DNA of 64,000 nucleotides, taken from sequence record PZ256263.1. The stretch is one strand, 5' to 3'. Position 1 is the stretch's first letter. Each line of letters starts with the position of its first letter. The DNA comes from a phage. The notes beneath the pieces are model-generated. The model saw only the letters and a list, made by a program, of their open reading frames with translations. It ran no database searches and had not been told where the DNA came from. The translations under genes were made by a program, and so were the position numbers. Of this stretch, positions 1 through 64,000 are shown one piece after another.

Positions 1-180
1 AAGTTCGGAATCTCTAGAGCTGTAATCCGAGTTAAGTGGTCTAAAGAAGAAGATCAGTTCCTTATCCGTAATGCTGGGTTCATGTCTATTCAGAGAATGG
101 CTGACATGCTCGGTAGAAGTTATGCTGCTGTACAGAACAGGGCATGTATGCACCTTAACATTAGCCTCAAACTTAAATAG
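1..180 (+). CDS. 5'-truncated ORF at window edge; C-terminal Myb/SANT-like helix-turn-helix domain
   Basis: Frame 1 is open from base 1 to TAG at 178-180; translation ...WSKEEDQFLIRNAGFMSIQRMADMLGRSYAAVQNRA matches the W-x-EED...LGRS...Q-x-R spacing of Myb/SANT DNA-binding repeats. Confidence 0.4.
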   Translation, partial: KFGISRAVIRVKWSKEEDQFLIRNAGFMSIQRMADMLGRSYAAVQNRACMHLNISLKLK

Positions 181-188
181 GAATCAAT

Positions 189-443
189 ATGAAAGTTAAT
201 GAGTTAAACAAAACTACCAAGACTGTGAAACTGCACACTCTGAAAAAGGGTGATACATTCCGTTTAGAGGAGAATGGTCCAATCCATATGGTTTGTACTG
301 CGGCATCTACTAACTGGGTAGAAGTTGCACGAGATCGAGTAGTGTGTGTCAGGCTGGAAGATGGTAGTCTGAGCGGTCCAGTTGAAGGTATCTCTGTTAT
401 TCCTGTTAAGGTTGAAGCTAACGTTATTAAGGACTCTAAATGA
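189..443 (+). CDS. small early protein, possible member of tandem paralog family A
   Basis: Track ORF 84 aa; weak shared pattern (GDTF...HMV...VRLEDGSLS) with the 440, 688 and 1624 ORFs; stop/start overlap with next gene. Confidence 0.5.
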   Translation: MKVNELNKTTKTVKLHTLKKGDTFRLEENGPIHMVCTAASTNWVEVARDRVVCVRLEDGSLSGPVEGISVIPVKVEANVIKDSK

Positions 444-685
444 AGATCATCCCAAAGAAAAAGGATAATACGGTACGGTTGGAAACGATCATTCCCGGAA
501 ACCCCTTCGTGGTTCAGCACGGAAGTGCCTCTCCTCAATATTATATGAGGGTTGAAAATGCTTCTGGTAATATCCGTATAGCCAGTGGCTGGGTTCCTGT
601 GGTAAACCTTTCCACAGGTGTACTATCTGTTAAAGGTCTTGATGATCAGGTAGAAATGATTCGTATGTCAGTGGTTCAGGAGTAG
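440..685 (+). CDS. small early protein, tandem paralog family A
   Basis: Track ORF 81 aa; shares YYMR...G...VNLSTGVLS motif with ORF 1624-1866 and ORF 688-936. Confidence 0.55.
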   Translation: MKIIPKKKDNTVRLETIIPGNPFVVQHGSASPQYYMRVENASGNIRIASGWVPVVNLSTGVLSVKGLDDQVEMIRMSVVQE

Positions 686-687
686 GT

Positions 688-936
688 ATGAGCATCATTA
701 ATATTAAGGTTAAGGGCAAGGAGGAAATAGTCCTCCGTGTTAGAGATCTAAATATGTCAGATGTGTTCACTCTCCAAGAGTGTCAGAATCAAAAGATTTA
801 TATGCTTACAGCTAAAAGCAGGGGCTGTCAACCTGCTGGAGCTGTTAACCTAGGCACTGGAGAACTACGTGTCATCTCTGGTGATATGGTTGTTGGTGAG
901 AAGTTTATTAAGGCTGAAATCATCTTAACTTCATAG
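688..936 (+). CDS. small early protein, tandem paralog family A
   Basis: Track ORF 82 aa; IYM...GAVNLGTGELRV motif shared with 440 and 1624 ORFs. Confidence 0.5.
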   Translation: MSIINIKVKGKEEIVLRVRDLNMSDVFTLQECQNQKIYMLTAKSRGCQPAGAVNLGTGELRVISGDMVVGEKFIKAEIILTS

Positions 937-944
937 GTGATCTA

Positions 945-1157
945 ATGACACAAGAAGAGAAAGATATACTCATCCAGAATGCGTATCTACTGTTTTCCTC
1001 TGAGGATGTTCTGTTCGATCAGCTTTCTAAATTGTGGAAAGTGTCCGAAGAAGAGACTAAAGAGAAGTTTTATTCTGGCATAACAGAAGATTACAAATCT
1101 TTTCTTGGTGAGGTGCTGAGAGATCGGCATGTGTATCTAAGTAATTACGCCTGTTAA
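945..1157 (+). CDS. hypothetical protein
   Basis: Track ORF 70 aa, co-directional and closely spaced with neighbours. Confidence 0.45.
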   Translation: MTQEEKDILIQNAYLLFSSEDVLFDQLSKLWKVSEEETKEKFYSGITEDYKSFLGEVLRDRHVYLSNYAC

Positions 1158-1390
1158 TAGGAAAACAAGTGATCACATTTAATGATTCTACAGAAGAAAT
1201 GACCAACATGAAAGGCTTCGGTCAACGACAGCCTGACGGTTCAATTATCTGGTTCGTAAATGGACAGAAAAAGGTAGCTAAATAAGCCCTCTTCTCTCCT
1301 CCTTTTAGTACTATGACGCCTCTCTGTGGGCGGCCCAATTTGCGTAGGGAATTCCCTCTACGCAGTCATGATTTTTAAGGAATTTCCCCT

Positions 1391-1624
1391 ATGTCTAAAG
1401 TAAGTGCAATTGATGCAATCCGTCAACCGTTCCAGTTCCAATCCAAATCAACCCAAACCTTCAGCGAGCCTAAGCAAATTCGCTTGGGTGGCACAGAGAA
1501 GACTGTGTTTGATCTGGCTAAAAACAAGAGCGTTACCGTAGTTGATGGTGGCACTCTGGTTAACGTTTCCCATCGTATCCGCACTGGCAAAACTGCCAAA
1601 GATCGTGCTAAGAAAGGTGAGTAA
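1391..1624 (+). CDS. hypothetical protein (possible distant member of paralog family A)
   Basis: Track ORF 77 aa; TGA/ATG overlap with next gene; SD-like AAGGAA upstream. Confidence 0.5.
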   Translation: MSKVSAIDAIRQPFQFQSKSTQTFSEPKQIRLGGTEKTVFDLAKNKSVTVVDGGTLVNVSHRIRTGKTAKDRAKKGE

Positions 1625-1866
1625 TGAAAATAGGGAAACCAGCTAAGGATGTTCTAGCGAAGATTGGTGATATCTCTATTGGGGAAGTTTTCTCAGCTGA
1701 GCACTTTTCAAGTTACTACATGAGAATCCCTGACACTAAAGTTGAGGGTTGCATCATCCCTGCCAACGCAGTTAACCTGAACACAGGACACCTGTCTGCA
1801 TTCAAACCTGATTCACAGGTTACTGAAATCAAAGATGCCTACCTCGCCTTTGGTGGGGATAAGTAG
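1624..1866 (+). CDS. small early protein, tandem paralog family A
   Basis: Track ORF 80 aa; SYYMRIPDTKVEGCIIPANAVNLNTGHLS closely parallels ORF 440-685. Confidence 0.55.
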   Translation: MKIGKPAKDVLAKIGDISIGEVFSAEHFSSYYMRIPDTKVEGCIIPANAVNLNTGHLSAFKPDSQVTEIKDAYLAFGGDK

Positions 1867-2097
1867 AGTAACATCTATAGCCTTCTTCTGAGGGCTATGT
1901 GAGTTATTCTGACTCAACTAACCTAATCTTAATATATTTCCCGTATGGGGCCGATGCTAGGGCGAGGAATGTTCCTCAAACATCCGTCGGATAGATATTT
2001 TAAGAGCAGGTTATCCACAGATATTGGGTAATATCTTTTTGGATTTAAAGCTTGGCTCTTTTCGGAGAGTCCTTTTTTAAATTCAATGAGAGGAAAT

Positions 2098-2250
2098 ATG
2101 TCTAAATTAGATTTAAAACTGCTAGCAGCAGCGATAGTGATTTGTGCACTAGCACTGGTAACGCAGAGAACATCTGGATTTATTCAGTGTTTCTTTTCTG
2201 GGCAATCCACTTATCAGTGGGTTATTGACGAGTGTAAACAACAGGAGTAA
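2098..2250 (+). CDS. small membrane/secreted protein (50 aa)
   Basis: ATG preceded by GAGAGGAAA; translation MSKLDLKLLAAAIVICALALVTQ... has an N-terminal hydrophobic segment; stop lies 2 nt before the next start; below the track size cutoff. Confidence 0.35.
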   Translation: MSKLDLKLLAAAIVICALALVTQRTSGFIQCFFSGQSTYQWVIDECKQQE

Positions 2251-2252
2251 GT

Positions 2253-2615
2253 ATGAATACACGTCCCATCAAGGGCAACGTTAATATTGAAACTCTGAAC
2301 AAGGTTGCATCAAACCTCGGTGGAATGTCCAACGATGAGCTTGAGCAAGAACTTGCTTGGATTGCAAGTGGTATCAAAGTTGCTAAAGGTAAGATTGCTC
2401 GTGAGCAAAGCAACATGAAAGCTCACAAGTATGTCATCCGTCATGCAAACATGTTACCAGAGCGGGTTGTACATCTTGCCCGTAAAAACTACGCAGAAGC
2501 AAAGAAAGCTCTGGAAGAAGCTACTTTCCAGAAGCATCAATTTATGAACAACTATAGAAACTTCCGAGATATTCTTTATATCCGTAAGTCGATTGAGTTG
2601 ATTAAAAACCAATAG
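2253..2615 (+). CDS. hypothetical protein
   Basis: Track ORF 120 aa; SD AGGAG upstream. Confidence 0.55.
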   Translation: MNTRPIKGNVNIETLNKVASNLGGMSNDELEQELAWIASGIKVAKGKIAREQSNMKAHKYVIRHANMLPERVVHLARKNYAEAKKALEEATFQKHQFMNNYRNFRDILYIRKSIELIKNQ

Positions 2616-2626
2616 AGGTTGGTATA

Positions 2627-3820
2627 ATGTTTCCAGTAACATTAGAAGATACTGAAGGTAATGTTTTAACGGTCAACCCTCCTTGTTATGGGTTCCTTCA
2701 GCTTCGCAACTATAACGGTGGCGTTGATGAAGATGATGACGAAGATGAATACTTCGACCCTAACATGTATGAGGCAACTCATGGGTGGAATATGCACGTT
2801 CGAGTGTGGCATGAAGAAGCTAACGTTCGTAGTGCTGATGGGGAAGAGTTCCTGTTGAGCCGAGAGATGGATATGTGTAAAATCAAGCATATCTGGAACT
2901 CCGGAACTCACATGAAGATGTTAGGTTTTAGACGTTGGCGTGATGAAAAACCTGTATCCGCAGCTTTAGGTTGGGGTGCTATTGATTACGAAGGCGAGCT
3001 TAAAAACAACATTGAACGTTGGAATGACAAAAACCCTGAACATCGAACCACACCTCGTGCTGTACTGGAAGCTATGGAAGCATTTGTGGACAAAGATCGT
3101 CCCTCCTGTTTACGCTGGCACGATAAAGGTTTTATGGGGGTAGCAACTGAAAATGTTCCTGCTGATCGTTGTCTATTCTATTTGATGTTAGATCGAACCT
3201 TCTATTGTGAAGATGAAGAGAGTCAAGTTGAAACCTTCCTCCACAAATGGTTGGTTGAAGGCTGGACAATCCTTCAGTCTTATGTTTACTCACGAATGGT
3301 TAGCACTTACACTAACCTCTTGGGTGAAACGAAAGCAACTCTGGTTGGTAATGATTGGGATGCTTGTATCTTCCCAGCGTCACTATTTACAGTCGGCATG
3401 GCTGATAAATACGCTGAAGCATTTCAAGTGCCTTGGCGTCAACAGTCGTATAGAGACGGGTGTGGTCACTTCCGTGATGAAGACTTTAAGTGGATTCATT
3501 ATGAGAACGATGAAACAGCAGAATTGCGAGTTAACAACTCAATGTTCTTGCCAGTGATGCACCCCGATCTAGTAAAAGATGGGTCAGAGATACTTAAAGG
3601 TGATAATCTTTTGGTTAACTTTACCCGTCGCGTGTCTAAAAATGAGAGAACAGCTAACAGGCTAATCTACGGCATTCGTGCCGAGGCTAAAGACCTGTTC
3701 AACATCTACAACATTATTCAGCGATTTAGTAGTGGAACTCTGGACCAAAGTTCGGAGTATTCAGTGATTCCATCCTCTGAGTGGGATGGTATTATGAGCG
3801 GATTATTTTTAGGAAAATAA
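2627..3820 (+). CDS. hypothetical protein, first gene of amidoligase/GATase cluster
   Basis: Track ORF 397 aa; tightly packed with downstream genes; no recognisable motif. Confidence 0.6.
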   Translation: MFPVTLEDTEGNVLTVNPPCYGFLQLRNYNGGVDEDDDEDEYFDPNMYEATHGWNMHVRVWHEEANVRSADGEEFLLSREMDMCKIKHIWNSGTHMKMLGFRRWRDEKPVSAALGWGAIDYEGELKNNIERWNDKNPEHRTTPRAVLEAMEAFVDKDRPSCLRWHDKGFMGVATENVPADRCLFYLMLDRTFYCEDEESQVETFLHKWLVEGWTILQSYVYSRMVSTYTNLLGETKATLVGNDWDACIFPASLFTVGMADKYAEAFQVPWRQQSYRDGCGHFRDEDFKWIHYENDETAELRVNNSMFLPVMHPDLVKDGSEILKGDNLLVNFTRRVSKNERTANRLIYGIRAEAKDLFNIYNIIQRFSSGTLDQSSEYSVIPSSEWDGIMSGLFLGK

Positions 3821-3830
3821 AAGGTTAGTT

Positions 3831-4802
3831 ATGTCAATCTCCACAACGATCGTACCTCAGAATCTTCAACAAGATTTAGGGGAACAGAAGTTCTTAGGTC
3901 GTGGGTGCTTCGGTATTCACAACTACATGCAAGGCCAGTGTGTAAATGACATTAATGGTGAAGTTATCACGGAAGAAGGGCGCTATCGTCGCTTCAACCG
4001 CGATATCAACTTGCAACTGGAGATGTTGAATTACTGGACTCACTCTTTTCATGGTCATGTTGCATCCGATATTGAAAAGAACTTGATTGAAACAGCGGAC
4101 ATTATGAACTCTATGTCTTGCTATCGTGATGTATTTACAATCACTTCAGCGAACAGTGTTGCTGTCAATCTTCGTGAGCATCCAGCAGATCAGATCTTCA
4201 CAGGACTTATGCTCTTCCGTAGCATTCTGGAAGGGCAGTATCGTGGAATGGATTTCCTAGCAGAAGGAATTGAAGACAGGGAAGAGTGGCTGAAGCGTAA
4301 ACGCATCGGAATCGCTCTAGTGTTAGCTGGGTTAGGTCGTGACTTCTTCGGTGGGTGGTCTCAACGAGGAATAGCCAATGGGAATAGCGAGAGCACCTCT
4401 ATTGTTATTAATAACAATATGTCAGCAGCAGCATTCCTTCCTTTGGTTGTAGACTCTGATGAATACACGAAACAAGTATGGGTTCAAAATCCCTTCGGTG
4501 TTGGTGACAATGAGAATGGTTATGTTCGTAACCATAACCCAGAGGCCTTACGAAGATTTGCTCGTGCTAAAGATCAAGACCCAACTGAGTATGCAACAAT
4601 GTCAGAGTGGTTAAGACTCTGGTCCATCTGTTATGGTCACAAACGTGAAGCAATAGACGACAAGTTGGGAAACATTACAGTACAAAACTTTACAGCCCGA
4701 CTGATTCAAAGAACTGGAGCAGATTCCGGTCTTACTCTTGAAGAAGTTGGTAACACAATCTCATCTCTCTTTTCTGAACTAGTGGAGTATTACAATGACT
4801 AA
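3831..4802 (+). CDS. hypothetical protein (cluster member)
   Basis: Track ORF 323 aa; overlaps next gene start by 8 nt. Confidence 0.6.
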   Translation: MSISTTIVPQNLQQDLGEQKFLGRGCFGIHNYMQGQCVNDINGEVITEEGRYRRFNRDINLQLEMLNYWTHSFHGHVASDIEKNLIETADIMNSMSCYRDVFTITSANSVAVNLREHPADQIFTGLMLFRSILEGQYRGMDFLAEGIEDREEWLKRKRIGIALVLAGLGRDFFGGWSQRGIANGNSESTSIVINNNMSAAAFLPLVVDSDEYTKQVWVQNPFGVGDNENGYVRNHNPEALRRFARAKDQDPTEYATMSEWLRLWSICYGHKREAIDDKLGNITVQNFTARLIQRTGADSGLTLEEVGNTISSLFSELVEYYND

Positions 4803-5601
4803 GCGCAAATTCCTCATCGGCTCTGACCCTGAAATGTTCGTTCGTACTAACAACGGTATCATCACCTCTGTGGCTGGTCTGTTAGGCTGTTCTAAGGACG
4901 ATAAGATCACTCTGGCTAAGGATGTTCGTCTTCAAGAGGACAACGTACTGGCTGAGTTTGATATTGACCCACAGAGCGGCTTTGAAGCGTTTAACGATAA
5001 CATGCAACGTGGTATCGATCTCACCAACAATGTCCTGAACAAACTGGACATGGAAACAGCTCCGGGTGTTAGCTCTCACATCTTCACTGAAGAAGAGATG
5101 AAGACTTTCAATGAATCAGCGTTCATCTTCGGATGTACTCCTGATTTCAACGCTTTCACTGGTCAGAAGAATCCATCCCCGACTTCTCAGAACAAGGGGC
5201 TTCGTACTGCCGGTGGTCACGTACATCTTGGCGTAGTTGGTGCTTTGGATATCACCCTGCAAACTCAGATGATGCTGGGTGTGCTGTGTGACTATTTCCT
5301 GTCCCTCCCAGCAGTTATTATGGATAAAGATACTCGCCGTAAAGAACTCTACGGTAAAGCGTCTGCAATCCGTTATAAAGACTATGGTATTGAATATCGT
5401 TCACTGTCTAACTTCTGGATTAGTGATCGTGAAAACCGTAAGTTTGTTTATGATCAGGTTGACAAAGTTGTTCAGCAGTGTGATATGTCCACTCTGATGG
5501 CATTGCACTCTCGCCTTCCGATTGAGAAGCTTCATGAAATCATTAACGGCAACAACGTTAAAGAAGCGGACCAGCAGATCAAACTCCTTCAGGTAGCATA
5601 A
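4795..5601 (+). CDS. amidoligase-like (carboxylate-amine ligase) enzyme, paralog 1
   Basis: Track ORF 268 aa; motif series GSDPE ... LAEFDIDP ... GGHVHLG ... YGIEYRS parallels the series in ORF 6225-7328. Confidence 0.55.
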   Translation: MTKRKFLIGSDPEMFVRTNNGIITSVAGLLGCSKDDKITLAKDVRLQEDNVLAEFDIDPQSGFEAFNDNMQRGIDLTNNVLNKLDMETAPGVSSHIFTEEEMKTFNESAFIFGCTPDFNAFTGQKNPSPTSQNKGLRTAGGHVHLGVVGALDITLQTQMMLGVLCDYFLSLPAVIMDKDTRRKELYGKASAIRYKDYGIEYRSLSNFWISDRENRKFVYDQVDKVVQQCDMSTLMALHSRLPIEKLHEIINGNNVKEADQQIKLLQVA

Positions 5602-5610
5602 GAGGTTATC

Positions 5611-6228
5611 GTGAGCTTAGTAGCTGATTTTTCTCATTACTATAATGGTACATGGATTGCTAAACGAGCAGGTAATATCAACCTTCCGTGTTTTGTGATT
5701 GGTGTTGAGCAGAGCGGTAACTTCCGCAGTGATGACTTCTCTCACGAAGCAGAACAGGCTCTGTACTTTGTTGTAGAGCAGTGGTACAAGAACGAGCAAG
5801 GGAATCTTCGAAACACTACGATGAACATTCCAGTGTTCGACCCAACCTTGATTCTTGAATCACCTGATGTTGGTTATCTGTTCCATAACGGTAACACTGT
5901 AAGCTGGACTCATATTAACCCTGTTCGTCAGAGAGCAAAGGGTTTAATGGGTAATAAGATTCGAAATGCTCCGGGTGTTGGTCGTGCTATCTCCGGGGAG
6001 ATGGTTTACAGTCTGTTCAATCCTGAATTCGAAGGATTGGTTACTCGTTATATTTACATCAACCCTACTGATGGTAAGGTGCATTATAAAGGTGCACTGG
6101 TAGGACAAGTAGATCTGGAAGCGCCTCGTGACTCTTACGGTCAGCAACCGATGCGACTTCTGGAACACTTTCATCACATTTCTGAAAACCTTAGCAATTA
6201 TAATATTACGTTGGTGGATTCGTTATGA
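5611..6228 (+). CDS. hypothetical protein (cluster member)
   Basis: Track ORF 205 aa starting at GTG with AAGAGG upstream; overlaps next gene by 4 nt. Confidence 0.55.
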   Translation: MSLVADFSHYYNGTWIAKRAGNINLPCFVIGVEQSGNFRSDDFSHEAEQALYFVVEQWYKNEQGNLRNTTMNIPVFDPTLILESPDVGYLFHNGNTVSWTHINPVRQRAKGLMGNKIRNAPGVGRAISGEMVYSLFNPEFEGLVTRYIYINPTDGKVHYKGALVGQVDLEAPRDSYGQQPMRLLEHFHHISENLSNYNITLVDSL

Positions 6229-7328
6229 CAACTGTAGCGCAAACTTTTGGATATCGAGAAGGTCGTTTAACTGAGGAGCATAGTTCAATTGCACTTCAGT
6301 GCGGTGTCGGTATTGAACTTGAACTCGAAGGTTCCGATCATATCGAAGCAGATATGTGGGATTGTACAGAGGATGGTTCCCTGCGTAATGGTTGTGAAAT
6401 GGTATGTTCACGACCTTACAACGGACAGGAGTTGTTAGACGCTATCAACAACCTGAGTGAAGCAGTAGCTGAATCGCACGCCGAGGGGACTTGGCGTTGC
6501 TCTACTCACGTTCATATGGATATGAGGGATGCTGATAGTAATATCCTCAAGAAAACCATTCTCGCTTGGACCTTCTATGAAAAGATGTTGTTCAAGTGTT
6601 CAGGCTATCATCGTTACCGTAGCAACTTCTGCCCTGCTTTCGCAGTGGTACAGGCACAGGTAATGAATGCCTCTGACGCATTTAACTACGACGACGAAGA
6701 GTTCTTCAACCGTCTGGTTCGTTCATGGGATAAGTACACATCCCTAAATCTTCTGCCACTTGCCCAATACGGTTCGATTGAGTTCCGTATCAGTGAGCCT
6801 AAGTGGAAACGTGGTCAACTTCTCAATCTGGTTAACCGCTTCTTGATGTTGAAGAAGCTGGCTTTAGATAACGCAGAGATGAGCAATGATCAGTTTATCG
6901 AGCATTTAAATACTGTACGATTTGCCCCAATGCTTCCTTATCTTCCTCTGGATTACAATCTGGATGAATCGGATTTGCATTCAGGGTATTGTATGGCCCG
7001 TGATGTTTTGTATTGTCGTTCTCATGGAGTAGAGCAATCTGGTCGTATTCGTTTACGTCGAACCAACTCTAACGGAGAAGTTCTTGTTGATTTACGTCTT
7101 ATCTCAGACTTCTACGGATTCCTTGGATATGTTCGAGGGAACGCTAACAACTTGTACCAAGAGATTCTGGTTATGCTTCGTACAACTGATCTATCTACTG
7201 TACGATCTGCACCGGAGCAACGTATCCGTGCTATTTTTGACTTGCTACGTGAGTCAGGCCACAGTGATAACAACATCACAGGGTACATTCCAGATCATCT
7301 GGAAAATCAGTTAGAGCAAGCGCTGTAA
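6225..7328 (+). CDS. amidoligase-like (carboxylate-amine ligase) enzyme, paralog 2
   Basis: Track ORF 367 aa; GIELELEG ... EDGSLRNGCEMVCSRP ... STHVHMD ... YGSIEFRISE, consistent with phage amidoligase family signature as I recall it. Confidence 0.6.
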   Translation: MTTVAQTFGYREGRLTEEHSSIALQCGVGIELELEGSDHIEADMWDCTEDGSLRNGCEMVCSRPYNGQELLDAINNLSEAVAESHAEGTWRCSTHVHMDMRDADSNILKKTILAWTFYEKMLFKCSGYHRYRSNFCPAFAVVQAQVMNASDAFNYDDEEFFNRLVRSWDKYTSLNLLPLAQYGSIEFRISEPKWKRGQLLNLVNRFLMLKKLALDNAEMSNDQFIEHLNTVRFAPMLPYLPLDYNLDESDLHSGYCMARDVLYCRSHGVEQSGRIRLRRTNSNGEVLVDLRLISDFYGFLGYVRGNANNLYQEILVMLRTTDLSTVRSAPEQRIRAIFDLLRESGHSDNNITGYIPDHLENQLEQAL

Positions 7329-7407
7329 TCAATGGGTGCCTCTGGTAAAGGGGCACAATTTAAAGGTTAATTAGATGAAAGGGTTTACCCTTCAGGTGGA
7401 TTAGAAA

Positions 7408-9438
7408 ATTTGTGGCATCGTATTAGCTGGCGGTAATCTGTCAAGCACTGATTTAGACGTATTCAACCAACTCTTTTATGCTGGAGTATTCCGAGGACAG
7501 CACTCCTCTGGTATCTTTGGTCAGCGTAAGAGCACTAAGGAAGTCTTCACTTATAAAGAGGCACTTCCTTCTTTCGCATTCATCCTTCAAGATGAGTACA
7601 AGAAACACACCACTGGTGAAACAGCTTACACTGTAGCACCTTCATGGATTGTTGGTCACAGCCGTCATGCAACGAAAGGTGCAGTTAACGCCAAGAACGC
7701 CCATCCTTTCCAACATGGTAACATCACTCTGGTTCATAACGGAACCTTGATGGACCAAGATCTGTTACCTGACAGCAAAAACTTCGAGGTAGACAGTGAG
7801 AACATCTGCCACTCTATTAACACTATTGGTGCAGCAGAGACTATTCAAAAGCTGGATGGTGCTTTCACCTTAATCTGGCATGATGCTTCTGATAACCGTC
7901 TTCATATCATCCGTAACGAAGAGCGTCCATTCCACCTCGCACGTTGTAACAGGGATTGGTTTGGTGCTTCTGAAGAAGACATGTTGATGTGGATTCTAAA
8001 GCGTTCTAAGTCTCACAAAAACCGAATTGATGAGCACTTTGAATGTAAAGTTGGTACAGAATATATCTTTGATATGTCAAACAACAGCATGACTCTAGTT
8101 GAAGAGGTCGCCCACGAGCTTCCGGTTTTTACGGTAATCAATCGTTGGGGCAATTACTACTCGAACAACTACAGCCAAAGCAGCTATCAAAGTTCCTCAA
8201 AAAGCAGTACAAGCAATCCTTACGACACGAAGCCGGGAGTGACAGCGGCAGACGTTCGTCGAAGAAACGCAGTGGTAAGTCAAAACAAAATCGCAAGCGA
8301 TCGAAACATTGACATTCGCCGCGACATGACTGTGGAAATCACACCACATGAGTTTGTTCCTTATGCAACTGCTGGTGCTGTTCCTTCTCGTGGTAAGATG
8401 ATCGGTTATATCTACGATGAGAAGTCTCAAGAGTATATCGAAGGTGATGTTCATAACGTAGACATTAAGGCTTATCAGGATGCCCTGAAAGACCCTAAAA
8501 TCGTTTACCGTGGGACAGTATCCTGCATCTCCGAAGTTAATGCTATGGTTCGTTTAGTGATCACAGCAGGTCGTTTTGTTGACCCATCTCTGGAGAAAAA
8601 GGAGCCTGAGTCTACTACTGCTGACTTCGATGATGATATCCCTTTTGACATGAATGATAGTTTCGTCAATAAGAATGGCGTTACTATCACTCGTAAATTC
8701 TGGGAAGCACACTCTCACGGGGATTGTGGTGGTTGTGACAAACATATTGATTGGAAGGATGCACCTAAAGCAGTCTTCGCATATCAATGCTACTGGCACC
8801 CTGAATGTCTGGAAGGTTTGACTAAACCTAAAGATGAAGAAGAGGAGGAAACTCCTATTGGTGTTTGTGAAATCTGCGGTGAAGTTAAAACAGAGAATGA
8901 GTTCGATGAAGAGCTTAGTCGTCTTCGTGGTGAAGATATCTGTAAAGTCTGCGCTGTAGATGTAAAGAAGAAAGTGTCTAATGCTACGATCAAAGATGGT
9001 TATGTCTGGATTAAAGCAACAGATACAACAAACGCCCGTCGTCCTGAATTTGCTTTACGTGTAACTGAAGATATGATTGGTCGTATGACTGTATTACCTT
9101 CCTCAGCGAAACAGACAGGCATCACTCTGGAGGATGTTGTTGATGCTTATGTTGAGAAACGTAGCAACAGTATTTTTGCAATCTCAACTAAGCCAAAAAA
9201 GGAGGAACCTGCTGAGAAAGCAGGTGTGTTTCCTGAATCACGAACAGCTCTCCGCAAAACTGTTGTCAGCTTCGACGGAAACCGAAGCACTGACTTCACC
9301 AAAGCCATGTGGTCAACCCTCGGATACTGCTCAGAGTGTTTTAAGCAGATTCCGTGGCGCGATGCTGAAAGTTGTACGCTTGGTTCTATGAATCAAGTTT
9401 ATTGTAATTCTCCTAAATGTTCATTGAATAGAGGTTAA
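7408..9438 (+). CDS. class II (Ntn-type) glutamine amidotransferase domain protein with Cys-rich C-terminal region; predicted ATT start
   Basis: Frame is open from the TAG at 7402-7404; translation begins (I)CGIVLAGG...FRGQHSSGIF and continues ...GHSRHATKG...NAHPF...LVHNG, the class II GATase pattern; no in-frame ATG/GTG/TTG before 7747; AGGTGGA at 7394-7400 sits 7 nt before ATT. Confidence 0.65.
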   Translation: MCGIVLAGGNLSSTDLDVFNQLFYAGVFRGQHSSGIFGQRKSTKEVFTYKEALPSFAFILQDEYKKHTTGETAYTVAPSWIVGHSRHATKGAVNAKNAHPFQHGNITLVHNGTLMDQDLLPDSKNFEVDSENICHSINTIGAAETIQKLDGAFTLIWHDASDNRLHIIRNEERPFHLARCNRDWFGASEEDMLMWILKRSKSHKNRIDEHFECKVGTEYIFDMSNNSMTLVEEVAHELPVFTVINRWGNYYSNNYSQSSYQSSSKSSTSNPYDTKPGVTAADVRRRNAVVSQNKIASDRNIDIRRDMTVEITPHEFVPYATAGAVPSRGKMIGYIYDEKSQEYIEGDVHNVDIKAYQDALKDPKIVYRGTVSCISEVNAMVRLVITAGRFVDPSLEKKEPESTTADFDDDIPFDMNDSFVNKNGVTITRKFWEAHSHGDCGGCDKHIDWKDAPKAVFAYQCYWHPECLEGLTKPKDEEEEETPIGVCEICGEVKTENEFDEELSRLRGEDICKVCAVDVKKKVSNATIKDGYVWIKATDTTNARRPEFALRVTEDMIGRMTVLPSSAKQTGITLEDVVDAYVEKRSNSIFAISTKPKKEEPAEKAGVFPESRTALRKTVVSFDGNRSTDFTKAMWSTLGYCSECFKQIPWRDAESCTLGSMNQVYCNSPKCSLNRG

Positions 9439-9440
9439 GT

Positions 9441-9674
9441 ATGGAAATTCGTAAGATGATGCTGGATAACGTTGTAACCACTCGACGTATCCCGATGACG
9501 AGCACAGGATGTGATAACCTTCGTGCAATCCAGAAGTGGATGCAAGCTGGTATTGGTCAAGTACTTGAGACACAGGTTGAGGTTCCTTTCCCAACGGTGA
9601 TCAATAACGTACTTGCTGATTATGTAAAAATCAAAGGCATTAAGGTAGAACCTCATGTCAAATCTGGTTCCTAA
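9441..9674 (+). CDS. hypothetical protein
   Basis: Track ORF 77 aa immediately after GATase stop. Confidence 0.5.
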   Translation: MEIRKMMLDNVVTTRRIPMTSTGCDNLRAIQKWMQAGIGQVLETQVEVPFPTVINNVLADYVKIKGIKVEPHVKSGS

Positions 9675-18935: not shown

Positions 18936-19211
18936 ATGTCTAAAGTAATTAAGTTTTATAGTGATCAGTGTGCTCCATGTAAAGCAATGGCTCCTACCTT
19001 TGAGAAGGTTGTTAAGGAGTTTGATGTAGAAGTGGAAGAGATTAACATCCTTGAAGGTGATGGTCGTGAACAAGCTGTTAAGTATGGTGTACGAAGTATC
19101 CCTGCTTTCGTTGTGCCTGACCGTAACAGTGGTGCACACTACAGCCTCTCCGGTATGCAGACTGAAGCAAACCTGAAAGCATTTTTGGACACAGCCCTGA
19201 GAAATAAGTAA
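18936..19211 (+). CDS. thioredoxin-like protein
   Basis: Track ORF 91 aa; CAPC active-site motif near the N-terminus. Confidence 0.7.
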   Translation: MSKVIKFYSDQCAPCKAMAPTFEKVVKEFDVEVEEINILEGDGREQAVKYGVRSIPAFVVPDRNSGAHYSLSGMQTEANLKAFLDTALRNK

Positions 19212-19226
19212 TAAGGATATTCACGG

Positions 19227-19883
19227 ATGAATGAACAACTACAAGCAACATTAATTGAAGCTATGGGAAGTGATCGTAGCGTAGTAAACGCAGCTCGAGT
19301 TTCCTTTGGCGTAACCCGTGAAGGTGATTTAAATGAACGTGATGAACGTCTCATCAACTTTCTCGCAAGAGAGAAGCATGTTACCCCATTCCGACACCCG
19401 CAAGTCAGTTTCCGATGCAAAGCACCTATTGCAATTGCGAGACAGTTGGGCAAGCATCAGGTTGGATTCTCGTGGAACGAAATGTCCCGGCGGTATAAAG
19501 ATGGAGCAGTTGAAGTCTTCATCCCTAAAGAGATTTTTGCGAGACCTTCGGACCTCCATGCAGGTTCAGGGGTTCAACTCATCGACGGAGAGCGAGCTGA
19601 AGCATTAATGCTGATTAACGATTCATATGAAGCTTCTCTAGCAGCATATGACAAGTTGATTGAATTTATTGCACCAGAGCAAGCTCGATTTGTTCTTCCT
19701 CAGGGGATGATCACTGAGTGGGTGTGGACCGGTTCTTTGTATGGCTGGTTTGAGTTGTGTCGTCAGCGACTCTCCTCTCACGCTCAATATGAAGTTCGAG
19801 TGTTTGCTAAATCTCTAGATGAAGAGATGGCTAAGCTCTACCCAATCTCGTGGGCAGCTCTGAAGAAAACTTTGGAGAGTTAA
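19227..19883 (+). CDS. thyX: flavin-dependent thymidylate synthase
   Basis: Track ORF 218 aa; NAARVSFG ... QLGKHQVGFSWNEMSRRY matches the ThyX signature, with KHQ where RHR is usual. Confidence 0.75.
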   Translation: MNEQLQATLIEAMGSDRSVVNAARVSFGVTREGDLNERDERLINFLAREKHVTPFRHPQVSFRCKAPIAIARQLGKHQVGFSWNEMSRRYKDGAVEVFIPKEIFARPSDLHAGSGVQLIDGERAEALMLINDSYEASLAAYDKLIEFIAPEQARFVLPQGMITEWVWTGSLYGWFELCRQRLSSHAQYEVRVFAKSLDEEMAKLYPISWAALKKTLES

Positions 19884-19899
19884 TATCAGAGGCTTTCTG

Positions 19900-20133
19900 A
19901 TGAAAATCAAACATATTACAGATATTCAGGAGGCATTTAGAATGCTTCCTCGAAGAGAGAAGGATAAGATTAAAAAGCTTATTCAAGTTTATGGTCATAC
20001 ATCTAAAGATGATGTAGACTATATGCCTTCTACTTTCGTAGAGTGTGGGATTGCTCGCGGTTTCACATTCGACCATAAAGTGTTTCAGCAATTCGTTGAC
20101 CACTGGAGAAAAGATGGAAAAGAAAGTCTGTAG
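19900..20133 (+). CDS. hypothetical protein
   Basis: Track ORF 77 aa. Confidence 0.45.
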   Translation: MKIKHITDIQEAFRMLPRREKDKIKKLIQVYGHTSKDDVDYMPSTFVECGIARGFTFDHKVFQQFVDHWRKDGKESL

Positions 20134-20299
20134 CTTCTGTAAGAAAGAGAAGCCTATCATCAATTTTAAGCCCAATCCTGTGACTGGTTTGTCTCATGTT
20201 ATGTGCCACTCCTGTAGGACATACCTTGAAATAAAACACACTATCAATAGGTTGCATTATTATCACCCAACAACATTCAAATTTAAGGTTGTGAAATGA
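20114..20299 (+). CDS. small Cys-rich zinc-ribbon-like protein
   Basis: Internal ATG (residue 24 of track ORF 20045) preceded by GGAGAA; MEKKVCSFCKKEK...MCHSCRTYLE has two CxxC pairs. Confidence 0.4.
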   Translation: MEKKVCSFCKKEKPIINFKPNPVTGLSHVMCHSCRTYLEIKHTINRLHYYHPTTFKFKVVK

Positions 20300-20499
20300 A
20301 AACTTTGTGGACTCTTGACTGCCAAGACGATGACGGAGAGCGTTGGACTTGGAAATATTTCCTAGGGAAACCGACACCTGATAACCCTGCTTTGGATTGT
20401 GCTTCATATGAAGACGCCAAGAAATTGGTAAACGGAGAGAAAGTTTGGTCTCCGGATAATGAAGTTATGTACTTTTTAACAGAACGGAAATTTTCATAA
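20296..20499 (+). CDS. hypothetical protein
   Basis: Track ORF 67 aa; overlapping stop/start on both sides. Confidence 0.45.
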   Translation: MKTLWTLDCQDDDGERWTWKYFLGKPTPDNPALDCASYEDAKKLVNGEKVWSPDNEVMYFLTERKFS

Positions 20500-20828
20500 T
20501 GATCGATGGTAATACATTTAGGACTTCAAATGGAAGTGAAATAAGTCCCGCTGAAGTAATCAATCGGCATAGAAGGCAATTGATCATCCATTCCTATTTG
20601 TATTACTGGTTGGATGACCCTATCTGGTCTGATGATAAATGGCAACAAGTTGCTAATGATTTGGTTGAGTTGCAAGCCTTATATCAAGAGCCTACCGGAG
20701 TCTTTGACAATGAGTTCAAAGATTGGGATGGTTCTACAGGAATGCATCTCCCACACAACGAGGCTGTTGCTTGTATGGCGACAGCTGTTTACAGGATTCA
20801 TAAAGATATGAACCATGAAGTGCTCTAA
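20499..20828 (+). CDS. stand-alone protein resembling domain Ia of NAD-dependent DNA ligase
   Basis: Track ORF 109 aa; RRQLIIHSYLYYWLDDPIWSDDKWQQVANDLVELQ resembles the LigA N-terminal Ia helix pair. Confidence 0.45.
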   Translation: MIDGNTFRTSNGSEISPAEVINRHRRQLIIHSYLYYWLDDPIWSDDKWQQVANDLVELQALYQEPTGVFDNEFKDWDGSTGMHLPHNEAVACMATAVYRIHKDMNHEVL

Positions 20829-21000
20829 ATGTGAAGGAACAAACCTTCATTTAAGTAATAAGGTTATCAGAGAGCTTGCCAAAGGCTCTCCAACCAAAGG
20901 GAAGAACAAACGATTTACTAACGTCAGGGTTTATACAGCAATCTGTAAAGACTGCTTAACTACTGAGTGTCATTACGAAGAAATTGGAGAGCGTAAATGA
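20815..21000 (+). CDS. small zinc-ribbon protein
   Basis: Track ORF 61 aa; CSKCEG ... CKDCLTTEC. Confidence 0.45.
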   Translation: MKCSKCEGTNLHLSNKVIRELAKGSPTKGKNKRFTNVRVYTAICKDCLTTECHYEEIGERK

Positions 21001-21734
21001 GTCGTCGTCAATCACGGAAAGAATCACGGAAAGACCTTCGTCGGGAAGCACTTGTCACTCGTAAGGGTAAGCGAGAGTTTGAAGAGGTGGTTTTAGCAAA
21101 GCCTGTAGTCCCTCAGAACCAGTTTCAGTCTGAGCTACTCAATGCTATTAAGACTAAACAAGTTGTGTTCACAGACGCTCCTGCGGGCTGTGGTAAGACC
21201 TTTGTAATCACTTCCACAGTTATTGATGCACTGAAGAGTGGTAAGATTCAGAAGATCATTCTGAGTCGTCCTTCAGTTGGTATGGGCAATTCTCTTGGGT
21301 TGCTTCCGGGAGGGATGCGTGAGAAGTTTGAACCTTACCTGATGCCTATCATTGATGTTATTACTCAGCGATATGGTAAGGGGTTCTATGAATGCCAGCT
21401 CGGTAACAGTAACATTGAGTTCGTACCTCTGGAATATCTCCGTGGTCGTTCTTTCAATGATGCTATTGTTATTGTTGATGAGTTCCAGAACACAACTAAA
21501 GATGAAGCCTTCTCAATCATGACTCGATTGGGAGAAACCTCTCAGCTGTTCTGCATGGGTGATACTAACCAGCATGATATGCGTGGTCGTGAGAGTGGTC
21601 TTACTTGGGCTACTAACTTTATTGATGAACATGATCTGTATGAGTTCGCTGAGATTGTAGACGGAGAATCAGATGACATTGTTCGTTCTGGTTTTTGTAA
21701 GGCGATTGTTAAAGCAATGGAAAAGAAAGCTTAA
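20997..21734 (+). CDS. phoH: PhoH-like ATPase
   Basis: Track ORF 245 aa; Walker A DAPAGCGKTF, Walker B IVIVDEFQN. Confidence 0.75.
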   Translation: MSRRQSRKESRKDLRREALVTRKGKREFEEVVLAKPVVPQNQFQSELLNAIKTKQVVFTDAPAGCGKTFVITSTVIDALKSGKIQKIILSRPSVGMGNSLGLLPGGMREKFEPYLMPIIDVITQRYGKGFYECQLGNSNIEFVPLEYLRGRSFNDAIVIVDEFQNTTKDEAFSIMTRLGETSQLFCMGDTNQHDMRGRESGLTWATNFIDEHDLYEFAEIVDGESDDIVRSGFCKAIVKAMEKKA

Positions 21735-21745
21735 ATAGTAACTTA

Positions 21746-21754
21746 TAATGTATA
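21746..21754 (+). promoter_or_regulatory. TAATGTATA motif, candidate phage-sigma-dependent promoter
   Basis: Exact TAATGTATA 12 nt after phoH stop, about 24 nt upstream of AAGGAG and the ATG at 21791; a second degenerate copy TAATGTACA follows. Confidence 0.5.
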
Positions 21755-21790
21755 CTCCTTAATGTACACTGATATATTAAGGAGTTTTAA

Positions 21791-22105
21791 ATGGCAGACC
21801 ATGTAGGAAAGAGAGATTATGCACAAGAAAGACGTACCGCAATTGCCCGTGGTGAGACAGGCGTTGGGAGCAAGAGCGGAGATGCTCAGCGCCACCGTGC
21901 ACGTCGCATCGTTGAAAAGCGCGATGGAAAAGCTGCTGTCAGAGGTAAAGATGTTGGACACAAACGAGCTGTCAAGTCTGGAGGCTCTAATGCGTCAAGC
22001 AACTTACGTGTTGAATCAGTCAGCTCAAACCGTTCAAACGGCGGCAAAAGTGGTGATCGAGCTGGAAAAGCAGCTGGAGCACGCAAAGGAGCTTTAAGCT
22101 CATAA
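21791..22105 (+). CDS. basic Gly/Arg/Lys/Ser-rich low-complexity protein
   Basis: Track ORF 104 aa with strong SD AAGGAG; first codon positions G-rich and third positions A/T-rich, favouring this frame over the overlapping ORF 21819-22097. Confidence 0.45.
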   Translation: MADHVGKRDYAQERRTAIARGETGVGSKSGDAQRHRARRIVEKRDGKAAVRGKDVGHKRAVKSGGSNASSNLRVESVSSNRSNGGKSGDRAGKAAGARKGALSS

Positions 22106-22115
22106 AGAGGTTATA

Positions 22116-22409
22116 GTGTCAGCAGAAACAAAAAGATGTACAATTCACACTTATTGTAAATTCTGTAAAGCAGAGGGTGTAAAAAGAGTTGCAACTTTAA
22201 TGACCAAGTATTCTCCAAGTAGAGGATACAGGGACCACTATAAGCACTACTCTTGTAGTGATCACTCCCATCTATTAGAAGATACAGACCCGAATAGAAC
22301 AAGGAGAGAGCATAACATCGATCTGAGAGCTACTCTCAAGGAAATGAAAAATAACTCTCGGAACAACCATTACACTGAAGCTGACTATCAAACTTGGCTT
22401 CGTCTCTAG
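22116..22409 (+). CDS. Cys/His-rich putative zinc-binding protein
   Basis: Track ORF 97 aa (GTG start, AAGAGG upstream); CTIHTYCKFCK ... HYSCSDHSH. Confidence 0.5.
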   Translation: MSAETKRCTIHTYCKFCKAEGVKRVATLMTKYSPSRGYRDHYKHYSCSDHSHLLEDTDPNRTRREHNIDLRATLKEMKNNSRNNHYTEADYQTWLRL

Positions 22410-22413
22410 AACA

Positions 22414-22446
22414 AAGGCTGCCTAATCAGGTGGCCTTTTCTTTTTT
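22414..22446 (+). terminator. rho-independent terminator
   Basis: 9-bp stem aaggctgcc/ggtggcctt with 6-nt loop followed by tttcttttttat, immediately after ORF 22116-22409. Confidence 0.65.
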
Positions 22447-22478
22447 ATAAACCAAATTAAACTTCTTAGGTAATAAAT

Positions 22479-22733
22479 ATGTCTATTGTAAAAATCGTAA
22501 ATATCATTGATGTAACTCGTACCGGTAAGACTATCAGTTGGAAATTCACCAATAAGCATAGAGGTTCAGAGAACATCATTCGTTATATGATTCAACAAAA
22601 CCCAAATACAGCTCGCACTAACGTACTCCTTCGAGGAGCTGATGGAAAATTTATTTCTTATAAGAATAAGAACGTAGAAAAATCTTTCCGTGTTGCAGTA
22701 GAAAACCTCATCCCATTCCCTAAAGGAGTTTAA
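22479..22733 (+). CDS. small protein, tandem paralog family C (1 of 2)
   Basis: Track ORF 84 aa; TARTNVLLRGADGKFISYKNKN...ENLIPFPKG. Confidence 0.55.
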   Translation: MSIVKIVNIIDVTRTGKTISWKFTNKHRGSENIIRYMIQQNPNTARTNVLLRGADGKFISYKNKNVEKSFRVAVENLIPFPKGV

Positions 22734-22734
22734 T

Positions 22735-23019
22735 ATGAATAAGTTAGCTATGGTTCAGATTCGAGACACATACCCTAATCGCCCAGAACAGAAACCACGT
22801 ACTTGGTCTTACCTACTAGCTGAGAGTAAGACTATTGACAACTTCTCTGTAGGGATTGATACTATCCCGACCAGTATCACTTTGCTTCCTCACAAAACAG
22901 CCAGAACTCATGTGATGTTACGAGACAGCAAAGGTAAATTTATCTCTTATCGTGATTCACGAATCAATAATGAGATTAAATCTGCTATGGAATTTTTGAT
23001 GCCATTCCCAAGAGGTTGA
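22735..23019 (+). CDS. small protein, tandem paralog family C (2 of 2)
   Basis: Track ORF 94 aa; TARTHVMLRDSKGKFISYRDSR...EFLMPFPRG. Confidence 0.55.
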   Translation: MNKLAMVQIRDTYPNRPEQKPRTWSYLLAESKTIDNFSVGIDTIPTSITLLPHKTARTHVMLRDSKGKFISYRDSRINNEIKSAMEFLMPFPRG

Positions 23020-23022
23020 GCG

Positions 23023-23181
23023 ATGAAAGAATACATTTATGTAGGACAGCGCTGGTTCGGTGATGAATGGGAAGGTGGATATAGCGTTGTGAAAGCTTTT
23101 AAGTCTGAGGAAGATGCCAAGGCATGGGTCTTAAAAGATGACGTTGGCGAGAGAACTTATATTGAAGTCGAGGTAGAGTAG
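23023..23181 (+). CDS. small hypothetical protein (52 aa)
   Basis: ATG 4 nt after upstream stop; MKEYIYVGQRWFGDEWEGGYSVVKAF...; stop 1 nt before next start. Confidence 0.35.
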   Translation: MKEYIYVGQRWFGDEWEGGYSVVKAFKSEEDAKAWVLKDDVGERTYIEVEVE

Positions 23182-23182
23182 G

Positions 23183-23605
23183 ATGCCATTACCAGCTAGA
23201 CATCAAAACCGTTTCCTAGTTCTCAAGTGGGATGATATCGAAATGAATCTCACTGAACACGAACTTGATTTGTTCCATGAACTACTGTCAGAGATTCGCT
23301 CTGGTATCCCTGATCGTCAGTATGTAGTTATCAGTGATAAGCACCCTCAAGAGTTTGAAGAAGCTTGGGGTATGAAGCTGGCTTATATTCAGAGAGCTAT
23401 TCGAGAAAGAGAAGAAGTCGCTAACCAAAGGGTTGTGGCTCATTTAGTACGAGAGCAACCTCGTGAAGCTAGGGCTAACCATGCACCACCCCCACCCCCT
23501 CCTTGGACAGTTGTCAACGGGACAGTTAGGGCTTACAGTGATGAAGCTACCATGTTAGATGTAGTAGAAGACAACCAAGCATTTACAGATTTACTTTACC
23601 AATAA
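23183..23605 (+). CDS. hypothetical protein with poly-Pro tract
   Basis: Track ORF 140 aa; HAPPPPPPWT. Confidence 0.5.
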   Translation: MPLPARHQNRFLVLKWDDIEMNLTEHELDLFHELLSEIRSGIPDRQYVVISDKHPQEFEEAWGMKLAYIQRAIREREEVANQRVVAHLVREQPREARANHAPPPPPPWTVVNGTVRAYSDEATMLDVVEDNQAFTDLLYQ

Positions 23606-23621
23606 TTTAAAGGAGTATAAA

Positions 23622-25466
23622 GTGAGCAACCCGGACGCTCTCCCATTTTTGACAGAGATGACTGTCGCTGATATAATCTCTAAGCAAGCAAAGCACGGAG
23701 TGAGTTTCAACCGAAGAAATGCTCGGTGGTATGTTCACCTCCTTAAAGAGATTATTGTTAATATTGACAAAGAACTGATTCCTCTCTTACCTAAGATGAG
23801 ATTAGATGGCTCAACTTATATGAAGCCGTTTAAGAAGTCTGGAGCTTTACAGAAGTGGCCTCAAGCCTATTGCGATAGAGTTGGCCTCAAGAGAGAAGAC
23901 ATTGGTGGAGCATTCACCTGTGTCGAGTACGTAGACTTTGACCCATCGAAAGATGCACGAGTTAAAGAAGCCCTTATGGATGAGGGTTTTCTTCCTCCAG
24001 AGTTTAACGTATCTAAAAAGCCTTGGAACACTTTCGAAATTAAGAAAGACATGCGAAAGTATGGAACATACCAAGCATGGTACACCGCTTGGATGCGAGG
24101 CAATGCTAAACAGAAACAGACAGCCGAGATGGTTGACGCTGATATTAAGAAGTTCTTAGAGAAACACTTTAGGTTCAAGACTAAGAACTACATGAAGGCT
24201 TATGTGTTTGGTTTGGGATTAAACCCTAACCGACGTAACCCTGTAACATTTGACGAGATTAAGAAAGCACTAGCTACCTCAAACAAGTGGCCTACAGCTC
24301 CTACAAACCTCGAGGAGACTCTTGAAGAAGGGTTAGGGGGTGAGCTAGGGAGTGTCGGAAGTTTGCTTAAGAGACGTGTTGTAGCGGCTCACAGGCTAGG
24401 TCTTATTAGTGGACTTATAGCAAAGGAGCGCGAAGATGGTAAACTTTCGGCAGAAGCTAACAGCTGCGCTACGCCGACTTTTCGATTCAAACATCGTATC
24501 GTGGTTAATATTCCCTCCCGTGGTTTGTTTGGTCATGAGTGTCGCAGTTTGTTTGAGTCTGACTATAACTCAGATGATGATCACTCTCGTCCTTTCGTTA
24601 TTACTAACGTTGTTCCTGATGGTTGTTATATACGAAAAGGTACTAACGTAATTTATGAAAAAGGTAAGCCGGGGAAGAAAGATAAGCCTGTAGGTGCTTA
24701 CAAATATTACATACCCGCTGGTAAAGAAGTATTCTTAGGGTATGATGGTTCTGGATTAGAGTTGCGTATGCTTGCACACTACCTCATTAAAGAGTGTAGA
24801 GATATGCTTGCTGAAGCAATAGAAGAAAACAATCCAGCTAAGAAAGCTCTGGCAGAACGTGGTTTAGCTTCTGCTATTATGTATCGTGATATTCTCCTTG
24901 AAGGTGATATCCACTCTCACAACCAGAAACTTGCTGGTCTTCCTACTCGTGACAACGCTAAGACATTTATCTACGCATTCAACTATGGTGCTGGTGATGC
25001 TAAGCTCGGTTCAATTGTAGGTGGTGGGGCTGACGAAGGTTCAGTGATGCGAGCACGTTTCTTGGCAGAGAACCCGTGTATTGCAATCCTCATTGATCGT
25101 ATGACAGAGAAAGCTGCTCAAGGATACTTGATTGGTGTTGATGGTCGTAAGATTACAATGAGACGGGATGCCACTGGTAAGGTTATGGTTCATAAAGCAC
25201 TTAACACCCTCCTGCAATGTGCTGGTGCTGTTGTTATGAAATATGCTATGATGTTCCTTAACAAGTGGATTGAGAGAGATGGGGTTCGTTGTGCTAAGGT
25301 AATTGATATGCACGATGAGGGCCAGTTCTCAGTGAACCGTAATGATGTACAGAAACTCAAAGAACACACCGAGCTTTGTGTTAAGAAGGCTGGTGAGTAT
25401 TTGAACATGGAATGTCCTCTGGCATCTGATTGTCAGATTGGACTTAACTGGATGCATACACACTAA
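23622..25466 (+). CDS. DNA polymerase, family A polymerase domain (T7 gp5-like), lacking the 3'-5' exonuclease motifs
   Basis: Track ORF 614 aa (GTG start, AGGAG upstream); motif A GYDGSGLELRMLAHY, motif B RDNAKTFIYAFNYGAGDAKLG, motif C HDEGQF, C-terminal GLNWMHTH. Confidence 0.9.
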   Translation: MSNPDALPFLTEMTVADIISKQAKHGVSFNRRNARWYVHLLKEIIVNIDKELIPLLPKMRLDGSTYMKPFKKSGALQKWPQAYCDRVGLKREDIGGAFTCVEYVDFDPSKDARVKEALMDEGFLPPEFNVSKKPWNTFEIKKDMRKYGTYQAWYTAWMRGNAKQKQTAEMVDADIKKFLEKHFRFKTKNYMKAYVFGLGLNPNRRNPVTFDEIKKALATSNKWPTAPTNLEETLEEGLGGELGSVGSLLKRRVVAAHRLGLISGLIAKEREDGKLSAEANSCATPTFRFKHRIVVNIPSRGLFGHECRSLFESDYNSDDDHSRPFVITNVVPDGCYIRKGTNVIYEKGKPGKKDKPVGAYKYYIPAGKEVFLGYDGSGLELRMLAHYLIKECRDMLAEAIEENNPAKKALAERGLASAIMYRDILLEGDIHSHNQKLAGLPTRDNAKTFIYAFNYGAGDAKLGSIVGGGADEGSVMRARFLAENPCIAILIDRMTEKAAQGYLIGVDGRKITMRRDATGKVMVHKALNTLLQCAGAVVMKYAMMFLNKWIERDGVRCAKVIDMHDEGQFSVNRNDVQKLKEHTELCVKKAGEYLNMECPLASDCQIGLNWMHTH

Positions 25467-25472
25467 AGGTGA

Positions 25473-25841
25473 GTGATGAGAGAAACCAATATCATCTACA
25501 GAACATTGAGATGTTTAGCTAAAGAGAGGGGGATGGAGGATTTCCTCCTCCAATATTATGAAATAGCTAAGACTGGAATTTATCCAAAATGGTTTAGTGA
25601 AGATCAAGGATTATGCTTCAACTTCCGCTGTTATAAGAGATATTATTATTTCACAAAGCATTTAGATATTGACGACATGAAGAATATGTTTAATCAAGAA
25701 GAGTTCTTTGACCCAACATATCCCTTCGGATGTGATCAATATTTTAGAGATAGAGACAACGGGGCACATCATAAGAATCCAAAACGACGGGCTTGGATTA
25801 AAAATACACTGAAAACTCTATATAGTATTGAGGTTGAGTGA
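25473..25841 (+). CDS. hypothetical protein
   Basis: Track ORF 122 aa. Confidence 0.5.
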   Translation: MMRETNIIYRTLRCLAKERGMEDFLLQYYEIAKTGIYPKWFSEDQGLCFNFRCYKRYYYFTKHLDIDDMKNMFNQEEFFDPTYPFGCDQYFRDRDNGAHHKNPKRRAWIKNTLKTLYSIEVE

Positions 25842-26032
25842 TGAGTATTAAGGGTTATTATGAATCTTGGGCCGTCTTCAGTGGTGGCTCCACTCTCGTA
25901 GCATTAAATGGTCAACTGTGTATCTTTGAGACAGAGAACTTAGCAATAACCAAAGCAGCAGAGCTAGTTCGAAAGTTTCCAAACAAGACATTCACAGTTA
26001 AAAGGATAGAAGTACCTGCATTGGTAGAGTGA
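25838..26032 (+). CDS. hypothetical protein
   Basis: Track ORF 64 aa. Confidence 0.45.
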   Translation: MMSIKGYYESWAVFSGGSTLVALNGQLCIFETENLAITKAAELVRKFPNKTFTVKRIEVPALVE

Positions 26033-26087
26033 ATAAATAAGACGAATGAACTATTCTTATTGATTGGTTCGTAACAAGGAGATTGAA

Positions 26088-26216
26088 GTGGAAGAGATGC
26101 CATCGGATTGGTGTTATCGTCAGAGCGCCATCTGTAATGAACAAGGTCGTCCTGATGAGGCTGAGTTCTATCTAGAGCTAGCCGAACTGTGGAAAGAGCG
26201 AGAGGAGAAAGAGTGA
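26088..26216 (+). CDS. small hypothetical protein (42 aa)
   Basis: GTG 7 nt after AAGGA; (V)EEMPSDWCYRQSAICNEQGRPDEAEFYLELAELWKEREEKE; stop overlaps next ATG. Confidence 0.3.
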   Translation: MEEMPSDWCYRQSAICNEQGRPDEAEFYLELAELWKEREEKE

Positions 26217-26383
26217 TGGAAGGTATTTACCGTAAACCACCTCCGAAATACAACATCCTTTATACTGATACAACAGGTGAGTTTAGAAGTGTGTTAGTTT
26301 ACACGGATGAAGAACGAAACCGAATGGTTGCTGCTATTGAAGCCAATGGTGGTACAATCATGCGAATTTATAACATAACATAA
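26216..26383 (+). CDS. small hypothetical protein (55 aa)
   Basis: Internal ATG of track ORF 26189 coupled to upstream stop (TGATG). Confidence 0.35.
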   Translation: MEGIYRKPPPKYNILYTDTTGEFRSVLVYTDEERNRMVAAIEANGGTIMRIYNIT

Positions 26384-26392
26384 GGAATATCA

Positions 26393-26569
26393 ATGACTGC
26401 TTCTGAATTAAAAGAAACCCTGTCCACTGAAGAAGGTAAAGCTTTCTTCTTATCTCAAGTACACTCTATGGGTAAAGATGCCCTTCGCCAAGCAGTCGTT
26501 GAGCTTACTGGTGTAGTGATTGACTTGAGTATCGAAAATGAAGCACTTGAAGCTAAAGTGACCGACTAA
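26393..26569 (+). CDS. small hypothetical protein (58 aa)
   Basis: ATG with AAGGAA upstream; MTASELKETLSTEEGKAFFLSQVH...; followed by terminator. Confidence 0.4.
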   Translation: MTASELKETLSTEEGKAFFLSQVHSMGKDALRQAVVELTGVVIDLSIENEALEAKVTD

Positions 26570-26575
26570 ATAAAG

Positions 26576-26599
26576 AGCTGCCTTAGGGCGGCTTTTCTT
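26576..26599 (+). terminator. rho-independent terminator
   Basis: 7-bp stem agctgcc/ggcggct (one G-U) with ttag loop followed by tttcttg. Confidence 0.5.
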
Positions 26600-26615
26600 G
26601 TCTAAAGGATTTGAC

Positions 26616-27008
26616 ATGAATATTGGTTTAGATTATGATGACACTTACACAGCAGATAGACGTCTGTGGAGAGATGTGATAGGCTTGATGAAAGAGTATG
26701 GACATGATGTAAGATTCGTGACTTTCCGTTTCTCAGAGCCTAATGGTTATGATAACGTGGGTATCTTATATGATGCAGAGACTCTGCAAATACCTGTCAT
26801 CTTTTGCAATGGCGTTCAGAAAGATGACGTGTGTCGTCAGTTAGGTTTCTTTGTAGATATCTGGATTGACGACTTCCCTGTTGGAATCCCTAAGAAAGAC
26901 CACCTAGATGGGATGCTGAAGGGCGTAAGACTTAATGACCTTAGAGCAGCACCCCCTGTAGAAATAGCCGCTCCTGTGTACTCTGAAGAGCCTCTGGTGA
27001 TTCGATGA
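26616..27008 (+). CDS. HAD-superfamily phosphatase-like protein (putative nucleotidase)
   Basis: Internal ATG of track ORF 26598 with AAAGGA upstream; N-terminal IGLDYDDT (DxDxT) and C-terminal VDIWIDD. Confidence 0.5.
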   Translation: MNIGLDYDDTYTADRRLWRDVIGLMKEYGHDVRFVTFRFSEPNGYDNVGILYDAETLQIPVIFCNGVQKDDVCRQLGFFVDIWIDDFPVGIPKKDHLDGMLKGVRLNDLRAAPPVEIAAPVYSEEPLVIR

Positions 27009-27181
27009 AGAAGATAATCCTTTGGGCTTTAGGTATAGCTCTATTCCTGTATCTGATTGATATCGGAGGAGATGCCAGTAGAGAAGACTGTGAAGTTAGG
27101 TTGTCTCAGGAATTTAAGTCAGAGACAAAGTGGGTTAACGGTCGATGCTATGTAAAAGATTGGGGAAGAACTTCTCGATGA
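27005..27181 (+). CDS. small secreted/membrane protein (58 aa)
   Basis: ATGA overlap with upstream stop; MKKIILWALGIALFLYLIDIGG... hydrophobic N-terminus; stop overlaps next ATG. Confidence 0.35.
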   Translation: MKKIILWALGIALFLYLIDIGGDASREDCEVRLSQEFKSETKWVNGRCYVKDWGRTSR

Positions 27182-27345
27182 AAAAGTATAGCGTATGGAT
27201 TAACGAGGAAGAAGAAGGTTTTGATGAGGCTGGAGGGTGGGTAAATATTCTAAACACTGACGACATAGAAGAGGCCGAGAAGTGCGCCCTAAACTACAAC
27301 TCTGGGTATTATGAAAGAAATTGGGAATATGAGGAAGAAGAATGA
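27178..27345 (+). CDS. small acidic protein
   Basis: Internal ATG of track ORF 27145; MKKYSVWINEEEEGFDEAGG...EYEEEE. Confidence 0.4.
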   Translation: MKKYSVWINEEEEGFDEAGGWVNILNTDDIEEAEKCALNYNSGYYERNWEYEEEE

Positions 27346-27563
27346 TTTGGGTTCACACTTATAGAATTGGAAAGAAAGGGCTTACTACTATTCACACATC
27401 TGAAGATAGTGCTAAAGCATCTCAGGCTGTACTGAAAGGAAAGATCACACCTTATGTAGTCGCTGAAGAAAAGAAGAATCCTCCAGTTCTAGAATATCTA
27501 GGAACAGGTAAAGCTTATACAGCACTGGATGTTATTAACAATAAACAAGGAGATGTGGTATAA
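27342..27563 (+). CDS. hypothetical protein
   Basis: Track ORF 73 aa. Confidence 0.45.
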   Translation: MIWVHTYRIGKKGLTTIHTSEDSAKASQAVLKGKITPYVVAEEKKNPPVLEYLGTGKAYTALDVINNKQGDVV

Positions 27564-27564
27564 A

Positions 27565-27780
27565 ATGGAATACATTGATAAATATTCAAGTGAAGATTCA
27601 AAAGACGCTGATGTTTTATTCATATTGAAAACAGACTGTCTAGAACACGGACAGCTTATTAACTTTATGGAATTGGCAAAGCTTAAAGAAGAGATTGATC
27701 AACTGTACAGTGATGAGCAATCCAGATTACTTTCTCTGTCTCTACTAGGTGATCTAACTTGTGATGGATGTACAATTTAA
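27565..27780 (+). CDS. hypothetical protein
   Basis: Internal ATG of track ORF 27529 placed after the upstream stop; C-terminal CDGC. Confidence 0.4.
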   Translation: MEYIDKYSSEDSKDADVLFILKTDCLEHGQLINFMELAKLKEEIDQLYSDEQSRLLSLSLLGDLTCDGCTI

Positions 27781-27789
27781 GAGGTCTTT

Positions 27790-28293
27790 ATGGCTGAAGT
27801 TTATTTTGCAGGAGATGGTCACTTAGGCCATCGCAACATCTGTAGTTTTCGTAAGCAATTTAAAAACATCGAAGAACATGACAAAGCAATTCTGGCTGCT
27901 TTTGACCACGTAACCAAACGTGATAAAATCTTCTTTACTGGTGATTGGGTATTTGAAAAGTATGCCCTTGATATTATCTCTGAAGTGAAAGGAGAGAAGC
28001 ATCTGGTCTTAGGGAACCATGATAGGTTAGAACTTCTCCCTGATATGATGAAAGTCTTTCGTAGAATCTCTGGTGATTATAAGTATAAGGAGTTTTGGAT
28101 AACTCATATTCCTATTCACACTGATGAGATGAGAGGGAAGTTTAATATTTATGCTCATACACATAACCATGTAATTGATGATTGGAGGTATTTCTGTACA
28201 TCAATGGAGCAAATTAACTATAAAGCTGTTTCTCTGCAAGAGATTAGGAAGATTTTTGATGAAAGAAGAAAAGAACAAGATCTCATTATTTAA
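27790..28293 (+). CDS. metallophosphoesterase (calcineurin-like)
   Basis: Track ORF 167 aa; GDGHLGH ... FFTGDWV ... VLGNHD motif series. Confidence 0.65.
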   Translation: MAEVYFAGDGHLGHRNICSFRKQFKNIEEHDKAILAAFDHVTKRDKIFFTGDWVFEKYALDIISEVKGEKHLVLGNHDRLELLPDMMKVFRRISGDYKYKEFWITHIPIHTDEMRGKFNIYAHTHNHVIDDWRYFCTSMEQINYKAVSLQEIRKIFDERRKEQDLII

Positions 28294-28423
28294 AGAACCT
28301 GTAGTTTATAAAGACTCTATCAGAGATCAATATAATGAGATGTTAAAGAAACAAGCTGATTCTAATCTTCGTTATCAGAGGATAGTAGAACAATCTAACT
28401 TTAAAGGTTTACTTGAATGGTAA
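28175..28423 (+). CDS. hypothetical small protein (start uncertain, likely internal ATG near 28259)
   Basis: Track ORF 82 aa overlapping the phosphoesterase 3' end in another frame. Confidence 0.3.
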   Translation: MMIGGISVHQWSKLTIKLFLCKRLGRFLMKEEKNKISLFKEPVVYKDSIRDQYNEMLKKQADSNLRYQRIVEQSNFKGLLEW

Positions 28424-28524
28424 CTTATATCCTTTACTTCTTAGCTTTCTTAGGAATAGTCTTTTTATCTATTATTCTTGAATTTGGTTTAAGTAAGTTA
28501 GTTAATTATTTAGGTAGTAAGTAA
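28417..28524 (+). CDS. possible 35-aa hydrophobic peptide
   Basis: ATG overlapping upstream stop; MVTYILYFLAFLGIVFLSIILEFGLSK...; AT-rich context makes chance hydrophobic ORFs likely. Confidence 0.2.
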   Translation: MVTYILYFLAFLGIVFLSIILEFGLSKLVNYLGSK

Positions 28525-28542
28525 TTAATATTCTTTTAAATA

Positions 28543-28607
28543 GAGAATCAAAGTCCCTAGGAGTCCCCACAACCTAAATCAAGGATTCCTTAATTCTCTA
28601 TTTTTAT
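28543..28607. repeat. perfect 11-bp inverted repeat (aaatagagaat / attctctattt) flanking a 43-nt spacer
   Basis: Read directly; spacer contains the palindrome aaggattcctt and direct repeat agtccc; T-run follows on + strand. Confidence 0.6.
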
Positions 28608-28701
28608 CTCGCAGGTGGCTCCTGCCCTTCGGTACTTGCAAGGGATTCTATGAATTGCCCAATGTACAAGCCTGCAAGAGTTATTCTCTAACTCTACCTT
28701 A

Positions 28702-28710
28702 TATACATTA
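28702..28710 (-). promoter_or_regulatory. TAATGTATA motif on the minus strand, antisense orientation in a + strand noncoding region
   Basis: Plus strand reads tatacatta; no minus-strand ATG in the next 180 nt downstream. Confidence 0.35.
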
Positions 28711-28762
28711 CCGTTAGTGAGTATCTACTACCAATAAAATGATACTTATCTTACAAAAGTTA

Positions 28763-28771
28763 TAATGTATA
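28763..28771 (+). promoter_or_regulatory. TAATGTATA motif, candidate phage-sigma-dependent promoter for the SSB-like gene
   Basis: Exact motif about 46 nt upstream of AAGGA and the ATG at 28831. Confidence 0.5.
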
Positions 28772-28830
28772 TTATACATAACCGCTCAAAGAGAGCAACA
28801 ATCTATCAAATTAAATAAGGAAATTAAAAT

Positions 28831-29577
28831 ATGTCTATGATTCCAACTATCGCAACTTCTTCCCGTAAATCCAACTACGACATCATCCCTGATGGTGAGT
28901 ATGAAGCACGTATTGTTCGTGTAGTAGGTTTGGGTGTTCACAATCGTGACCCTTGGGTTGACCCGAAGACCAAAGCAGTAACTCCTAAGAATCCAGCTTT
29001 CCGTATGGATTTGGCTTTCGAGCTGATTGGTGTTGATGCTACTGGTAAAGATTCCGATGGTAAGGCATTAGAACCACGTCCTGCTTGCCAGTTCAAGAGT
29101 TATGATGTAAACCCACGAGCTAAGAACTCTGGTATTCTTGATCTCTGCAAGATGATTGACCCAAGCATTCAAGCACTGAAAGGTGATCTGTCTTGGTTTA
29201 AGGATGTGCTGTTAGGTCAGCCTGTTAACATTCTGGTTAACTCTTACACTAACAAAGCTGGTGAAGTTAAAAACTCCATCAAGACCATTTCTCCAATCCC
29301 AACCAAATATCGTGCAGCAGTTGGTGAAGCTCGTAGCCCTCTGGTATTCTTCGAACCGTATGCTGAAACCGATGAGAACGTAGCATCCTATCAACTGATG
29401 TTCCCGTTCCAGCGCAACCTGCTTACTCAAGCTAATGACGCTAAGAACATGCCTCTGGCTGGTCGTGAAATTACTCGTGCTTCTGAAACAGAGCAGAAAG
29501 AAGCTACCCCTTCAATCCCTACGATTGATAAAGAGCCTGCTTCTACTTACGAAGACGACAACGATAGCCCATTCTAA
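28831..29577 (+). CDS. single-stranded DNA-binding protein-like
   Basis: Track ORF 248 aa; acidic C-terminal tail ending YEDDNDSPF (terminal aromatic as in SSB/T7 gp2.5 tails); own promoter motif and terminator. Confidence 0.5.
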   Translation: MSMIPTIATSSRKSNYDIIPDGEYEARIVRVVGLGVHNRDPWVDPKTKAVTPKNPAFRMDLAFELIGVDATGKDSDGKALEPRPACQFKSYDVNPRAKNSGILDLCKMIDPSIQALKGDLSWFKDVLLGQPVNILVNSYTNKAGEVKNSIKTISPIPTKYRAAVGEARSPLVFFEPYAETDENVASYQLMFPFQRNLLTQANDAKNMPLAGREITRASETEQKEATPSIPTIDKEPASTYEDDNDSPF

Positions 29578-29598
29578 TAACTCTCCTTGTTATAGCTT

Positions 29599-29621
29599 AG
29601 CCACCTCCGGGTGGCTTTTTT
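29599..29621 (+). terminator. rho-independent terminator
   Basis: 7-bp stem agccacc/ggtggct with tccg loop followed by tttttt, 20 nt after SSB-like stop. Confidence 0.7.
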
Positions 29622-29634
29622 CGTTGGAGACAAC

Positions 29635-29985
29635 ATGCAAAACACATTAAGTGATAACTTAGGGTTTATCGTTTTCTCGGCTCTTGTATTCTTTGGTGGT
29701 ATGAAGTTTAACGAGTACCAAACAGACAGCAGTAATCTGGACAAAGAGAAGCACCAGCAAGAGTTAGAGATTGAAAGAAGTAGAGCAGCTGATGAAGTTG
29801 CTCAGAGGGTTCTTACCGGTTTATCTAACTGGAAGAAGAACACGGAAACCGTTTATAAAGAGATGCATTATGAGAAAACTAAACCAGTTTTTTATAATGT
29901 CTGCGCTAGTGATGAGTATGTCAGCTTGTTCAATGAGCGACAACAGCAGGCAATCAATGCCCTTACCAACAAACCTAAAAGCTGA
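29635..29985 (+). CDS. i-spanin-like (Rz-like) protein
   Basis: Internal ATG of track ORF 29611 with GGAGA upstream; N-terminal TM LGFIVFSALVFFGG then charged helical region. Confidence 0.5.
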   Translation: MQNTLSDNLGFIVFSALVFFGGMKFNEYQTDSSNLDKEKHQQELEIERSRAADEVAQRVLTGLSNWKKNTETVYKEMHYEKTKPVFYNVCASDEYVSLFNERQQQAINALTNKPKS

Positions 29986-30129
29986 ATGTAGGGTTGACCT
30001 GCCTCTTTTAGAAAGTGCTCAAGGAAAAGCACTAGCCACTACGTTGGAGTGGTATCAGGACCAGTACACAGAATGTGCTGCCAATCACAATGGATTGCTA
30101 GAAGCTCTGAAAGAGCGTGGAATAGAATA

Positions 30130-30130
<1 letters not shown>
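29870..30130 (+). CDS. o-spanin-like (Rz1-like) lipoprotein, +1 frame overlapping i-spanin 3' end
   Basis: Internal ATG of track ORF 29771; MRKLNQFFIMSALVMSMSAC signal with lipobox-like MSAC; Pro-containing mature part. Confidence 0.45.
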
Positions 30131-31616
<1,486 letters not shown>

Positions 31617-31626
<10 letters not shown>

Positions 31627-32228
31627 ATGGTGAGTCTAAACCTTTAGTAGTAATTCTTAATGGACCTCCGGGTTGTGGGAAAGATACAATAGCTAGTGCT
31701 TGGGTTAATGCACATTCATACCATCACAATCATTTAACCAAATCCTTCAAGGAGCCGATGTATAGAGTGGCTGCTGCTGCACTAGGAATGCCTCTAGAAA
31801 ACTTCCTAGCACGCTATGAAGATCGTGAATGGAAAGAAAAATCTAGACCAGAGTGGGGAGGGAAGTCTGTAAGAGATTTGATGATTTCTACAAGTGAAGA
31901 CTTCTTAAAACCTATGTTTGGCAACAATCATATGGGGAACCTCGCTGTAAAGAGCATCAAACAAGAGGAGTTAGGTCAGGATGACATTATTGTTTTTACT
32001 GACGGAGGTTTTGATGCAGAGGTACGAGAACTAGAAAAGAATTTCCATGTCCAAGTTGTCCAAGTGCTTAGAGATGGTTGCTCTTTTAATGGAGACTCTC
32101 GTTCATACATTGAAGGGGAGCAGAGAAAAACATATCTGCTGTTTAACGACTCAACTATTGAATCAGCAGTGTTAGATCTAGATTGGATTATCGCTCAAGC
32201 TCAGGATGATATTTATGGAAGAAGTTAA
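31617..32228 (+). CDS. P-loop kinase, deoxynucleoside monophosphate kinase-like
   Basis: Track ORF 203 aa; Walker A LNGPPGCGKDT; GKSVRDLMISTSEDF resembles T4 dNMP kinase segment. Confidence 0.5.
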
Positions 32229-33033
32229 GCTCCCTGAAGTAGCTATAGTGGACGCTGACGTTCTTCGATATGAAGTAGGTGCTCTTACTCAAGAGCATCC
32301 CTTTCTTGACACAGGACGTGTTCCCGTTGATTACAATTTCATGATTGAACGACTTCAGTACAAGATAGATACTATCATTGCTCGCTCAGGTTGCAGTAAG
32401 GTTGTGTTCTACTTCAGCGAAGGTGGTAACTTCCGCTTCGATGTTGCTAAGCAGCAAGACTACAAAGCAAATAGACCTCCCGGAGAAAGACCTTTTCACT
32501 GGCAAAATGTTGGTGATTATATTAAAGGTAAATATGAATACATAGATGTATTTGGGAGAGAGGCTGATGATGCATTAGCTGAAAGGCAACGTAGGGATAA
32601 GAACACTATCATCTGTACTAGAGACAAAGATTTGTTAATAACTCCCGGATGGCATTACCGTTGGGCTTGTGGAGAAAGACAAAAAGAGGTTCCCCCTCAC
32701 TATGTATCTGATTTAGTTTCATGGCAAAACTTCTTCTATCAGATGTTGATTGGAGATGGTACAGATAATATCCCCGGATGTGGAGAACGTAAAGAAGTTA
32801 TGTGGGGCGGTAAGCTCCAGCTTCGACGTCAAGGAATAGGGAAGAAAGCAGCAGCTAAACTATTGGCTGGTGTTACAGATAAGTGGACCATGTATCATAT
32901 AGTACGAATGGAATATTATAAGAAGTTCGATACTGAAGATGAAGAGAAAATGCTTGAGAATGCTCGGCTGCTCTTTGTTGGTCAGACTCCGGAAGACCTG
33001 TTCGACTGGACATGGTTAGATAAATCTTGGTAA
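32206..33033 (+). CDS. 5'-3' exonuclease / flap endonuclease
   Basis: Track ORF 275 aa; IGDGTDNIPGCG followed by GIGKKAA, the FEN-family motif. Confidence 0.7.
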   Translation: MIFMEEVKLPEVAIVDADVLRYEVGALTQEHPFLDTGRVPVDYNFMIERLQYKIDTIIARSGCSKVVFYFSEGGNFRFDVAKQQDYKANRPPGERPFHWQNVGDYIKGKYEYIDVFGREADDALAERQRRDKNTIICTRDKDLLITPGWHYRWACGERQKEVPPHYVSDLVSWQNFFYQMLIGDGTDNIPGCGERKEVMWGGKLQLRRQGIGKKAAAKLLAGVTDKWTMYHIVRMEYYKKFDTEDEEKMLENARLLFVGQTPEDLFDWTWLDKSW

Positions 33034-33046
33034 TAAGGATATTATA

Positions 33047-33226
33047 ATGGGTAAATTTGATTATCGTTCATATGATGAAAACTCCTCCAATCGTGAATCT
33101 CGTAAAGATCAAAAGATTAAACATCAACTGTTTGATCAGCGAACTGGTCGTATTCCTCGTGAGGGCAAAGTGAGCCATCGTGTAAACAAACGAGTTTGGG
33201 AAGAAGCTGATTATGGCGAAGTCTGA
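33047..33226 (+). CDS. small hypothetical protein (59 aa)
   Basis: ATG with AAGGA upstream; overlaps next start. Confidence 0.35.
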   Translation: MGKFDYRSYDENSSNRESRKDQKIKHQLFDQRTGRIPREGKVSHRVNKRVWEEADYGEV

Positions 33227-33614
33227 GAAGACTCGCTGTAGTGGAATGTGGACTGAAGCTCGTTATAACTCTTTCATCAAGTCAGGGATTCGTTCTCTGA
33301 CTAGAAAGTGGAAGCCCATGTTTGATGCACTAGCAGACGCCAAGACAGAGCAGAAGATTAATCCAAAGACAGGAAGACTGGCAATGCACTTTAAGTGTGC
33401 CATGTGTGGTAATGACCACCCTGTAAAGGATATGGCTATTGACCATATAGAGCCTATAGTCCCTCTTGACCATGAAGCAACTTGGGATGAAATTATCTCT
33501 CGTGCTCTATGTGAGAAAGAAGGTTTTCAGGTTCTATGTAAAGACCCTTGTCATAAGATTAAAACAAAAGAAGAGAATGATGCAAGAAAACAATTCAAAA
33601 AAGGAAATGAGTGA
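33213..33614 (+). CDS. HNH endonuclease
   Basis: Track ORF 133 aa; CAMCGNDHPVKDMAIDHIEP ... CEKEGFQVLCKDPCHKIK. Confidence 0.55.
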   Translation: MAKSEKTRCSGMWTEARYNSFIKSGIRSLTRKWKPMFDALADAKTEQKINPKTGRLAMHFKCAMCGNDHPVKDMAIDHIEPIVPLDHEATWDEIISRALCEKEGFQVLCKDPCHKIKTKEENDARKQFKKGNE

Positions 33615-33834
33615 TGATCAAAAATCTACGCAACAAGTACTTCGCTTTCGCTATCGCAATTGGAGAGGCGAGATTGCTGACCGGTCCGTTATTCCACTCC
33701 GAACCTCCGTTGCTAGCTCCCGTTTTCATAACGGTGGCAAACCTTGTTGGATTATGACAGCGATTGATGTAGAGAAAGATGAGATTAGAGAGTTCAAGCT
33801 CTCAGATATTATTCAATATTATGATTTGATCTAG
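33607..33834 (+). CDS. small hypothetical protein (75 aa)
   Basis: Internal ATG of track ORF 33466, 8-nt overlap with HNH stop. Confidence 0.4.
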   Translation: MSDDQKSTQQVLRFRYRNWRGEIADRSVIPLRTSVASSRFHNGGKPCWIMTAIDVEKDEIREFKLSDIIQYYDLI

Positions 33835-33842
33835 GAGGGAAT

Positions 33843-33968
33843 ATGGTCTATGATCAAGATATTCTAGACGAATTGCTTAAAATGGCAAATCGCCTTACAG
33901 AGATTATCGAAGAAATAAAAGTCAGAGAAGAGTCTTACTTAGCAGCCGAGGAAAATTGGGATGTATGA
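33843..33968 (+). CDS. possible small protein (41 aa)
   Basis: ATG after GGAGGGA; below track cutoff. Confidence 0.25.
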   Translation: MVYDQDILDELLKMANRLTEIIEEIKVREESYLAAEENWDV

Positions 33969-33970
33969 GG

Positions 33971-34087
33971 ATGAATTTGATGGATTTTGAAAAGATAAAA
34001 CAGATCAAAATTGATATGATGAAAAAGTTCAAAGCGGCTTATGATAAAGCTGTTAAAGAAGGAACTATCACTTACAAGAAAATCTAG
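33971..34087 (+). CDS. possible small protein (38 aa)
   Basis: ATG 3 nt after upstream stop; weak SD. Confidence 0.2.
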   Translation: MNLMDFEKIKQIKIDMMKKFKAAYDKAVKEGTITYKKI

Positions 34088-34095
34088 AAACAAAT

Positions 34096-34130
34096 AAAGC
34101 CCTCTTGGATTTCTCCTTGAGGGCTTTTCT
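34096..34130. terminator. bidirectional terminator between the convergent + and - modules
   Basis: 8-bp stem aagccctc/gagggctt flanked by T-rich runs on both strands. Confidence 0.6.
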
Positions 34131-34134
34131 TTTA

Positions 34135-37100
34135 TCACTCCTTAGGTCGAACTCTTACACGGAGTCTCGATTGACGCTTACTGCGTTCAAGCTTCTCTGA
34201 CAATGAGCCACGTTTAATCTTCGGCTTCCCTTCGTCATTAAACTTCTCCAAGAACTGCAAGTACTCAGTACGATTAGTTGTCTTGTAAGAAGGAATCTTA
34301 ATATCAGGGTTCTCTTCAATCACACGTCTAATCTTCGCTACATCATCCCTACCAAGCAACTTACTCTTAGCCTGTTCAGCTGTAGAACCAAAGATCTTCT
34401 CCAGTGCTCTGGATTTGTTACCACCTGCGGAAGAAGCACCAAGTTTAGCAATGGCAGAGTAATCATCAGCACTAAACCAAGCTACTGGATTATCACCATA
34501 CTTCTTCTTGTTTTCAGCAGCAGTCTGCAATGCACGTACAAATCGACGGTTGTTACCAGCCTTATCTGCACCATGAACCCTGTCTAAAACTTCAGCCACA
34601 CTAGCCAACTCATCCAAGCTCTTCCCACTCAAGAAAGCTTTCTCTACTTTATCAGCAAATACCTCTTCCTGTTGTTTAATGCTTTCCAAGATATCAGAAT
34701 TTGCTTGAGATCTTTCATCATCAGGCAGAGCAGAACGAATCTTCTCCATCTCCAACTCTTCCTCTTGCAGTTTCTTAATATCAGAGTCAACCTTCTGAGC
34801 CTCCTCAACAGCCTTCCTAGTATCCGCATCCAAGTTATCAAGCTTACCTTCAGTATCTCCAGTAACCTTAACAATCTCTTTCTCGATAGGAGTCATTGAT
34901 TCGTACTTCTTAGCAAACTTCTCAACATCAGCTTCGATACGAGAACGAGCATTCTGATGTTCAGTAGGAGTCATAGGCTTCTCAAGAAGTGCATAACGGT
35001 TATCCATATAGGAACCAGCAAATGCTTCAGCATCCTCTCTAGATATGCCCTTATCTTCCATAGTACGCATCAGGCGGCGATGAATGTCATCACGTTGACG
35101 TTGTACTGCCATAAGGTCATTCTCACGCTCTTGAGCTGCTTTAAGCTCTTCACTGCGCTTAACTCTCTTGTCCACATCAAACTTACGGTTCATCTCTTCC
35201 GCTTGCTCATACATCTTGTTCAACTTGGCCTGACGAGCATCTTCCTCTGCATCAGTTAAACGACGCTGACGATCAAGGTAATCTGACTCGGCGTTGTGGA
35301 TACGTTCAATATAACTACGGAACTTCTCTGGAGGAACTGGAGAGTTCTTGTCATGGTGAGCAGCCAACTGTTTCAATGTACGAGATTCCTGAGCCTCACG
35401 AACAGGTTTAGGTAAACCTTCCATCATCTTCTCAATCTCACTCTTCTGAGCTGCAATAGCCTCTAGAGTTTTACGTTCATTCTCAACAGCAGCCTTAGCA
35501 TCTGAACGAGCCTGAGCCTTTTTCCTGAGGGTAGCAAGACGTTCTTCACGAGCCTGTAAGTGCTTAGCAGCAGCTTCGTACTGAGAGTTCTTGTTAGCTT
35601 TGTTGAAGGCATTCACTTCTCTGTTGTAGGTGTTGATAAACCCATCCCAAATATCCTTCATCTGACCAACTTCCAAAGCCTCTTCCCTACCAGCCTTCTC
35701 TGAAGATTTAAACTTCCCATCTACAAAGTCATTCATCAGCTTACGCATAGCATCTTTCTGAGCAGGACGTAAAGGTTCTGAATCAATCAAAGTATCAATC
35801 TCAGACTGAAGCTCTTTCTTCTGGTCAACCAGTTTAGGAGCATCCTTCTTATCGAAAGCTTTGTTTTCTTCTAGAGCTTGTTGATACAGTCTATCAAACT
35901 CATCCTCACGCTGCTTCTGATACAACCTTTCAGCACGACGTTTCAGACTATCTAAGTTAGTTACGTTCCCACCTAAACCTTTCTCTTCAGCACGTAATGC
36001 CTTAGTAGCAATATCTTCTGGCAGACCACGTTCCTTAACCCATTCAGCAAAATTAGTTCGTACAGTGTTGTTCTTAGCAGTAGCAATACCTTGCTGAGAA
36101 GCCAGCTGGTTACGAGCCATTTCTTCATGACGTTCAGTGTTGATAGCATTATCTTCCTGACGAATACGACGCATCAATTCCTTAGGATCACCCTTATAAG
36201 CCAAGAAGTTTTCAGCAGTAGCCTTAGCCTTAGCAGCCTTAGAGTACAGAGAACGAGCAAAACGTTCTGCACGATCTTTAGTAGCCTGACGAGCAGCACT
36301 AGACATAGCAGCTAAACGTTCTACACCACTTGCCGGTTTAACGTCCTGTACAGCTTCCTTAGGAGCTTTAGGAGCACGGGCAGGTAATGGCTCAGCTTTG
36401 ACTGTTGGTTCCTCTACGGTAGGTTCTGGAGCCTGTGCGGCCTCTTCTTGAGCACGTTGCTGTTCCATTGCACGACGCTCCTCTAAAGGGTTACGAGCAG
36501 GGAGAGGTTCAGCCTGTGGAGCTTGTTCGACCGGAGCTTCTTGAGCAGCTGCTGCCTCTTCTTCAGCGCGACGCTGTTCAGCCTGACGGATAGCACGTCT
36601 TTGCGCAACTAAATCACGAGCTGTGAGAGAAGTTTCTTGAGGAGCAGAAGAAGGAAGATTTTCTTCCGTCACAGTACTAGAAGAAGGCTCCCGAACCGGT
36701 TCGGTTTCCACGTCATTTTGCGTCTTAAATTTAATGTCATCAACAACTGGTTCTTCTTCCATCTTAGCACGAGCTTCATCAGCAGTAGACTTAGCACGAG
36801 CAACTTCCAAATCACCACGAGCCAGAGAGCGGATAGCTTCACTGTTAGACTCTTGTTGCTTAACACGTTGAGAACGGGCACGCTGAGAAGAGAAGCGATT
36901 CAGAGCATACTTAGCAGCACCGAGAGTGTTCATTACCAGGCTAGGTGAAGAAGCCTCACGGAATCCATCATCAGTCAGGGAAGTCCAACCACGATCTTGG
37001 TTACTCATAAACTTAGCCGTATTGTTCAGAGTGTAAGCATCTTGGATAGGATTAAAACCTTCAGGCATACCTTTCAGTTTCTTCAACCCACCAATAGCTT

Positions 37101-38556
37101 TCTTCATCTCTGGAGAAACATTATCAGCCATCTTCTGTAGTTCAGCAGCTTTCTCTACAAAGTTATTAAAGTCTTCACCATCACGAGCTTTGAATCGATT
37201 TGCTTCATTGTAGAAAGTCTTGTAAGCATCAATGAAATCACGGTCGGCTTGTGTACGGTTCTTAATATCAATTGGACTACCAGTAAAATCACCAGAAGCT
37301 CGGAGAGAAGTTAATTCACGGTCTAGGTTATCTAGAACATCTGTAAGAGCTTTCGTGTTGTCTTTGGTGTAGTCAGCCATTGCATCCTTCATAGCAACAG
37401 CCTGCTTCTGGTTGTGCTCATTATCAGCAAATGCTTTACCACGAGTCTTAGCAGGAGAAGCTAAAGGATTAAGGCCCGGAATGTTGGAATGTTCTTTCTG
37501 AACAGAAGCAGCTTTCTCAGCACGAGCTTGGTCAGTATTAAGAATACGCTGAGCAGCAGGAGAATCCACAGCAACAGCATCTGTAATACGGAATCCATTC
37601 TCATCCAGAAGATTCAGAGCAGAAGCAGCGTTAGCAGTTTCAGCTTTAGAGTAAGCTTCTTTCAGTTCATCAATGTTCTTAGCACTACGAATTAGTTCAT
37701 CATCAGCAGCAATATCAGTCTTCGCATACTCTGGAGTATTCTTGAAGACAGCAGAATCCGGACGGCTAATCAATCCATGAACCCCACCAACTGCACCACC
37801 GAATGCAGCACCCATAGCACCTTCTTCGATAGCACCTTCTAATACATTAGCAAAGGTTGTGTCATCTCCGTGCTTATTCTGAGCTTCAGCAGCACCTACA
37901 AGAGCACCACCTTTAGCACCAGCCACTGCGTTACTAGCAACGTTCTGACCAATACGTCCAAGTGTGGACTCAGCTGTACCAACAGCACCCGGAAGGATTC
38001 TCTGAGCCGCATAGTTAGCACCACCAACTAAGGCTGCATCTAGAATAGACTTATCTTCTCCCTCTTCAGGGGTTTGGTCTGCATATGCGCGACCTGTCTC
38101 ACGACCTGCTATGATAGCAGCAGCAGCCAATGGGTTAGCAACTGTCAAACCGATATCACCAGCAACGCCAGCATACTGACCGACAGTTTTACCAATCCCA
38201 TCCTCAATCTTATCCATACGTTCTTTCAGAAGGTTCTGAGAGTTCTCTTGGATACGCTTACCATAACTAGTCTGTGCTCCAGCTAGATTCTCACCAATCT
38301 CAACTAAACCACCAATACCTTTAGCAGCACTAGCTGCAATGTTTGCACCACCGGATTGAAGAGCATTTGACACACCTTGAGCAAACTCACCTATAGCACC
38401 ACGTTCTTCTTGTTGTGGTTGTGCTACTGGTTGTTCCTCAGGAATAGAGCCACCTGCTGCCTTATATTGTTCTCTCATTTGAGCTTGTTGCTCCGGAGAG
38501 GCATTCAGATACGCAGGAGCTTTGGAAGCTTCTTCCCACGGTTTAATGTTAGCCAT
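34135..38556 (-). CDS. very large internal virion/ejection protein (about 1473 aa)
   Basis: Track ORF 34135-38601; start moved to ATG at 38556 (MANIKPW) with GGAGA upstream because the track ATG lies inside the promoter motif; coiled-coil and Gly-rich segments. Confidence 0.7.
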   Translation of the reverse strand: MANIKPWEEASKAPAYLNASPEQQAQMREQYKAAGGSIPEEQPVAQPQQEERGAIGEFAQGVSNALQSGGANIAASAAKGIGGLVEIGENLAGAQTSYGKRIQENSQNLLKERMDKIEDGIGKTVGQYAGVAGDIGLTVANPLAAAAIIAGRETGRAYADQTPEEGEDKSILDAALVGGANYAAQRILPGAVGTAESTLGRIGQNVASNAVAGAKGGALVGAAEAQNKHGDDTTFANVLEGAIEEGAMGAAFGGAVGGVHGLISRPDSAVFKNTPEYAKTDIAADDELIRSAKNIDELKEAYSKAETANAASALNLLDENGFRITDAVAVDSPAAQRILNTDQARAEKAASVQKEHSNIPGLNPLASPAKTRGKAFADNEHNQKQAVAMKDAMADYTKDNTKALTDVLDNLDRELTSLRASGDFTGSPIDIKNRTQADRDFIDAYKTFYNEANRFKARDGEDFNNFVEKAAELQKMADNVSPEMKKAIGGLKKLKGMPEGFNPIQDAYTLNNTAKFMSNQDRGWTSLTDDGFREASSPSLVMNTLGAAKYALNRFSSQRARSQRVKQQESNSEAIRSLARGDLEVARAKSTADEARAKMEEEPVVDDIKFKTQNDVETEPVREPSSSTVTEENLPSSAPQETSLTARDLVAQRRAIRQAEQRRAEEEAAAAQEAPVEQAPQAEPLPARNPLEERRAMEQQRAQEEAAQAPEPTVEEPTVKAEPLPARAPKAPKEAVQDVKPASGVERLAAMSSAARQATKDRAERFARSLYSKAAKAKATAENFLAYKGDPKELMRRIRQEDNAINTERHEEMARNQLASQQGIATAKNNTVRTNFAEWVKERGLPEDIATKALRAEEKGLGGNVTNLDSLKRRAERLYQKQREDEFDRLYQQALEENKAFDKKDAPKLVDQKKELQSEIDTLIDSEPLRPAQKDAMRKLMNDFVDGKFKSSEKAGREEALEVGQMKDIWDGFINTYNREVNAFNKANKNSQYEAAAKHLQAREERLATLRKKAQARSDAKAAVENERKTLEAIAAQKSEIEKMMEGLPKPVREAQESRTLKQLAAHHDKNSPVPPEKFRSYIERIHNAESDYLDRQRRLTDAEEDARQAKLNKMYEQAEEMNRKFDVDKRVKRSEELKAAQERENDLMAVQRQRDDIHRRLMRTMEDKGISREDAEAFAGSYMDNRYALLEKPMTPTEHQNARSRIEADVEKFAKKYESMTPIEKEIVKVTGDTEGKLDNLDADTRKAVEEAQKVDSDIKKLQEEELEMEKIRSALPDDERSQANSDILESIKQQEEVFADKVEKAFLSGKSLDELASVAEVLDRVHGADKAGNNRRFVRALQTAAENKKKYGDNPVAWFSADDYSAIAKLGASSAGGNKSRALEKIFGSTAEQAKSKLLGRDDVAKIRRVIEENPDIKIPSYKTTNRTEYLQFLEKFNDEGKPKIKRGSLSEKLERSKRQSRLRVRVRPKE

Positions 38557-38594
38557 AACGTCTCCTTTTATAAATAAAAATGTCCTACCCCCTA

Positions 38595-38603
38595 TATACA
38601 TTA
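38595..38603 (-). promoter_or_regulatory. TAATGTATA motif, candidate promoter for the large ejection-protein gene
   Basis: Minus strand reads ctaTAATGTATAtag, about 28 nt upstream of AGGAG and ATG 38556. Confidence 0.5.
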
Positions 38604-38623
38604 TAGAAGGCAGGACTTAGGTC

Positions 38624-40279
38624 TTATTGCGTGAACCAGCTAGTGTCTTCGACAGCTGATAAAGCACCGTTCAGTTTAGGATTGGTTGCTGCACCACCAA
38701 CTGCTTCTTCTGCTTGTTCAGAGAAAACACCTAGAGGGTCATAGAAACCACCAGAAGGGATTGCACGGTTAACCAATGCAGTAGCTCTCTTCTTATCCAT
38801 ACCAGAACCGATGTACGCTTCGATAGTAGCTCTCTTAGCATCAGCAACACCTTTCATTGCAGAGGTGTGACCAACGTTAGCTTGCTTACGAGCATAAGCA
38901 AGAGCAGAATCAGTAGGACGCCATCCAGATTTCAGTGCAAACTTGTTGCCAACACGAACGAAGATTGATGGGTCTTCTGCAAAGTGCCCCAAGTCTTCTT
39001 CGGTAAGAGAACGAGTAGCACCGATTTCAGCTCTTGCGGAGTTCATGATAGCTTGCATGTAAGCAGAACGAGCTGTCTGATAGTCTTTATCTTTAACCGC
39101 TTTGTCAGCCAAATCCAAATCTTTGTTGGACTGGTTAAACAGACCACCTTTCTCTGCCCACTGCTTAGCAACTGTACCTTCAGCTGTGTTCTGAGCAAGA
39201 CGAACTTCTTTAGGGTTAAAGTTAAAACTCTGAGCAGCTTGTTCAGCACGTTCAGCCTTAACTTTATCACGATAACCAATCAACTCTTTCTGACGTTCAA
39301 AGTTCATGTTAGCTCTTTCTTCAGCGGCACGACGAGTTTCATCAGCACGCTCACGCATAGTTTGCTCTTGAATCTGTTGACGTCTATCCCATTCAGCATT
39401 TTGTCGTTCTTCACGAGCAGCATACAGCGCTTCTTTCTGAGCAGGGTCTACAGCTCTCATCTTCAGTAGAGAAGGGTCTCCGTTAGCAATAGCAGCTGCG
39501 ATCGAGTCTTGAGAGAAGCCTTGTTCAATCAGAGCATCACGGTTAGCTTCCAGTTGCTTCTTAGTCTCATCTTGATTAGCCATTCCCTGACCAATCTGGA
39601 AAGCTTCAATAGGAGATTTACCTGACATAATGGAAAGACCTACACCCATCAAACCTGTGTAGAAACTAGAGTTCTGATAGAATGGTTCTTTCTGTAGCTT
39701 GTTCCAAGCTTCCGAAGGGTCTTTAGCTTTCGCAACTTGCAAGATATCATTGTTAACACGTTCCTGATCTTTAGCACGAGTAGCAGCAGCCATTCCATCA
39801 CCAGTATCTTGTCCTTGAGCAAGAGTATTAATCACACCTTGTGCCTGTTCCACCTGAGAAGGAGTAAACTCCATAGGACCAGCTTCTAACGGTTTAGTAG
39901 GAGGTGTTACCGGAAGAGGGTCACTAGGCATAAGCCCAGCATCCTGTAAACCTTGATCAGTGGATAGGTTAGGGTTAGACGCTACAGGGGCCGGTGCTCC
40001 AATATCAATACCCTGAAGACTGGTAGGAGTCCCTTGATTCTGCTGTTCCATAAGACGTTGCTGGAATCCCGGATTAACCATAGCATTCTGATCTTCTTCT
40101 GCCTGAGAGACAAGACCCGCAAGAGATGAAGGTACAGCAGGACGTTGATACATAGAAATATCTGCTGTCTGAGTTGGTCTAGCCATATAAGGAGAGGCCG
40201 AAGCCGCTCCCGGATTAACACCATAGAAAGTATTTCTCGGGTCACGACTTCTGACCTGAGCGTAAGTTGTCTGTTGCAT
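38624..40279 (-). CDS. internal virion protein
   Basis: Track ORF 551 aa; position in the ejection block. Confidence 0.6.
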   Translation of the reverse strand: MQQTTYAQVRSRDPRNTFYGVNPGAASASPYMARPTQTADISMYQRPAVPSSLAGLVSQAEEDQNAMVNPGFQQRLMEQQNQGTPTSLQGIDIGAPAPVASNPNLSTDQGLQDAGLMPSDPLPVTPPTKPLEAGPMEFTPSQVEQAQGVINTLAQGQDTGDGMAAATRAKDQERVNNDILQVAKAKDPSEAWNKLQKEPFYQNSSFYTGLMGVGLSIMSGKSPIEAFQIGQGMANQDETKKQLEANRDALIEQGFSQDSIAAAIANGDPSLLKMRAVDPAQKEALYAAREERQNAEWDRRQQIQEQTMRERADETRRAAEERANMNFERQKELIGYRDKVKAERAEQAAQSFNFNPKEVRLAQNTAEGTVAKQWAEKGGLFNQSNKDLDLADKAVKDKDYQTARSAYMQAIMNSARAEIGATRSLTEEDLGHFAEDPSIFVRVGNKFALKSGWRPTDSALAYARKQANVGHTSAMKGVADAKRATIEAYIGSGMDKKRATALVNRAIPSGGFYDPLGVFSEQAEEAVGGAATNPKLNGALSAVEDTSWFTQ

Positions 40280-40292
40280 ATTTATCTCCTAA

Positions 40293-41261
40293 TTAAGTAC
40301 TAGCCAACCCACCGATTACACCCCCAGCTAATGCACCCCAAGGCCCAAAGGAAGAGCCAGCTGCTGCACCACTCATAGTTCCACCAAGGAAACCACCTTT
40401 GCCACCAGATGTTTTAGTAGTTGTAGTTTGTCCGAGAGCACCGTTAAGTACACCTGCTGCACCGAGTTGGTTATTGATATCTTGCCATCCCCAATTAGCT
40501 GCGTTCTGAGCATTCTGGTAGGCATTATCATATTCATTCTGTTGTTGCTGTTGTTGCTGCAACCCTGCATTCCATTGATTCATTATTTGCTGTTGAGACA
40601 AATTAGCACCCTGCTGACCTAGGTTAGAAAGGTTAGAACCAATATTAGAAAGACCAGAGAGAGCAGCTGCCTGATTCTGTCTATTACCAGAGAGGATGCT
40701 TTCAGCTTGGCTAATAGCCGAGTTATAGGCACTATTGGTAATATCTGTTGCTTGGCCTTGCATCTGATTCAGAGCATCACCTTGGGCAAAAGACTTAGCC
40801 ATACGAGCACCTGAACCTTGTTGACCAGCATACTGTTGAGCTAACTGAGGAAGAGCATTACGTGCCAAGTTCTGTTGAACCTGTTCATTATTAGCTGTAA
40901 TGGCTGCTTGCACAGCGTCATCATCATACAGTTGACCAGCGAGAGCACCAATCTGTTCTCCAGTAATCCCACCTTGTCCAGAGAGGCTCTGATAGCCTTT
41001 ATAGGCATTATCCAGATACCCTAACCCTTGACCTGCTGCATCCATGTATTGCTGTGAGAGAGTGCCTAAAGCGCCAGATTGTGCTAGGTTATTAAGTGCC
41101 TCTGTCTGATTATTATTAAACCCTACATTGTCACGATAAACATAATCCCCTGAACTAGTATTACCAATCTGTTGGTTAAGCTGGTCAATATACTGTTGAA
41201 TGTATTCAGGGCGAATCATTTGGGAAGTAGTTTTACTACCCCCGCCTCCGAAAAGTCCCAT
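40293..41261 (-). CDS. Gln/Asn/Gly-rich virion protein with C-terminal glycine-zipper segment, paralog 1
   Basis: Track ORF 322 aa; QQQQQQ run, NWGWQDINNQLGAAG, C-terminal GGFLGGTMSGAAAGSSFGPWGALAGGVIGGLAST. Confidence 0.6.
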   Translation of the reverse strand: MGLFGGGGSKTTSQMIRPEYIQQYIDQLNQQIGNTSSGDYVYRDNVGFNNNQTEALNNLAQSGALGTLSQQYMDAAGQGLGYLDNAYKGYQSLSGQGGITGEQIGALAGQLYDDDAVQAAITANNEQVQQNLARNALPQLAQQYAGQQGSGARMAKSFAQGDALNQMQGQATDITNSAYNSAISQAESILSGNRQNQAAALSGLSNIGSNLSNLGQQGANLSQQQIMNQWNAGLQQQQQQQNEYDNAYQNAQNAANWGWQDINNQLGAAGVLNGALGQTTTTKTSGGKGGFLGGTMSGAAAGSSFGPWGALAGGVIGGLAST

Positions 41262-41273
41262 ATCAAATCTCCT

Positions 41274-42326
41274 TTAGTTTGCTCCAAATGCCCCTAAGAC
41301 ACCACCTAAGATATTACTACCTGCTGTGGATAACCAGTTAGACTGACCTTTCTGTTGAGAAAGGTTAGAACCTCCAATCATAGGACCAGCCATTCCAGAT
41401 TGCCCACCTGAGTTGTTATAGGAACTCCAAGCATTCTGAGTCTGTTGGTTAGGAGAGAAAGCACCCATACGACCTGCAATACCTAATCCAGTGATACCAG
41501 CACCTAGGAGCTGTTGTCCAGTATTAACCCCCGGAGCAGCATTCTTAATCGTGTACCCAGCCATTGGGCTTACACTATTTAATACATTAAGTTGGTTGTT
41601 AAGCTGATTCCACCCATACTGTTGAGAGCCAATAGCGTTCTGCCAATTAATATCAGCTTGAGCTTGGGCTTGTTGCTGTTGTAGATTACCAGCCATGAGT
41701 TGATTCTGGATAGCTTGTTGAGTTGCCTGAACACCTTGAGCACCAAGATTGAGATTCTGTCCAGCCAATCCTGACTGAGCACCAAGTAAGCCCCTCTGGA
41801 AGTTTTGGTCTTGTTGAAGAGCACTGATTCCCATATTCTTGCCACTGATAGTACGAGCTAAGTTTGTATTAGCACTGTTCAGAGCAGCACCTTGAGCAGC
41901 AGCTCTACGGAGAGAACCTGAATCAGAACCATTTCCGAGGGATACATTGGAAGCTGCTTTGCTAGTAGCTTGTGCAAGGGCTGAGTTATTCAAACCTTTA
42001 CTAAAGTTATTAACCCCTTCAGCTGTTACTCCACCACCATTGACAATATTCTGATACTGCTGTGCAAGAGAGTTTAATTGGTCCAACCCTTGCTGTGTAC
42101 GAGGCGTGTACATATCAGCCAATTGCTTCTGAGTAGTAGAAGCTGCTAAGTTGTTCAGAGCACCCTGTTGGTTGCCATTAAACCCAGCCAGTTGTTGGGA
42201 GATGAATCCCGGATCGTTGTTCTGCATATTCTGAGCATTAGCAACAATCTGCTTCAGCAGGGCATCAACCTGAGAGGAAGGGGCCACTGTGGTTTTGCTA
42301 GAAGCTGATTTTCCAAATAAAGACAT
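41274..42326 (-). CDS. Gln/Asn/Gly-rich virion protein with C-terminal glycine-zipper segment, paralog 2
   Basis: Track ORF 350 aa; LQQQQAQAQADINWQNAIGSQQYGWNQLNNQL parallels the 40293 ORF. Confidence 0.6.
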   Translation of the reverse strand: MSLFGKSASSKTTVAPSSQVDALLKQIVANAQNMQNNDPGFISQQLAGFNGNQQGALNNLAASTTQKQLADMYTPRTQQGLDQLNSLAQQYQNIVNGGGVTAEGVNNFSKGLNNSALAQATSKAASNVSLGNGSDSGSLRRAAAQGAALNSANTNLARTISGKNMGISALQQDQNFQRGLLGAQSGLAGQNLNLGAQGVQATQQAIQNQLMAGNLQQQQAQAQADINWQNAIGSQQYGWNQLNNQLNVLNSVSPMAGYTIKNAAPGVNTGQQLLGAGITGLGIAGRMGAFSPNQQTQNAWSSYNNSGGQSGMAGPMIGGSNLSQQKGQSNWLSTAGSNILGGVLGAFGAN

Positions 42327-42345
42327 AAGTCCTCCTTAAAGATTA

Positions 42346-43128
42346 TTACTTTACACCAATGCTAGCCAGACGTCTGAGCACTGCTTGTGTTTGTGGACTG
42401 TACTGAGAACCTGCTGCATGTGGTGCACTTGCCCTCTGAACTGTTTGAGAAGTGGGAGGTTTACCAGCAAGCATAGCAGCTACCCCTAATACTGCATTAC
42501 CAAAGTTCTGTTGAGGTTTCTGATTTTCGCCTTCCTGCACTTCATCAGAGTAAAACTCTACTGGATTTCCACCTAAAGCACCTGTCTTAGAAGCAGCAAT
42601 CTCTGCCTGAGTTGGAGCTTGTGCGGCCTTCTCTCTATCTAACAAGTCAGGACTAAACTGATTGACTGGTTGAACAGCTTGCAAAGCTCCAACAGGGTTA
42701 GCAATCTGAGAAGCTGCATCACCATAGAAAGGAAGAAAGTGTTTGTTGTTCATTGAGTCAAGGGCTTGAGGTGTAAATCCCTTTTTACCAGCGAACATTT
42801 GCTTAGCACCACCGATACCTTCTGAGTAACCAACCATTGCTTTCTTAACATCACCATTAAAAGCCTTTAAGTTATCTCTAATATAACGAGCACCCATATC
42901 AATATTCTTTGCTGGGTCAAGTCTGTCTTCTAGTTTGTAACCGTAATCTTTAGCCAACCCTTTACTAATCTGCATTAAACCTACAGGACCAGTTCCAGAA
43001 GCCACTGTAGGACGACCACTAGACTCTCTTTGGATTACAGCATGAATCAAAGCAGCAGGAATCCCATACTTCTTTGAAGCCTGTTGAACCATTGGGTCTA
43101 GTTCTTCAATACCCATTCTAATTGACAT
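42346..43128 (-). CDS. lytic transglycosylase (SLT domain) virion protein
   Basis: Track ORF 260 aa; ESSGRPTVASGTGPVGLMQISKGLAKDYG matches the SLT catalytic motif. Confidence 0.8.
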   Translation of the reverse strand: MSIRMGIEELDPMVQQASKKYGIPAALIHAVIQRESSGRPTVASGTGPVGLMQISKGLAKDYGYKLEDRLDPAKNIDMGARYIRDNLKAFNGDVKKAMVGYSEGIGGAKQMFAGKKGFTPQALDSMNNKHFLPFYGDAASQIANPVGALQAVQPVNQFSPDLLDREKAAQAPTQAEIAASKTGALGGNPVEFYSDEVQEGENQKPQQNFGNAVLGVAAMLAGKPPTSQTVQRASAPHAAGSQYSPQTQAVLRRLASIGVK

Positions 43129-43137
43129 AATAACTCC

Positions 43138-44172
43138 TTATTGTATACTCCTGAATATTTTCCTAGCATCTAATATCGGAATGCTTAATCCGAGAGCACC
43201 ACCCCCTCCTAAATCATATTGACTACTCCAAGAGTAAATCATCCTTCCGAAACCTGTACCGAAAGAAGAGCCATTCATCATGTGAGATCTTGTGTGTTGA
43301 AAATACCAACCACTAGCCTTACCTCTTATTGCTCCAGCACCATAAGATAGAGGTATCATTGGATAGGCCAAAGATGTGTTACCACCACTCATAGGCATAA
43401 ATCCCTCAACATTAAAAGGGGTTCTATATGTAGAAAAAACACACTGAGACCCATTTGGAGAAAAGATATTTAAACCTCCATTGTGGGTTGGTACTCCCGA
43501 ACCATCACAGAAGACGGCAATCCTAACACCACCAATGTACCCTGTTTGGTTTGTGTTACCATTATCATGAGATCTGTTCTGGTACACATAAACAACCCTA
43601 TTAGATGGGTTGTATAGTAGCCCTGCTCCGCCGTTACTCCAATTCGCGTAGACAGTTGCTCGGCTCATGTCAAAACCACCAATATCTGGTATTTGAAGAG
43701 AACCGTTTATATCACCCTCCCAAGCCCAAATACATTGACCAACAACTCCAGAATCAGAGATTGAGAAATAGTCAGCAGAGTTGGAGAATGTGATTCCATA
43801 GTTCCTGTTAGCTCTAGGCCATATTTGATACACATTAAAAGCCATATCAAATACCCAACCATTTACGTTATAGTCCATAGTAACTCTGAAGGTTGAGTTA
43901 TTAATAACAGATATATCCGTTAGCCAATATACATCAGACGTTACATTAGGAGGTATATATCTCTCCCAAACAACAGACCCTGTTGGAACTACAACTATCT
44001 GACCACTACCATCCCAACCACTTATAGGCAAATCACAGGTATTTCCGCTAAAAGAGAAATTCCCACTGACTCTATTTCTGAGTTGAGGGAATGTGCTACC
44101 ACTATCAATATAAATATCAGCAGGGGCCGCTGGACCCGGACCAACCGGGCGTGTCCATATTCCATATGCCAT
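43138..44172 (-). CDS. virion structural protein
   Basis: Track ORF 344 aa; stop/start adjacency with flanking structural genes. Confidence 0.55.
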   Translation of the reverse strand: MAYGIWTRPVGPGPAAPADIYIDSGSTFPQLRNRVSGNFSFSGNTCDLPISGWDGSGQIVVVPTGSVVWERYIPPNVTSDVYWLTDISVINNSTFRVTMDYNVNGWVFDMAFNVYQIWPRANRNYGITFSNSADYFSISDSGVVGQCIWAWEGDINGSLQIPDIGGFDMSRATVYANWSNGGAGLLYNPSNRVVYVYQNRSHDNGNTNQTGYIGGVRIAVFCDGSGVPTHNGGLNIFSPNGSQCVFSTYRTPFNVEGFMPMSGGNTSLAYPMIPLSYGAGAIRGKASGWYFQHTRSHMMNGSSFGTGFGRMIYSWSSQYDLGGGGALGLSIPILDARKIFRSIQ

Positions 44173-44173
44173 G

Positions 44174-45142
44174 TTACCAACTCCCTATTCTTATGCGAAG
44201 AGTTCCACTCCCATCATAAAAATCTATTCTATTACCATTCATCCACAACTGAGAACCACCTGTACCACCCATAACAAAATCACCACCAACAGTAAGTCTC
44301 CAGTTAGAACCCCACATAGAACCAGCAGTGATTTTATCCGCTGATAAGTTCTGAATCTGAGCATTGGAGATGGATACGTTATCAATCTGTGCCCATTGGA
44401 TTCTAGCGTTAGCTATCTGAGCTGTTGTGATATTGACGTTCTTTATATCAGCAAACTCCATCCTAGCCCTACCACCCTCAAACACAAAAGGTGTGTTACC
44501 AGAGCTGCCATCACCAACAATAAACTTGTTAGCTGTTACTTGGAATTGACTGTTTGTTCCATTGTTAGTTAACTTGACCCCAGCATACCTTCCGTTGACT
44601 GTAGAGTTAACACCCCACGTAGCTTCATACTCAGAGAGTTTCATATACTGAGAGAGGCTTCCGTTGATATTTTGTAGTTCTGTCTGAACAAGAGCAATCT
44701 CTTGACCTTGATCATTAACAATACCTTCTACTGTCTGAATCTTAGTTGTGTTGCCTTCGATGCTAGTCTTAAAACCAGATACAGTGCTTTCTAGTTTTAC
44801 AGGAGGTTGAACAGAGTTATCCCAAATGTCCTCAGTGGACAGATTCCCCATCTGGGTTTGGATATCTGCAATAGCTGTTTCTATCTCTGTAGTAATTCTA
44901 TTCTCAAGCTCATCAAATTGAAGATTCATTGCATTAAGAGCTTTAATACGAACATCAATCTCTTCGTGAATTTCATCTATAGCTTGGAACATTTGGTTAG
45001 TAGCTGTGCTAACTTTTTGTAATTCATCATACACTGCTACGTTATATGTTTCTGTGTCCTGTACATTATTGAGAAACCCAACGTTGTACGGGAGTGTGGT
45101 GTTGTTGCGACCAGTGTTCTTACGAAAACCACCTGCACCCAT
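44174..45142 (-). CDS. tail fibre / host-recognition-like protein
   Basis: Start moved to internal ATG (residue 23 of track ORF) because a terminator hairpin and GGAGGAA lie upstream; C-terminal repeats NVNITTAQIANARIQWAQIDNVSISNAQIQ. Confidence 0.55.
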   Translation of the reverse strand: MGAGGFRKNTGRNNTTLPYNVGFLNNVQDTETYNVAVYDELQKVSTATNQMFQAIDEIHEEIDVRIKALNAMNLQFDELENRITTEIETAIADIQTQMGNLSTEDIWDNSVQPPVKLESTVSGFKTSIEGNTTKIQTVEGIVNDQGQEIALVQTELQNINGSLSQYMKLSEYEATWGVNSTVNGRYAGVKLTNNGTNSQFQVTANKFIVGDGSSGNTPFVFEGGRARMEFADIKNVNITTAQIANARIQWAQIDNVSISNAQIQNLSADKITAGSMWGSNWRLTVGGDFVMGGTGGSQLWMNGNRIDFYDGSGTLRIRIGSW

Positions 45143-45150
45143 AAGTTCCT

Positions 45151-45180
45151 CCAAAACAATAAAAGGGGCACGAAGCCCCT
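45151..45180 (-). terminator. stem-loop terminator after the large Ig-domain tail protein gene
   Basis: Minus RNA aggggc-uucgu-gccccu followed by uuuuauuguuuu, 5 nt after the stop at 45186. Confidence 0.55.
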
Positions 45181-45185
45181 TGTTG

Positions 45186-48100
45186 TTATCTCCGCCCGCC
45201 AACAGCAAACTCTATCGTTAAACCATTGATAGCAGCATTACTGTTAACATCATTATCTATAACATTATAGAAAAGGTATGGATGGTTCAGTCTCACCGAG
45301 ACATGCCTGTCAACACCGATCGTATATGTTTTAGATGTGTGTGGGTGTCCATATTCATTTGAGAATTGACTACCACCAGCTTCAAATATGTAAGTACCTG
45401 AACCAGTTGTCTGAGGTCGGAACCTGTTAATATGCTTCTGATTCCACTCATTCGTCACATTATCAAAATCTATACCAGTCCTCTCCAACCTCATTTCCAG
45501 AGGTTTCTCTATAACAACATCGTTTAGCCTGTCATAGAAATAATCAAGAGCGCCTACATCCACCTGATAGAATCCCTTCAAGAATGAACCTACTATCGTA
45601 ACCCTCTGTCTAAAGTTTGTTGCATCCTTTCTCCAAACGAGTTCTTTAATAGATGGGTCATCCCAAGTGATTTCTTGGAAGTCAGACCAGATTGGACCTC
45701 TTTCTAAAACAGGAGGATCAACCAGACCAATACACTGAGCATATGGGATAGTACGGAAAGACCAAGTATCAAACTCATAATTCCATACAGCAGCTTTAGT
45801 ACAAGCGAAGCTTTCTTTTGGCTCCCCCGGACCTACATACAGAACCCAAACTTCTTTCTTATCCTGATGCAAGTGTACTCGAGTTGCTAGAGGGTTAACC
45901 AGACACACCTCGTTAATCAGCATGTTTTTGACACGGTTAGATGCAATTGACTTCTTGGTTGCACCATTATGTAAGATCACATCGTTCTGAGTAACTACGA
46001 AGTGACTACCTTCTACTTCAACCACACACTCAGGAGCAAGGATACCAGAGTCGTTAAAGAGTTTCTTGAACATTAGAGGTTGGTACGTGTTATTAGTCGG
46101 AGAACCAATATACGTTTCAAACTCTGTATAAACAAACAAGTAGTCTTTAAGAGGTAGGATATCAATCAAGCTACCATTAGAATCTGCTAAGTCGATGTAA
46201 CCAGCATACCCATTCTCTAGAGCCTGAGTCTGCCCTACGATGTTAGAAGCTAAGTCCGAAGACACAACTCGATCATAGGCAAAGTCATCCCACAGTGTAG
46301 GAGCCTTGTTCTCGTTGGCAAAGTTAGACCAACGAAGACGAAGAGGGTAGTTAGTGGTAACACCAGAAGCATTAGCCTCTCTCATATTCAGAGCAAAAAG
46401 ACGGTTGTTAAAAGATCTTACTCTCTCACATTTCCAGTTAAACTTCTTGACTGAAGGGTTTCCATCATTATCAACAACTGTTTGCTCACCCCACCCCGGA
46501 AGGTCTACAAAGTATTCTGATTCGAATTCTTTTACCTGAGGAGTTTCATAGTGAGTTGTAGCAACTGCACAGTTAGAGATAACAGCGTGATACCAAGGGT
46601 AGTCATCAAAAGCATCGTAATCCTTCTGAGTCATCTGACTGACAGTACATGTTACGTTAATCTCTCCTTTACGAAGAGCAACCAGTTTGATAGATTTACC
46701 AGTAACTGAGGTTGTAGAAACATAACCAGTTTTATCAACAGACCACTGATAAGAGTACTCACCTTCTGGAGAAGCTGTGGCTGTAATGACAATCTCTTCA
46801 CCAACATCAAGAGAAGCGCTGACAATATCTAAGGTTACAGATGACAGAGGGGTTGCCAGTAAAGAAGCTCTTGCAAAACCTTCAATGTCATTCACGTTAG
46901 AGTAATCGTAGAAGTTATTACCTTCGTACATCCCTGACGTATCAATACCAGATGTAGGCTCAGCAAAATAAACCGTCTCTTCACTTTCAGGAGGAGTTAC
47001 TACTTCTTCCTCTTGAGTTTCTACTGACTCTGACACAGGAGCGGCAAATGCCATAGCACTTGTTCTCATTGTCCTTCCAGCTAAATCCACACGTACAGTA
47101 CAGACAGCAACTCTGCTACCTTCTTCAGTGGTAGCTGTAATCTCAGTAAAACCAGCAAGTAGAGCGTTGATCGTCCCTTGTGTGCCAGTCCCTGATACTG
47201 TTGCAATATTTGGATTAGAAGAGGTCCAAGTAATATTTTGATTAGGGGCGTTAGCAGGAGAAAGGGTAGCAGTTAAGATATACTGAGAACCTCTACTCAC
47301 AGTAACATCTGACTGGCTTAAAGAAATGCTATCAATCTGAGGGATAGAAACAACCTCACAAGAAGCAGTCTTAGTTCCGTTATCAGCAGTGATTGTTACG
47401 TTACCTTCTCCATTCGCTGTAATGACGGCAGTTAAAGAGTTGGCATTAGGGGTTACGGATACGATAGAAGCGTTATTGCTGGACCAAGTTACAGGAGTTT
47501 TGCCAGTAACAGCCGTGAGAGTAGTAGTCCCTCCTTTACGAATTGTAACAGTGTCTTGACTCAAGAAGATGCCTGAATCACCATCAATGATATTAACAGC
47601 AATCTGAGCCACTACGGATTCATTGGCAGTAGAGATAGTTACTACAAGATTACCCTCTTTCTCAAAAGATGTTAGAGTAGCAAGTTTAGAGTCACTAGGG
47701 TCTACCGTAACACTTCCATAGGCCGAGTTACTAACCTCCCAAATAAGATCAGTATTGTTAGCATCAGCAGGGAGAAGAGAAACCTCTAGATTCTTGGTCT
47801 GATTGAAGTTCATTGAGATAGTTGATTCTTTAGGAACGATCTGAGAAACAACTGGATAAATCTTAATTGAGGCAGAAGCCTTCTTAGTGACTGTAGCAAC
47901 CTTACGGCTAATATCAGTCAAGCTTTCATCTGTCAGTTTATATAACTTCTTATCCGTACCTACAACAAGAAAGCTATTACCTGCGCTATAATAATCGAAA
48001 GGCATAGAAACGAAAGACAGAGGGGTTAAATCCTTATCTTCATCTACATAAGAAAGAGGGGCATTGCCCCCCGTCTTAAATACTCTCTGCTCAACAAATC

Positions 48101-48203
48101 GAGCATTTATAGCATTAGTGAAAGCATTAGGAGCTAAGTCTGTCGGAGCCTGATCAGCGATAACGCCTACAGCACCTAGTGACTTTATTGGATACAGCGC
48201 CAT
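45186..48203 (-). CDS. large tail protein with multiple bacterial Ig-like (BIG2-type) domains
   Basis: Track ORF 1005 aa; repeated Thr/Ser/Val-rich modules (VTISTANESVVAQIAV, VTITADNGTKTASCEVV, TEITATTEEGSRVAVCTV). Confidence 0.7.
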   Translation of the reverse strand: MALYPIKSLGAVGVIADQAPTDLAPNAFTNAINARFVEQRVFKTGGNAPLSYVDEDKDLTPLSFVSMPFDYYSAGNSFLVVGTDKKLYKLTDESLTDISRKVATVTKKASASIKIYPVVSQIVPKESTISMNFNQTKNLEVSLLPADANNTDLIWEVSNSAYGSVTVDPSDSKLATLTSFEKEGNLVVTISTANESVVAQIAVNIIDGDSGIFLSQDTVTIRKGGTTTLTAVTGKTPVTWSSNNASIVSVTPNANSLTAVITANGEGNVTITADNGTKTASCEVVSIPQIDSISLSQSDVTVSRGSQYILTATLSPANAPNQNITWTSSNPNIATVSGTGTQGTINALLAGFTEITATTEEGSRVAVCTVRVDLAGRTMRTSAMAFAAPVSESVETQEEEVVTPPESEETVYFAEPTSGIDTSGMYEGNNFYDYSNVNDIEGFARASLLATPLSSVTLDIVSASLDVGEEIVITATASPEGEYSYQWSVDKTGYVSTTSVTGKSIKLVALRKGEINVTCTVSQMTQKDYDAFDDYPWYHAVISNCAVATTHYETPQVKEFESEYFVDLPGWGEQTVVDNDGNPSVKKFNWKCERVRSFNNRLFALNMREANASGVTTNYPLRLRWSNFANENKAPTLWDDFAYDRVVSSDLASNIVGQTQALENGYAGYIDLADSNGSLIDILPLKDYLFVYTEFETYIGSPTNNTYQPLMFKKLFNDSGILAPECVVEVEGSHFVVTQNDVILHNGATKKSIASNRVKNMLINEVCLVNPLATRVHLHQDKKEVWVLYVGPGEPKESFACTKAAVWNYEFDTWSFRTIPYAQCIGLVDPPVLERGPIWSDFQEITWDDPSIKELVWRKDATNFRQRVTIVGSFLKGFYQVDVGALDYFYDRLNDVVIEKPLEMRLERTGIDFDNVTNEWNQKHINRFRPQTTGSGTYIFEAGGSQFSNEYGHPHTSKTYTIGVDRHVSVRLNHPYLFYNVIDNDVNSNAAINGLTIEFAVGGRR

Positions 48204-48212
48204 AATTCCTCC

Positions 48213-49016
48213 TTAGCTAATACGTCTCCAAATGTGAGCTGCTCTGAATGGTGGCAAAGTGTTAATAGGTTGACGAGAGATATCATCACGACCAAGACTT
48301 ACACTACCAGAGATTGTATGAGTGTGAGTATCATTATCAGTTCTCTGACTATATCCACCACCCGGACTATACCAGTTTGGCGAGCTGTTATGACCACTAG
48401 CATCTCCACGACCAAATACCATATTGTGACTGTGAGTATTACTGGATAGAGAGAAGCTGGAGCCATTAACTGTCATCAAAGGTACGTTCTCAGTTCGAAT
48501 AGTATTGAAGACACGACCACCAGTACCACCTGCTTGGAACTCAACTCTTTGAGCGTTAGGAACAGAACCATCAGGGTTTACTACACCAGTACCCATGATA
48601 ACACCAGTCACTTTAGCCCAAGAGCCAAACCCTAAGGAGATTGAATCACCGGGGTTAATGTCTTCTTCAGTGATGTAATAAGAACCGATTCGATAGAGCT
48701 TATTCTCCATCCAGTTCTTCATGAACGCTTCCATCTGGCCTTTAGTAACAACATCCTTGTCACCAGTTCCCGGAGTAACATTCTTGATCATAAGACCACC
48801 AACATCCATTGCATCACCAGTAAACTTGAGCTTCTCTGACATGATCTTAAAGGTGTCAGAATCTATATCAACTGGCTCTGTAACATTGGGGAATGTGTTC
48901 TGTAACGTTTGTTTAATGAGGCGGATTTGAGCCGCCCCTTCGTAGATGTAATCCCTGTCTCTAGGATAGAGTGGGTTTAAGTCGGTAATAACTACCGCAT
49001 TAGTTTCGATAGCCAA
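48213..49016 (-). CDS. tail fibre-like protein
   Basis: Track ORF 267 aa; IKNVTPGTGDKDVVTKGQM resembles the fibre N-terminal DAVN-type motif; Gly/Ser-rich C-terminus. Confidence 0.55.
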   Translation of the reverse strand: MAIETNAVVITDLNPLYPRDRDYIYEGAAQIRLIKQTLQNTFPNVTEPVDIDSDTFKIMSEKLKFTGDAMDVGGLMIKNVTPGTGDKDVVTKGQMEAFMKNWMENKLYRIGSYYITEEDINPGDSISLGFGSWAKVTGVIMGTGVVNPDGSVPNAQRVEFQAGGTGGRVFNTIRTENVPLMTVNGSSFSLSSNTHSHNMVFGRGDASGHNSSPNWYSPGGGYSQRTDNDTHTHTISGSVSLGRDDISRQPINTLPPFRAAHIWRRIS

Positions 49017-49028
49017 AAGGCACCTCCA

Positions 49029-49520
49029 TTAATATTTACCTTCGGTGTAAAGATTAGCTTCTGCAACTCTTCTATTATGAAGACCCTGACTTCTCTGCTT
49101 CTCTCCCTTGACCGTTATTTTATCCCAACGAAGAAATTCGGAATAAACATCCCCCTTAACATCTCCATTGATTACCTTCCTTAACTTAGATGTGCTCAAA
49201 GCCCCACTGCCAACATTGAAGTTGAAAGAAGTGAGTGCATCAAACTCATGAACTAGTAAAGGAACCTTTATGTTCTTCTGAGTAGCACGAACAGAGTCTT
49301 GTGTGTCTCTATCTAGCAGAGCTAGACAATCCTCTATAGAATACGTTAATCCTTGTCTAACCGGATAACCATTCATATCGCGCGTAGCCCCTACACATAT
49401 AGTCCAGATACCTGCGGAATCTTTATAAGCCTTTGTTCTCATACCCTCATGCTTCATGATGAATTCCATTCCAGCTGGGCTTAAGTTTAGTTGTACAGGT
49501 GGCAATGCGACGTTATCCAT
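49029..49520 (-). CDS. endolysin, GH24 lysozyme (T4 e-like)
   Basis: Track ORF 163 aa; MKHEGMRTKAYKDSAGIWTICVGAT matches the catalytic EG...Y.D..G..TIG.G motif. Confidence 0.85.
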   Translation of the reverse strand: MDNVALPPVQLNLSPAGMEFIMKHEGMRTKAYKDSAGIWTICVGATRDMNGYPVRQGLTYSIEDCLALLDRDTQDSVRATQKNIKVPLLVHEFDALTSFNFNVGSGALSTSKLRKVINGDVKGDVYSEFLRWDKITVKGEKQRSQGLHNRRVAEANLYTEGKY

Positions 49521-49549
49521 TTCTAACCTCCTTTTGTAGTCCCTTTAAA

Positions 49550-49768
49550 TTAAGGTAGTATCTTTCTCAGAGCGTTAGATTCAGCATCAGGGCAAATAAC
49601 AACTAAGTTATTTTGAATTGTTCTCTGCTTGCATTGAGAGCTAAGCTTCTCTACTGGAGCAGGGACAGTTACTAATGGATGAACTGCGCCTACAGGAACT
49701 GCGGTGGATACCACAACACCTGCGCCTAAACATATTAAACCATATGCAGCTTGTTTCATCATTTTCAT
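49550..49768 (-). CDS. small secreted/membrane protein immediately upstream of endolysin
   Basis: Track ORF 72 aa; N-terminal hydrophobic segment; GGAGA upstream. Confidence 0.45.
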   Translation of the reverse strand: MKMMKQAAYGLICLGAGVVVSTAVPVGAVHPLVTVPAPVEKLSSQCKQRTIQNNLVVICPDAESNALRKILP

Positions 49769-49840
49769 TTGAGTGTCTCCTATATATTAACCTCTTGGGA
49801 TATATTAGTTTCATTACTTACTAAGGGTACTCACTACTAA

Positions 49841-49856
49841 AGCCCCCGAAGGGGCT
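49841..49856 (-). promoter_or_regulatory. intercistronic stem-loop with UUCG tetraloop
   Basis: Minus RNA agcccc-uucg-ggggcu, 5 nt after stop of the 49861 gene; no U-run. Confidence 0.4.
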
Positions 49857-49860
49857 TATA

Positions 49861-52059
49861 TTACCTCTCTGCTAGTTTTGCTTCTAGAACTTCAATACGC
49901 TTCAGAAGGTCTTGAACAACCTGCATAGTATCAAGGAGCATAGGAGCTGAGTCTAGCTCTTTCTGTTCTTGCTCTACACCATCATTGTCGTGGAACCTAC
50001 GAGTCTTAACATAAAGAGGTTCTACCTTTTCTGCTTGCTGTGCAATAATACCACGACGAGTTCTTCCTTGCTCATCATTGTTATACACAAATGATTTGAA
50101 ATCCAAACCTTTAATAGCTTTGATAGCTTTCTCAGGGGAAATATCTTGGATATCATGTTTTAATCTTTCATCTGACACGGGATTCAGAGCAAGAGTGTAT
50201 GTTCCAGTAGAGCCGGGTTGCCAAGTATAATATAAAATCTCATTCCTGTTTGGTCGAAGTGTTAGACGGCAACCGTATTTGTTGTCTTCATCACCTGCAA
50301 CGTGCCAGCAAGAATCGGCAAAAGTTCCGGCGTCGTTGTGAATCATGCCAACATGAGTGGTGGTCTTGTATCCCCCACTAGATGATTGAGAAGCACTTAG
50401 TATGGAATTGAAGGAGAAGTTAGACCCTAGCCCTTGGTTGTCCATGGAGAATGTTCCTTTCCTAGCTCCTGTTTCACTCCAAGACATCAAAGTGCCAAAT
50501 CTAGAAACATACCTATCAGAATTCAGTGTACCAGAATCGTCGAAAGCTAACTGCTTGGTAACTCCTTTAGTTTTATTGTAGACGTCAATGATTCCATAGT
50601 AAGCTCCGTTGATGTAGGCATCAGTTTTGAGAGTAGTAGAAGCTTCTACTTCTGAACCGATTTTATACTCAGAGACAACTGACCCACTAGAAACTTTCGT
50701 TCCATTGGAAGGTCGTGTGGTGTCACTATTAATAACAGACCAAGAAGTATTAGCAGCAACAAATCCACCATGAGCACGAATAGTCCAAACCCCCACAAAG
50801 TTTCTCGGTATAATGTTGTCAGAGATACTATAACGACCATAAACTGGGTTGGACCGGCTTGCGTCGAAGACTAGAGTATTATTACGTCCATCAACTGCAC
50901 CGGACCCCGGAGGTATAGTGTCCCCTCCACCAGCCGGATACAAACTGTTATCCGTATAGAATGAATCTTGCACAGACGTCCCGAATATCCCTGCATAAGT
51001 CCCGGCTGATACACCAGCGACCTTACCTTTGATATTGGGTGCAGCAGAATCATAGATAACACCATTGTTAGATGATGTACCACCATCACCGCGACCAAAT
51101 AACTCCTTAATAGAACCAACCTGAACCCCGTTGCGGTCTGGAACGCGGAAAGTAGTAGAACCGTCACCAGTAGAGTACTGTCCACGTTTTTGGGCATCAC
51201 TAAGCCATTCAGAATCTGAGATAGGGGATAACAGCTGTGCATAAGCCCAGAGATCTGGGTACTCTGAACGATTAAGAAGCTGACCGTCTGACGTTACCTC
51301 AAAAGCTGGAATAAAAGCTCGACTGTCACGTAAATGGAAATCACCAATACCAAAGTTAGAGATACCGCTCATCGTAGGACCACCAGAGCCACCACCACTG
51401 TTTCGAAGCTGTCTCAAAGTAACCGCATCATAATCACCAACTGCATCAGGGACAGTTACTGGTTGAGTGAAAGTAACTTTCTGTGTGAGCTGTTTGATAT
51501 CAGAGTTAATCCCTGTACGAGTAACACCTACCGTACGACCTTTAGAGTCTTTAACATAAGAACCAATTGCAGCAAAAGGCAAATCCTCAATCTCAGGACG
51601 GTAACGTTTAGAATAAACTGGATACTTAGTTTCTACCCCAGAGTCATTCTGGTCAACAACCTGAAGACGACCAGCAGAATGAATCTCTACACCTTGAACT
51701 GAAGAGGCATAACTACCAATCTTGATTGAGTTATCAGTAGTAACTTTCATCATATCAACTGATTCTACACCATTAGCTCCAGTAGAACGGAATGGGGTAT
51801 CATTAACAACCCAAGGGTCTTCTCGGAACAGCGCACCAGACATAATAGGTTGAATCGAATCCAGCACAAAATCTTTAGATGCACCCTCTGTTTTAGTTTG
51901 ATAGGTAGCAGCTGCGTCGGTTTTCTGTAAATATTTTCCGGTGAGGTTAATAGCTCCAGCCTGTCCATCTACAGTAGAAACCCCAACAACAGCCGCGTCT
52001 CTGGTTACAACCACATGAGGCATCATTATACCAGATTTGGGCATTAATTCTCTAGACAT
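49861..52059 (-). CDS. tail fibre/tailspike with C-terminal intramolecular chaperone (peptidase S74-like) domain
   Basis: Track ORF 732 aa; C-terminal SDERLKHDIQDISPEKAIKAIKGLDFKSFVYN matches the auto-cleaving chaperone motif. Confidence 0.75.
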   Translation of the reverse strand: MSRELMPKSGIMMPHVVVTRDAAVVGVSTVDGQAGAINLTGKYLQKTDAAATYQTKTEGASKDFVLDSIQPIMSGALFREDPWVVNDTPFRSTGANGVESVDMMKVTTDNSIKIGSYASSVQGVEIHSAGRLQVVDQNDSGVETKYPVYSKRYRPEIEDLPFAAIGSYVKDSKGRTVGVTRTGINSDIKQLTQKVTFTQPVTVPDAVGDYDAVTLRQLRNSGGGSGGPTMSGISNFGIGDFHLRDSRAFIPAFEVTSDGQLLNRSEYPDLWAYAQLLSPISDSEWLSDAQKRGQYSTGDGSTTFRVPDRNGVQVGSIKELFGRGDGGTSSNNGVIYDSAAPNIKGKVAGVSAGTYAGIFGTSVQDSFYTDNSLYPAGGGDTIPPGSGAVDGRNNTLVFDASRSNPVYGRYSISDNIIPRNFVGVWTIRAHGGFVAANTSWSVINSDTTRPSNGTKVSSGSVVSEYKIGSEVEASTTLKTDAYINGAYYGIIDVYNKTKGVTKQLAFDDSGTLNSDRYVSRFGTLMSWSETGARKGTFSMDNQGLGSNFSFNSILSASQSSSGGYKTTTHVGMIHNDAGTFADSCWHVAGDEDNKYGCRLTLRPNRNEILYYTWQPGSTGTYTLALNPVSDERLKHDIQDISPEKAIKAIKGLDFKSFVYNNDEQGRTRRGIIAQQAEKVEPLYVKTRRFHDNDGVEQEQKELDSAPMLLDTMQVVQDLLKRIEVLEAKLAER

Positions 52060-52073
52060 TTAAATCTCCTTAA

Positions 52074-52090
52074 AGCTCCCCGAAGGGAGC
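52074..52090 (-). promoter_or_regulatory. intercistronic stem-loop with UUCG tetraloop
   Basis: Minus RNA gcuccc-uucg-gggagc between the two tail fibre genes, just upstream of GGAGA. Confidence 0.4.
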
Positions 52091-52099
52091 ATTGTTAAA

Positions 52100-54376
52100 T
52101 TACTCAGAAGGCATTTCAACACGAACTGAAATAAAAGCATCACTCGGGATATCAATAGGATCACCGTCAGAAAAACCTTCTATCTCATTTCTAGCAAAAA
52201 CCGGAGAGGTTGGATGGGTTCTGTGATAGGTTTTAACTAAAATAGAACCATCTTCTTTAATCTCATAGTCCAGCCAAACCCTAGGTTGTTTGTTGCGGTC
52301 AGTAGGGATTTCAAAGCCGCCGTCAATGCCTCCCCATTTTGCATCTGCGTTTAAGCCAAGGCAACCGGTAATCAAGTACTCACCAACACCTTGCCGAATG
52401 ACATTAACCCCCTCAGATTCCTCGTTCGTCTCATATCGACCGTCGGAGTAAATATGAACTACCGGAGATGCCGCTTTGATAAATCCGTTTACATCAACAG
52501 TGGTGTTTTTGTTTGTAAGACAATGGACATATTTTATTGTTCCGTCTGCAATCTTTATTGCGTAAGATATGCGACCGTATTGTGAGGCTTCGCCACCAGA
52601 CCCTGCATATGACACACCGTGGGCAATCCAGAAGTTAGTATCCTCTGGCTGCATATACCAGTAGCAGTTAAACAAGTCTAAAGTAAACAGGCCGTTCCCG
52701 GAGGCATGTTGGACACGATCCCCAGTACCACCTACGCCTGAATTTGCTGGGGTGTTACTTAGCGCTCCAATATTGAACCTTGCACCAGCAGCATCTCCAG
52801 CCCCTGTCCCACCATTAGCAATAGGTACATTATCCAGAGTAGAAACACTTCCCAACCCTAGATTAGAACGAGCACTAGCAGCGTCTTTAGCTCCAGTGCC
52901 TCCTTGTGTGACAGACAGTGCTGTAGTGAGTCCCGTGAGGGATGTTATATCAGAGTTTGTACCAGAAGCGGCAGCACCTAAAATTGATCTGGAGATGTTC
53001 ACATTACCAGTAATCTCATCAGGAGCTTGGTTATTTACAGTAACAACATAAGGTTTCTGAGCCTGTACAGACCCATTGTACTGAGAGTCTTTATCAGAAT
53101 CTGGTGCTCTTATTGCCTCCCCTCCAGTCCAATCAGGAAGTCGAATGTTGATAAAATTAGTAGAATCTGCATCGGTAATACCATCTGCCAATTTACCCCA
53201 AGAGAAGTATTGTTTAGCCCCTGCTTGCCATTCAGTTTCAGAAACAACAGGAAGTTGTCCACTGACAAGGGATGGGCCTAAATCTGAAGCAGACTCTTTA
53301 GACACTAGACGACCATCGGCTGGAAGAACGCCCGGATAGGAGATATTCTTTGTTGGGTCATAAGGGAACATTACCATCTCACCAAGATATAGAGAAGGGT
53401 TTCCTGTTGGAATGGTAATGTCAATATTACCACTGGAGTCTGGAGAACGGGAATTAACAGTAAGAATTCTACCTTCAGTTTTAACAGGAGTTAATGTTTT
53501 GTTAGCAGCAACAGTATAAAATTCATACTTAGTAGCTTCCCAAACTAAGACCTTCTCACCAACTTGGCGATACTGAGCGTCAGCATCAGCTTCTGCTTTA
53601 GATTGATATGTCTTGGTGGTTTTATCAAACTTGTCATTAATCTCTTGACGACTGTACTGAGCAACGTTCAGAACATTCCCTAAACCTACCGTCTCTTTGT
53701 TAAGTGTTAGAGCAACCTCTCCATCAAGAGCTGGACCGCCGTTAATAGAGACAGAACGAACAGATGGGATTAAATTAGCAATGTTATCTAGAGTAGTTTT
53801 GTGGACGGTATTGTCATCTTTGTCAACATAGAAACCTAAATCACCTAGCTCTGGAACACCTGTAGGTGCTGTATCCAAATCCTTAACAGAACCATCTTTT
53901 CCGGGATCACCTTCTGGAATACCTAAAGAGATTACACCAGTGTTAGGATTAAAAGAGCCAGTAGCCGGAGTTCCCGGAGGGAGAGTTGTTACATCAACAG
54001 ACATTCCTAACAGAACATCAAGCTGATTCTGGACTTCAATAAGTTTTTGGTTAATGAGAGCAACGGCATTATTAGCATCCGATACTGCTGCGTTGGTTTG
54101 GGCAATCAGAGTCATCAAACGAGCATCTTGATCCTTAAAATCCTGCTTAAGATCTTCAATATCCTGCTTCATCAGAACACCCTGTTGATATAGACGTTCT
54201 ACTTCAGCGATTAAATCATCAATTGTACCAAACTTAGATTCTGCTAGCAGTGCCCAATATTTGGAGTCAGCTGCATATTCTGCTGCTTGCTTGTAAGCTC
54301 CGATAGAGCCTTCAGTAGCACCAAACTGCCCAACGTTATTCACTGCATCAGGTGCTTGGTTATTATAAACGATCAT
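52100..54376 (-). CDS. tail fibre protein with GGTGA-type repeats
   Basis: Track ORF 758 aa; QGGTGAKDAASARSNLGLG and ANGGTGAGDAAGARFNIGAL repeats. Confidence 0.7.
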   Translation of the reverse strand: MIVYNNQAPDAVNNVGQFGATEGSIGAYKQAAEYAADSKYWALLAESKFGTIDDLIAEVERLYQQGVLMKQDIEDLKQDFKDQDARLMTLIAQTNAAVSDANNAVALINQKLIEVQNQLDVLLGMSVDVTTLPPGTPATGSFNPNTGVISLGIPEGDPGKDGSVKDLDTAPTGVPELGDLGFYVDKDDNTVHKTTLDNIANLIPSVRSVSINGGPALDGEVALTLNKETVGLGNVLNVAQYSRQEINDKFDKTTKTYQSKAEADADAQYRQVGEKVLVWEATKYEFYTVAANKTLTPVKTEGRILTVNSRSPDSSGNIDITIPTGNPSLYLGEMVMFPYDPTKNISYPGVLPADGRLVSKESASDLGPSLVSGQLPVVSETEWQAGAKQYFSWGKLADGITDADSTNFINIRLPDWTGGEAIRAPDSDKDSQYNGSVQAQKPYVVTVNNQAPDEITGNVNISRSILGAAASGTNSDITSLTGLTTALSVTQGGTGAKDAASARSNLGLGSVSTLDNVPIANGGTGAGDAAGARFNIGALSNTPANSGVGGTGDRVQHASGNGLFTLDLFNCYWYMQPEDTNFWIAHGVSYAGSGGEASQYGRISYAIKIADGTIKYVHCLTNKNTTVDVNGFIKAASPVVHIYSDGRYETNEESEGVNVIRQGVGEYLITGCLGLNADAKWGGIDGGFEIPTDRNKQPRVWLDYEIKEDGSILVKTYHRTHPTSPVFARNEIEGFSDGDPIDIPSDAFISVRVEMPSE

Positions 54377-54385
54377 ATTATCTCC

Positions 54386-55138
54386 TTATACACGAGAAGT
54401 ACGAATACCATAAATATCAGGCAAGCTGCTCTGAAGTCGAGTCATGTTATTCGGAATTGCGATAGGTGAACCTGAGTACTCTTGTTTCTTATTCTGTTCT
54501 ACCATTTCATCAAGGATAGCTTTTCCTAATGCTGACCATTTCTGAACACCATTATCATCTTGAACAAAGAGACAAGCATGACGTAGGGTGAAATACAGAA
54601 GAAGTTCTGGTGCTATAGTAAGAATAGTACTAGTATCTGTATCTTCATGGAATTCCGGTGGGTCTGCATAATAGCTAAGAATCACTGAGTTTTCTGCTGG
54701 AATCAAAGGGCTTCCATCATCAGGGTAGTACGGAGTATCTGCTTCGATGCTAGGGTAGAAAATGAAACGACTACCGAAACGAGCAAAGTTGACAGGTTGG
54801 TTATTCCAGTGAGATGGGTTAATTGTTCCATGCTGTCTACGATAGCTAATCTCTTCAGGAGAGGTTACTTGGAAGATTGTGCCATCTTTGGCTCTCATCA
54901 TCCATTGAGCTTCTAAGTAATCAGGAGGAATGTAAGCTACTCCATCTTTAATATCTAAATATACTTCTTTTTCCAGAGGAGGAATACGTAAGTTACGATA
55001 AATCTCTTTCTCTGCAAAGTTAATAAAGTTTGGAATTTGATTAACAAATTCGTCATCGTCCCTATCTGCCCAGAGGGCCACGGCCTTCTTTAGCCACCCA
55101 TAGGTATTGATGGGGTATTGAACATCTGGCATTGCCAT
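54386..55138 (-). CDS. virion protein (putative head-tail adaptor or tail tubular protein)
   Basis: Track ORF 250 aa; first gene after the capsid terminator, with own promoter motif and GGAGG. Confidence 0.5.
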   Translation of the reverse strand: MAMPDVQYPINTYGWLKKAVALWADRDDDEFVNQIPNFINFAEKEIYRNLRIPPLEKEVYLDIKDGVAYIPPDYLEAQWMMRAKDGTIFQVTSPEEISYRRQHGTINPSHWNNQPVNFARFGSRFIFYPSIEADTPYYPDDGSPLIPAENSVILSYYADPPEFHEDTDTSTILTIAPELLLYFTLRHACLFVQDDNGVQKWSALGKAILDEMVEQNKKQEYSGSPIAIPNNMTRLQSSLPDIYGIRTSRV

Positions 55139-55171
55139 AGGTTGTCCTCCTTGTTATATGTAGACAAAGAA

Positions 55172-55180
55172 TATACATTA
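55172..55180 (-). promoter_or_regulatory. TAATGTATA motif, candidate promoter downstream of the capsid terminator
   Basis: Minus strand reads gtgtgTAATGTATAtt, about 20 nt upstream of AGGAGG and ATG 55138. Confidence 0.5.
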
Positions 55181-55200
55181 CACACTGGCTTGTATAGGTC

Positions 55201-55233
55201 TTAAAACGAAAAAACCCCGCCCGAAGGCAGGGT
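55201..55233 (-). terminator. rho-independent terminator after the capsid/Ig-like coding region
   Basis: Minus RNA stem acccugcc/ggcggggu with UUCG loop followed by uuuuuucguuuu, a few nt after the Ig-frame stop. Confidence 0.65.
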
Positions 55234-55239
55234 CTAGTT

Positions 55240-55752
55240 TTAAGCAGGTGTTACACCAGTAAAAGTGCATGTTGCATTGATGGATGGGTCAGCTGTCAAA
55301 CTTGCTTGAACAGTAACTTCGCCACTTGCAGCAGCATCTAAGGTTAACGCACCAGCGGCGCTTACTGTACCAGCTTCTGTAGGGGTTACAACAAACGTGT
55401 AATCCGCAGCAGTAGAATTAGTTACAGTAAACATGGTAGTGAAGTTAGTGGAAGAACCACCAGTTTTACCCGTAATTGGACCCTTAGCTACAATAGTAGG
55501 AGCAGGAGCAACAATTTCAGAAATGGTTGCTGTACCAGAAACACCTTCTAAAGTTGCAGTAATGGATACATCAGTGGATTGAGACGCACTCGGAGCAGTA
55601 TACAAACCAGACTGAGTGATAGAACCACCTCCTGTCACTGACCAAGTAAAGCCAGTTGTTTCGGTAGAACCATCACTTTTCTCCGCGCTTGCAGTGAACT
55701 GCCGAGTAGCCCCTGTCTCTAGACTTGCTAAAGACGCAGGGCTAACAGTCAC
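55240..55752 (-). CDS. Ig-like (BIG2-type) domain, probably a -1 frameshift extension of the major capsid protein
   Basis: Track ORF 170 aa begins at GTG with no SD; its frame stays open 30 codons upstream into the capsid gene 3' end; Thr/Ser/Ala-rich with BIG2-like VSPASLASLETGATRQFTA. Confidence 0.6.
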   Translation of the reverse strand: MTVSPASLASLETGATRQFTASAEKSDGSTETTGFTWSVTGGGSITQSGLYTAPSASQSTDVSITATLEGVSGTATISEIVAPAPTIVAKGPITGKTGGSSTNFTTMFTVTNSTAADYTFVVTPTEAGTVSAAGALTLDAAASGEVTVQASLTADPSINATCTFTGVTPA

Positions 55753-55763
55753 ACTGTCTACTG

Positions 55764-56822
55764 TTACGCCGCCACCTTTCCCGCGGCAGTGAACAGAACG
55801 CCGGAAGCGTACGGGTTGCGGTGACGCAGACCAACTTCCATTTCAATCATCCACTTCTCGTAAGAACCGTCTTTAGCCAGTTCAGTGCGTTTCGGAGCAC
55901 GCAGAACCATCTGAGTCCAGTCAGCGCTACGGAAGAAGTAAACTGCATCGGTAGGCATCCAACGGTTAACGATGATTTTGTAGCTCTGGCCCAGCGGGTC
56001 AGTGATGCTGTTAACTTCGTAGATGAACTGCTTGGTGTTCTCAAAGATACGCTTACGTGAACCCTGAGTATTTTCTTGCAGACCAGCGAAGATCTTAGCA
56101 TGAGCCGGGTTAATCATGATGATATCTGCTTCAGAACCAGCGGTATACAGTTGCAGAGTCATATCAAAGATATCAGCTTCGTCGAAACCAATGTTAGTGG
56201 TCGGGTTAGAAGCGTTCTGTGCAACTTTAACAGTTACTGCACCAGTATCCGGGTCAGCAGGACCATTCTTGGTCTTGTCAACAACGCCACCAGCCAGACC
56301 ACCGTGAGCACACAGGAACTGGAATGCACCAGTCTTACGAGCTGCATGGGTGTCATTCAGACCAACAACAGCAGGATCAGTTGCAGAGTTAGTCAGGTAC
56401 TGGTCAGCCAGAACGTCGGTACGAGCCTGACCGGACAGAAGGATTTTCTCGAGGTCACGCTTGATCTCTTTACCTTTCTTCTCCAGCTGATACATCAGTT
56501 CACGACCACGACCGTAGTTAGCGGTGGTGTTAGCAGTATCAGAAACACGAACAACCTTACGCAGAATCTGAGTAACGTTAGATTTGATAACAGTCGGTTT
56601 CATTTCGCCGTCTTCAGCACGAGAGCCTTCGACGTGTGCGTTATTACCGTCAACGCTTGCCAGTGCATCGGTCTGCCAGCTAAAGATAGTCTGGTTAATA
56701 GACTCTTTACCGGTCATAGATACGAACGGGGTATCCTGAGGGGACAGAACAGAAATCCAGTTAGCAAAAGAAAGTTTTTTACCATTCTGGTCATACGATA
56801 CAAATAAAGTTGGATTAGCCAT
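55764..56822 (-). CDS. major capsid protein
   Basis: Track ORF 352 aa; directly downstream of scaffold-like gene; strong terminator after it. Confidence 0.7.
   Translation of the reverse strand: MANPTLFVSYDQNGKKLSFANWISVLSPQDTPFVSMTGKESINQTIFSWQTDALASVDGNNAHVEGSRAEDGEMKPTVIKSNVTQILRKVVRVSDTANTTANYGRGRELMYQLEKKGKEIKRDLEKILLSGQARTDVLADQYLTNSATDPAVVGLNDTHAARKTGAFQFLCAHGGLAGGVVDKTKNGPADPDTGAVTVKVAQNASNPTTNIGFDEADIFDMTLQLYTAGSEADIIMINPAHAKIFAGLQENTQGSRKRIFENTKQFIYEVNSITDPLGQSYKIIVNRWMPTDAVYFFRSADWTQMVLRAPKRTELAKDGSYEKWMIEMEVGLRHRNPYASGVLFTAAGKVAA
55776..55782 (-). other. candidate -1 ribosomal frameshift heptamer G GGA AAG
   Basis: X XXY YYZ heptamer in capsid frame (...GCG GGA AAG GTG GCG GCG TAA), 3 codons before the stop; -1 frame continues GGG AAA GGT GGC ... 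into the Ig-like ORF. Confidence 0.5.
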
Positions 56823-56863
56823 GTTATGTTAGCTCCTATACTATTAATAATTTAATTTGTCGA

Positions 56864-57940
56864 TTAATCTACGAGGAATTTGAATGCGTCTTCGTGACTA
56901 ACGCGACCCTCTGCGAATGCCTTGGCAACCTTAGCGTTGTCGGGCTTATTGGAAGTGCGAGACTTTGCAGCATCAGACTTCACAACCTTGCGTGGAGCAC
57001 CGGGACGTTTAATCTTAGCCATCACCTGTTGCTTACCTTTATCAAATTGGTATGCTTTATGGAGAGCTAGGAAAATAGACGGACGGTTTTCCTTCAATAC
57101 TTCTTCTTCAGTAGCACCTAAGTCAATTGCGTATTGCATTAAGTTTTGATATAAGTTTTCATCCCAATTTGGAATCTCACGTTTCAGAATATTAACACAT
57201 TCAATACTCTTGGCTTGGAAAGCTTCCTGCTCTTTAGCTGCTGCTTCCTGCTTAATACGGACCTGAGCCTGTTCAAGCTGTTGACGACGAGCTGTGTACT
57301 TCTCTAGGAAACGTTTGTTTTCAACATATGCTTGAGGATCTTCTACTGCAAGCTTGTCCCAATCAAAACCGTTATAATCTTCAATTACTCGGTCTGCTTC
57401 TAAAGACGCTAGTTCTAATACATCCTTCAAACCTACTACACGTTCCTCGAATGCTTCCATATGACGCTGAAGAGTTGATTCTCGTTCTGTCATATCAGCA
57501 CCAGTAAGATAGCCATTAGAAAGTTCTTCAATAGTCATCTCACGTCCATCAGGAAGGGTGATAACGGTTTCGTAGTCTACATCAAAGACTTCACCTTCAC
57601 CGTCAGCAGAATCATCTTCATACTCTGCATCGCTTGAATCTTCTTCCTCTTGTTCTTCTGCTTCAGAGGATTCGTCTTCATCTTCTTCGACTTCGCCTTC
57701 CTCTTCACGATCTTCCCAACCATCTTCATCTTCGAACTTAAGCTCATCGCTTTCACCGAGAAGGTCGGTATCAAAGTCGAAATCGTCACCGTCTTTTTCC
57801 GGGAACTCATCGTCAATGTCCACTTCTGGTTCTTGTTCAGATTCTAATCGACCGAGTTCTTCTTTGAAAGAACCTTTCAGGTCATCCAGTTGGAGGAAAG
57901 ATTTAAAATCGTTCGGGTCAATATAATTATCTTGTGGCAT
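56864..57940 (-). CDS. scaffolding protein
   Basis: Track ORF 358 aa; long acidic tracts (EDEDGWEDREEEGEVEEDEDESSEAEEQEEED); between portal and capsid genes. Confidence 0.65.
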   Translation of the reverse strand: MPQDNYIDPNDFKSFLQLDDLKGSFKEELGRLESEQEPEVDIDDEFPEKDGDDFDFDTDLLGESDELKFEDEDGWEDREEEGEVEEDEDESSEAEEQEEEDSSDAEYEDDSADGEGEVFDVDYETVITLPDGREMTIEELSNGYLTGADMTERESTLQRHMEAFEERVVGLKDVLELASLEADRVIEDYNGFDWDKLAVEDPQAYVENKRFLEKYTARRQQLEQAQVRIKQEAAAKEQEAFQAKSIECVNILKREIPNWDENLYQNLMQYAIDLGATEEEVLKENRPSIFLALHKAYQFDKGKQQVMAKIKRPGAPRKVVKSDAAKSRTSNKPDNAKVAKAFAEGRVSHEDAFKFLVD

Positions 57941-58176
57941 TATGAAACATCTCCTGCACTATTGATAGCAGCTTTTATGACCTCTTTTAAGCTACCAACC
58001 ATTTTATACTTTTGATAACAATCTTCGCGTTTCTTATTCTCATGAGGTTCTGTTTGAACTATCTCTGTCATGAGTCTTTCTTTCAATGCCTCTAATGCTG
58101 CGTCAAGACTGCCGTTAAGGTTGAGAGCCGCCAAAGCGGCGGCGTGCTCTTTATTAAATTGATGTCTAATGTTCAT
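57940..58176 (-). CDS. small hypothetical virion-module protein
   Basis: Track ORF 78 aa between portal and scaffold genes. Confidence 0.45.
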   Translation of the reverse strand: MNIRHQFNKEHAAALAALNLNGSLDAALEALKERLMTEIVQTEPHENKKREDCYQKYKMVGSLKEVIKAAINSAGDVS

Positions 58177-58185
58177 TCGACGTCC

Positions 58186-60429
58186 TTAGTTTTTACTTCC
58201 AAGACGTTTGCCTGGAATCCGTGAATCTTTGAGAGAAGCTTGTTGCTCTTTCTTAGTTACATTAGCTTCTTTCTTTTGGAGTTCCAAAGTTTTGTCCTGA
58301 ACACGAGCTTGCTGAACAATCTTCTCTTGGTCTACCTGATGAGACATAACCATCTGCAACTCTTTCAGTACAGATTCATACTGACGGACCTGCTGTTGCA
58401 TAAGAGCTAACTTGTGCTTAGCTTGTTCCAGAGTAGCATTGTTATCTTCTTTACGGTTTTCCAGAGTCATTGCATCTGCTGCATTTTCTTGCTTGAACTG
58501 CAACTCTTCCTGACGCAGACTTAATTCATCCGCAGCTTTCTGCTGTTCGAATGTAGTACGTTCACGTTGGTCGAATGCATCAGCAATCATCTTCTGAGAA
58601 GAAGCCTGTACGTTCTCAACCTGTGCTTTAGTCATCTCGAGCTGGAGGATTTCCATCGGAGAAGGTTCTGGAGGCTGATACTGTTCCAGAGGCAGAAGGT
58701 ATTTATGTGTGTCCTTAATGCCCATCAACTCAAAGATCTGTGCAGTCATGTAACGATCTTGCTCCAAACCAAAGAGAGGCGCTAACTGTGCATCTGCTGC
58801 AATCAGCTGTTTCAAGCTAATCAGTTTCTGTGCACGTTCTGCTTTCTCATTAGGAGAGATAGCTACAACAACTTGAAGATTGTGACGAGCTGGCAGTTGT
58901 TTTGGATTTACCTGAATCATACCACGAGGGGTTTGTACCTCGATAGGAACTTCACCATTTTCTCTGATAAGGTTGTAAATACCACGCATCAATTCAACCA
59001 TACCGTTGTGAGCAATGTTACGACATACCATACGGAGGCGGTTCTGTGCAGCATTCATCATCAAGCCTACAGTTGCATAAGCGTTATCATTCTTAAACAC
59101 ATCAGGGTTGATACCCATGCCTAGTTTGGTTACACCTGTACGTGTCTCTTTAAGCTCCTCAGACATGCCTAGGAGGCCGTCAATACCTTGAGGTAGGTTA
59201 TGGTATGGGAACAGGTCAATAGCGTCCTGACGTTCCATTTCAACCACTCCACCGGGACGGTTATCAAGCAGAGAGCGACGGTCGTATGCACCAACAAGAG
59301 CTTTGTATCGACCATAGTTAGCATTGTTGACGTTATCAATATAACCACGAACTAACGCGGTACGTAAATCTTGAATATCTTTCGTAATGTCATAGACCGA
59401 TTGACCATAGAAGGAACCCGGAATCGGATACGGGCAGAAGGTTACAAACGGAATATGAGTTACTTCTTCAGTGTGAAGGATATGCTCACCAGCTTGGATA
59501 ACCTGATAGAGTTTAGACTCTTTATTCTTATCTAGAACACCAGTACGAATGTAGTGCTCGTAAACCCAAACCATAGAAGCGATATCTTCGGTATCTGTAC
59601 CAATATCAGCATCAATATCTTGACGCCAGTCAGTACGAGACCAAGCAACTGTAGATTGAGTAGTATCCATCGTGTCTGTCCAGTCGTTGAATGCTTCAAT
59701 CTCGTCTTTAGGGAAGCCCATAGCAACCAGATCTTCTTTAGAACGACGAACACGATGACAGAAGTATTGTGCATCTGCAAAAGAGGTAGCATGTTCATCA
59801 ACAAAGATTTGCTCTGAAGGAACATATTCAACTTTCACACGTTTAACAGTTTGTTCATAAGTAACTTTAACATCGACTGTACCATCTTCATTTTCTTCAG
59901 TGAAGATTTCCAGATTCTTGAGTCCACCAGCTTCTAATCCCTGAACATATGCAGCCAATGCTTCCGGTGGTACACCTTCAGCTTCTTCAGTTTGAGTAGA
60001 AGTTTGTTCATCCCAATAATACTTGATAAAAGAGTTACGAGTAACTAGACATTCTTGTGCAGCAGAAGAGATAATATTATATCCCGGATTATCACGCAGA
60101 AGAATTTGGTTAACTAATTTAGTTGCTACGTCAGCAGCATCAGAATCCTGTTGGTTGTCAGCTACGAAAGTAACCGCTTCATCACCAGAACAGAATACGT
60201 TAATAATATCTTGCAATGTACCGTTAACGGATTCCCAAACAGTACGATCTACCCAACTAGAGCTGCCAGCAGTTACTGGTGCAGGTAAGTTACCATAGAA
60301 ATATTCCCAAGCTTCACGAGCATAGCCCTTAACAGCCATGTCCACGTAACCTTGAGCGTAATTAAAACGACGTTGAAGGTCAACACGTAACTCGTCCAAC
60401 ACCTCTTCACTATATTTTTGCTTAGCCAT
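58186..60429 (-). CDS. portal protein
   Basis: Track ORF 747 aa immediately downstream of terminase large subunit; coiled-coil-rich C-terminus. Confidence 0.65.
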   Translation of the reverse strand: MAKQKYSEEVLDELRVDLQRRFNYAQGYVDMAVKGYAREAWEYFYGNLPAPVTAGSSSWVDRTVWESVNGTLQDIINVFCSGDEAVTFVADNQQDSDAADVATKLVNQILLRDNPGYNIISSAAQECLVTRNSFIKYYWDEQTSTQTEEAEGVPPEALAAYVQGLEAGGLKNLEIFTEENEDGTVDVKVTYEQTVKRVKVEYVPSEQIFVDEHATSFADAQYFCHRVRRSKEDLVAMGFPKDEIEAFNDWTDTMDTTQSTVAWSRTDWRQDIDADIGTDTEDIASMVWVYEHYIRTGVLDKNKESKLYQVIQAGEHILHTEEVTHIPFVTFCPYPIPGSFYGQSVYDITKDIQDLRTALVRGYIDNVNNANYGRYKALVGAYDRRSLLDNRPGGVVEMERQDAIDLFPYHNLPQGIDGLLGMSEELKETRTGVTKLGMGINPDVFKNDNAYATVGLMMNAAQNRLRMVCRNIAHNGMVELMRGIYNLIRENGEVPIEVQTPRGMIQVNPKQLPARHNLQVVVAISPNEKAERAQKLISLKQLIAADAQLAPLFGLEQDRYMTAQIFELMGIKDTHKYLLPLEQYQPPEPSPMEILQLEMTKAQVENVQASSQKMIADAFDQRERTTFEQQKAADELSLRQEELQFKQENAADAMTLENRKEDNNATLEQAKHKLALMQQQVRQYESVLKELQMVMSHQVDQEKIVQQARVQDKTLELQKKEANVTKKEQQASLKDSRIPGKRLGSKN

Positions 60430-60454
60430 CTATTCTCTCCCTCGGTTGATAGCT

Positions 60455-60484
60455 TAAATAAAAGAAGGGAGGACAAACCTCCCC
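60455..60484 (-). terminator. stem-loop with U-rich tail between terminase and portal genes
   Basis: Minus RNA gggagg-uuugu-ccuccc followed by cuucuuuuauuu. Confidence 0.4.
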
Positions 60485-60490
60485 CTTACT

Positions 60491-62032
60491 TTAGTAACTC
60501 TGATTCCATCTGCTTACGTTTGCCTCATACAGAGAAGCACTTCCGTAGCTAACGTCATGTTTAGAACGACCACGATGTGTAACAGAGCACGCTGAATAGC
60601 GCATTGCATCCATTAAGTCATCATGTTCTTTAATAATCTTACCAACCTTACGGTGATATCTAGCTTTCTCTTCGAATAGCTTAGCGTTAGCGGCTGTGTT
60701 AAAGATTTTAAAGCGTCCACTCATCATTCTTTCTCGGATATCTGTGATTCCCGGTTCTACAAAGAAGTTCTTTTTACCATCCATTCCAATTTTGTTGTAG
60801 AAGGTCTCACTCTGTACGTTAACTCCTGCATTCTTATAGAATTGAGCAACAGATGATCCACTACCTTTCTCAATATTGTCCGCATCGTGCGGTAGGATGA
60901 CAGGAATCCACTGACCACGACCATTAATAGCTGGAGCATGATACACTGGAGTAAAGCCACCTTCTTTATATGAGTCGTAAACATAGATAGTATCCGTGTT
61001 TGCATCGTAAGCTGTCCAAACAGCAGCAGTTGGGTGATCAATACCAATATCAATTGCACAGACACGTTTCCACGTATCAGGAATTTCGAATGGTTCACAT
61101 TTAATTGTGTCATCCGATACATCATAAATCAAACCACTTCCTAACAATGGCATACCTTTCGAACGCATTTCTAATTGCCACGCTGGAATACCTTCAGTCA
61201 TATCTTTTATATCTTGGTCAGTGATATGTCCACCTAGGTCTGCATGAGCATCCCACCAAGAAGCATTCTGGAAATATAGAGAACCTGTGTTCTCATCCCC
61301 TTCACCTTTCATAAATTTATCTACCAGTTCAGTTAAACCGTTCTCTGGTGTAGCTGTAATTGTAACTAGACCTTTAGTTGTGAGTGTACGTGTGACGCAC
61401 TGTGCGAATATAGCCATAGACTCGTATGGATCTTCTTCGTCTAACCAAATGTAGTCAACTGTTGCACCCATCAATGTGTGTTCACCCTGTTGGGTTGAAC
61501 GGAATTCTAATGTACTTAAACCGTCAAACTCTCCTCTTTCGTTTTGATGTTTGATTTGTACGATTTGAAGTTTGTTACCATCTCGTTCTATCGTGTCAAT
61601 GACGATAGCATCACGAGGAATGACACCTGTCCCCAATAAGTTTGTATCCTTTCCGATAGGTGTACCAAACAATTCCTTTTGCAATACTTTCCTTGTGGAA
61701 TCCCCTGTAATACCAACTGCCCATGCTAAGATAGGTCTTTTAAATTTATATCCTGTCCACCAAGTTGGGTAGCGACCTGTGACATGACAAGCAAACTCGT
61801 ATGCCTCGCTATAAGATTTACCAACACGGTTCGCTGCACACAAGAATCTAAAGCGATGCTTCAATCCTGCTGCATAAAATTTCTTTTGGAAGTCATACGC
61901 CTTGAAAGACAAAATCTTATTATACTTCCTCCATTGGTCACGCTCTTTCAACATATTCAATAGTGCTTTCTTTTCCTCTACACTAAGATTGTTACCAGTT
62001 AGAGCTTCATAAATTTGTTTATCTAATGACAT
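60491..62032 (-). CDS. terminase large subunit
   Basis: Track ORF 513 aa; deviant Walker A CAANRVGKS, Walker B YIWLDEE, C-terminal nuclease-like region. Confidence 0.85.
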   Translation of the reverse strand: MSLDKQIYEALTGNNLSVEEKKALLNMLKERDQWRKYNKILSFKAYDFQKKFYAAGLKHRFRFLCAANRVGKSYSEAYEFACHVTGRYPTWWTGYKFKRPILAWAVGITGDSTRKVLQKELFGTPIGKDTNLLGTGVIPRDAIVIDTIERDGNKLQIVQIKHQNERGEFDGLSTLEFRSTQQGEHTLMGATVDYIWLDEEDPYESMAIFAQCVTRTLTTKGLVTITATPENGLTELVDKFMKGEGDENTGSLYFQNASWWDAHADLGGHITDQDIKDMTEGIPAWQLEMRSKGMPLLGSGLIYDVSDDTIKCEPFEIPDTWKRVCAIDIGIDHPTAAVWTAYDANTDTIYVYDSYKEGGFTPVYHAPAINGRGQWIPVILPHDADNIEKGSGSSVAQFYKNAGVNVQSETFYNKIGMDGKKNFFVEPGITDIRERMMSGRFKIFNTAANAKLFEEKARYHRKVGKIIKEHDDLMDAMRYSACSVTHRGRSKHDVSYGSASLYEANVSRWNQSY

Positions 62033-62101
62033 ACTTCCTCCAGTTTAAAAATAGAAAAGGGAAAGTCCCTTCGTCAAAGAACCTCCCCTTCTTTCCTTTA
62101 C

Positions 62102-62575
62102 TTAACTCTCGTCCGCTTCCTCCCCCTTTTCAGCGTTCTCAGAGTTGTCTTCTTCTGGAGGCATAACGTCGATACCAAGTGCTCCAGTCAAGAAGTCCTT
62201 GATTTGTGCATTCAGTGATTCTTCGTTGATTACATTCTCTTCCTCAATCTTAACTTCAACAGAGGCCGCCTTAGGATATACCAGATCTGCAACTTTTGAT
62301 GCAGCCTTGAATCTAAGATCGGGTGGAATATTAGGATCTTCGTAAATTTGAATTAACACTTCATCAGGAGACAAATGACTTGCAGCAACACGGTCCAACA
62401 TTAATTGTGTCAGTTTACCTCTACTACCTCTGGGTCGTCCGAATTTATTTCCCTTTTGAAACTTCCCATTGCTTGGGTTCATACCACGGCCTTCAAGTTC
62501 TTCCGTTACTCCGGGTAATCTTCCTGTAATCTCAGCTACCTGTGCAGGCGTGAGTTCTCCGTTTTCTCCAAACAT
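62102..62575 (-). CDS. putative terminase small subunit
   Basis: Track ORF 157 aa directly upstream of terminase large; basic GRPRGSRGK segment, acidic C-terminus. Confidence 0.5.
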   Translation of the reverse strand: MFGENGELTPAQVAEITGRLPGVTEELEGRGMNPSNGKFQKGNKFGRPRGSRGKLTQLMLDRVAASHLSPDEVLIQIYEDPNIPPDLRFKAASKVADLVYPKAASVEVKIEEENVINEESLNAQIKDFLTGALGIDVMPPEEDNSENAEKGEEADES

Positions 62576-62600
62576 TTTATACTCCTTCTACATTATCAAC

Positions 62601-62626
62601 AACACAAAAAGCCTCCCAACGGAGGC
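62601..62626 (-). terminator. rho-independent terminator upstream of the terminase genes
   Basis: Minus RNA gccucc-guug-ggaggc followed by uuuuuguguu. Confidence 0.5.
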
Positions 62627-62631
62627 AAATA

Positions 62632-63264
62632 TTACTTACAATCACCAACGGACAGGTTAAACATCTTACCTAGAGCAATCGTCTCACCTTCCCACGGAAG
62701 TTCTGCACCCTTCTCTTCCTCTAAAAGAATAGAGCCGTCGACCAAAAATTTTTCGTAGTCTCGCAGTGCGTCGTCTACTAGCTCACTCTTGTGAATCCAC
62801 GTAATTGTTTCTGTACCATCCTCTTCGATTCTAACATCACGATGCCATTCATCTTTGGAGGTAATATAATCATGGAGCATTTCGTATTCAGCTTCTTCAA
62901 TCATCTCAATCATTGCACGAGCATAGTCAGGGAGGTGATCATGTTTAGTAGATTCGTATTCAACTACTTCCAGAGTAGAAGGCTTAGCCCGTGCAACTTC
63001 TTCAAGTACTTTTGAGCGATCTTTGTAGTAGTTCTCATATTTATCACCAATAGTACCGACTTGAAGTCCACGGTATTGTTCTACTAAACTCATCATATCT
63101 TTCTTCTCCGTAATAGTTGGTTTAAGAATACTTCCACTATATAAATCTTGTACAGCCAATCCTGAAACATTTCCCATAGTTTCTAAATGCTGTAAGCTAC
63201 AACCAGAACGACATAGCTGTGAATTGTAATCGTTAAGGTCCATCGCTTGGATTAAATTATTCAT
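62632..63264 (-). CDS. hypothetical protein
   Basis: Track ORF 62632-63339; start moved to ATG at 63264 with GGGAGA upstream. Confidence 0.5.
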   Translation of the reverse strand: MNNLIQAMDLNDYNSQLCRSGCSLQHLETMGNVSGLAVQDLYSGSILKPTITEKKDMMSLVEQYRGLQVGTIGDKYENYYKDRSKVLEEVARAKPSTLEVVEYESTKHDHLPDYARAMIEMIEEAEYEMLHDYITSKDEWHRDVRIEEDGTETITWIHKSELVDDALRDYEKFLVDGSILLEEEKGAELPWEGETIALGKMFNLSVGDCK

Positions 63265-63511
63265 TTGTATCTCCCTTGCTGTAATCTTTGTATGTTTCTT
63301 TTCTGTAAGTGCGGAATGCTCTGAAGAAGAGCCAACCAAAACTACTTACATCAATAGTAATATCGAAATCTGTTTCATCATCTAAGTCAACAAGTCGACC
63401 TAAGCACGTATCTTCCATCCCTTCTTCAGAGTCACTGTTGACCACGAAAGCGTATGTCTCCGTTCTGAACCGAGGCACCATCTCTGATAAAAAGTCTAAT
63501 ACTAAATTCAT
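63257..63511 (-). CDS. hypothetical acidic protein
   Basis: Track ORF 63257-63547; start moved to ATG at 63511 with GAGGAGAAG upstream. Confidence 0.45.
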   Translation of the reverse strand: MNLVLDFLSEMVPRFRTETYAFVVNSDSEEGMEDTCLGRLVDLDDETDFDITIDVSSFGWLFFRAFRTYRKETYKDYSKGDTNE

Positions 63512-63668
63512 AATTCTTCTCCTCTGAATAAGATTCAATCTACCCATTCACCGTTGCCACCTTTTTGGTAGAACCATGCATTGCGGGATACTGAGTACAC
63601 TATGTCCTTATAAATCAAGGAGTGTAGTTCTTTTAAAAACCTCATATTCTATCCTCTGAATAAAAGTA

Positions 63669-63784
63669 TAAAGGGCTAGGCATATCTAACCCGTAAAGGC
63701 CTCCTCATACCAACAACCCGTGATCGCTGAAGTAAAGGGCATGTCATAAAGGGGACTTCATAAAGGCCATGTCACGTTAAGGCC
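63669..63784. repeat. cluster of about six direct repeats of TAAAGG(G/C)(G/C), including two TCATAAAGG copies 14 bp apart
   Basis: Read directly at about 63669, 63694, 63733, 63747, 63761 and 63777 in the gap upstream of the leftward module. Confidence 0.5.
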
Positions 63785-63983
63785 TATCCATCCATGTGCT
63801 GTGCTTAAGCTTACCACATTCACTACATCTCCAAGTGGATTTATAAAGGGTGTGAACTCTTTCATCCCCGTAAGCTTTGCGTATCCGATAGTACTCATGA
63901 TTACATTTGAATTGCTTAATGATTAACTTAATTTTCCACATAAGTTCTCTTTCAACCTTATATATAAGAGTTTTAAATTTCAA
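63777..63983 (-). CDS. small Cys/His-rich zinc-finger-like protein
   Basis: Track ORF 68 aa; CNHEY ... CSECGKLKH. Confidence 0.4.
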   Translation of the reverse strand: MKFKTLIYKVERELMWKIKLIIKQFKCNHEYYRIRKAYGDERVHTLYKSTWRCSECGKLKHSTWMDRP

Positions 63984-64000
63984 TTTGACCGAGTGGGGCT

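Follow-up and report, generated by a model that had tools for sequence, protein, structure and literature searches.

Four of five small open reading frames in the early region of a Kuravirus genome are, judged by profile comparison, true and ancient paralogs, while the fifth gene, lying among them, does not belong to the family. The proteins are predicted to share a small barrel fold that varies mainly in two loops, and they may be binding modules directed at the bacterial host. The family is uncharacterised, has neither a Pfam model nor a solved structure, is absent from the literature searched and turns up in virulent phages that are unrelated to each other and infect Gram-negative or Gram-positive bacteria.

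Results

The stretch of DNA analysed here (64,000 nucleotides, hereafter the window) comes from a Kuravirus, a phiEco32/SU10-like podophage of E. coli, and is 98.8% identical to phage ev_rybdy3. The five ORFs were confirmed at their coordinates, in agreement with the annotation of the near-identical ev_rybdy3, and all are on the plus strand. We refer to them as A (189..443, 84 aa), B (440..685, 81 aa), C (688..936, 82 aa), D (1391..1624, 77 aa, a basic protein with a pI of 10.3) and E (1624..1866, 80 aa). The stop codon of A overlaps the start of B (ATGA), and the start of E overlaps the stop of D (TAATG). An earlier, sequence-only reading had described the genes as a tandem array, which is accurate for A, B and C, as these abut or overlap, but not for E, which is found 690 bp further on with three non-family genes between. 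A gene for a small HTH-type regulator precedes the array, and no further family members were found within the 64-kb window at E<=1.

The conserved core previously noticed in B, C and E (YYMR followed by VNL-TG-L) is present as claimed, and reads QYYMRV...VVNLSTGVLS in B, KIYMLT...AVNLGTGELR in C and SYYMRI...AVNLNTGHLS in E. When pairwise Smith-Waterman scores were judged against 500 shuffles, none of the shuffles scored as high as B-E (71, z=11.7), C-E (82, z=14.3) or A-B (47, z=5.0). The pairs B-C (z=1.5) and A-E (z=0.5) were weak, and because of the low B-C score it is via E that B is joined to C. In a leave-group-out test, where the profile was made from family members minus every BLAST-detectable relative of the target and 1000 shuffles were run for each, the scores were 56.4 bits for A, 57.7 for B, 40.1 for C and 48.8 for E, with E-values of 1e-14 to 1e-20, and the best of the 1000 shuffles reached at most 10.2 bits, which upholds the paralogy of B, C and E. 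Leave-out scores ranged over 55-56 bits for A, 58-61 for B, 40-45 for C and 49-61 for E, with shuffles at 14 bits at most. Furthermore, the four proteins match each other's PHROGs: A matches phrog_7832 with cross-hits to 8365/7431/6570, B phrog_7431, C phrog_12612 and E phrog_12612/6570/7431.

Both A and D had been suggested as possible divergent members, and the two suggestions parted ways. A is a member by its leave-group-out score, with relaxed motifs (IHM for YYM and VRLEDG for VNLxTG); all family motifs are in the right order in B and E, and in C the first G of the motif set is replaced by S. D was rejected as a divergent member on the basis of Smith-Waterman z values of at most 1.2 against A, B, C and E, a leave-group-out score of -0.7 bits against the family profile, which was equalled by 500 of 1000 shuffles, and phrog_6662 as its sole PHROG match. 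It also lacks GxxF and YYM. Thus, in the comparison with shuffled controls that had been named as the refuting condition, A, B, C and E beat the shuffles and D does not.

Members of the family are single domains of about 70-90 aa containing G-[DE]-x-F, Y-[YF]-M and V-N-L-x-T-G-x-L in this order and then V. The window phage has 10-11 copies (about 8% of its 131 annotated genes) in three early-region clusters, of which the last is that of the window, with 6-7 further members just upstream of it. Copy number across related phages, one of the proposed checks, does vary: from 4 to 11 per phage, with 6-10 copies in Kuravirus, Nieuwekanaalvirus and Suseptimavirus and 4 in Salmonella phage 7-11. An exhaustive search produced 250 clusters (50% identity, E<=1e-3), nearly all of 69-92 aa and aligned end to end, and a word-indexed homolog search with the 122-sequence alignment (third round) yielded little more. 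Long bacterial proteins among the exhaustive-search matches, such as P0095 (3353 aa, 20 partial stretches), matched the profile only partially and were rejected as members, being treated as repeat or compositional artefacts. In tblastn searches against the phage collection, no match was obtained with the metagenomic member P0240 or with the profile consensus, in the latter case possibly due to the low-complexity filter.

Searches of Pfam, NCBIfam, PADLOC and PDB sequences gave no match for the family. In PHROGs, the window proteins belong at E 1e-26 to 1e-41 to families 7431, 7832, 12612, 6570, 8365, 9955, 16423 and 34455, all of them annotated as "unknown function". Because the 122 family members cross-hit all eight profiles (24-104 of them for seven profiles and 11 for phrog_34455), we consider the eight PHROGs as one superfamily, whereas the database keeps all of them as separate families without a function. 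No paper on these PHROG ids and no relevant result on Kuravirus anti-defence was found in the literature searched. A Firmicutes SPbeta-like contig carries four adjacent family genes with five domains, including a two-domain fusion. On a 98-kb GAP52/7-11-like contig the members are interleaved with NAD-salvage genes (PRPP-synthetase-like and NAPRTase) and TerC/TerD accessory genes, and neighbourhood evidence for anti-defence is limited to this one contig.

E was the only window ORF modelled. Its AlphaFold2 model, built on 122 homologs (pLDDT 86.3, pTM 0.73), has five beta-strands and lacks any helix as long as four residues, and the family fold is predicted to be a small SH3-like beta-barrel. 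For both AlphaFold models, the best PDB matches in Foldseek were the eIF5A N-domain, EF-P domain I and ribosomal protein L2, with PWWP, Tudor and FeoA domains also matched (probability 0.95-1.0, TM 0.45-0.52, E 0.01-0.2, identity 9-17%, RMSD 4-8 Å). That the fold match is weak (E 0.01-0.03 and TM about 0.48 for the best matches) and that these best matches are translation-factor domains, not known phage inhibitors, goes against reading the proteins as binders of host targets. The barrels of eIF5A, EF-P and L2 are likewise small, all-beta and 5-6-stranded, and the modelled likeness to them is at the level of fold class only; none of the 122 members matches Pfam EFP_N, eIF-5a or KOW at E<=0.01, and there is no PDB sequence match. 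In EF-P and eIF5A the tip of the beta3-beta4 hairpin holds a modifiable Lys/Arg (the hypusine, beta-lysine or rhamnose acceptor), which is not conserved in the family. The loop at this place (profile columns 36-47) varies more than any other part of the family proteins and is, with columns 24-30, one of two hypervariable loops. Hydrophobic residues and glycine make up most of the strongly conserved columns; His, Cys and Ser are nowhere conserved in the family profile, and none of its acidic residues is invariant. No transmembrane segment, signal peptide or extreme charge was detected in the members, in which the net charge ranges from -2.5 to +3.9 and basic residues form no conserved patch.

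Among about 98 related phage records, A is present in 25-28, B in 76, C in 71 and an ortholog of E in only 18. B has two allele classes, one of at least 90% identity (49 records) and one of 60-80% (27 records), and the alleles differ mainly in the loops and beta5. For C, 36 records are at 80% identity or above, 4 at 60-80% and 31 below 60% (about 50%). Elsewhere, the slot of E is occupied by a 36%-identical family member or a non-family membrane protein, or it is empty. The alleles that occupy the slots are thus discrete and share 36-72% identity, whereas D, the neighbouring gene whose translation is coupled to that of the variable E slot, keeps 89-100% identity in three genera. On these records, the genes vary by being present or absent and, at fixed slots, by the replacement of one discrete, divergent allele with another, and individual copies appear dispensable. 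B and several upstream members are found in most relatives, an occurrence that would also suit a core phage function.

The dN/dS was 0.02 for A (against the SU10 and Bas90 orthologs), 0.03-0.09 for B (within class) and 0.11-0.15 for C. Close orthologs as a whole are at 0.02-0.15 and under purifying selection, and the genes therefore encode working proteins. Inside the allele classes selection is purifying, not diversifying, which speaks against binders of host targets. Diversification by duplication, as had been proposed, is not recent: the paralogs are 20-35% identical, their positions are kept in three genera and no DNA-level repeats exist among them beyond 21-22-nt chance matches, so that recent tandem duplication was rejected. 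The sole closer pair is p6/p7, upstream of the window (59% identical).

By homology with phiEco32, A, B, C and E are in the early region. Homology with phiEco32 has placed SU10 CDS 69-125 in the early class (PMC4281155), and the orthologs fall inside this block (SU10 gp096-098; phiEco32 gp95 and gp96). In phiEco32, gp97 and gp98 of the same array are also family members. The early genes of these phages are described as mostly of unknown function and "likely" involved in host takeover (PMC8948821). The early sigma-70 promoters of SU10 are about 9-12 kb upstream with no annotated terminator between, and the genes are in the middle of an operon and far from the morphogenesis genes. Their supposed place at the left end of the early module must be abandoned, as the window starts arbitrarily inside the module, with both the promoters and the 6-7 further members upstream. 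Mass spectrometry of an SU10 virion preparation detected six early gene products, none of which was gp096-098, and this has no bearing either way.

Discussion

A role in host takeover or anti-defence is compatible with the genomic context and with the pattern of variation. These proteins may be early, individually dispensable and non-enzymatic binding modules for host targets, serving takeover or anti-defence, and for this reading we see the balance as roughly even. The conserved hydrophobic core and glycine turns (G-D-V-F, Y-Y-M, V-N-L-x-T-G-x-L and V) would support the two hypervariable loops, and through these loops every paralog or allele would recognise a partner of its own. Made early in infection, the proteins would bind host proteins for takeover or to block defence, and the copies would be swapped between related phages as whole-gene alleles. 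Protein binding, the host or defence target and the timing of expression are what we infer here, and no homology in Pfam, NCBIfam, PADLOC or PDB sequences ties any member to a function or to a characterised anti-defence family.

The members could instead be regulators of the phage's own programme, binding nucleic acid or the transcription or translation machinery in the way of KOW, Tudor and EF-P domain-I-type barrels docking on RNA polymerase or the ribosome, and not be defence antagonists. The domains that resemble the models best (eIF5A N-domain, EF-P domain I, L2, PWWP and Tudor) bind ribosomes, RNA, DNA or peptides, the HTH-type regulator gene precedes the array, and phiEco32-like phages reprogramme RNA polymerase via small proteins such as gp79 (PMC12276001). 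However, we consider a regulatory function rather unlikely, given the near-neutral net charge without a conserved basic patch, the absence of the modified Lys/Arg loop and of any KOW or EFP Pfam match, and the at least ten divergent copies with frequent loss of single copies, which would be odd for a conserved programme. Some other role internal to the phage, such as superinfection exclusion, assembly chaperoning or an accessory part in replication, would agree with the near-universal presence of some members among relatives, but with no signal peptide or membrane segment in any member, an early location far from morphogenesis genes and individually dispensable copies it seems decidedly improbable.

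Just downstream are genes for a COOH-NH2 ligase, an amidoligase, a glutamine amidotransferase, a RimK-like ATP-grasp protein and a gamma-glutamyl cyclotransferase, and the family proteins might be substrates or carriers of these peptide-bond-forming enzymes in a phage protein-tagging system. In 7-11, as in Kuravirus relatives, one early region contains both the ligase cluster and family members, and domain I of EF-P and eIF5A, which the predicted fold resembles, is post-translationally modified in cells. Yet no such ligases lie near the family members of N4 (at least within its first 30 kb) or of the Firmicutes contig, no Lys, Glu or C-terminal acceptor residue is conserved and the C-termini differ between paralogs, which makes tagging a very improbable function. 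Chance or compositional similarity without any gene family, to which the B-C and A-E scores, not significant alone, could be taken to point, has practically no probability left: it is true of D only and is refuted for A, B, C and E by three pairs scoring above all 500 shuffles, by leave-out scores of 40-61 bits against at most 14 for shuffles and by the same motif pattern in hundreds of full-length homologs.

If the proteins do function as binding modules for host targets, the family could be viewed as a natural binder scaffold, in which one barrel, present in 4-11 copies per genome, has its loops retargeted to different host immunity or housekeeping proteins. This might explain why Gordonclarkvirinae broadly withstand restriction and other defence systems and extend to N4-like phages, large myoviruses and Firmicutes SPbeta-like phages, but we offer it as a speculation that is unlikely to hold. 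Phages of the Kuravirus group, which are candidates for therapy, are resistant to restriction-modification systems (PMC11990801), and these compact, swappable early proteins are a candidate set for restriction-modification resistance or host takeover. In case the loops are retargeted, the family would be a natural scaffold for discovering new host and defence targets; in case they are not, at least eight PHROGs are still merged into one superfamily with its membership corrected (D out, A in).

Escherichia phage N4, a classic model phage, also has a member of the family. Its gp21 (YP_950499, 74 aa, uncharacterised) is a full-length member (E=3e-17, 57 bits) with the same GxxF, YYMK and VNLxTGxL motifs and is also a structural match in BFVD; no function for it has been published in the literature searched. 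Unlike the relatives of the window phage with their 4-11 copies, N4 carries just one copy within the 30 kb examined from its start, located between genes for a lipoprotein and an endonuclease in the N4 middle region, outside the earliest genes. This single copy outside the earliest genes counts against the reading as early binders of host targets. Arrays of small early genes are known from other virulent phages, as in the early ORFs of T4, the class I genes of T7 and the host-takeover module of SPO1. The array described here is similar to them in the small size of the genes, the early region, the tight packing with overlapping stops and starts and the presence/absence variation. However, while the arrays of T4, T7 and SPO1 consist mostly of unrelated ORFans, each genome here uses a single fold 4-11 times, and, unlike those arrays, the family is found in phages whose hosts are Gram-negative as well as in phages of Gram-positive bacteria.

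Paralogs of the array

Four of the five small plus-strand ORFs near the start of the window, A (189-443), B (440-685), C (688-936) and E (1624-1866), are, judged from their sequences, real paralogs, and the fifth, D (1391-1624), does not belong with them. The sequence-only reading had taken B, C and E as sure members of a tandem array and A and D as possible divergent ones. In Smith-Waterman alignments controlled by 500 shuffles, no shuffle scored as high as the pairs B-E (z=11.7), C-E (z=14.3) or A-B (z=5.0); the B-C pair reached only z=1.5, and D at most z=1.2 with any other ORF. In the PHROG scan A, B, C and E matched one another's families (7832, 7431, 12612, 6570, 8365 and more), and D matched phrog_6662 only. 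We also scored each ORF against family profiles of ~150-240 members, from which every sequence that could be linked to the target by BLAST had been removed. In this leave-out test A, B, C and E obtained 40-61 bits, with E-values of 1e-14 to 1e-21, and none of 1000 shuffles of each exceeded 14 bits, whereas D (-0.7 bits) scored like a typical shuffle of its own sequence. Because of these Smith-Waterman, PHROG and leave-out results, the family in the array consists of the three sure members and A, with chance similarity excluded for all four, and the proposal that D was a member had to be dropped. The motif quoted for the family (YYM..., VNL-TG-L) is present in the sequences as described.

The first 5 kb of the window matched 98 phage records, nearly all from Escherichia or Shigella, with SU10 and phiEco32 (Gordonclarkvirinae, Kuravirus) among the relatives. 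The closest record is Escherichia phage ev_rybdy3 (PQ819470; 98.8% identity), where window position 1 corresponds to position 24722. In related records A-E are each annotated as a gene for a hypothetical protein. The stop of A overlaps the start of B (ATGA), 2 nt separate the stop of B from the start of C, and the stop of D overlaps the start of E (TAATG). D itself is a basic protein of 77 aa (pI 10.3, net charge +7.6).

Copy number and family extent

When the family profile was run over the whole early region of this phage, it gave ten clear members and a marginal one in three clusters, the third of which is A, B, C and E. The other two precede window position 1 by 1.1-5.1 kb, at PQ819470 19634-20815 (four clear and one marginal member) and 23198-23650 (two members), and the window therefore covers just the final 4 of the phage's 10-11 copies. 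All the upstream members passed the leave-out test, and the profile scan found no further members in the remainder of the 64-kb window. The only recent-looking duplication is the pair 23198-23419 and 23429-23650 in PQ819470 (59% identical). Elsewhere, clear plus marginal copies number 9+1 in Bas90, 8+1 in KBNP1711 and 7+2 in phiEco32, with six copies in ECBP2 and four in Salmonella phage 7-11.

With a profile made from A, B, C and E we retrieved 94 proteins of ~80 aa; those with a name come from Escherichia phages, and the largest contigs are ~77 kb long. Among 1.84 billion representatives searched exhaustively by HMM, 250 clusters reached E<=1e-3, nearly all 69-92 aa long and aligned end to end, with a few two-domain fusions of 154-161 aa. 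Members are spread over at least eight PHROGs, each labelled 'unknown function'; no consistent Pfam family was found among 122 members scanned, and the family had no match in NCBIfam, PADLOC or PDB sequences. N4 gp21 is a clear member outside the Kuravirus-like group (profile E=3e-17). Several long bacterial proteins from the exhaustive search (P0095 of 3353 aa, P0098, P0100, P0102 and others) gave 5-20 short partial matches, for example to profile positions 10-41 only, and are probably beta-rich repeats or compositional matches and not homologs.

On the Logan SRR30347326 contig, from a Firmicutes phage or prophage, four adjacent family genes (448-1820), one of which is the two-domain fusion P0099 (154 aa), encode five domains; tandem arrangement is thus a recurring tendency, seen here in an unrelated lineage as well. 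This contig also carries YorF and YorH domains, an integrase, DNA methylases and a DnaB helicase closest to those of Enterocloster and SPbeta-like phages (43% identical to Enterocloster phages). The distant, GAP52/7-11-like ENA ERZ28645033 scaffold_103 (98 kb) has three to four members at 10001-14794, interleaved with ProQ-like, PRPP-synthetase-like, NAPRTase (NAD salvage), TerC and TerD genes, an accessory neighbourhood that may include counter-defence functions.

Early location and genomic context

The array had been placed at the left end of the early module; the early assignment held by homology, and the left end proved to be an artefact of where the window starts. In SU10, CDS 69-125 are of the early class by homology with phiEco32, sigma-70 early promoters lie at 76.7 and 73.5-74.0 kb, and no terminator is listed between these and gp096-098 at ~64 kb (PMC4281155), which therefore puts the array genes within the early block, 9-12 kb in. 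The SU10 paper makes no mention of a paralog family. Consensus scans of 1-2700 found no convincing promoter and two plus-strand terminator-like hairpins followed by T-runs (1340-1365 and 2054-2071). Apart from the gaps 1286-1390 and 1867-2085, which contain these hairpins, the region has no sizeable intergenic space; the hairpins could attenuate or punctuate the long early transcript.

Directly 5' of the A-B-C array, in all examined Kuravirus and Nieuwekanaalvirus relatives that annotate it, is a plus-strand gene of 103 aa (3' end at 1-180), annotated as 'endonuclease' or 'transcriptional regulator, D5-like' and with a faint Sigma70_r4_2 match in a relative. Between C and D are two plus-strand ORFs. 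The first (945-1157, 70 aa; no PHROG match, sub-threshold HMG_box match, E 0.008) is in ev_rybdy3 and missing at that position in SU10, phiEco32 and Bas90, and from this distribution looks like an inserted accessory gene; the second (1169-1285, 38 aa, GTG start) is conserved in all three. Somewhere in the interval from 936, where C ends, to 1391, where D starts, the window differs from PQ819470 by a 2-bp indel.

Selection and slot-wise variation

Close orthologs of the four paralogs are under strong purifying selection (dN/dS 0.02 for A, 0.03-0.09 for B, 0.11-0.15 for C and 0.06 for E; similar values of 0.09-0.29 in flanking genes), and they are therefore functional proteins. Each slot is polymorphic among the ~98 related records: an A-type gene is found in 25-28 of them, B in 76 (49 with >=90% identity, 27 with 60-80%), C in 71 (36 with >=80%, 31 with ~50%) and E in 18. 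Comparing the arrays slot by slot, a slot being the fixed genomic position of one family gene, revealed discrete allele classes that are reassorted. The window carries A, B1, C1 and E1; SU10 carries A, B2 and C1 with a membrane protein in the E slot; KBNP1711 lacks A and has B2, C2 and E1; phiEco32, Bas90 and 172-1 have an additional member, A', between A and B; and in ECBP2 and a metagenomic relative the E slot holds a 36%-identical family member. B alleles differ mainly in two loops and beta5, with the N- and C-terminal strands invariant. D, which adjoins the variable E slot and whose stop codon overlaps the start of whichever gene fills it, keeps 89-100% identity across three genera. Synonymous divergence of A from its SU10 and Bas90 orthologs (dS 0.51-0.70) far exceeds that of its neighbours in the same genome pairs (0.06-0.35) with the protein 98% identical, which may point to an allele that is older or was exchanged separately, and that is very tightly constrained.

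Diversification by duplication, which had been proposed, does not describe an ongoing process. No DNA-level repeat was found in 1-2300 and co-resident paralogs are only 20-35% identical, so the duplications are old, before the split of the three genera, and present-day variation, as read from these comparisons, is gain, loss and whole-gene allele exchange.

Predicted fold and function

The AlphaFold2 model of E with 122 homologs (pLDDT 86.3, pTM 0.73) is all-beta with five to six strands, and a shallower alignment left the topology unchanged (pLDDT 74). The best structural matches of both models were SH3-like barrels (eIF5A N-domain, EF-P domain I, ribosomal L2), joined in the first by PWWP and Tudor, all weak matches (E 0.01-0.2, TM 0.45-0.52). 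Among predicted viral structures there were 19 matches at E<=1e-3, from Kuravirus relatives, 7-11, and Erwinia, Vibrio and Morganella phages, every named one uncharacterised; weaker matches (to E ~0.01) include N4 and Dickeya, Serratia, Klebsiella, Proteus, Yersinia and Pseudomonas phages. In 148 non-redundant members M1-K2-I3, L14, L17, G20-D-V-F23, Y32-M33, V50-N-L52-x-T-G55 and V66 are strongly conserved and the C-terminal hydrophobic strand more weakly, with no conserved His, Cys or Ser and no invariant acidic residue. The beta2-beta3 (columns 24-30) and beta3-beta4 (columns 36-47) segments are essentially unconstrained in sequence and length. Eleven copies have net charges of -2.5 to +3.9 and no hydrophobic segment. 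Taken from models and alignments, the pattern is that of a scaffold with variable loops and not of an enzyme, a DNA mimic or a membrane protein.

From the fold, the conservation pattern, the early location, the apparent dispensability of individual copies and the allele exchange, the best-supported reading, which we hold to be evenly poised, is that these are early proteins without enzymatic activity that would bind components of the host, either for takeover or to counter defence. The variable loops would then set which host component each paralog or allele binds. The main rival, to which the fold class itself points, is binding of nucleic acid, RNA polymerase or ribosome in the service of the phage's own programme, which we consider unlikely. 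A functional link to the conserved plus-strand early block 3' of the array (~2627-11000), annotated in relatives as a peptide/amide-ligase set (COOH-NH2 ligase, amidoligase, glutamine amidotransferase, RimK-like ATP-grasp ligase, gamma-glutamyl cyclotransferase), is very improbable, since N4 and the Firmicutes contig have family members without such genes nearby and no acceptor residue is conserved.

The family would be of high interest only if it does prove to be a binder scaffold or to act against host defence. Small paralogous early genes are a familiar trait of virulent phages, and these sequences are already catalogued as anonymous PHROGs. The following appear undescribed in the literature searched: that at least eight PHROGs form one SH3-like family, that this family has grown to ~8% of the genes of a Kuravirus, that it extends to N4 and to phages of Gram-positive hosts, and that its alleles are exchanged slot by slot.

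Follow-up and report, generated by a model that had tools for sequence, protein, structure and literature searches.

The coding region at 7408-9438 of a Kuravirus (phiEco32-type E. coli phage) is very probably best explained by translation that would start at an AUU codon (7408-7410), with support from a Shine-Dalgarno (SD) sequence, re-initiation by ribosomes leaving a short upstream ORF (uORF), and a small hairpin abutting the SD as a functional part of the initiation region. The window in which this gene was analysed is a 64-kb stretch of DNA from sequence record PZ256263.1. Comparison with homologues makes the AUU start itself well supported; functions for the hairpin and the uORF are what we infer from the same comparisons.

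We propose that initiator tRNA would read AUU 7408, giving a product of 676 residues with an N-terminal class II (Ntn) amidotransferase domain, and that deformylase and methionine aminopeptidase would next expose Cys as residue 1, Cys being a permitted penultimate residue for Met removal. The weak AUU would be helped by the SD 7 nt upstream, while the uORF would probably bring terminating ribosomes for re-initiation, besides de novo initiation. The hairpin, which lies directly against the SD on its 5' side, probably forms part of the AUU initiation region, where it may stabilise or insulate the contact between SD and ribosome, or else stabilise a poorly translated mRNA. The net outcome would be low enzyme expression, possibly IF3-sensitive.

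Anatomy of the initiation region

All the features described here lie on the plus strand. Upstream of the gene are an amidoligase gene (Pfam Amidoligase_2; 6225-7328, stop TAA at 7326-7328) and a G+C-rich intergenic hairpin (7336-7356; 8 bp, loop GGTAA), which is terminator-like with a weak T-run and whose stem shows compensatory change in Suseptimavirus (GCGCTCT/AGGGCGC vs GTGCCTC/GGGGCAC). The invariant sequence TTTAAAGGTTAATTAG (7359-7374) includes a weak SD-like AAAGG (7362-7366) 8 nt 5' of the ATG of the uORF, which has nine codons and encodes MKGFTLQVD* (7375-7404; ATG AAA GGG TTT ACC CTT CAG GTG GAT TAG). The junction at the ATT reads ...CAGGTGGATTAGAAAATTTGTGGCATCGTA... in the window. 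The sequence-only reading of this DNA had described a TAG at 7402-7404 (the uORF stop, which parts the uORF from the enzyme frame), then AAA, ATT at 7408-7410 (the inferred initiation codon, read as fMet) and TGT at 7411-7413 (the Cys nucleophile, residue 1 after Met removal), and this anatomy is exact to the base. The SD that it reported, AGGTGGA, is found at 7394-7400, 7 nt 5' of the ATT across the spacer TTAGAAA (7401-7407), and in-frame ATG, GTG and TTG codons are indeed absent before TTG 7747, which is followed by ATG 7750.

No stop interrupts the amidotransferase frame between 7405 and its terminal stop codon at 9436-9438, and the translation from 7405 runs K-I-C-G-I-V-L-A-G. From the ATT, the full CDS (7408-9438) has 676 codons plus stop, or 2031 nt. 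Given the window's own codon usage, the probability of 113 consecutive codons without ATG, GTG or TTG is ~0.007, and among frames of at least 100 codons across the whole window this is the sole long ORF with such a lengthy start-less 5' part; no other was found. A sequencing error creating the TAG, raised in the sequence-only reading as a possible refutation, is ruled out, as the 86 nt at 7355-7440 recur in 99 phage records (at ≥99% identity in 69 of them).

Homologues and selection point to the AUU

Translation of the Kuravirus amidotransferase is well supported as beginning at AUU 7408 by its alignment with homologues, most of which read ATG-TGY-GG. More than 100 homologues have an ATG immediately 5' of the invariant Cys-Gly (100 of the 122 distinct contexts), and it is exactly with this ATG that the Kuravirus ATT aligns. 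By start codon, the unique contexts comprise 100 ATG, 17 ATT, four TTG and no GTG, and in-frame stops commonly sit a few codons 5' of the homologues' ATGs. Seven further cultured phages have ATG (PaP3, QDWS535, PPAT, Pecta, Salgado and JB8) or TTG (DES1) as the start.

In this family of phage enzymes roughly one lineage in eight has ATT as the start, and the ATT-TGY-GG junction recurs in 15 lineages whose mutual amino-acid identity is at most 59%. Their ORFs are intact (375-676 aa) wherever the contig permits, and a canonical start is absent between the upstream stop and the Cys in 13 of them (excluding L209 and L212). The spacing of 7 nt between SD and AUU seen in Kuravirus is shared by nine other ATT lineages. 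The Kuravirus AUU occupies the AUG position of its orthologues, and no canonical start lies between the in-frame upstream stop and the conserved N-terminus, as expected of AUU-initiated genes of the infC/pcnB type. Codons 2-113 have a dN/dS of 0.07-0.085, equal to that of codons 115-245. The ATT at the position of the homologues' ATG, the purifying selection on codons 2-113 and the glutaminase residues encoded there are the grounds on which AUU initiation is well supported; each comparative test able to refute this start, which the sequence-only reading had proposed, came out in its favour.

A conserved leader with a short upstream ORF

In three genera the leader, ~57 nt spanning -49 to +8, keeps 96.5-100% identity, and the flanking CDS there are 60-80% identical with a dS of 1.8-2.6 (synonymous sites saturated). 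Aeromonas phage BUCT695 has just two changes in -38 to +13, with flanks 41-58% identical. The leader motif is single-copy in the window and is thus not a repeated regulatory box. A permissive Rfam scan of 7250-7550 gave chance-level matches only (best E = 0.67), and a sigma-70 scan found nothing on the plus strand. Relatives carry TTTAAATGTA at the position of 7359-7374, which contains AATGTA, a published element of phiEco32 gp36 promoters; such a promoter is a tentative candidate in Kuravirus, which reads AAAGGT instead and where the region lies among early genes.

Sharing its frame with the amidotransferase, the uORF ends 3 nt short of the ATT and contains both the SD and the hairpin described below (hairpin A). 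Its ATG (7375-7377) lies within the stretch that the sequence-only reading discussed, and went unmentioned there. Across about 97 records of E. coli and Shigella phages the uORF shows no variation, nor do its ATG, its stop and the spacer, and BUCT695 retains them all. The two BUCT695 substitutions are non-synonymous for the uORF peptide and leave the hairpin and GGNGG intact, from which it follows that the constraint would be on RNA and layout, not on the peptide.

A uORF that stops 3 nt before an AUU, with the SD inside, recalls the junction of E. coli infC (IF3, after thrS), which likewise has an AUU start, an SD (GGAGGA at -13 to -8), a 7-nt spacer and the stop of the upstream ORF in frame at -6 to -4 (stop-3 nt-AUU, UAA GGU AUU). 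The initiation regions read GGAGGAAUAAGGU-AUU in infC, GGUGGAUUAGAAA-AUU in Kuravirus and GGAGGAUUAGAAA-AUU in L037. The upstream ORF of infC is a full gene, whereas that of Kuravirus is a 9-codon mini-ORF, and IF3 autoregulation has no obvious counterpart in Kuravirus. In infC, re-initiation at this junction contributes about as much as de novo initiation does, and coupling doubles use of the AUU (PMC3592434). The AUU start of E. coli pcnB (poly(A) polymerase I), which comes with an SD as in Kuravirus, has been seen as holding a potentially harmful enzyme low (Binns and Masters 2002, cited in PMC3592434). Near its start pcnB carries GAGGUG and, unlike Kuravirus, neither a hairpin nor a uORF.

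These features bear on the share of initiation that passes through the uORF. Translation of the enzyme might depend mainly on it, a reading that we take seriously without favouring it: ribosomes would start at AUG 7375, melt the hairpin, stop at UAG 7402 and re-initiate at the AUU, with de novo initiation minor. Entry would be by the weak SD AAAGG or, were a promoter to lie at 7359-7374, on an mRNA with little or no leader, and the SD inside the uORF would hold the ribosome, making the element a natural bicistronic design. In synthetic bicistronic designs a short leader ORF holds the SD of the downstream gene and stops beside the downstream start; the Kuravirus element differs in being natural, in having AUU as the downstream start, and in a stop and start that are 3 nt apart and do not overlap. 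The invariance of the uORF, the layout shared with thrS-infC and the constraint on RNA rather than peptide in BUCT695 all suit such dependence, as do upstream ORFs ending at -7 or -6 in three other ATT lineages (L087, 30 codons; L090, at least 88 codons; L182, 8 codons). However, the uORF has a weak SD of its own, and the hairpin, starting 1 nt after the uORF's ATG, should hinder 30S binding. In two ATT lineages (L085 and L158) the frame ending near the AUU is without a canonical start, while a third (L100) has no nearby stop whatever. Coupling therefore cannot be the general mechanism, several ATT lineages being without a translatable upstream ORF that ends near the AUU, and it was rejected as their common denominator. 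The idea that the spacer UAG/UAA serves as a frame-specific stop was also rejected, as its frame varies between lineages.

A hairpin abuts the SD in most ATT lineages

Hairpin A (AAGGG-TTTA-CCCTT, 7379-7392; -5.3 kcal/mol) ends on its 3' side at -16 relative to the ATT, a single nucleotide short of the SD. A scan for hairpins by position, controlled with ATG contexts and shuffled sequences and with criteria fixed after the first examples were seen, found a hairpin at -17 to -13 in 12 of 15 ATT lineages vs 0 of 100 ATG contexts, the latter not phylogenetically independent (Fisher p = 7e-14); with shuffled ATT leaders the mean was 0.4 matches out of 11. The hairpins of the ATT lineages have 5-7 bp and unrelated stem sequences, always Watson-Crick and ending at -14 to -16; a MAFFT alignment of the 12 leaders is ungapped with the stems out of register. 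The remaining three of the 15 lineages have no hairpin. The SD duplex is also stronger in the ATT lineages (median -9.5 vs -5.9 kcal/mol, p = 0.0025), although the Kuravirus AGGTGGA, one mismatch from consensus and at -5.9 kcal/mol, is weaker than that of most other ATT lineages.

An alternative hairpin B (GGUUUACC/GGUGGAUU), which would sequester the SD, is the MFE structure of a 122-nt fold and iso-energetic with hairpin A in Kuravirus (-6.1 vs -5.3 kcal/mol). It was rejected as a conserved structure: both substitutions in BUCT695 break it (-6.1 to -2.3 kcal/mol), and hairpin A is kept there.

It is unlikely, though well within consideration, that the hairpin acts outside translation initiation, whether as a processing or stability signal, as the site of a phage regulator, or as a feature co-inherited with the ATT from one ancestral leader. 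The ATT leaders (GGAGGAT(T)AG...ATT) are closer to one another than to the leaders of ATG sister lineages, which fits common descent or leader exchange, and infC and pcnB use AUU without any such hairpin. Yet the stems are paired throughout despite their unrelated sequences, and they end at a fixed position; this suggests selection on structure at a set distance from the SD and start, and points to the ribosome and not to a sequence-specific factor. It may be, although we would stop just short of expecting it, that the hairpin, the strong SD, the spacer of 7 nt and the AUU together constitute a distinct initiation module open to selection, kept or re-acquired in at least 12 deeply diverged lineages and never in ATG relatives, and embedded in Kuravirus in an infC-like uORF. 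A stem-loop of 5-7 bp ending at -14 to -16, set against the SD-anti-SD helix, would then make the weak AUU workable or conditional (e.g. IF3-dependent).

The amidotransferase domain and its N-terminus

Read from ATT 7408, the class II amidotransferase domain takes up about residues 2-235 (7411-8112), and the C-terminal ~430 residues are Cys-rich with no Pfam match. The Cys is then codon 2, and M1, C2, G3, I4 and V5 are invariant in an alignment of seven phage homologues; the same Met-Cys-Gly-Ile-Val N-terminus is shared with the class II (Ntn) amidotransferases GlmS, PurF and AsnB. Pfam GATase_6 matches residues 76-176 (55.1 bits, cut-off 27) and GATase_7 is also above threshold (27.4 bits, cut-off 25), while GATase_4 falls under its cut-off (21.2 bits, cut-off 23). 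PDB profile matches to PurF, GlmS and AsnB have E-values of 2.6e-6 to 5e-3. Alignment with the N-domain of E. coli GlmS (hhalign, probability 93%) pairs GHSRHATKG with AHTRWATHG, NAHP with NAHP, VHNG with VHNG and VDSE with TDTE (phage and GlmS respectively), so that GlmS R73, T76, N98, G99 and D123 align with the phage motifs GH.R.AT.G, NAHPF, VHNG and D-S/T-E. The conserved residues of a glutaminase are thus present, namely the Arg binding the glutamine carboxylate, the Asn-Gly of the oxyanion hole and the Asp binding the alpha-amino group. A single-sequence AlphaFold2 model of the N-domain, made with the four-layer alpha-beta-beta-alpha Ntn fold in mind, had a mean pLDDT of 33.6, too low for use.

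The acceptor domain is unlike those of GlmS, PurF and AsnB and the C-terminus is without a Pfam match, and for these reasons the database name 'L-glutamine-D-fructose-6-phosphate aminotransferase' is unsupported. The product name 'glucosamine-6-phosphate synthase' is likewise unsupported.

Propeptide processing that exposes the Cys is known in this enzyme class, e.g. in Bacillus subtilis PurF, where the propeptide has ~11 residues, similar to the uORF plus two codons. A single stop is all that parts the uORF from the enzyme, whose frame it shares, and read-through of UAG 7402 from the uORF AUG would yield a 12-residue propeptide (MKGFTLQVD-X-KI) to be removed autocatalytically. This other route to an N-terminal Cys is nonetheless very improbable for Kuravirus, in which a conserved stop breaks the frame: the TAG is invariant in 99 records and never a sense codon, leaving no continuous frame to the Cys, and the 64-kb window holds no tRNA gene and hence no suppressor. 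Moreover, the pre-Cys codon in other lineages is always ATT, most of them have no in-frame upstream ATG, and the ATG homologues have no propeptide.

Equally improbable is a product starting at TTG 7747 or ATG 7750, with the 5' 342 nt a decaying remnant and the protein without glutaminase activity; gene finders choose this start, and proteomics of SU10 detected the protein under that model (nine peptides), but the low dN/dS of codons 2-113 comes with a dS >1.7 and no stop in any of 99 records, no SD was seen ahead of 7750 besides the one marked by annotators, and ATG 7750 (7750-7752) is codon 115, which lies inside the Pfam domain with the Cys, the Arg residues, NAHPF and HNG all upstream of it. 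The GATase_6 match and the motifs common to GlmS and PurF (GH.R.AT.G, NAHPF, VHNG and DSE) straddle or precede this ATG, so a start there would leave a protein without the Cys and most of the catalytic residues.

Existing annotation

As a gene call the ATT start is already known, not new. The CDS is annotated from this ATT in the RefSeq records of phiEco32 (phi32_83) and SU10 and in BASEL Bas86-94. By annotation alone, phiEco32 gene 83 (phi32_83, YP_001671828.1, NC_010324.1) and the gene described here are one and the same, with no difference in the leader, ATT as first codon and a CDS of equal length, 2031 nt. Annotation spans the ATT region in eight of 60 sampled records. Most other public records start at ATG 7750, which splits the amidotransferase domain, and drop the catalytic half-domain. 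Among individually checked records, the start is at codon 115 (NJ01, Paul and ev_rybdy3), 59 (EP335), 27 (YF01) or 11 (SU7), so all six lose the catalytic Cys and most lose other glutaminase residues too. The virion proteomics of SU10, in which the nine peptides were found, searched a truncated 63.8-kDa model. Automatic gene finders will repeat the truncation for every ATT-started member.

A literature search, with the original phiEco32 genome and transcription papers outside its scope, found no text on the start codon, on the uORF or the hairpin, or on the pattern across the family. Searches for ATT/AUU starts in phiEco32 or phages returned nothing relevant, and a search for hairpins that stack on the SD helix came back empty.

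Probable AUU initiation across the enzyme family

Beyond the sequence-only reading, the comparisons add the conserved leader with its uORF, the use of ATT in 15 lineages without any GTG, and the association of hairpin and SD. Natural AUU starts are very rare, the classical cases in E. coli being two, infC and pcnB. The ATT starts of this family are accompanied by a positionally fixed hairpin with a co-varying stem and by an infC-like layout of SD, stop and AUU. As naturally occurring variants, among them an E. coli phage amenable to genetics, they offer a means of asking how bacterial ribosomes accept AUU, whether structure stacked on the SD helix helps AUU initiation, and whether phages use IF3-sensitive starts to keep a glutaminase low or timed. 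If true, the module of hairpin, SD and AUU would add to bacterial non-AUG initiation a structural determinant that has not been described before.

The probable start site and its annotation

The window comes from a Kuravirus (a phiEco32-like podophage of E. coli); it matches Escherichia phage ev_rybdy3 at 99.7% identity over 2.7 kb, and NJ01, SU10, Paul and others at 96–98%. The amidotransferase gene belongs to a conserved cluster: COOH-NH2 ligase, hypothetical protein, amidoligase, amidotransferase, DUF7195, small ORF, ATP-grasp-like enzyme and GGACT-type cyclotransferase. On reading the window, we found the site layout given by the sequence-only reading to be exact to the base, with a Shine-Dalgarno-like (SD) AGGTGGA at 7394–7400, an in-frame TAG at 7402–7404, AAA at 7405–7407, the proposed start ATT at 7408–7410, and the TGT of the Cys nucleophile at 7411–7413, followed by GGC ATC GTA. 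From 7405 the frame stays open until the stop codon at 9436–9438, and its first ATG, GTG or TTG lies, as that reading claimed, at 7747; it is a TTG, followed by ATG 7750. Given the codon usage of the window itself, a run of 113 codons free of ATG, GTG and TTG has a probability of ~0.007. These codons (7408–7746) hold none where ~4.8 are expected, and the remaining 563 hold 23; a comparable start-free 5' part is seen in none of the window's other long open frames, and Met at codon 11–12 in SU7 and BUCT695 shows that it is not a family rule. Overlooked earlier was an upstream ORF (uORF) of nine codons in the same frame, which runs from ATG 7375 to the TAG at 7402–7404 (MKGFTLQVD, then stop) and contains both the SD and a hairpin, AAGGG-TTTA-CCCTT (7379–7392; hairpin A).

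Most records, including NJ01, Paul and ev_rybdy3, are annotated from ATG 7750, giving 562 aa and leaving a 420-nt 'gap', and other internal start codons are annotated in EP335, SU7, BUCT695 and YF01; the practical value of the start call is that the gene is mis-annotated in most records. The CDS begins at the same ATT (verified on the sequences) in the RefSeq records of phiEco32 (phi32_83, 2031 nt) and SU10 and in BASEL Bas86–94, so that the call is already in reference annotation; full-text literature searches, which did not cover the phiEco32 papers themselves, found no discussion of the start codon. Mass spectrometry of SU10 preparations detected 'early' proteins, among them the amidotransferase and the ATP-grasp enzyme, and the expected amidotransferase mass in the proteomics table is 63.8 kDa (PMC4281155), indicating that the truncated model was searched.

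Inserted HNH endonuclease genes adjoin the amidotransferase gene in two phages: in Escherichia phage vB_EcoP_YF01 (L221, 2743–3249) the insertion comes just after the amidotransferase stop, and in Pseudomonas phage UFV-P2 (ORF24; PMC3890496) it separates the amidoligase gene from the amidotransferase gene. Only in the record of Escherichia phage 172-1 (NC_028903.1) is the N-domain tblastn match split in two, a sign that this sequence may contain an indel or frameshift.

Start codons across the family

Homologues both close and distant have their start codon immediately before the invariant Cys-Gly; ATG-TGT-GG stands behind an SD in Proteus J3S, Vibrio Vp_R1 and Salmonella SE131. We searched viral and metagenome contigs with an alignment (A2) stripped of its N-terminus to avoid bias, and then read the codon before Cys. 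The 162 resolved loci represent 122 distinct contexts, with ATG in 100, ATT in 17, TTG in four and ATG-TGC-TGT in one. GTG is absent from all 122, whereas ATT and TTG are present, and the contexts examined hold no near-cognate start codon other than ATT. The ATG-TGC-TGT lineage (L084/L147; IMGVR_UViG_3300025276_000050 = Ga0208814_1000166) encodes Met-Cys-Cys-Gly (ATG TGC TGT GGA), with an extra Cys before the conserved Cys-Gly.

The ATT cases occupy 11 separate places in a neighbour-joining tree, each adjoined by ATG lineages, and a pattern scan fixing only GAGGAT-N6-ATT-TGT-GG added four more, for a total of 15 lineages with at most 59% mutual identity in the N-domain. Their ORFs are intact (375–676 aa) where the contig allows, and in 13 of the 15 the stretch from the preceding stop to Cys holds no in-frame canonical start; the exceptions, L209 and L212, have an upstream TTG or ATG without an SD, inside or against the hairpin. 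This recurrence across diverged lineages argues that ATT is a long-lived, recurrent start codon of the family. The same lineages bear on the idea that ribosomes read through the TAG from the uORF and that the propeptide is later removed, which we consider unlikely: the TAG is invariant, the window holds no tRNA gene, an upstream in-frame ATG is mostly absent from the other ATT lineages, and in those ATT is always the codon preceding Cys.

Enzyme domain and coding constraint

Both GATase_6 and GATase_7 passed in Pfam, with a match (residues 76–176) straddling the usual annotated start at residue 115. A phage-homologue profile matched PurF, GlmS and AsnB in the PDB, and hhalign against the GlmS N-domain aligned four motifs (phage GHSRHATKG with AHTRWATHG, NAHP with NAHP, VHNG with VHNG, and VDSE with TDTE). 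Because codon 115 comes after the Cys, the first Arg, the R..T motif, NAHPF and HNG, a product from 7750 could not be a glutaminase. Codons 2–113 show dN/dS of 0.066–0.085 (dS 1.8–2.6; Kuravirus versus Nieuwekanaalvirus and Suseptimavirus), indistinguishable from codons 115–245, indicating that the region is translated and constrained. Motifs and dN/dS thus contradict a truncated product, and sequencing error is excluded by the presence of the leader in 99 records. Together, the ATG position in homologues, the 15 ATT lineages and the dN/dS of codons 2–113 support the AUU start first proposed from the sequence, and translation very probably begins at AUU 7408.

Databases name this amidotransferase 'glucosamine-6-phosphate synthase', which does not suit it. 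Its C-terminal ~430 residues (8113–9435), without a Pfam match, comprise a low-complexity Ser/Tyr/Gln linker and several Cys-rich stretches resembling zinc-binding motifs (CGGC...H...C, CEICGE...CKVC, CSEC...C...C); the homologues' C-termini are shorter and different (total lengths 375–509 aa).

Conservation of the leader

Counted from the ATT, the leader from -49 to +8 is 96.5–100% identical among three E. coli phage genera, compared with ~60% for the flanking amidoligase 3' end and 70–80% for the amidotransferase codons. In Aeromonas phage BUCT695 the protein is 52–55% and the flanks 41–58% identical, yet only two substitutions occur from -38 to +13. Each alters an amino acid of the uORF peptide (F to L, V to A). 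One falls in the loop of the hairpin and extends stem A, the other falls at the GGNGG mismatch position, and both break hairpin B, an alternative fold sequestering the SD (-6.1 to -2.3 kcal/mol). Judged from these comparisons, the constraint falls on the leader RNA and how it is laid out rather than on the uORF peptide. An Rfam scan returned nothing resembling the element, and the window holds no second copy of the motif.

Directly after the amidoligase stop is a G+C-rich hairpin (7336–7356), its pairing kept in Suseptimavirus through compensatory changes (GCGCTCT/AGGGCGC versus GTGCCTC/GGGGCAC); a clearer terminator with a T-run occupies this place in SE131 and L046–L049, which suggests a transcript boundary between the two genes. 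About 20 nt before the start, relatives L007, L043 and L045–L048 carry TTTAAATGTA(A); within it is AATGTA, published as the core of the promoters of gp36, the phage sigma factor of phiEco32. At 7359–7374 Kuravirus instead shows an invariant TTTAAAGGTTAA; were this a promoter, transcription would start close to the uORF ATG.

Likeness to infC

The E. coli infC start, GGAGGAAUAAGGU-AUU, has its SD at -13 to -8, a 7-nt spacer and the thrS stop UAA in frame at -6 to -4. The Kuravirus site, GGUGGAUUAGAAA-AUU, and that of metagenomic lineage L037, GGAGGAUUAGAAA-AUU, are alike, and in nine further ATT lineages (A)GGAGGA or GAGGA is followed by exactly 7 nt. A reporter study found about equal contributions from re-initiation and de novo initiation at the infC junction, with AUU use doubled by coupling (PMC3592434); by these data, the Kuravirus uORF plausibly feeds terminating ribosomes to the AUU. 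Other ATT lineages lack such an ORF, so coupling would be at most a lineage-specific addition. The AUU start itself adds a further case to the infC/pcnB type and was already present in the reference annotation of phiEco32.

A hairpin accompanying ATT

Unlike infC and pcnB, 12 of the 15 ATT lineages carry a perfect stem of 5–7 bp with a 3–5 nt loop, its 3' end at -14 to -16, 0–2 nt from the SD. The stem sequences are unrelated (AAGGG/CCCTT, TCAAGCT/AGCTTGA, GCCTT/GAGGC, GAACCT/AGGTTC, AATGC/GCATT, GAGGTC/GACCTC, GCTAC/GTAGC, AGAGT/ACTCT, CCGGC/GCCGG, GTCGG/CCGAC and GACTC/GAGTC). Hairpins ending at -17 to -13, by criteria fixed after the first examples had been seen, occur in 12/15 ATT lineages, 0/100 ATG contexts and 1/4 TTG contexts (Fisher p = 7e-14 for the association with ATT, the ATG contexts not being independent). 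The association holds with wider position windows, and shuffled ATT leaders gave a mean of 0.4 hits per 11. SD pairing is also stronger in the ATT lineages (median -9.5 versus -5.9 kcal/mol, p = 0.0025), and the leaders of ATG sister lineages are quite different. The TTG-started homologue with a hairpin (L129, JACSEE010000056.1; ATCTC-taaat-GAGAT, 5 bp, ending at -14) raises the prospect that hairpins may be a more general companion of weak start codons.

Compensatory change has preserved the structure, and its distance from the SD and the start codon is constant, which points to a function at the ribosome; this reading would hold whether ATT arose repeatedly or is ancestral with reversions. 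Stacking on the SD helix, insulating it, or protecting a poorly translated mRNA are possible roles. That the hairpin-SD-AUU module is a genuine determinant of AUU initiation we regard as a serious but still tentative proposal, held with slightly less than even confidence. The scientific value of the site lies in its surroundings: an ultra-conserved leader whose uORF-stop-AUU junction is infC-like, together with this recurrent module. That the module recurs throughout a family of phage enzymes is a comparative observation not made before, and its mechanism is testable.

Follow-up and report, generated by a model that had tools for sequence, protein, structure and literature searches.

A solo homolog of the NAD+-binding Ia domain of LigA in a phiEco32-group phage, and its possible link to the host ligase

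The locus and its transcription unit

The stretch of phage DNA analyzed here, called the window below, is 64,000 nucleotides long (sequence record PZ256263.1); its + strand holds most of the early/middle region, and its − strand the late genes. The features under discussion are collected in Table 1. The gene of interest encodes a 109-aa protein that we refer to as Nlig-Ia after its Pfam family, and is found exactly where an initial annotation, made by a model from the sequence without database searches, had placed it; the ATG, the TAA, the length, and the quoted peptide HSYLYYWLDDPIWSDDKWQQVANDLVELQ, which is residues 31–59, are all as given there. The start codon has one base in common with the stop codon of the 67-aa ORF upstream (TAATG), the 3′ end overlaps the next ORF, of 61 aa, by 14 nt, and that ORF in turn joins PhoH with an ATGA overlap. 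Nlig-Ia therefore looks to be translationally coupled on both sides, in a chain running from the 67-aa ORF to the 61-aa ORF and on to PhoH.

Table 1. Coordinates of the Nlig-Ia gene, its parts, and the surrounding features in the window
Feature	Position	Strand	Remarks
gp36-type (phage sigma) middle promoter core AATGTATA	17266..17273	+	Upstream of gp68-like gene; motif search
Thioredoxin	18936-19211	+	Upstream, in the predicted transcription unit of Nlig-Ia
ThyX	19227-19883	+	Upstream, in the predicted transcription unit of Nlig-Ia
77-aa ORF, PHROG 4452	between ThyX and gp63-like ORF	+	Upstream, in the predicted transcription unit of Nlig-Ia
gp63-like zinc-ribbon ORF	20114-20299	+	Upstream, in the predicted transcription unit of Nlig-Ia
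67-aa ORF	20296-20499	+	Directly upstream of Nlig-Ia
Solo Nlig-Ia gene, 109 aa	20499..20828	+	ATG at 20499, TAA ending 20828; ortholog of phiEco32 gp62 / ECBP2_0056
Two-helix hairpin (H17-37, H45-61), residues 16-61	20544..20681	+	Homologous to LigA Ia, E. coli residues about 2-53
Predicted nicotinamide-nucleotide site Y35, Y36, D45, W48, Q49	20601..20645	+	Aligned with E. coli LigA Y22, H23, D32, Y35, D36
Family-specific C-terminal half, residues 62-106	20682..20816	+	Short helix 70-73, conserved loop, helix 88-106
61-aa CxxC...CxxC zinc-ribbon ORF, gp61-like	20815-21000	+	Directly downstream of Nlig-Ia
PhoH-like ATPase	20997-21734	+	Downstream of 61-aa ORF
gp36-type promoter core AATGTATA	21747..21754	+	Just after PhoH; parts the Nlig-Ia unit from downstream units
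gp36-type promoter core AATGTATA	28764	+	Before gp40-like gene; motif search
Macro	30049-30570	+	Pfam; flanks phage sigma-factor gene
Phage sigma factor	30590-31237	+	Between macro and SLOG/YAcAr; Pfam
SLOG/YAcAr	31234-31626	+	Pfam; flanks phage sigma-factor gene

The 4-kb stretch around the gene is 94–97% identical to many phiEco32-group Escherichia podophages (Kuravirus, Gordonclarkvirinae). The window protein is 97% identical to phiEco32 gp62 (phi32_62) and 76% identical to ECBP2_0056, and the latter is syntenic, both phages having the order ThyX-x-Nlig-Ia-PhoH-...-PolA. The ORF is a genuine gene held under purifying selection, with dN/dS values by the Nei-Gojobori method of 0.066 (phiEco32) and 0.114 (ECBP2). 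The RefSeq label of gp62 is "DNA ligase", and other records have "NAD-dependent DNA ligase".

The consensus of the gp36-type promoters and their positions in phiEco32 were taken from PMC8948821. The core at 17266 is likely the start of the transcription unit with the Nlig-Ia gene, and by homology Dps, thioredoxin, ThyX, and PhoH would share a 17266–21747 unit with Nlig-Ia. By the same homology to phiEco32, whose expression program was mapped by experiment, Nlig-Ia would be a middle-class gene, expressed together with the replication genes. Its surroundings in the window are those of replication, with the order Trx-ThyX-...-Nlig-Ia-...-PhoH at 3 kb from PolA. The initial annotation had also grouped the gene with those of the macro and SLOG proteins in one module. 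That holds in so far as they are on the same strand and in the same broad middle-gene cluster, but macro and SLOG are 9.2–10.4 kb downstream, past the DNA polymerase gene, and two further promoter motifs (21747 and 28764) intervene. They belong with the sigma factor to the unit starting at 28764, and neither adjacency to nor co-transcription with Nlig-Ia was found.

In some other phages, too, the gene is seen with replication genes. Arthrobacter phage TforTroy has the order primase/helicase-PolI-x-Nlig-Ia, Clostridium phage CS29 has DnaC-DnaB-NrdD-Nlig-Ia-NrdG-primase-dUTPase, and in Enterococcus phage ZJGS2 and Carnobacterium phage cd3 the gene is near a replication initiator. Two large phages, Trina and ChrisDB, have it among tRNA or hypothetical genes. 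A search of two metagenomic contigs and six further phage lineages turned up no conserved partner gene, and the flanking zinc-ribbon ORFs are confined to the phiEco32 group.

Homology to LigA domain Ia

The only above-threshold Pfam match of the 109-aa ORF is PF22745 (Nlig-Ia: DNA ligase-like, N-terminal NAD+-binding domain), scoring E = 1.6e-34 and 118.8 bits against a cutoff of 27, with residues 16–102 aligned to positions 1–90 of the 92 in the model, so that the full model is covered. PHROG 6466 matches at E = 2.8e-42. The single window protein searched against PDB with phmmer gives ligases at E = 0.4–0.7 and equally weak STN1 matches, which is suggestive, not decisive. After this weak result, a family profile was built from 56 diverse homologs, and it aligns with E. 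coli LigA (5tt5/4glx/2owo) at E = 1.5e-4 to 5e-4 over LigA residues 2–53; 20 of its 27 PDB matches are NAD-dependent ligases, each at its N-terminus. Alignment to E. coli LigA 1–103 by hhalign has a probability of 95.9% and E = 6e-9. The window protein has the helical hairpin fold of LigA domain Ia. The proposal in the initial annotation of a stand-alone homolog of the LigA Ia (NMN-binding) domain, which was to fall if a profile search gave no significant similarity to Ia, is thus borne out by PF22745, the 56-sequence profile, and hhalign, all with significant similarity. We regard the identity of the protein, a stand-alone homolog of the LigA Ia domain with no catalytic part, as close to certain.

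The rest of LigA was searched for more widely. With full-length E. coli LigA as query, tblastn has its sole match in the window at the Nlig-Ia ORF itself (LigA aa 12–51, E = 0.11) and its sole match in the complete phiEco32 genome at gp62 (E = 0.015). An adenylation/NTase domain with the motif I lysine (KxDG) and an OB fold were not found in the ORF or the window, as the initial annotation had said for the adenylation domain, and no LigA-like NTase, OB, or HhH segment is present in any frame of the window or the complete phiEco32 genome. Because there is no catalytic lysine motif and no NTase domain, the GenBank/RefSeq label "DNA ligase" is wrong, and the protein cannot ligate.

Pfam scans of the plus-strand ORFs identify a primase-helicase, a separate 3′-5′ exonuclease, dCTP deaminase, an HNH endonuclease, a Dps-like protein, thioredoxin, ThyX, PhoH, PolA, a metallophosphatase, macro, sigma, SLOG, a 5′-3′ exonuclease, and an amidoligase cluster. 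Apart from the label on Nlig-Ia, no DNA ligase appears in these scans or in the phiEco32 annotation, which are what covers ATP-dependent ligases; for about 13 kb of the phage outside the window, ligase content is judged from phiEco32 alone. The phage thus encodes its own primase-helicase, split PolA, and 5′-3′ exonuclease, with no DNA ligase found. Since it is without a ligase of its own, it presumably relies on host LigA for joining lagging-strand fragments.

The family and its earlier description

The finding as such is already known; the family is in Pfam, and the ortholog ECBP2_0056 is the published example. Iyer, Burroughs, Anantharaman & Aravind 2022 (Viruses 14:1977; PMC9503650) described solo Nlig-Ia in 81 phages, 80 of which lack the ligase catalytic module, the remaining one having a separate catalytic module. 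They proposed that the solo proteins are NAD+ sensors, or NAD+ shields against NADase effectors, and took the lack of ligases in these phages to mean that they are independent of ligase (PMC9503650). The functions suggested in the initial annotation (NAD/NMN binding, sequestration, modulation of host LigA) are plausible and resemble this published proposal. Literature searches found no experimental work on any solo member of the family.

An exhaustive family profile search, with clusters counted as representatives at 50% identity, gives 1133 representative clusters at E ≤ 1e-3 and 617 at E ≤ 1e-10. The members of the best 150 of the 1133 clusters are all 61–321 aa. Hosts of the cultured phages are Escherichia, Shigella, and Salmonella (kuraviruses), and Arthrobacter, Clostridium, Enterococcus, Erwinia, Rhodococcus, Carnobacterium, and Streptococcus. 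Two kinds of domain fusion are seen in the family, one with Nlig-Ia repeated in tandem and one with a C-terminal region that matches PHROG 13900 "minor head protein"; both are uninformative and may be fusions of gene calls.

Predicted ligand site and C-terminal half

We take Y22, H23, D32, Y35, and D36 of E. coli LigA to be the five residues essential for reaction with NAD+. Residues of LigA needed for that reaction were reportedly described by Sriskanda and Shuman in 2002, in a paper listed as ref. 14 in PMC7470946. Conservation at the aligned positions was counted over 273 family sequences. Y35 of the window protein, at the place of LigA Y22, is Tyr in 271 of them, as is Y36 at the place of H23, and D45 (LigA D32) is Asp in 272. 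W48, aligned with LigA Y35, is Trp in 243, Phe in 20, and Tyr in 9, hence aromatic in 272 of the 273, and Q49, aligned with LigA D36, is Gln in 212 and Asp in 41. Two of the five NMN-site residues are therefore identical to LigA, and the other 3 are conservatively replaced in this subfamily (H23→Y, Y35→W, D36→Q); the Gram-positive phage versions of Nlig-Ia keep a LigA-like Y/F-D pair. These near-invariant positions are under strict constraint in the family.

In LigA, the nicotinamide of NAD+ stacks between the tyrosine pair of Ia, and the NAD+ pocket is made by Ia and the NTase domain jointly (PMC7470946). The stacking aromatic pair is retained in kind in the family. Judging by these residues, the window protein probably, by a modest margin of confidence, binds either NAD+, by its nicotinamide-nucleotide half, or free NMN. 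The ligand would be held through D45 and the aromatic pair Y35/W48, while Y36 and Q49 stand where LigA has H23 and D36. Because the pocket in LigA needs Ia and the NTase domain together, a solo Ia may bind weakly, or may bind another ligand.

The LigA alignments end at about residue 63–66 of the window protein (LigA residue 53), and the C-terminal half beyond has no LigA counterpart by sequence. It has a conserved loop, F73-x2-W76-x-G78-x-T80-G81-x-H83-L84-P85, whose eight named residues are invariant or near-invariant in the family and all present in the window protein. The AlphaFold2 model has a pLDDT of 93 and a pTM of 0.84, with helices at 17–37, 45–61, 70–73, and 88–106, and the C-terminal half is modeled with high pLDDT throughout. 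This half may complete the pocket that the NTase domain completes in LigA. Covariation of site residues 48/49 with loop residue 83, which would place the loop close to the pocket, gave no clear signal.

Clamp-binding-type tails in relatives

Many of the longer relatives end in a recognizable way. In a first set of homologs, 18 of 120 (nearly every protein of at least 110 aa) have a Pro/Ala-rich linker and a terminal QMSLF, QLSLF, QASLF, QMGLF, QMALF, or similar. The bacterial beta-clamp-binding motif has the consensus QL(S/D)LF, and the E. coli beta clamp contacts DNA ligase directly and speeds ligation (PMC9690074). For larger counts, control ORFs were drawn from the same loci as the family members. 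The exact Q-x-x-L-F C-terminus after a Pro/Ala-rich linker is found in 26 of 267 family members (about 10%) versus 0 of 495 controls. Any LF ending is found in 38 of 267, that is the 26 with Q-x-x-L-F and 12 with a basic linker, versus 4 of 495, and a start of the form M-x(1-3)-L-F in 13 of 267 versus 3 of 497. Several members have LF at both ends.

The Q-type tail is a recurrent feature and not an accident of one clade, because the neighbor-joining tree calls for at least 9 gains or losses of it. No close relatives of the tailed proteins were found among cultured phages. The window protein itself, which starts MIDGNTF and ends ...HKDMNHEVL, is without a clamp-binding tail. The tails point to a role at the replisome and with host LigA, which for the window protein would be by family association only, from about 10–18% of its relatives. 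Clamps are not discussed by Iyer et al. 2022 (PMC9503650), where the word itself has 0 occurrences.

What the solo domain may do

Our preferred reading, offered tentatively, is that Nlig-Ia may support the sealing of nicks by host LigA at the phage replication fork, holding NAD+ in reserve or passing it on, or taking NMN away. The protein would act in trans on this sealing during phage replication, and would keep NAD+ available for ligase adenylylation, or clear the product NMN, when NAD+ is scarce, as with host NADase defenses. It would then be an NAD+/NMN buffer or hand-off factor tied to the replisome and LigA, and not a free-standing signaling sensor. Such a mechanism fits because the phage is without a ligase, the gene is placed in a replication module, and relatives have clamp-binding tails. 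Against it, the window protein has no tail of this type, three of its five site residues differ from LigA, the adjacent genes are not constant across lineages, Iyer et al. 2022 see the ligase-less phages as independent of ligase, and we know of no precedent for an Ia domain acting in trans on LigA. Coupling to LigA and the replisome as such seems to us a possibility somewhat short of an even chance. A further step, which we consider unlikely, would make solo Nlig-Ia a replisome-associated trans cofactor of the host ligase, a virus-host "split ligase" where the phage Ia, tethered to the clamp by Q-x-x-L-F in some lineages, would control how host LigA loads NAD+ or releases NMN. The control would act at phage Okazaki nicks, and ligase-less phages would by this means resist NAD+ depletion.

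Nearly as likely as the LigA-coupled mechanism, though still to be called doubtful when taken by itself, is the free NAD+ sensor or shield of Iyer et al. 2022, which is independent of ligase and either reports the deployment of NADases or sequesters a protected pool of NAD+. It is the more conservative reading for the tail-less window protein. It was published for this very family and the ortholog ECBP2_0056, and it agrees with the conserved ligand-site positions, with phages lacking ligase catalytic modules, and with the presence in the same phage, not adjacent, of macro and SLOG, which are NAD/ADPr-network domains. However, a protein of 109 aa has neither an output domain nor a conserved partner gene for signaling, stoichiometric shielding of a millimolar metabolite is costly for a small protein, and the recurrent clamp-type tails of relatives and the placement in a replication module are left unexplained.

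The solo Ia could also be turned against host LigA as an inhibitor or hijacker, docking on the NTase domain or competing at the clamp so that adenylylation and host nick sealing are blocked. It shares its fold with Ia, whose closure over the NTase domain is required for step 1, the tails of relatives would place it at the working site of LigA, and small middle-class phage proteins are typical for host-takeover factors. We judge this improbable; a phage that presumably needs host LigA for lagging-strand joining would be defeating itself, and simple steric competition does not need strict conservation of a ligand site.

The initial annotation had suggested sequestering of NAD-derived molecules, and a sponge for NAD-derived immune signals such as cyclic ADP-ribose isomers, after the manner of the anti-Thoeris proteins Tad1/Tad2, would suit a small, abundant-type phage protein with a predicted nucleotide-binding pocket in a phage whose macro and SLOG domains act on or bind ADPr-type ligands. 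Yet Ia recognizes the NMN half of NAD+ (PMC7470946), the nicotinamide is lost in ADPr-derived signals, and the Pfam, PHROG, and PDB searches find no similarity to known sponge families, all of which makes a sponge very improbable.

Less credible again is that Nlig-Ia pairs with a catalytic subunit encoded elsewhere in the phage genome to make a split NAD-dependent ligase, for which one may cite the NAD ligase "subunits" annotated in T5-like phages and the one phage with a separate catalytic module (PMC9503650), but LigA-like NTase, OB, and HhH are absent from the window and the complete phiEco32 genome. The candidate partner, a 456-aa "nucleotidyltransferase" (14711–16081), was rejected; it has a weak match to the PolyA_pol head (Pol-beta fold, not a ligase fold) below the Pfam cutoff, and there is no LigA catalytic similarity in the window or phiEco32. 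That the protein is a decaying remnant of a full-length phage ligase, or a genuine small "DNA ligase" as the GenBank labels "DNA ligase" or "NAD-dependent DNA ligase" have it, is effectively refuted by conservation and domain content, given a dN/dS of 0.07–0.11, a family of 1133 clusters with the best 150 all at 61–321 aa, its own conserved C-terminal half, conservation from Arthrobacter and Clostridium phages to coliphages, and no catalytic lysine motif or NTase domain.

Significance

The analysis corrects a widespread mis-annotation, as dozens of records of Kuravirus, Arthrobacter, Clostridium, and Enterococcus phages say DNA ligase. Nlig-Ia instead marks ligase-less phages that presumably depend on the NAD+-dependent ligase of the host, and are therefore vulnerable to NAD+-depleting defense systems. 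Such systems are now known to be common. If NAD+/NMN buffering or tuning of LigA is true, the family would be a new kind of counter-defense or replication accessory factor, and a natural minimal NAD+/NMN-binding module with possible use as a biosensor. The clamp-binding tails of relatives give a concrete, testable handle that is absent from the published proposal.

Comparison with known systems

Tad1, Tad2, and Acb2 are phage small-molecule sponges and buffers. The window protein is likewise a small non-enzymatic phage protein with a predicted nucleotide-type ligand, in a metabolite network relevant to conflict, but it has no sequence or fold similarity to them, and its expected ligand, NAD+/NMN, is a primary metabolite and not an immune second messenger. 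With bacterial beta-clamp clients such as Pol II, Pol IV, delta, and Hda (PMC9690074), 26 of 267 relatives have the same architecture in common, a flexible linker and Q-x-x-L-F, their clamp binding being putative, whereas the window protein is without such a peptide.

Compared with LigA domain Ia (E. coli LigA about 1–69; PDB 2OWO, 5TT5, 1TAE), the window protein has the homologous two-helix hairpin and retains the motif H-x-Y-L-Y along with the Asp and the aromatic of the NMN site. It differs in having Y, W, and Q for H23, Y35, and D36, in adding a conserved 45-residue C-terminal lobe and a 15-residue N-terminal extension, and in not being fused to NTase, OB, Zn, HhH, or BRCT domains, so it is not a ligase. 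Compared with the solo Nlig-Ia of Iyer et al. 2022 there is no essential difference; the window protein is of the same family, an ortholog, solo, and in a ligase-less phage. What is added here to that description is the systematic replacement of 3 of the 5 site residues, the C-terminal half without a LigA counterpart, and the clamp-type tails in about 10% of the family.

Terminal peptides and domain architectures in solo Nlig-Ia proteins

About 10% of the solo Nlig-Ia proteins, the family of stand-alone homologues of LigA domain Ia, end in Q-x-x-L-F, placed at the C-terminus after a Pro/Ala-rich linker. Homologues with such terminal peptides include P0022, P0023, P0028, P0059, P0121-P0123, and P0253, among others. 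The Q..LF ending was found in 0 of 495 control ORFs, and judged by its sequence the tail is the beta-clamp-binding consensus. Other solo Nlig-Ia proteins carry an LF at the C-terminus after a basic linker, or an N-terminal M-x-LF. These terminal peptides are not mentioned in the 2022 paper describing the family in phages (Iyer et al. 2022, PMC9503650).

Longer architectures are found in the family as well. Homologue P0256 (321 aa) has 2 or 3 Nlig-Ia domains in tandem, and in P0183 and P0206 (290-315 aa) Nlig-Ia is followed by a C-terminal part that matches PHROG 13900 ("minor head protein"), which may be a real fusion or may be merged gene calls. Separately, T5-like Salmonella phages (collection matches H87 and H94) have an NAD-dependent ligase annotated as "subunit A", implying a naturally split NAD ligase.

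Gene neighborhood and transcription signals compared with phiEco32

ThyX and the gp63-like zinc-ribbon ORF are separated in the window by an inserted 77-aa ORF that matches PHROG 4452 "anti-restriction nuclease" (E = 1.5 × 10−31) and that phiEco32 lacks at this site. A second insertion relative to phiEco32, a 67-aa ORF with no match in Pfam or PHROG, fits precisely into the junction of the gp63-like ORF with the Nlig-Ia gene; AATGA stands at both of its ends, so that start/stop coupling is kept on either side. Further upstream, an HNH_3 homing-endonuclease ORF, probably a mobile insertion, separates the gp68-like and Dps-like genes, whose phiEco32 counterparts adjoin each other.

Features of the window, and family loci with terminal peptides
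Feature	Position	Strand	Remark
COOH-NH2 ligase/amidoligase cluster	2627-12205	+	
gp36-type promoter core AATGTATA	17266, 21747, 28764	+	exact copies
gp36-type promoter core AATGTATA	28702, 38595, 55172	-	exact copies
HNH_3 ORF	17636-18130	+	
Terminator-like hairpin, strong	18694-18722	+	11-bp stem then T-run; 3' of Dps-like gene
77-aa ORF	19900-20133	+	
67-aa ORF	20296-20499	+	
Terminator-like hairpin, strong	22413-22438	+	11-bp stem then T-run; 3' of 97-aa ORF
Sigma-70 consensus	23649-23677	+	
Macro/sigma/SLOG genes	30049-31626	+	
Terminal-peptide loci	L002:10001-10369, L004:4594-4962		

Elsewhere in the window, a cluster of COOH-NH2 ligase, amidoligase, glutamine amidotransferase, ATP-grasp (RimK/Ddl-like), and gamma-glutamyl cyclotransferase genes is a phiEco32-type peptide or metabolite modification system.

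The 2 terminator-like hairpins bracket the Trx-ThyX-Nlig-Ia-PhoH region. A perfect 12/12 sigma-70 promoter consensus (TTGACA-17-TATAAT, TG upstream) falls inside the PolA ORF as annotated (GTG at 23622), within its first 60 nt; this implies either a promoter internal to the gene or a polymerase whose real start lies further downstream. The genes for a macro-domain protein, the phage sigma factor, and a SLOG (YAcAr) protein are tightly packed, the last 2 overlapping, and macro and SLOG are an NAD/ADPr-type pair on both sides of the transcription switch gene. The promoter core recognized by the phiEco32 sigma factor gp36 has 6 exact copies in the window versus 2.4 expected by chance, including a divergent pair at 28702 and 28764, and the positions of the 6 agree with phiEco32's mapped middle and late promoters.

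Follow-up and report, generated by a model that had tools for sequence, protein, structure and literature searches.

Within the phage DNA analysed here (64,000 nucleotides of record PZ256263.1, the whole of which is called the window), a short GC-rich patch is open in two overlapping frames of the same strand, and the question is which of them is a gene, what its product is, and whether the composition betrays foreign DNA. As far as the numbers go, the preliminary description of the patch, made from the letters alone, was accurate: positions 21791-22102 have 51.6% GC versus 42.4% for the window, placing the region at the 99th percentile and making it one among about five such patches (315-nt windows, sd 3.3%). 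The two plus-strand frames have exactly the extents that had been given (Table 1). The minus strand, for which one open frame had been reported, is indeed open, but not over a single long frame: it carries shorter ORFs of 66 aa (21886-22086) and 72 aa (21743-21961). The window shows 96% identity to Kuravirus genomes; its phage is a Kuravirus (phiEco32/SU10-type coliphage).

Table 1. Features of the locus, with positions in the window
Feature	Position	Strand	Basis or remark
Predicted phage-sigma (phiEco32 gp36-type) middle-promoter motif tAATGTATAtA, here TAATGTATACT	21746..21756	+	exact TAATGTATA at 21746
Shine-Dalgarno AAGGAG	21779..21784	+	read directly; 6 nt before ATG
Protein-coding gene, 104 aa, pI 11.5	21791..22105	+	phrog_4590 member; ortholog of phiEco32 phi32_58 / SU10 gp56
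Alternative +1 open frame, 92 aa, judged non-gene	21819..22097	+	no family match; pN/pS 1.63
HNH-type beta-beta-alpha core, residues 53-82: D54-V55-G56-H57 ... N71-L72 ... N80	21947..22036	+	invariant residues, AF2
Codon GGA = G56	21956..21958	+	Asp here in >90% of family (D of D-H dyad)
Accessory 97-aa ORF, phrog_9585 (E 5.5e-46), SU10 gp55	22116..22409	+	sits between gene and terminator
Intrinsic-terminator-like hairpin + T-run	22413..22448	+	scan: 11-bp stem, 5 GC pairs

The longer of the two frames is a real gene, translated and of the middle class, in a Kuravirus-type coliphage, and is already annotated in relatives. The preference expressed for it earlier, on account of its strong Shine-Dalgarno sequence and of its codon positions, was well founded: G occupies 47% of the first positions and A/T 68% of the third. 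The codon-periodicity statistics that had been proposed gave 25/13/53 variable sites by codon position for frame 0, and pN/pS came to 0.165 for frame 0, against 1.63 and 2.9 for frames +1 and +2. In the homology search of both translations, the frame-0 product matched phrog_4590 (E 7e-41) and the +1 product no family, while tblastn with the frame-0 protein retrieved 254 phage records (Escherichia, Pseudomonas, Aeromonas, Vibrio, Salmonella, Proteus, cyanophage); in the records of relatives the same gene is annotated as a CDS. Moreover, the 104-aa product is 100% identical to SU10_056 (gp56, 10.83 kDa), which has been seen by mass spectrometry (10.8 kDa, 2 peptides, 18.3% coverage; PMC4281155, Table 2). 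This coverage corresponds to 19 of 104 residues and would fit a pair of tryptic peptides from frame 0, 11 and 8 residues long. Codon-position substitutions, pN/pS, family conservation and the published peptides of the identical protein all agree on this frame.

The signals around the gene can be read in the same comparison. The promoter in the window is predicted from the motif and from its conservation, since 14 of the 15 Kuravirus-group loci keep the upstream block ATAATGTATACTCCTTAGTGTACACTGATATATTAAGGAG, including those that diverge farther upstream; the relatives retaining this block also keep the Shine-Dalgarno sequence. In SU10, a middle promoter lies between CDS56 and CDS57, and the motif sits 6-8 nt upstream of start sites (PMC4281155). 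At the 3' end, a hairpin homologous to that of the window directly follows the stop codon of the gene in phiEco32, NJ01, Paul, SU7, Bas87 and ECBP2, and is annotated as a terminator in the SU7 record. The phrog_9585 ORF found ahead of it in the window is context, outside the conserved gene unit: SU10, Bas90 and Ptacy1532 have it; phiEco32, Paul, SU7 and Bas87 do not, and in 4E8 and Bas89 its place is taken by a 165-aa HNH homing endonuclease. Its SU10 product, gp55, was represented by one peptide in mass spectrometry (PMC4281155). An Rfam scan of 21000-23700 gave no match, so neither an intron nor a riboswitch is seen there. The unit is compact and comprises, in order, a predicted phage-sigma/sigma-70 middle promoter, a strong ribosome-binding site, the 104-codon ORF and a terminator, ahead of which the accessory ORF has slipped in the window's phage.

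Regarding composition, the GC excess sits in codon positions 1 and 2. The gene has GC1/GC2/GC3 values of 0.635/0.587/0.327, and as its GC3 is at the level of its neighbours (0.31-0.39), there is no sign of horizontal transfer. Over 42 homologous loci, GC3 tracks the flank GC of each phage (r = 0.87) and GC1+2 stays at 0.45-0.62; no GC3 or codon-usage signature differing from the rest of the genome was seen for the gene. The suggestion that the shift might mark acquired DNA has thus to be abandoned, GC3 being that of the background and practically every Kuravirus record having the gene at this position. The openness of the +1 frame has an equally simple origin, since few codons (13 of 104) have T at position 2. 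Upon synonymous-codon permutation of the gene, 91% of the permuted sequences had at most the observed number of +1 stops (mean 0.66 vs 1 observed), that is, stop avoidance showed no excess over the level predicted from the amino acids. A second gene in this frame was accordingly rejected as a by-product of the hydrophobic-poor frame-0 sequence, the +1 ORF being neither conserved nor under purifying selection. Both the GC peak and the long +1 frame are the automatic outcome of a protein rich in Gly, Ala, Arg, Ser and Lys and poor in hydrophobic residues.

As to the product itself, its description as basic and Gly/Arg/Lys-rich holds (pI 11.5; 66% G/A/R/S/K), but not its likening to a KGG-like, disordered, low-complexity protein, since residues ~8-85 form a strongly conserved domain. 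Family members share an N-terminal helical block, RDY..ER..A..RGETG.GS.S.DA.RHRARR, which is followed by an HNH core and then by a Gly/Lys/Arg-rich tail. Within the core, H57, N71, L72 and N80 are invariant among 33 diverse homologs, and the AF2 model has two strands (53-57, 72-76) and then a helix (77-82) at pLDDT ~80, its overall confidence being moderate (mean pLDDT 69); H57 would act as general base, N71 as structural Asn and N80 as metal ligand. The family matches HNH models through its members, 25/33 with PF01844 HNH (best 5e-4) and 11/33 with PF13392 HNH_3 (best 7.5e-5), while the window's own protein gave no match to them at E <= 1. Furthermore, proteins retrieved by the family profile pass the Pfam curated HNH/HNH_3 cut-offs (P0215, 24.1 vs 21.4 bits; P0201, 25.8 vs 24.8; P0224, 126 bits). 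In Foldseek against the PDB, 25 of 27 weak matches were HNH nucleases, superposing over ~25 residues at 0.8-1.0 A, each being non-significant (E >= 2.3), and the BFVD matches were mostly 'HNHc domain' proteins. Searches of Pfam, NCBIfam, PADLOC and PDB sequences with the window protein and the +1 product gave nothing useful beyond phrog_4590. Zinc-binding CxxC pairs, which occur in many HNH members though not in all, are absent, the protein having no cysteine; the acidic residue before the catalytic His (D-H dyad) is also missing in the window, where it is G56. Judged by this homology, the product is a small, very basic, Cys-less member of the HNH (beta-beta-alpha-metal) superfamily. A nucleic-acid-related role is plausible, and only the last ~20 residues look, in the model, like a flexible basic tail.

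Comparison with known systems places the family more precisely. With the HNH superfamily (PF01844, PF13392) it shares a beta-hairpin and helix in which His ends strand 1, Asn-Leu starts strand 2 and an Asn lies on the helix; it differs in having no zinc-binding cysteines, in its own N-terminal block RGETG.GS.S.DA.RHRARR, with no Pfam model covering the family, and, in the window copy, in the Gly at the Asp of the dyad. The H-14-N-9-N spacing is that of H840/N854/N863 in the HNH domain of SpCas9 (segment verified against PDB sequences), and the family's D-V-x-H aligns with D837-V838-D839-H840, where G56 takes the position of D839. Nevertheless, the hhalign comparison is non-significant (E 0.068 over 8 columns), and a stand-alone protein of 104 aa is set here against a domain of a 1368-aa enzyme. 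Among the beta-beta-alpha-metal nucleases, some have Gly in front of the catalytic His, as Serratia nuclease and EndoG do in their D-R-G-H motif. These resemble the window protein in the D-x-G-H just before that His, although they are much larger and no sequence or fold-search link goes beyond the superfamily motif. Small HNH proteins are also known in phages (I-HmuI; terminase-associated HK97 gp74 type), many of which cut only one strand at defined sequences (PMC3592412). Unlike them, the gene is neither intronic nor sporadic and does not adjoin terminase, portal or cos (the phiEco32 terminase lies tens of kilobases away), and its product has no zinc ribbon or additional DNA-binding domain.

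The family is confined to phages, with only 5 tiny MAG contigs found among 185,579 species genomes. In the window the gene sits between PhoH and DNA polymerase, and a homolog of the window's polymerase could be detected in 39 loci, lying there 109-2673 nt downstream on the same strand; in other loci a family-A polymerase, an ATP-dependent DNA ligase or an RNR is nearby. The HNH-like tree follows the polymerase tree (Spearman 0.66). For the large proteins that carry the domain at their C-terminus, no N-terminal domain could be identified and the context was uninformative.

An unexpected link is that with localized nicking. In the Pseudomonas phages tf and Rembedalsseter, single-strand nicks at the motif 5'-TACT/RTGMC-3' have been shown experimentally, no enzyme being assigned (PMC3517423, PMC11780129). 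Rembedalsseter itself, as well as tf-like and LUZ24-like phages, has an ortholog of the gene. A strand-specific motif, either TACTRTGAC or its one-base variant TACGGTGAC, was present in each of the seven whole genomes that have a D56-type copy. Counted on the same/opposite strand, the T variant TACTRTGMC gave 9/0 in LUZ24, 14/0 in SCYZ1, 6/0 in PhCF1.2, 10/0 in TacPo2 and 12/1 in SeKF_80, and the G variant TACGGTGAC gave 9/1 in ECO319P1 and 6/2 in LAh_6 (7/2 when counted as TACNGTGAC). The association was drawn from nine whole genomes, including one gene-negative control, IME271, which has the same architecture, no copy of the gene and a motif count of 0/0 (record covered to 50,000 of 50,345 bp). 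Of the ~15 genes that the seven motif-positive genomes have in common, none is as conserved as this one (minimum identity 54-60%, against <=46% for every other), and residue 30 of its product co-varies with motif position 4: where the motif is the T variant, this residue is G, and where it is the G variant, K. That the HNH tree as a whole tracks the motif variant and not phylogeny was rejected: it follows the polymerase, and only residue 30 stands out. Endo I as sole determinant of nicking was also discarded, as its family (PF05367) is one of junction resolvases and as IME271, which has no motif, also encodes it.

Because all carriers share the replication module, the association is phylogenetically confounded, and the profile is also compatible with a two-component system, as Kuravirus lacks the endo I-like gene. 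In the literature, no assigned nickase for this motif was found, nor any report of nicks in Kuravirus. What the co-occurrence of gene and motif suggests is that the phrog_4590 relatives in other phages may be the nickase. In a joint reading, which we regard as tentative, possible but short of probable, the proteins with an intact D-H dyad would be the enzyme or the sequence-reading subunit for tf/LUZ24-type nicks, residue 30 (Gly/Lys) would tune site position 4 (TACTRTGAC vs TACGGTGAC), the nicking system would reach well past Pseudomonas phages to Salmonella 7-11-like, Escherichia, Pantoea, Aeromonas and Photobacterium phages, and the window gene would be a naturally occurring D56G variant of the active site, from a lineage in which all the sites have been lost.

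In fact, the window and phiEco32 differ from the tf/LUZ24 system in having no strand-exclusive, over-represented motif. The counts are at chance level, 1/1 in the window (1.0/1.1 expected) and 1/2 in phiEco32 (1.3/1.2 expected), and a de novo search of both for strand-specific words (exact and one-wildcard k-mers) gave only coding-bias words, codons of N-terminal MSKV and terminal-repeat elements. G56 is found in 15 of 15 Kuravirus-group sequences, at the sole >=90%-conserved column where Kuravirus deviates from the family. Since it replaces the Asp aligned, by spacing, with the metal-binding D839 of SpCas9, catalysis in the window copy is uncertain, and since it occurs in a lineage without such sites, this copy probably no longer nicks at that word. 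Gly at this position need not abolish catalysis, though, because the D-R-G-H nucleases have it before their catalytic His.

Several other explanations have been weighed. That both overlapping frames yield functional proteins is barely credible: the +1 frame runs open for 92 codons and has an ATG, LUZ24 and SCYZ1 have it open as well and annotated, although a phantom, as the gene (gp26 and orf21, respectively), and its translation appears helical and amphipathic by inspection, but its openness is predicted by the frame-0 amino acids, and it carries 4-7 stops in the relatives L005, L018, L024, L030, L032, L034 and L036. Moreover, its ATG is formed by the codons for Tyr10 and Ala11 and does not occur in sequences with Lys at residue 11, its pN/pS is the one given above with variability peaking at its own second codon position, its product has no family match and is unrelated in character to that of LUZ24, and SU10 proteomics lists only the 10.8 kDa product, while the +1 product would be of 10.17 kDa. 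An intrinsically disordered, low-complexity Gly/Arg/Lys-rich nucleic-acid binder without a defined fold, as first proposed, is highly improbable. In its favour, besides the dominance of G/A/R/S/K, Tyr10 is the sole aromatic residue, Cys, Phe, Pro and Trp are all absent, and the C-terminal ~20 residues have a pLDDT of about 52-55; nevertheless, 26 columns are invariant in 33 homologs (55-89% identity to the window protein), which is atypical of disordered proteins, AF2 gives helices and a beta-hairpin-and-helix core with pLDDT ~80 over residues 31-80, and family profile searches support HNH homology. Also very unlikely is a selfish, free-standing HNH homing endonuclease acquired near the DNA polymerase gene, with the GC island as the mark of its acquisition. 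DNA polymerase genes are classic targets of homing, HNH homing endonucleases are common in these phages, the 165-aa one of 4E8 and Bas89 lying immediately downstream, and the HNH-like proteins of very different phages are 60-70% identical, exceeding the 22-51% of their polymerases. Against this, the sporadic presence and absence expected of a homing gene is not what is seen, as about 100 matching Kuravirus records hold it at the same locus; its tree follows that of the polymerase, it is under purifying selection, its GC3 is fully ameliorated to the host-phage background across the 42 loci, it has its own conserved promoter and terminator, and it is without the extra DNA-binding modules typical of homing endonucleases. 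It is also present in all five C3-morphotype phages compared in PMC4281155. An intron-encoded origin in LUZ24 was likewise rejected, the polymerase intron region there holding a different endonuclease, gp35.

There remains the proposal that the Kuravirus copy is a catalytically inactive HNH fold, serving as a DNA-binding or architectural accessory of the replisome with a vestigial nuclease site, which we hold to be rather unlikely. The uniform loss of the dyad Asp speaks for it, as do the lack of a nick-type motif across the window and the complete phiEco32 genome, the very basic nature and Gly/Lys/Arg tail of the protein, and the position of the gene in the replication module upstream of the polymerase. 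On the other side, H57, N71 and N80 are still invariant, purifying selection acts within Kuraviruses (pN/pS as above), and D54-V55-G56-H57 conforms to the D-x-G-H pattern of the nucleases with Gly before His.

The explanation that we favour is that of an ordinary HNH-type phage gene whose oddities are caused by composition, whose orthologs with the D-H dyad are most likely a nickase and whose G56 copy is probably altered; taken as a whole, we consider it quite probable. For DNA binding, catalysis, the nicking role and the consequence of G56, we infer the following scheme. The protein would bind DNA through its basic helices and tail and, at the HNH site, would cut one of the two strands in a metal-dependent manner, acting in the replication phase beside the family-A DNA polymerase that usually adjoins the gene. 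The orthologs with the dyad would most likely be the enzyme for tf/LUZ24-type nicks, or its sequence-reading part, and the window copy retains a selected function, which may be altered or relaxed-specificity nicking, or DNA binding.

For the window alone, these results mean that a 'GC island with overlapping frames' is one ordinary, already-annotated phage gene, and offer a worked example of how a Gly/Ala/Arg/Lys-rich protein raises GC locally to a peak and produces a second ORF that is only a phantom. For the family, the implications may go further. Localized nicks in phage DNA have been recognised for about 50 years, and for those of tf/LUZ24, whose motif has been mapped experimentally with neither an enzyme nor a function assigned, the comparison names one small, easily expressed candidate protein. 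Furthermore, it predicts the site of this candidate, the residue that would switch its specificity (G30K) and, in the D56G copy of Kuravirus, a loss-of-site variant provided by nature. If true, a sequence-specific nickase of 100 aa would be of practical interest too.

The 315-nt open frame at 21791 is an ordinary, previously annotated gene. Its 2.8-kb surroundings share 92-96% identity with roughly 100 phiEco32/SU10-type phage records from Escherichia/Shigella (Kuravirus, Gordonclarkvirinae), where the frame appears as a hypothetical protein encoded between the PhoH-like and DNA polymerase genes (phi32_58 in phiEco32, SU10_056 in SU10). The preliminary description had located both plus-strand frames correctly, as confirmed by sequence reading and ORF listing, and its Shine-Dalgarno sequence, its GC-rich island (51.6% in the ORF vs 42.4% in the window, the 99th percentile among 315-nt windows, with about five such patches in the window) and its codon-position pattern (47% G at first positions, 68% A/T at third positions) were borne out. 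The minus strand is also open, but in two shorter ORFs rather than in the one frame described.

Features in and around the gene (window positions)
Feature	Position	Strand	Content	Basis
ATG ORF (21791 frame)	21791-22105	+	104 aa	ORF listing and sequence reading
Second ORF (+1 frame)	21819-22097	+	92 aa	ORF listing
Two shorter ORFs	21886-22086 and 21743-21961	-		ORF listing
AAGGAG	6 nt 5' of the 21791 ATG	+		read from sequence
Near-copy TAATGTACA of the phage-sigma motif	21760-21768			
Insertion hot-spot, stop codon to terminator	22106-22412			
Terminator (hairpin and T-run)	22413-22448		97-aa ORF (phrog_9585) intervenes after the stop	
Adjacent paralogous ORFs	22479-22733 and 22735-23019		84 and 94 aa, both phrog_6814 (E ~1e-37)	
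Perfect sigma-70 consensus promoter	23649-23677	+	TTGACA, 17-nt spacer, TATAAT, extended TG	
Other exact phage-sigma motif copies, TAATGTATA	28702-28710	-		
	28763-28771	+		
	38595-38603	-		
	55172-55180	-		

The 21791 frame had been preferred as the gene, with codon periodicity, homology of both translations and proteomics suggested as checks, and this preference was right. In a set of 15 sequences from the Kuravirus group, variation concentrates at position 3 of this frame (25/13/53 variable sites at codon positions 1/2/3), and the summed pairwise pN/pS is 0.165, against 1.63 (+1) and 2.9 (+2) in the alternative frames. The product matches phrog_4590 (E = 7e-41), 254 phage records of widely differing groups by tblastn, and about 200 relatives of ~100 aa in a search of 5.8 billion proteins, whereas the +1-frame product gave zero matches in family searches. 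Moreover, SU10 gp56 is 100% identical to the window product (calculated mass 10.83 kDa) and was detected in the SU10 proteome as CDS 56, a hypothetical protein of 10.8 kDa covered to 18.3% by two peptides (PMC4281155), so the proteomic check is already in the literature and favours the 21791 frame. This coverage would correspond to 19 of 104 residues, in line with two tryptic peptides from frame 0, 11 and 8 residues long.

The overlapping +1 frame is a compositional by-product. A stop in it requires T at codon position 2 of the true frame, which occurs in 13 of 104 codons, and when synonymous codons were shuffled within the gene, holding protein and codon usage constant, a mean of 0.66 +1-frame stops was obtained vs 1 observed (91% of permutations at or below the observed value), and the outcome was the same in 41 further, distinct homologous sequences. 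The +1 frame carries 4-7 stops in several of these, and its ATG, which arises from the Tyr10-Ala11 codons, is lost where residue 11 is Lys. Two annotated coding sequences are this phantom frame, namely LUZ24 gp26 (3514-3783 of locus L004), labelled 'contains transmembrane domain', and SCYZ1 orf21 (15243-15518 of L127), the conserved frame being unannotated in both records (3468-3779 and 15224-15505, respectively).

The GC island is likewise a compositional by-product. The gene has GC1/GC2/GC3 of 0.635/0.587/0.327, and since its GC3 is like that of the neighbouring genes (0.31-0.39) and its GC2 is higher (0.35-0.42 in the neighbours), the excess sits at amino-acid-determining positions. Across 42 distinct homologous loci, GC3 spans 0.17-0.94 and tracks the gene's own flank GC (r = 0.87) while GC1+2 is confined to 0.45-0.62; therefore, the gene regularly resembles a GC island in AT-rich phages and does not in GC-rich ones, which argues against the earlier reading as horizontally acquired DNA.

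As judged from sequence and predicted structure, the product belongs to the HNH superfamily, where it would form a distinct cysteine-free, phage-only subfamily without a Pfam model; it is a putative nuclease, with an activity clouded by G56 in the Kuravirus lineage. An alignment of 33 homologs (55-89% identity to the window protein) has 26 invariant columns forming two blocks, an N-terminal one (R-D-Y-x-x-E-R-x-x-A-x-x-R-G-E-T-G-x-G-S-x-S-x-D-A-x-R-H-R-A-R-R) and a core (V-D-H-K-x3-K-x-G-G-S-N-x2-S-N-L-R-V-R-S-x-S-x-N-x-S-x-G-G) with the hallmarks of an HNH motif. The spacing of H57/N71/N80 exactly equals that of H840/N854/N863 in SpCas9, the Cas9 segment having been checked against PDB sequences. 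The window's own sequence gave no scoring match to HNH models; weak Pfam matches were obtained for 25 (HNH) and 11 (HNH_3) of the 33 members, and the family profile retrieved 315 clusters from 1.84 billion representatives, some members exceeding Pfam's curated HNH or HNH_3 thresholds. AlphaFold2 predicted two helices, a beta-hairpin (53-57, 72-76) and a helix (77-82), with a mean pLDDT of 69. Foldseek matches in the PDB were HNH nucleases in 25 of 27 cases (~25-residue core, 0.8-1.0 A), each individually non-significant, and those among viral models were mostly 'HNHc domain' proteins. The previous picture of a disordered, low-complexity protein does not fit, given the conserved HNH-type core and a pLDDT that reaches about 80 in the 31-80 segment; apparent flexibility is limited to the C-terminal ~20 residues. 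Cysteine is absent and, with it, a zinc finger.

From the columns conserved at 90% or more, the window protein departs at one site only, G56, a position held by the Asp of the D-H dyad in the family and by Gly in all 15 Kuravirus-group sequences. Nucleases of the EndoG/Serratia family are catalytically competent with a D-x-G-H arrangement, and H57, N71 and N80 are still under purifying selection.

Public records name the orthologs discordantly: 'Cas8 protein' (Ptacy1532), 'PhoH-like' (XT18), 'cytidyltransferase' (SeKF_80), 'putative restriction endonuclease' (pSal-SNUABM-01) and McrA (JGI). The 'Cas8' label probably derives from Cas8-HNH fusions, also present among the weak Foldseek matches. 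On some metagenomic phage-like contigs, the phrog_4590 domain also occurs as the C-terminus of large proteins of 252-958 aa (P0217, P0251, P0255, P0256 and P0263; loci L069-L071), whose N-terminal parts matched no Pfam or PHROG family.

Upstream of the gene, the block ATAATGTATACTCCTTAGTGTACACTGATATATTAAGGAG is kept in 14 of 15 Kuravirus-group loci despite divergence further upstream, and includes tAATGTATAtA, the motif of phage-sigma-factor promoters, a middle promoter having been placed between CDS 56 and 57 in SU10 (PMC4281155). The near-copy at 21760 is window-specific (TAGTGTA[C/T]A in the 14 of 15 relatives keeping the block), and the exact copies at 28763, 38595 and 55172 agree with the strand of local ORFs of at least 150 aa (+ before ~33 kb, - after). 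The hairpin and T-run lie directly 3' of the stop codon in phiEco32, NJ01, Paul, SU7, Bas87 and ECBP2, where the hot-spot is empty; it holds the phrog_9585 ORF in the window, SU10, Bas90, DE5 and Ptacy1532, and a 165-aa HNH homing endonuclease in 4E8 and Bas89. Further downstream, one of the two phrog_6814 ORFs is named 'autotransporter adhesin' in some records, and the sigma-70 promoter falls inside the DNA polymerase ORF (GTG start 23622), within its initial 60 nt.

The family is nearly absent from cellular genomes (five tiny MAG contigs in a set of 185,579 species), and the gene is among the few middle genes common to all five C3-morphotype phages compared (PMC4281155). In the 39 loci with a detectable homolog of the window's family-A polymerase, that homolog is encoded on the same strand, 109-2673 nt downstream; loci further removed have a family-A polymerase, an ATP-dependent DNA ligase or ribonucleotide reductase as neighbours. 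The HNH-like protein is better conserved than the polymerase, with mean identities of 62% vs 44% in distant loci. An early/middle block (amidoligase, glutamine amidotransferase, ATP-grasp/RimK protein, COOH-NH2 ligase-like protein, primase/helicase) is common to very different podophage lineages and adjoins the polymerase module in LUZ24 (L072), window 1-20000, phiEco32, SeKF_80, LAh_6, PhCF1.2 and IME271.

The gene is also present in LUZ24-like phages. In their relative tf, 14 single-strand nicks were mapped at 5'-TACT/RTGMC-3', all on one strand, with no enzyme assigned (PMC3517423). For Rembedalsseter, which carries the gene (tblastn, record H83), nanopore sequencing in a 2025 study confirmed 13 nicks of this kind; the study named no enzyme and reported enrichment of the motif only in a cluster of 61 Pseudomonas phages (PMC11780129). 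Whole-genome counts are collected below.

Nick-motif counts in whole genomes (gene's strand/opposite strand)
Phage	Gene	Residues 56/30	Motif	Count	Remark
LUZ24	present	D/G	TACTRTGMC	9/0	expected 0.6
SCYZ1	present	D/G	TACTRTGMC	14/0	
Photobacterium phage PhCF1.2 (L073)	present	D/G	TACTRTGMC	6/0	
Pantoea phage TacPo2 (L125+L126)	present	D/G	TACTRTGMC	10/0	
Salmonella phage SeKF_80, 7-11-like (L116+L117)	present	D/G	TACTRTGMC	12/1	
Aeromonas phage LAh_6 (L118+L119)	present	D/K	TACGGTGAC	6/2	7/2 as TACNGTGAC
Escherichia phage ECO319P1 (L123+L124)	present	D/K	TACGGTGAC	9/1	
Vibrio phage IME271	absent, no match at E <= 10		neither variant	0/0	50,000 of 50,345 bp covered
Window (Kuravirus)	present	G/G	TACTRTGMC	1/1	chance
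phiEco32, whole genome	present	G/G	TACTRTGMC	1/2	chance

Salmonella, Pantoea and Photobacterium phages show strong, strand-exclusive enrichment of the tf/Rembedalsseter motif, and Aeromonas and Escherichia phages show enrichment of a one-base variant, ACTACGGTGACG. The top de novo word of SeKF_80 was ACTACTGTGACG, and blind predictions for ECO319P1, TacPo2 and SCYZ1 fitted in all three cases. One locus only, the 18.8-kb IMG/VR contig 3300006802_000901 (L110), has the reverse orientation, with five TACTRTGMC opposite the gene's strand and none on it. De novo screens of the window and phiEco32 found no other strand-specific word. The 10-mer TTTCCCCGTG has five copies on one strand of phiEco32, all in or beside the direct terminal repeats, with related CCCCGT words nearby (L121 74-110; L122, record 77079-77471), and is possibly a packaging or termini element.

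Of the about 15 genes common to the seven motif-positive genomes, the one for the HNH-like protein shows the highest conservation (minimum identity 54-60% vs at most 46% for all others) and is the only nuclease-type gene missing from IME271, the single gene-negative control with the genome architecture of LUZ24 and PhCF1.2. In addition, residue 30 splits with the motif variant: it is Gly in phages with TACT sites and Lys where the sites are TACG, a split that also separates SeKF_80 from its sister phage ECO319P1. Pooling loci and genomes, TACTRTGAC and TACGGTGAC occur 86/2 and 1/2 times (same/opposite strand) with G30 outside Kuravirus (~627 kb), and 2/0 and 16/3 times with K30 (~261 kb), counts which are lineage-redundant and, therefore, descriptive only.

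All carriers share the replication module, so this co-occurrence could reflect shared ancestry with another gene; the tree of the HNH-like protein simply mirrors that of the polymerase. Kuravirus has the gene and lacks the motif, which needs either a consequential D56G change or a second component. Since all motif-positive genomes, as well as IME271, have a T7 endonuclease I-type gene (PF05367) that Kuravirus lacks, a two-part system would fit the gene-motif profile equally well; nicking in T5 was mapped to two genes (PMC3517423). Some 20-kb loci with D56-type copies lack the motif, which may be due to sampling or to additional motif variants. On these genomic patterns, the HNH-like product is proposed, tentatively, as a candidate nickase of the tf/LUZ24-type sites. 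The motif enrichment described here extends beyond the Pseudomonas cluster of PMC11780129, and the value of the feature lies in this family-level nickase lead rather than in the window observation itself.
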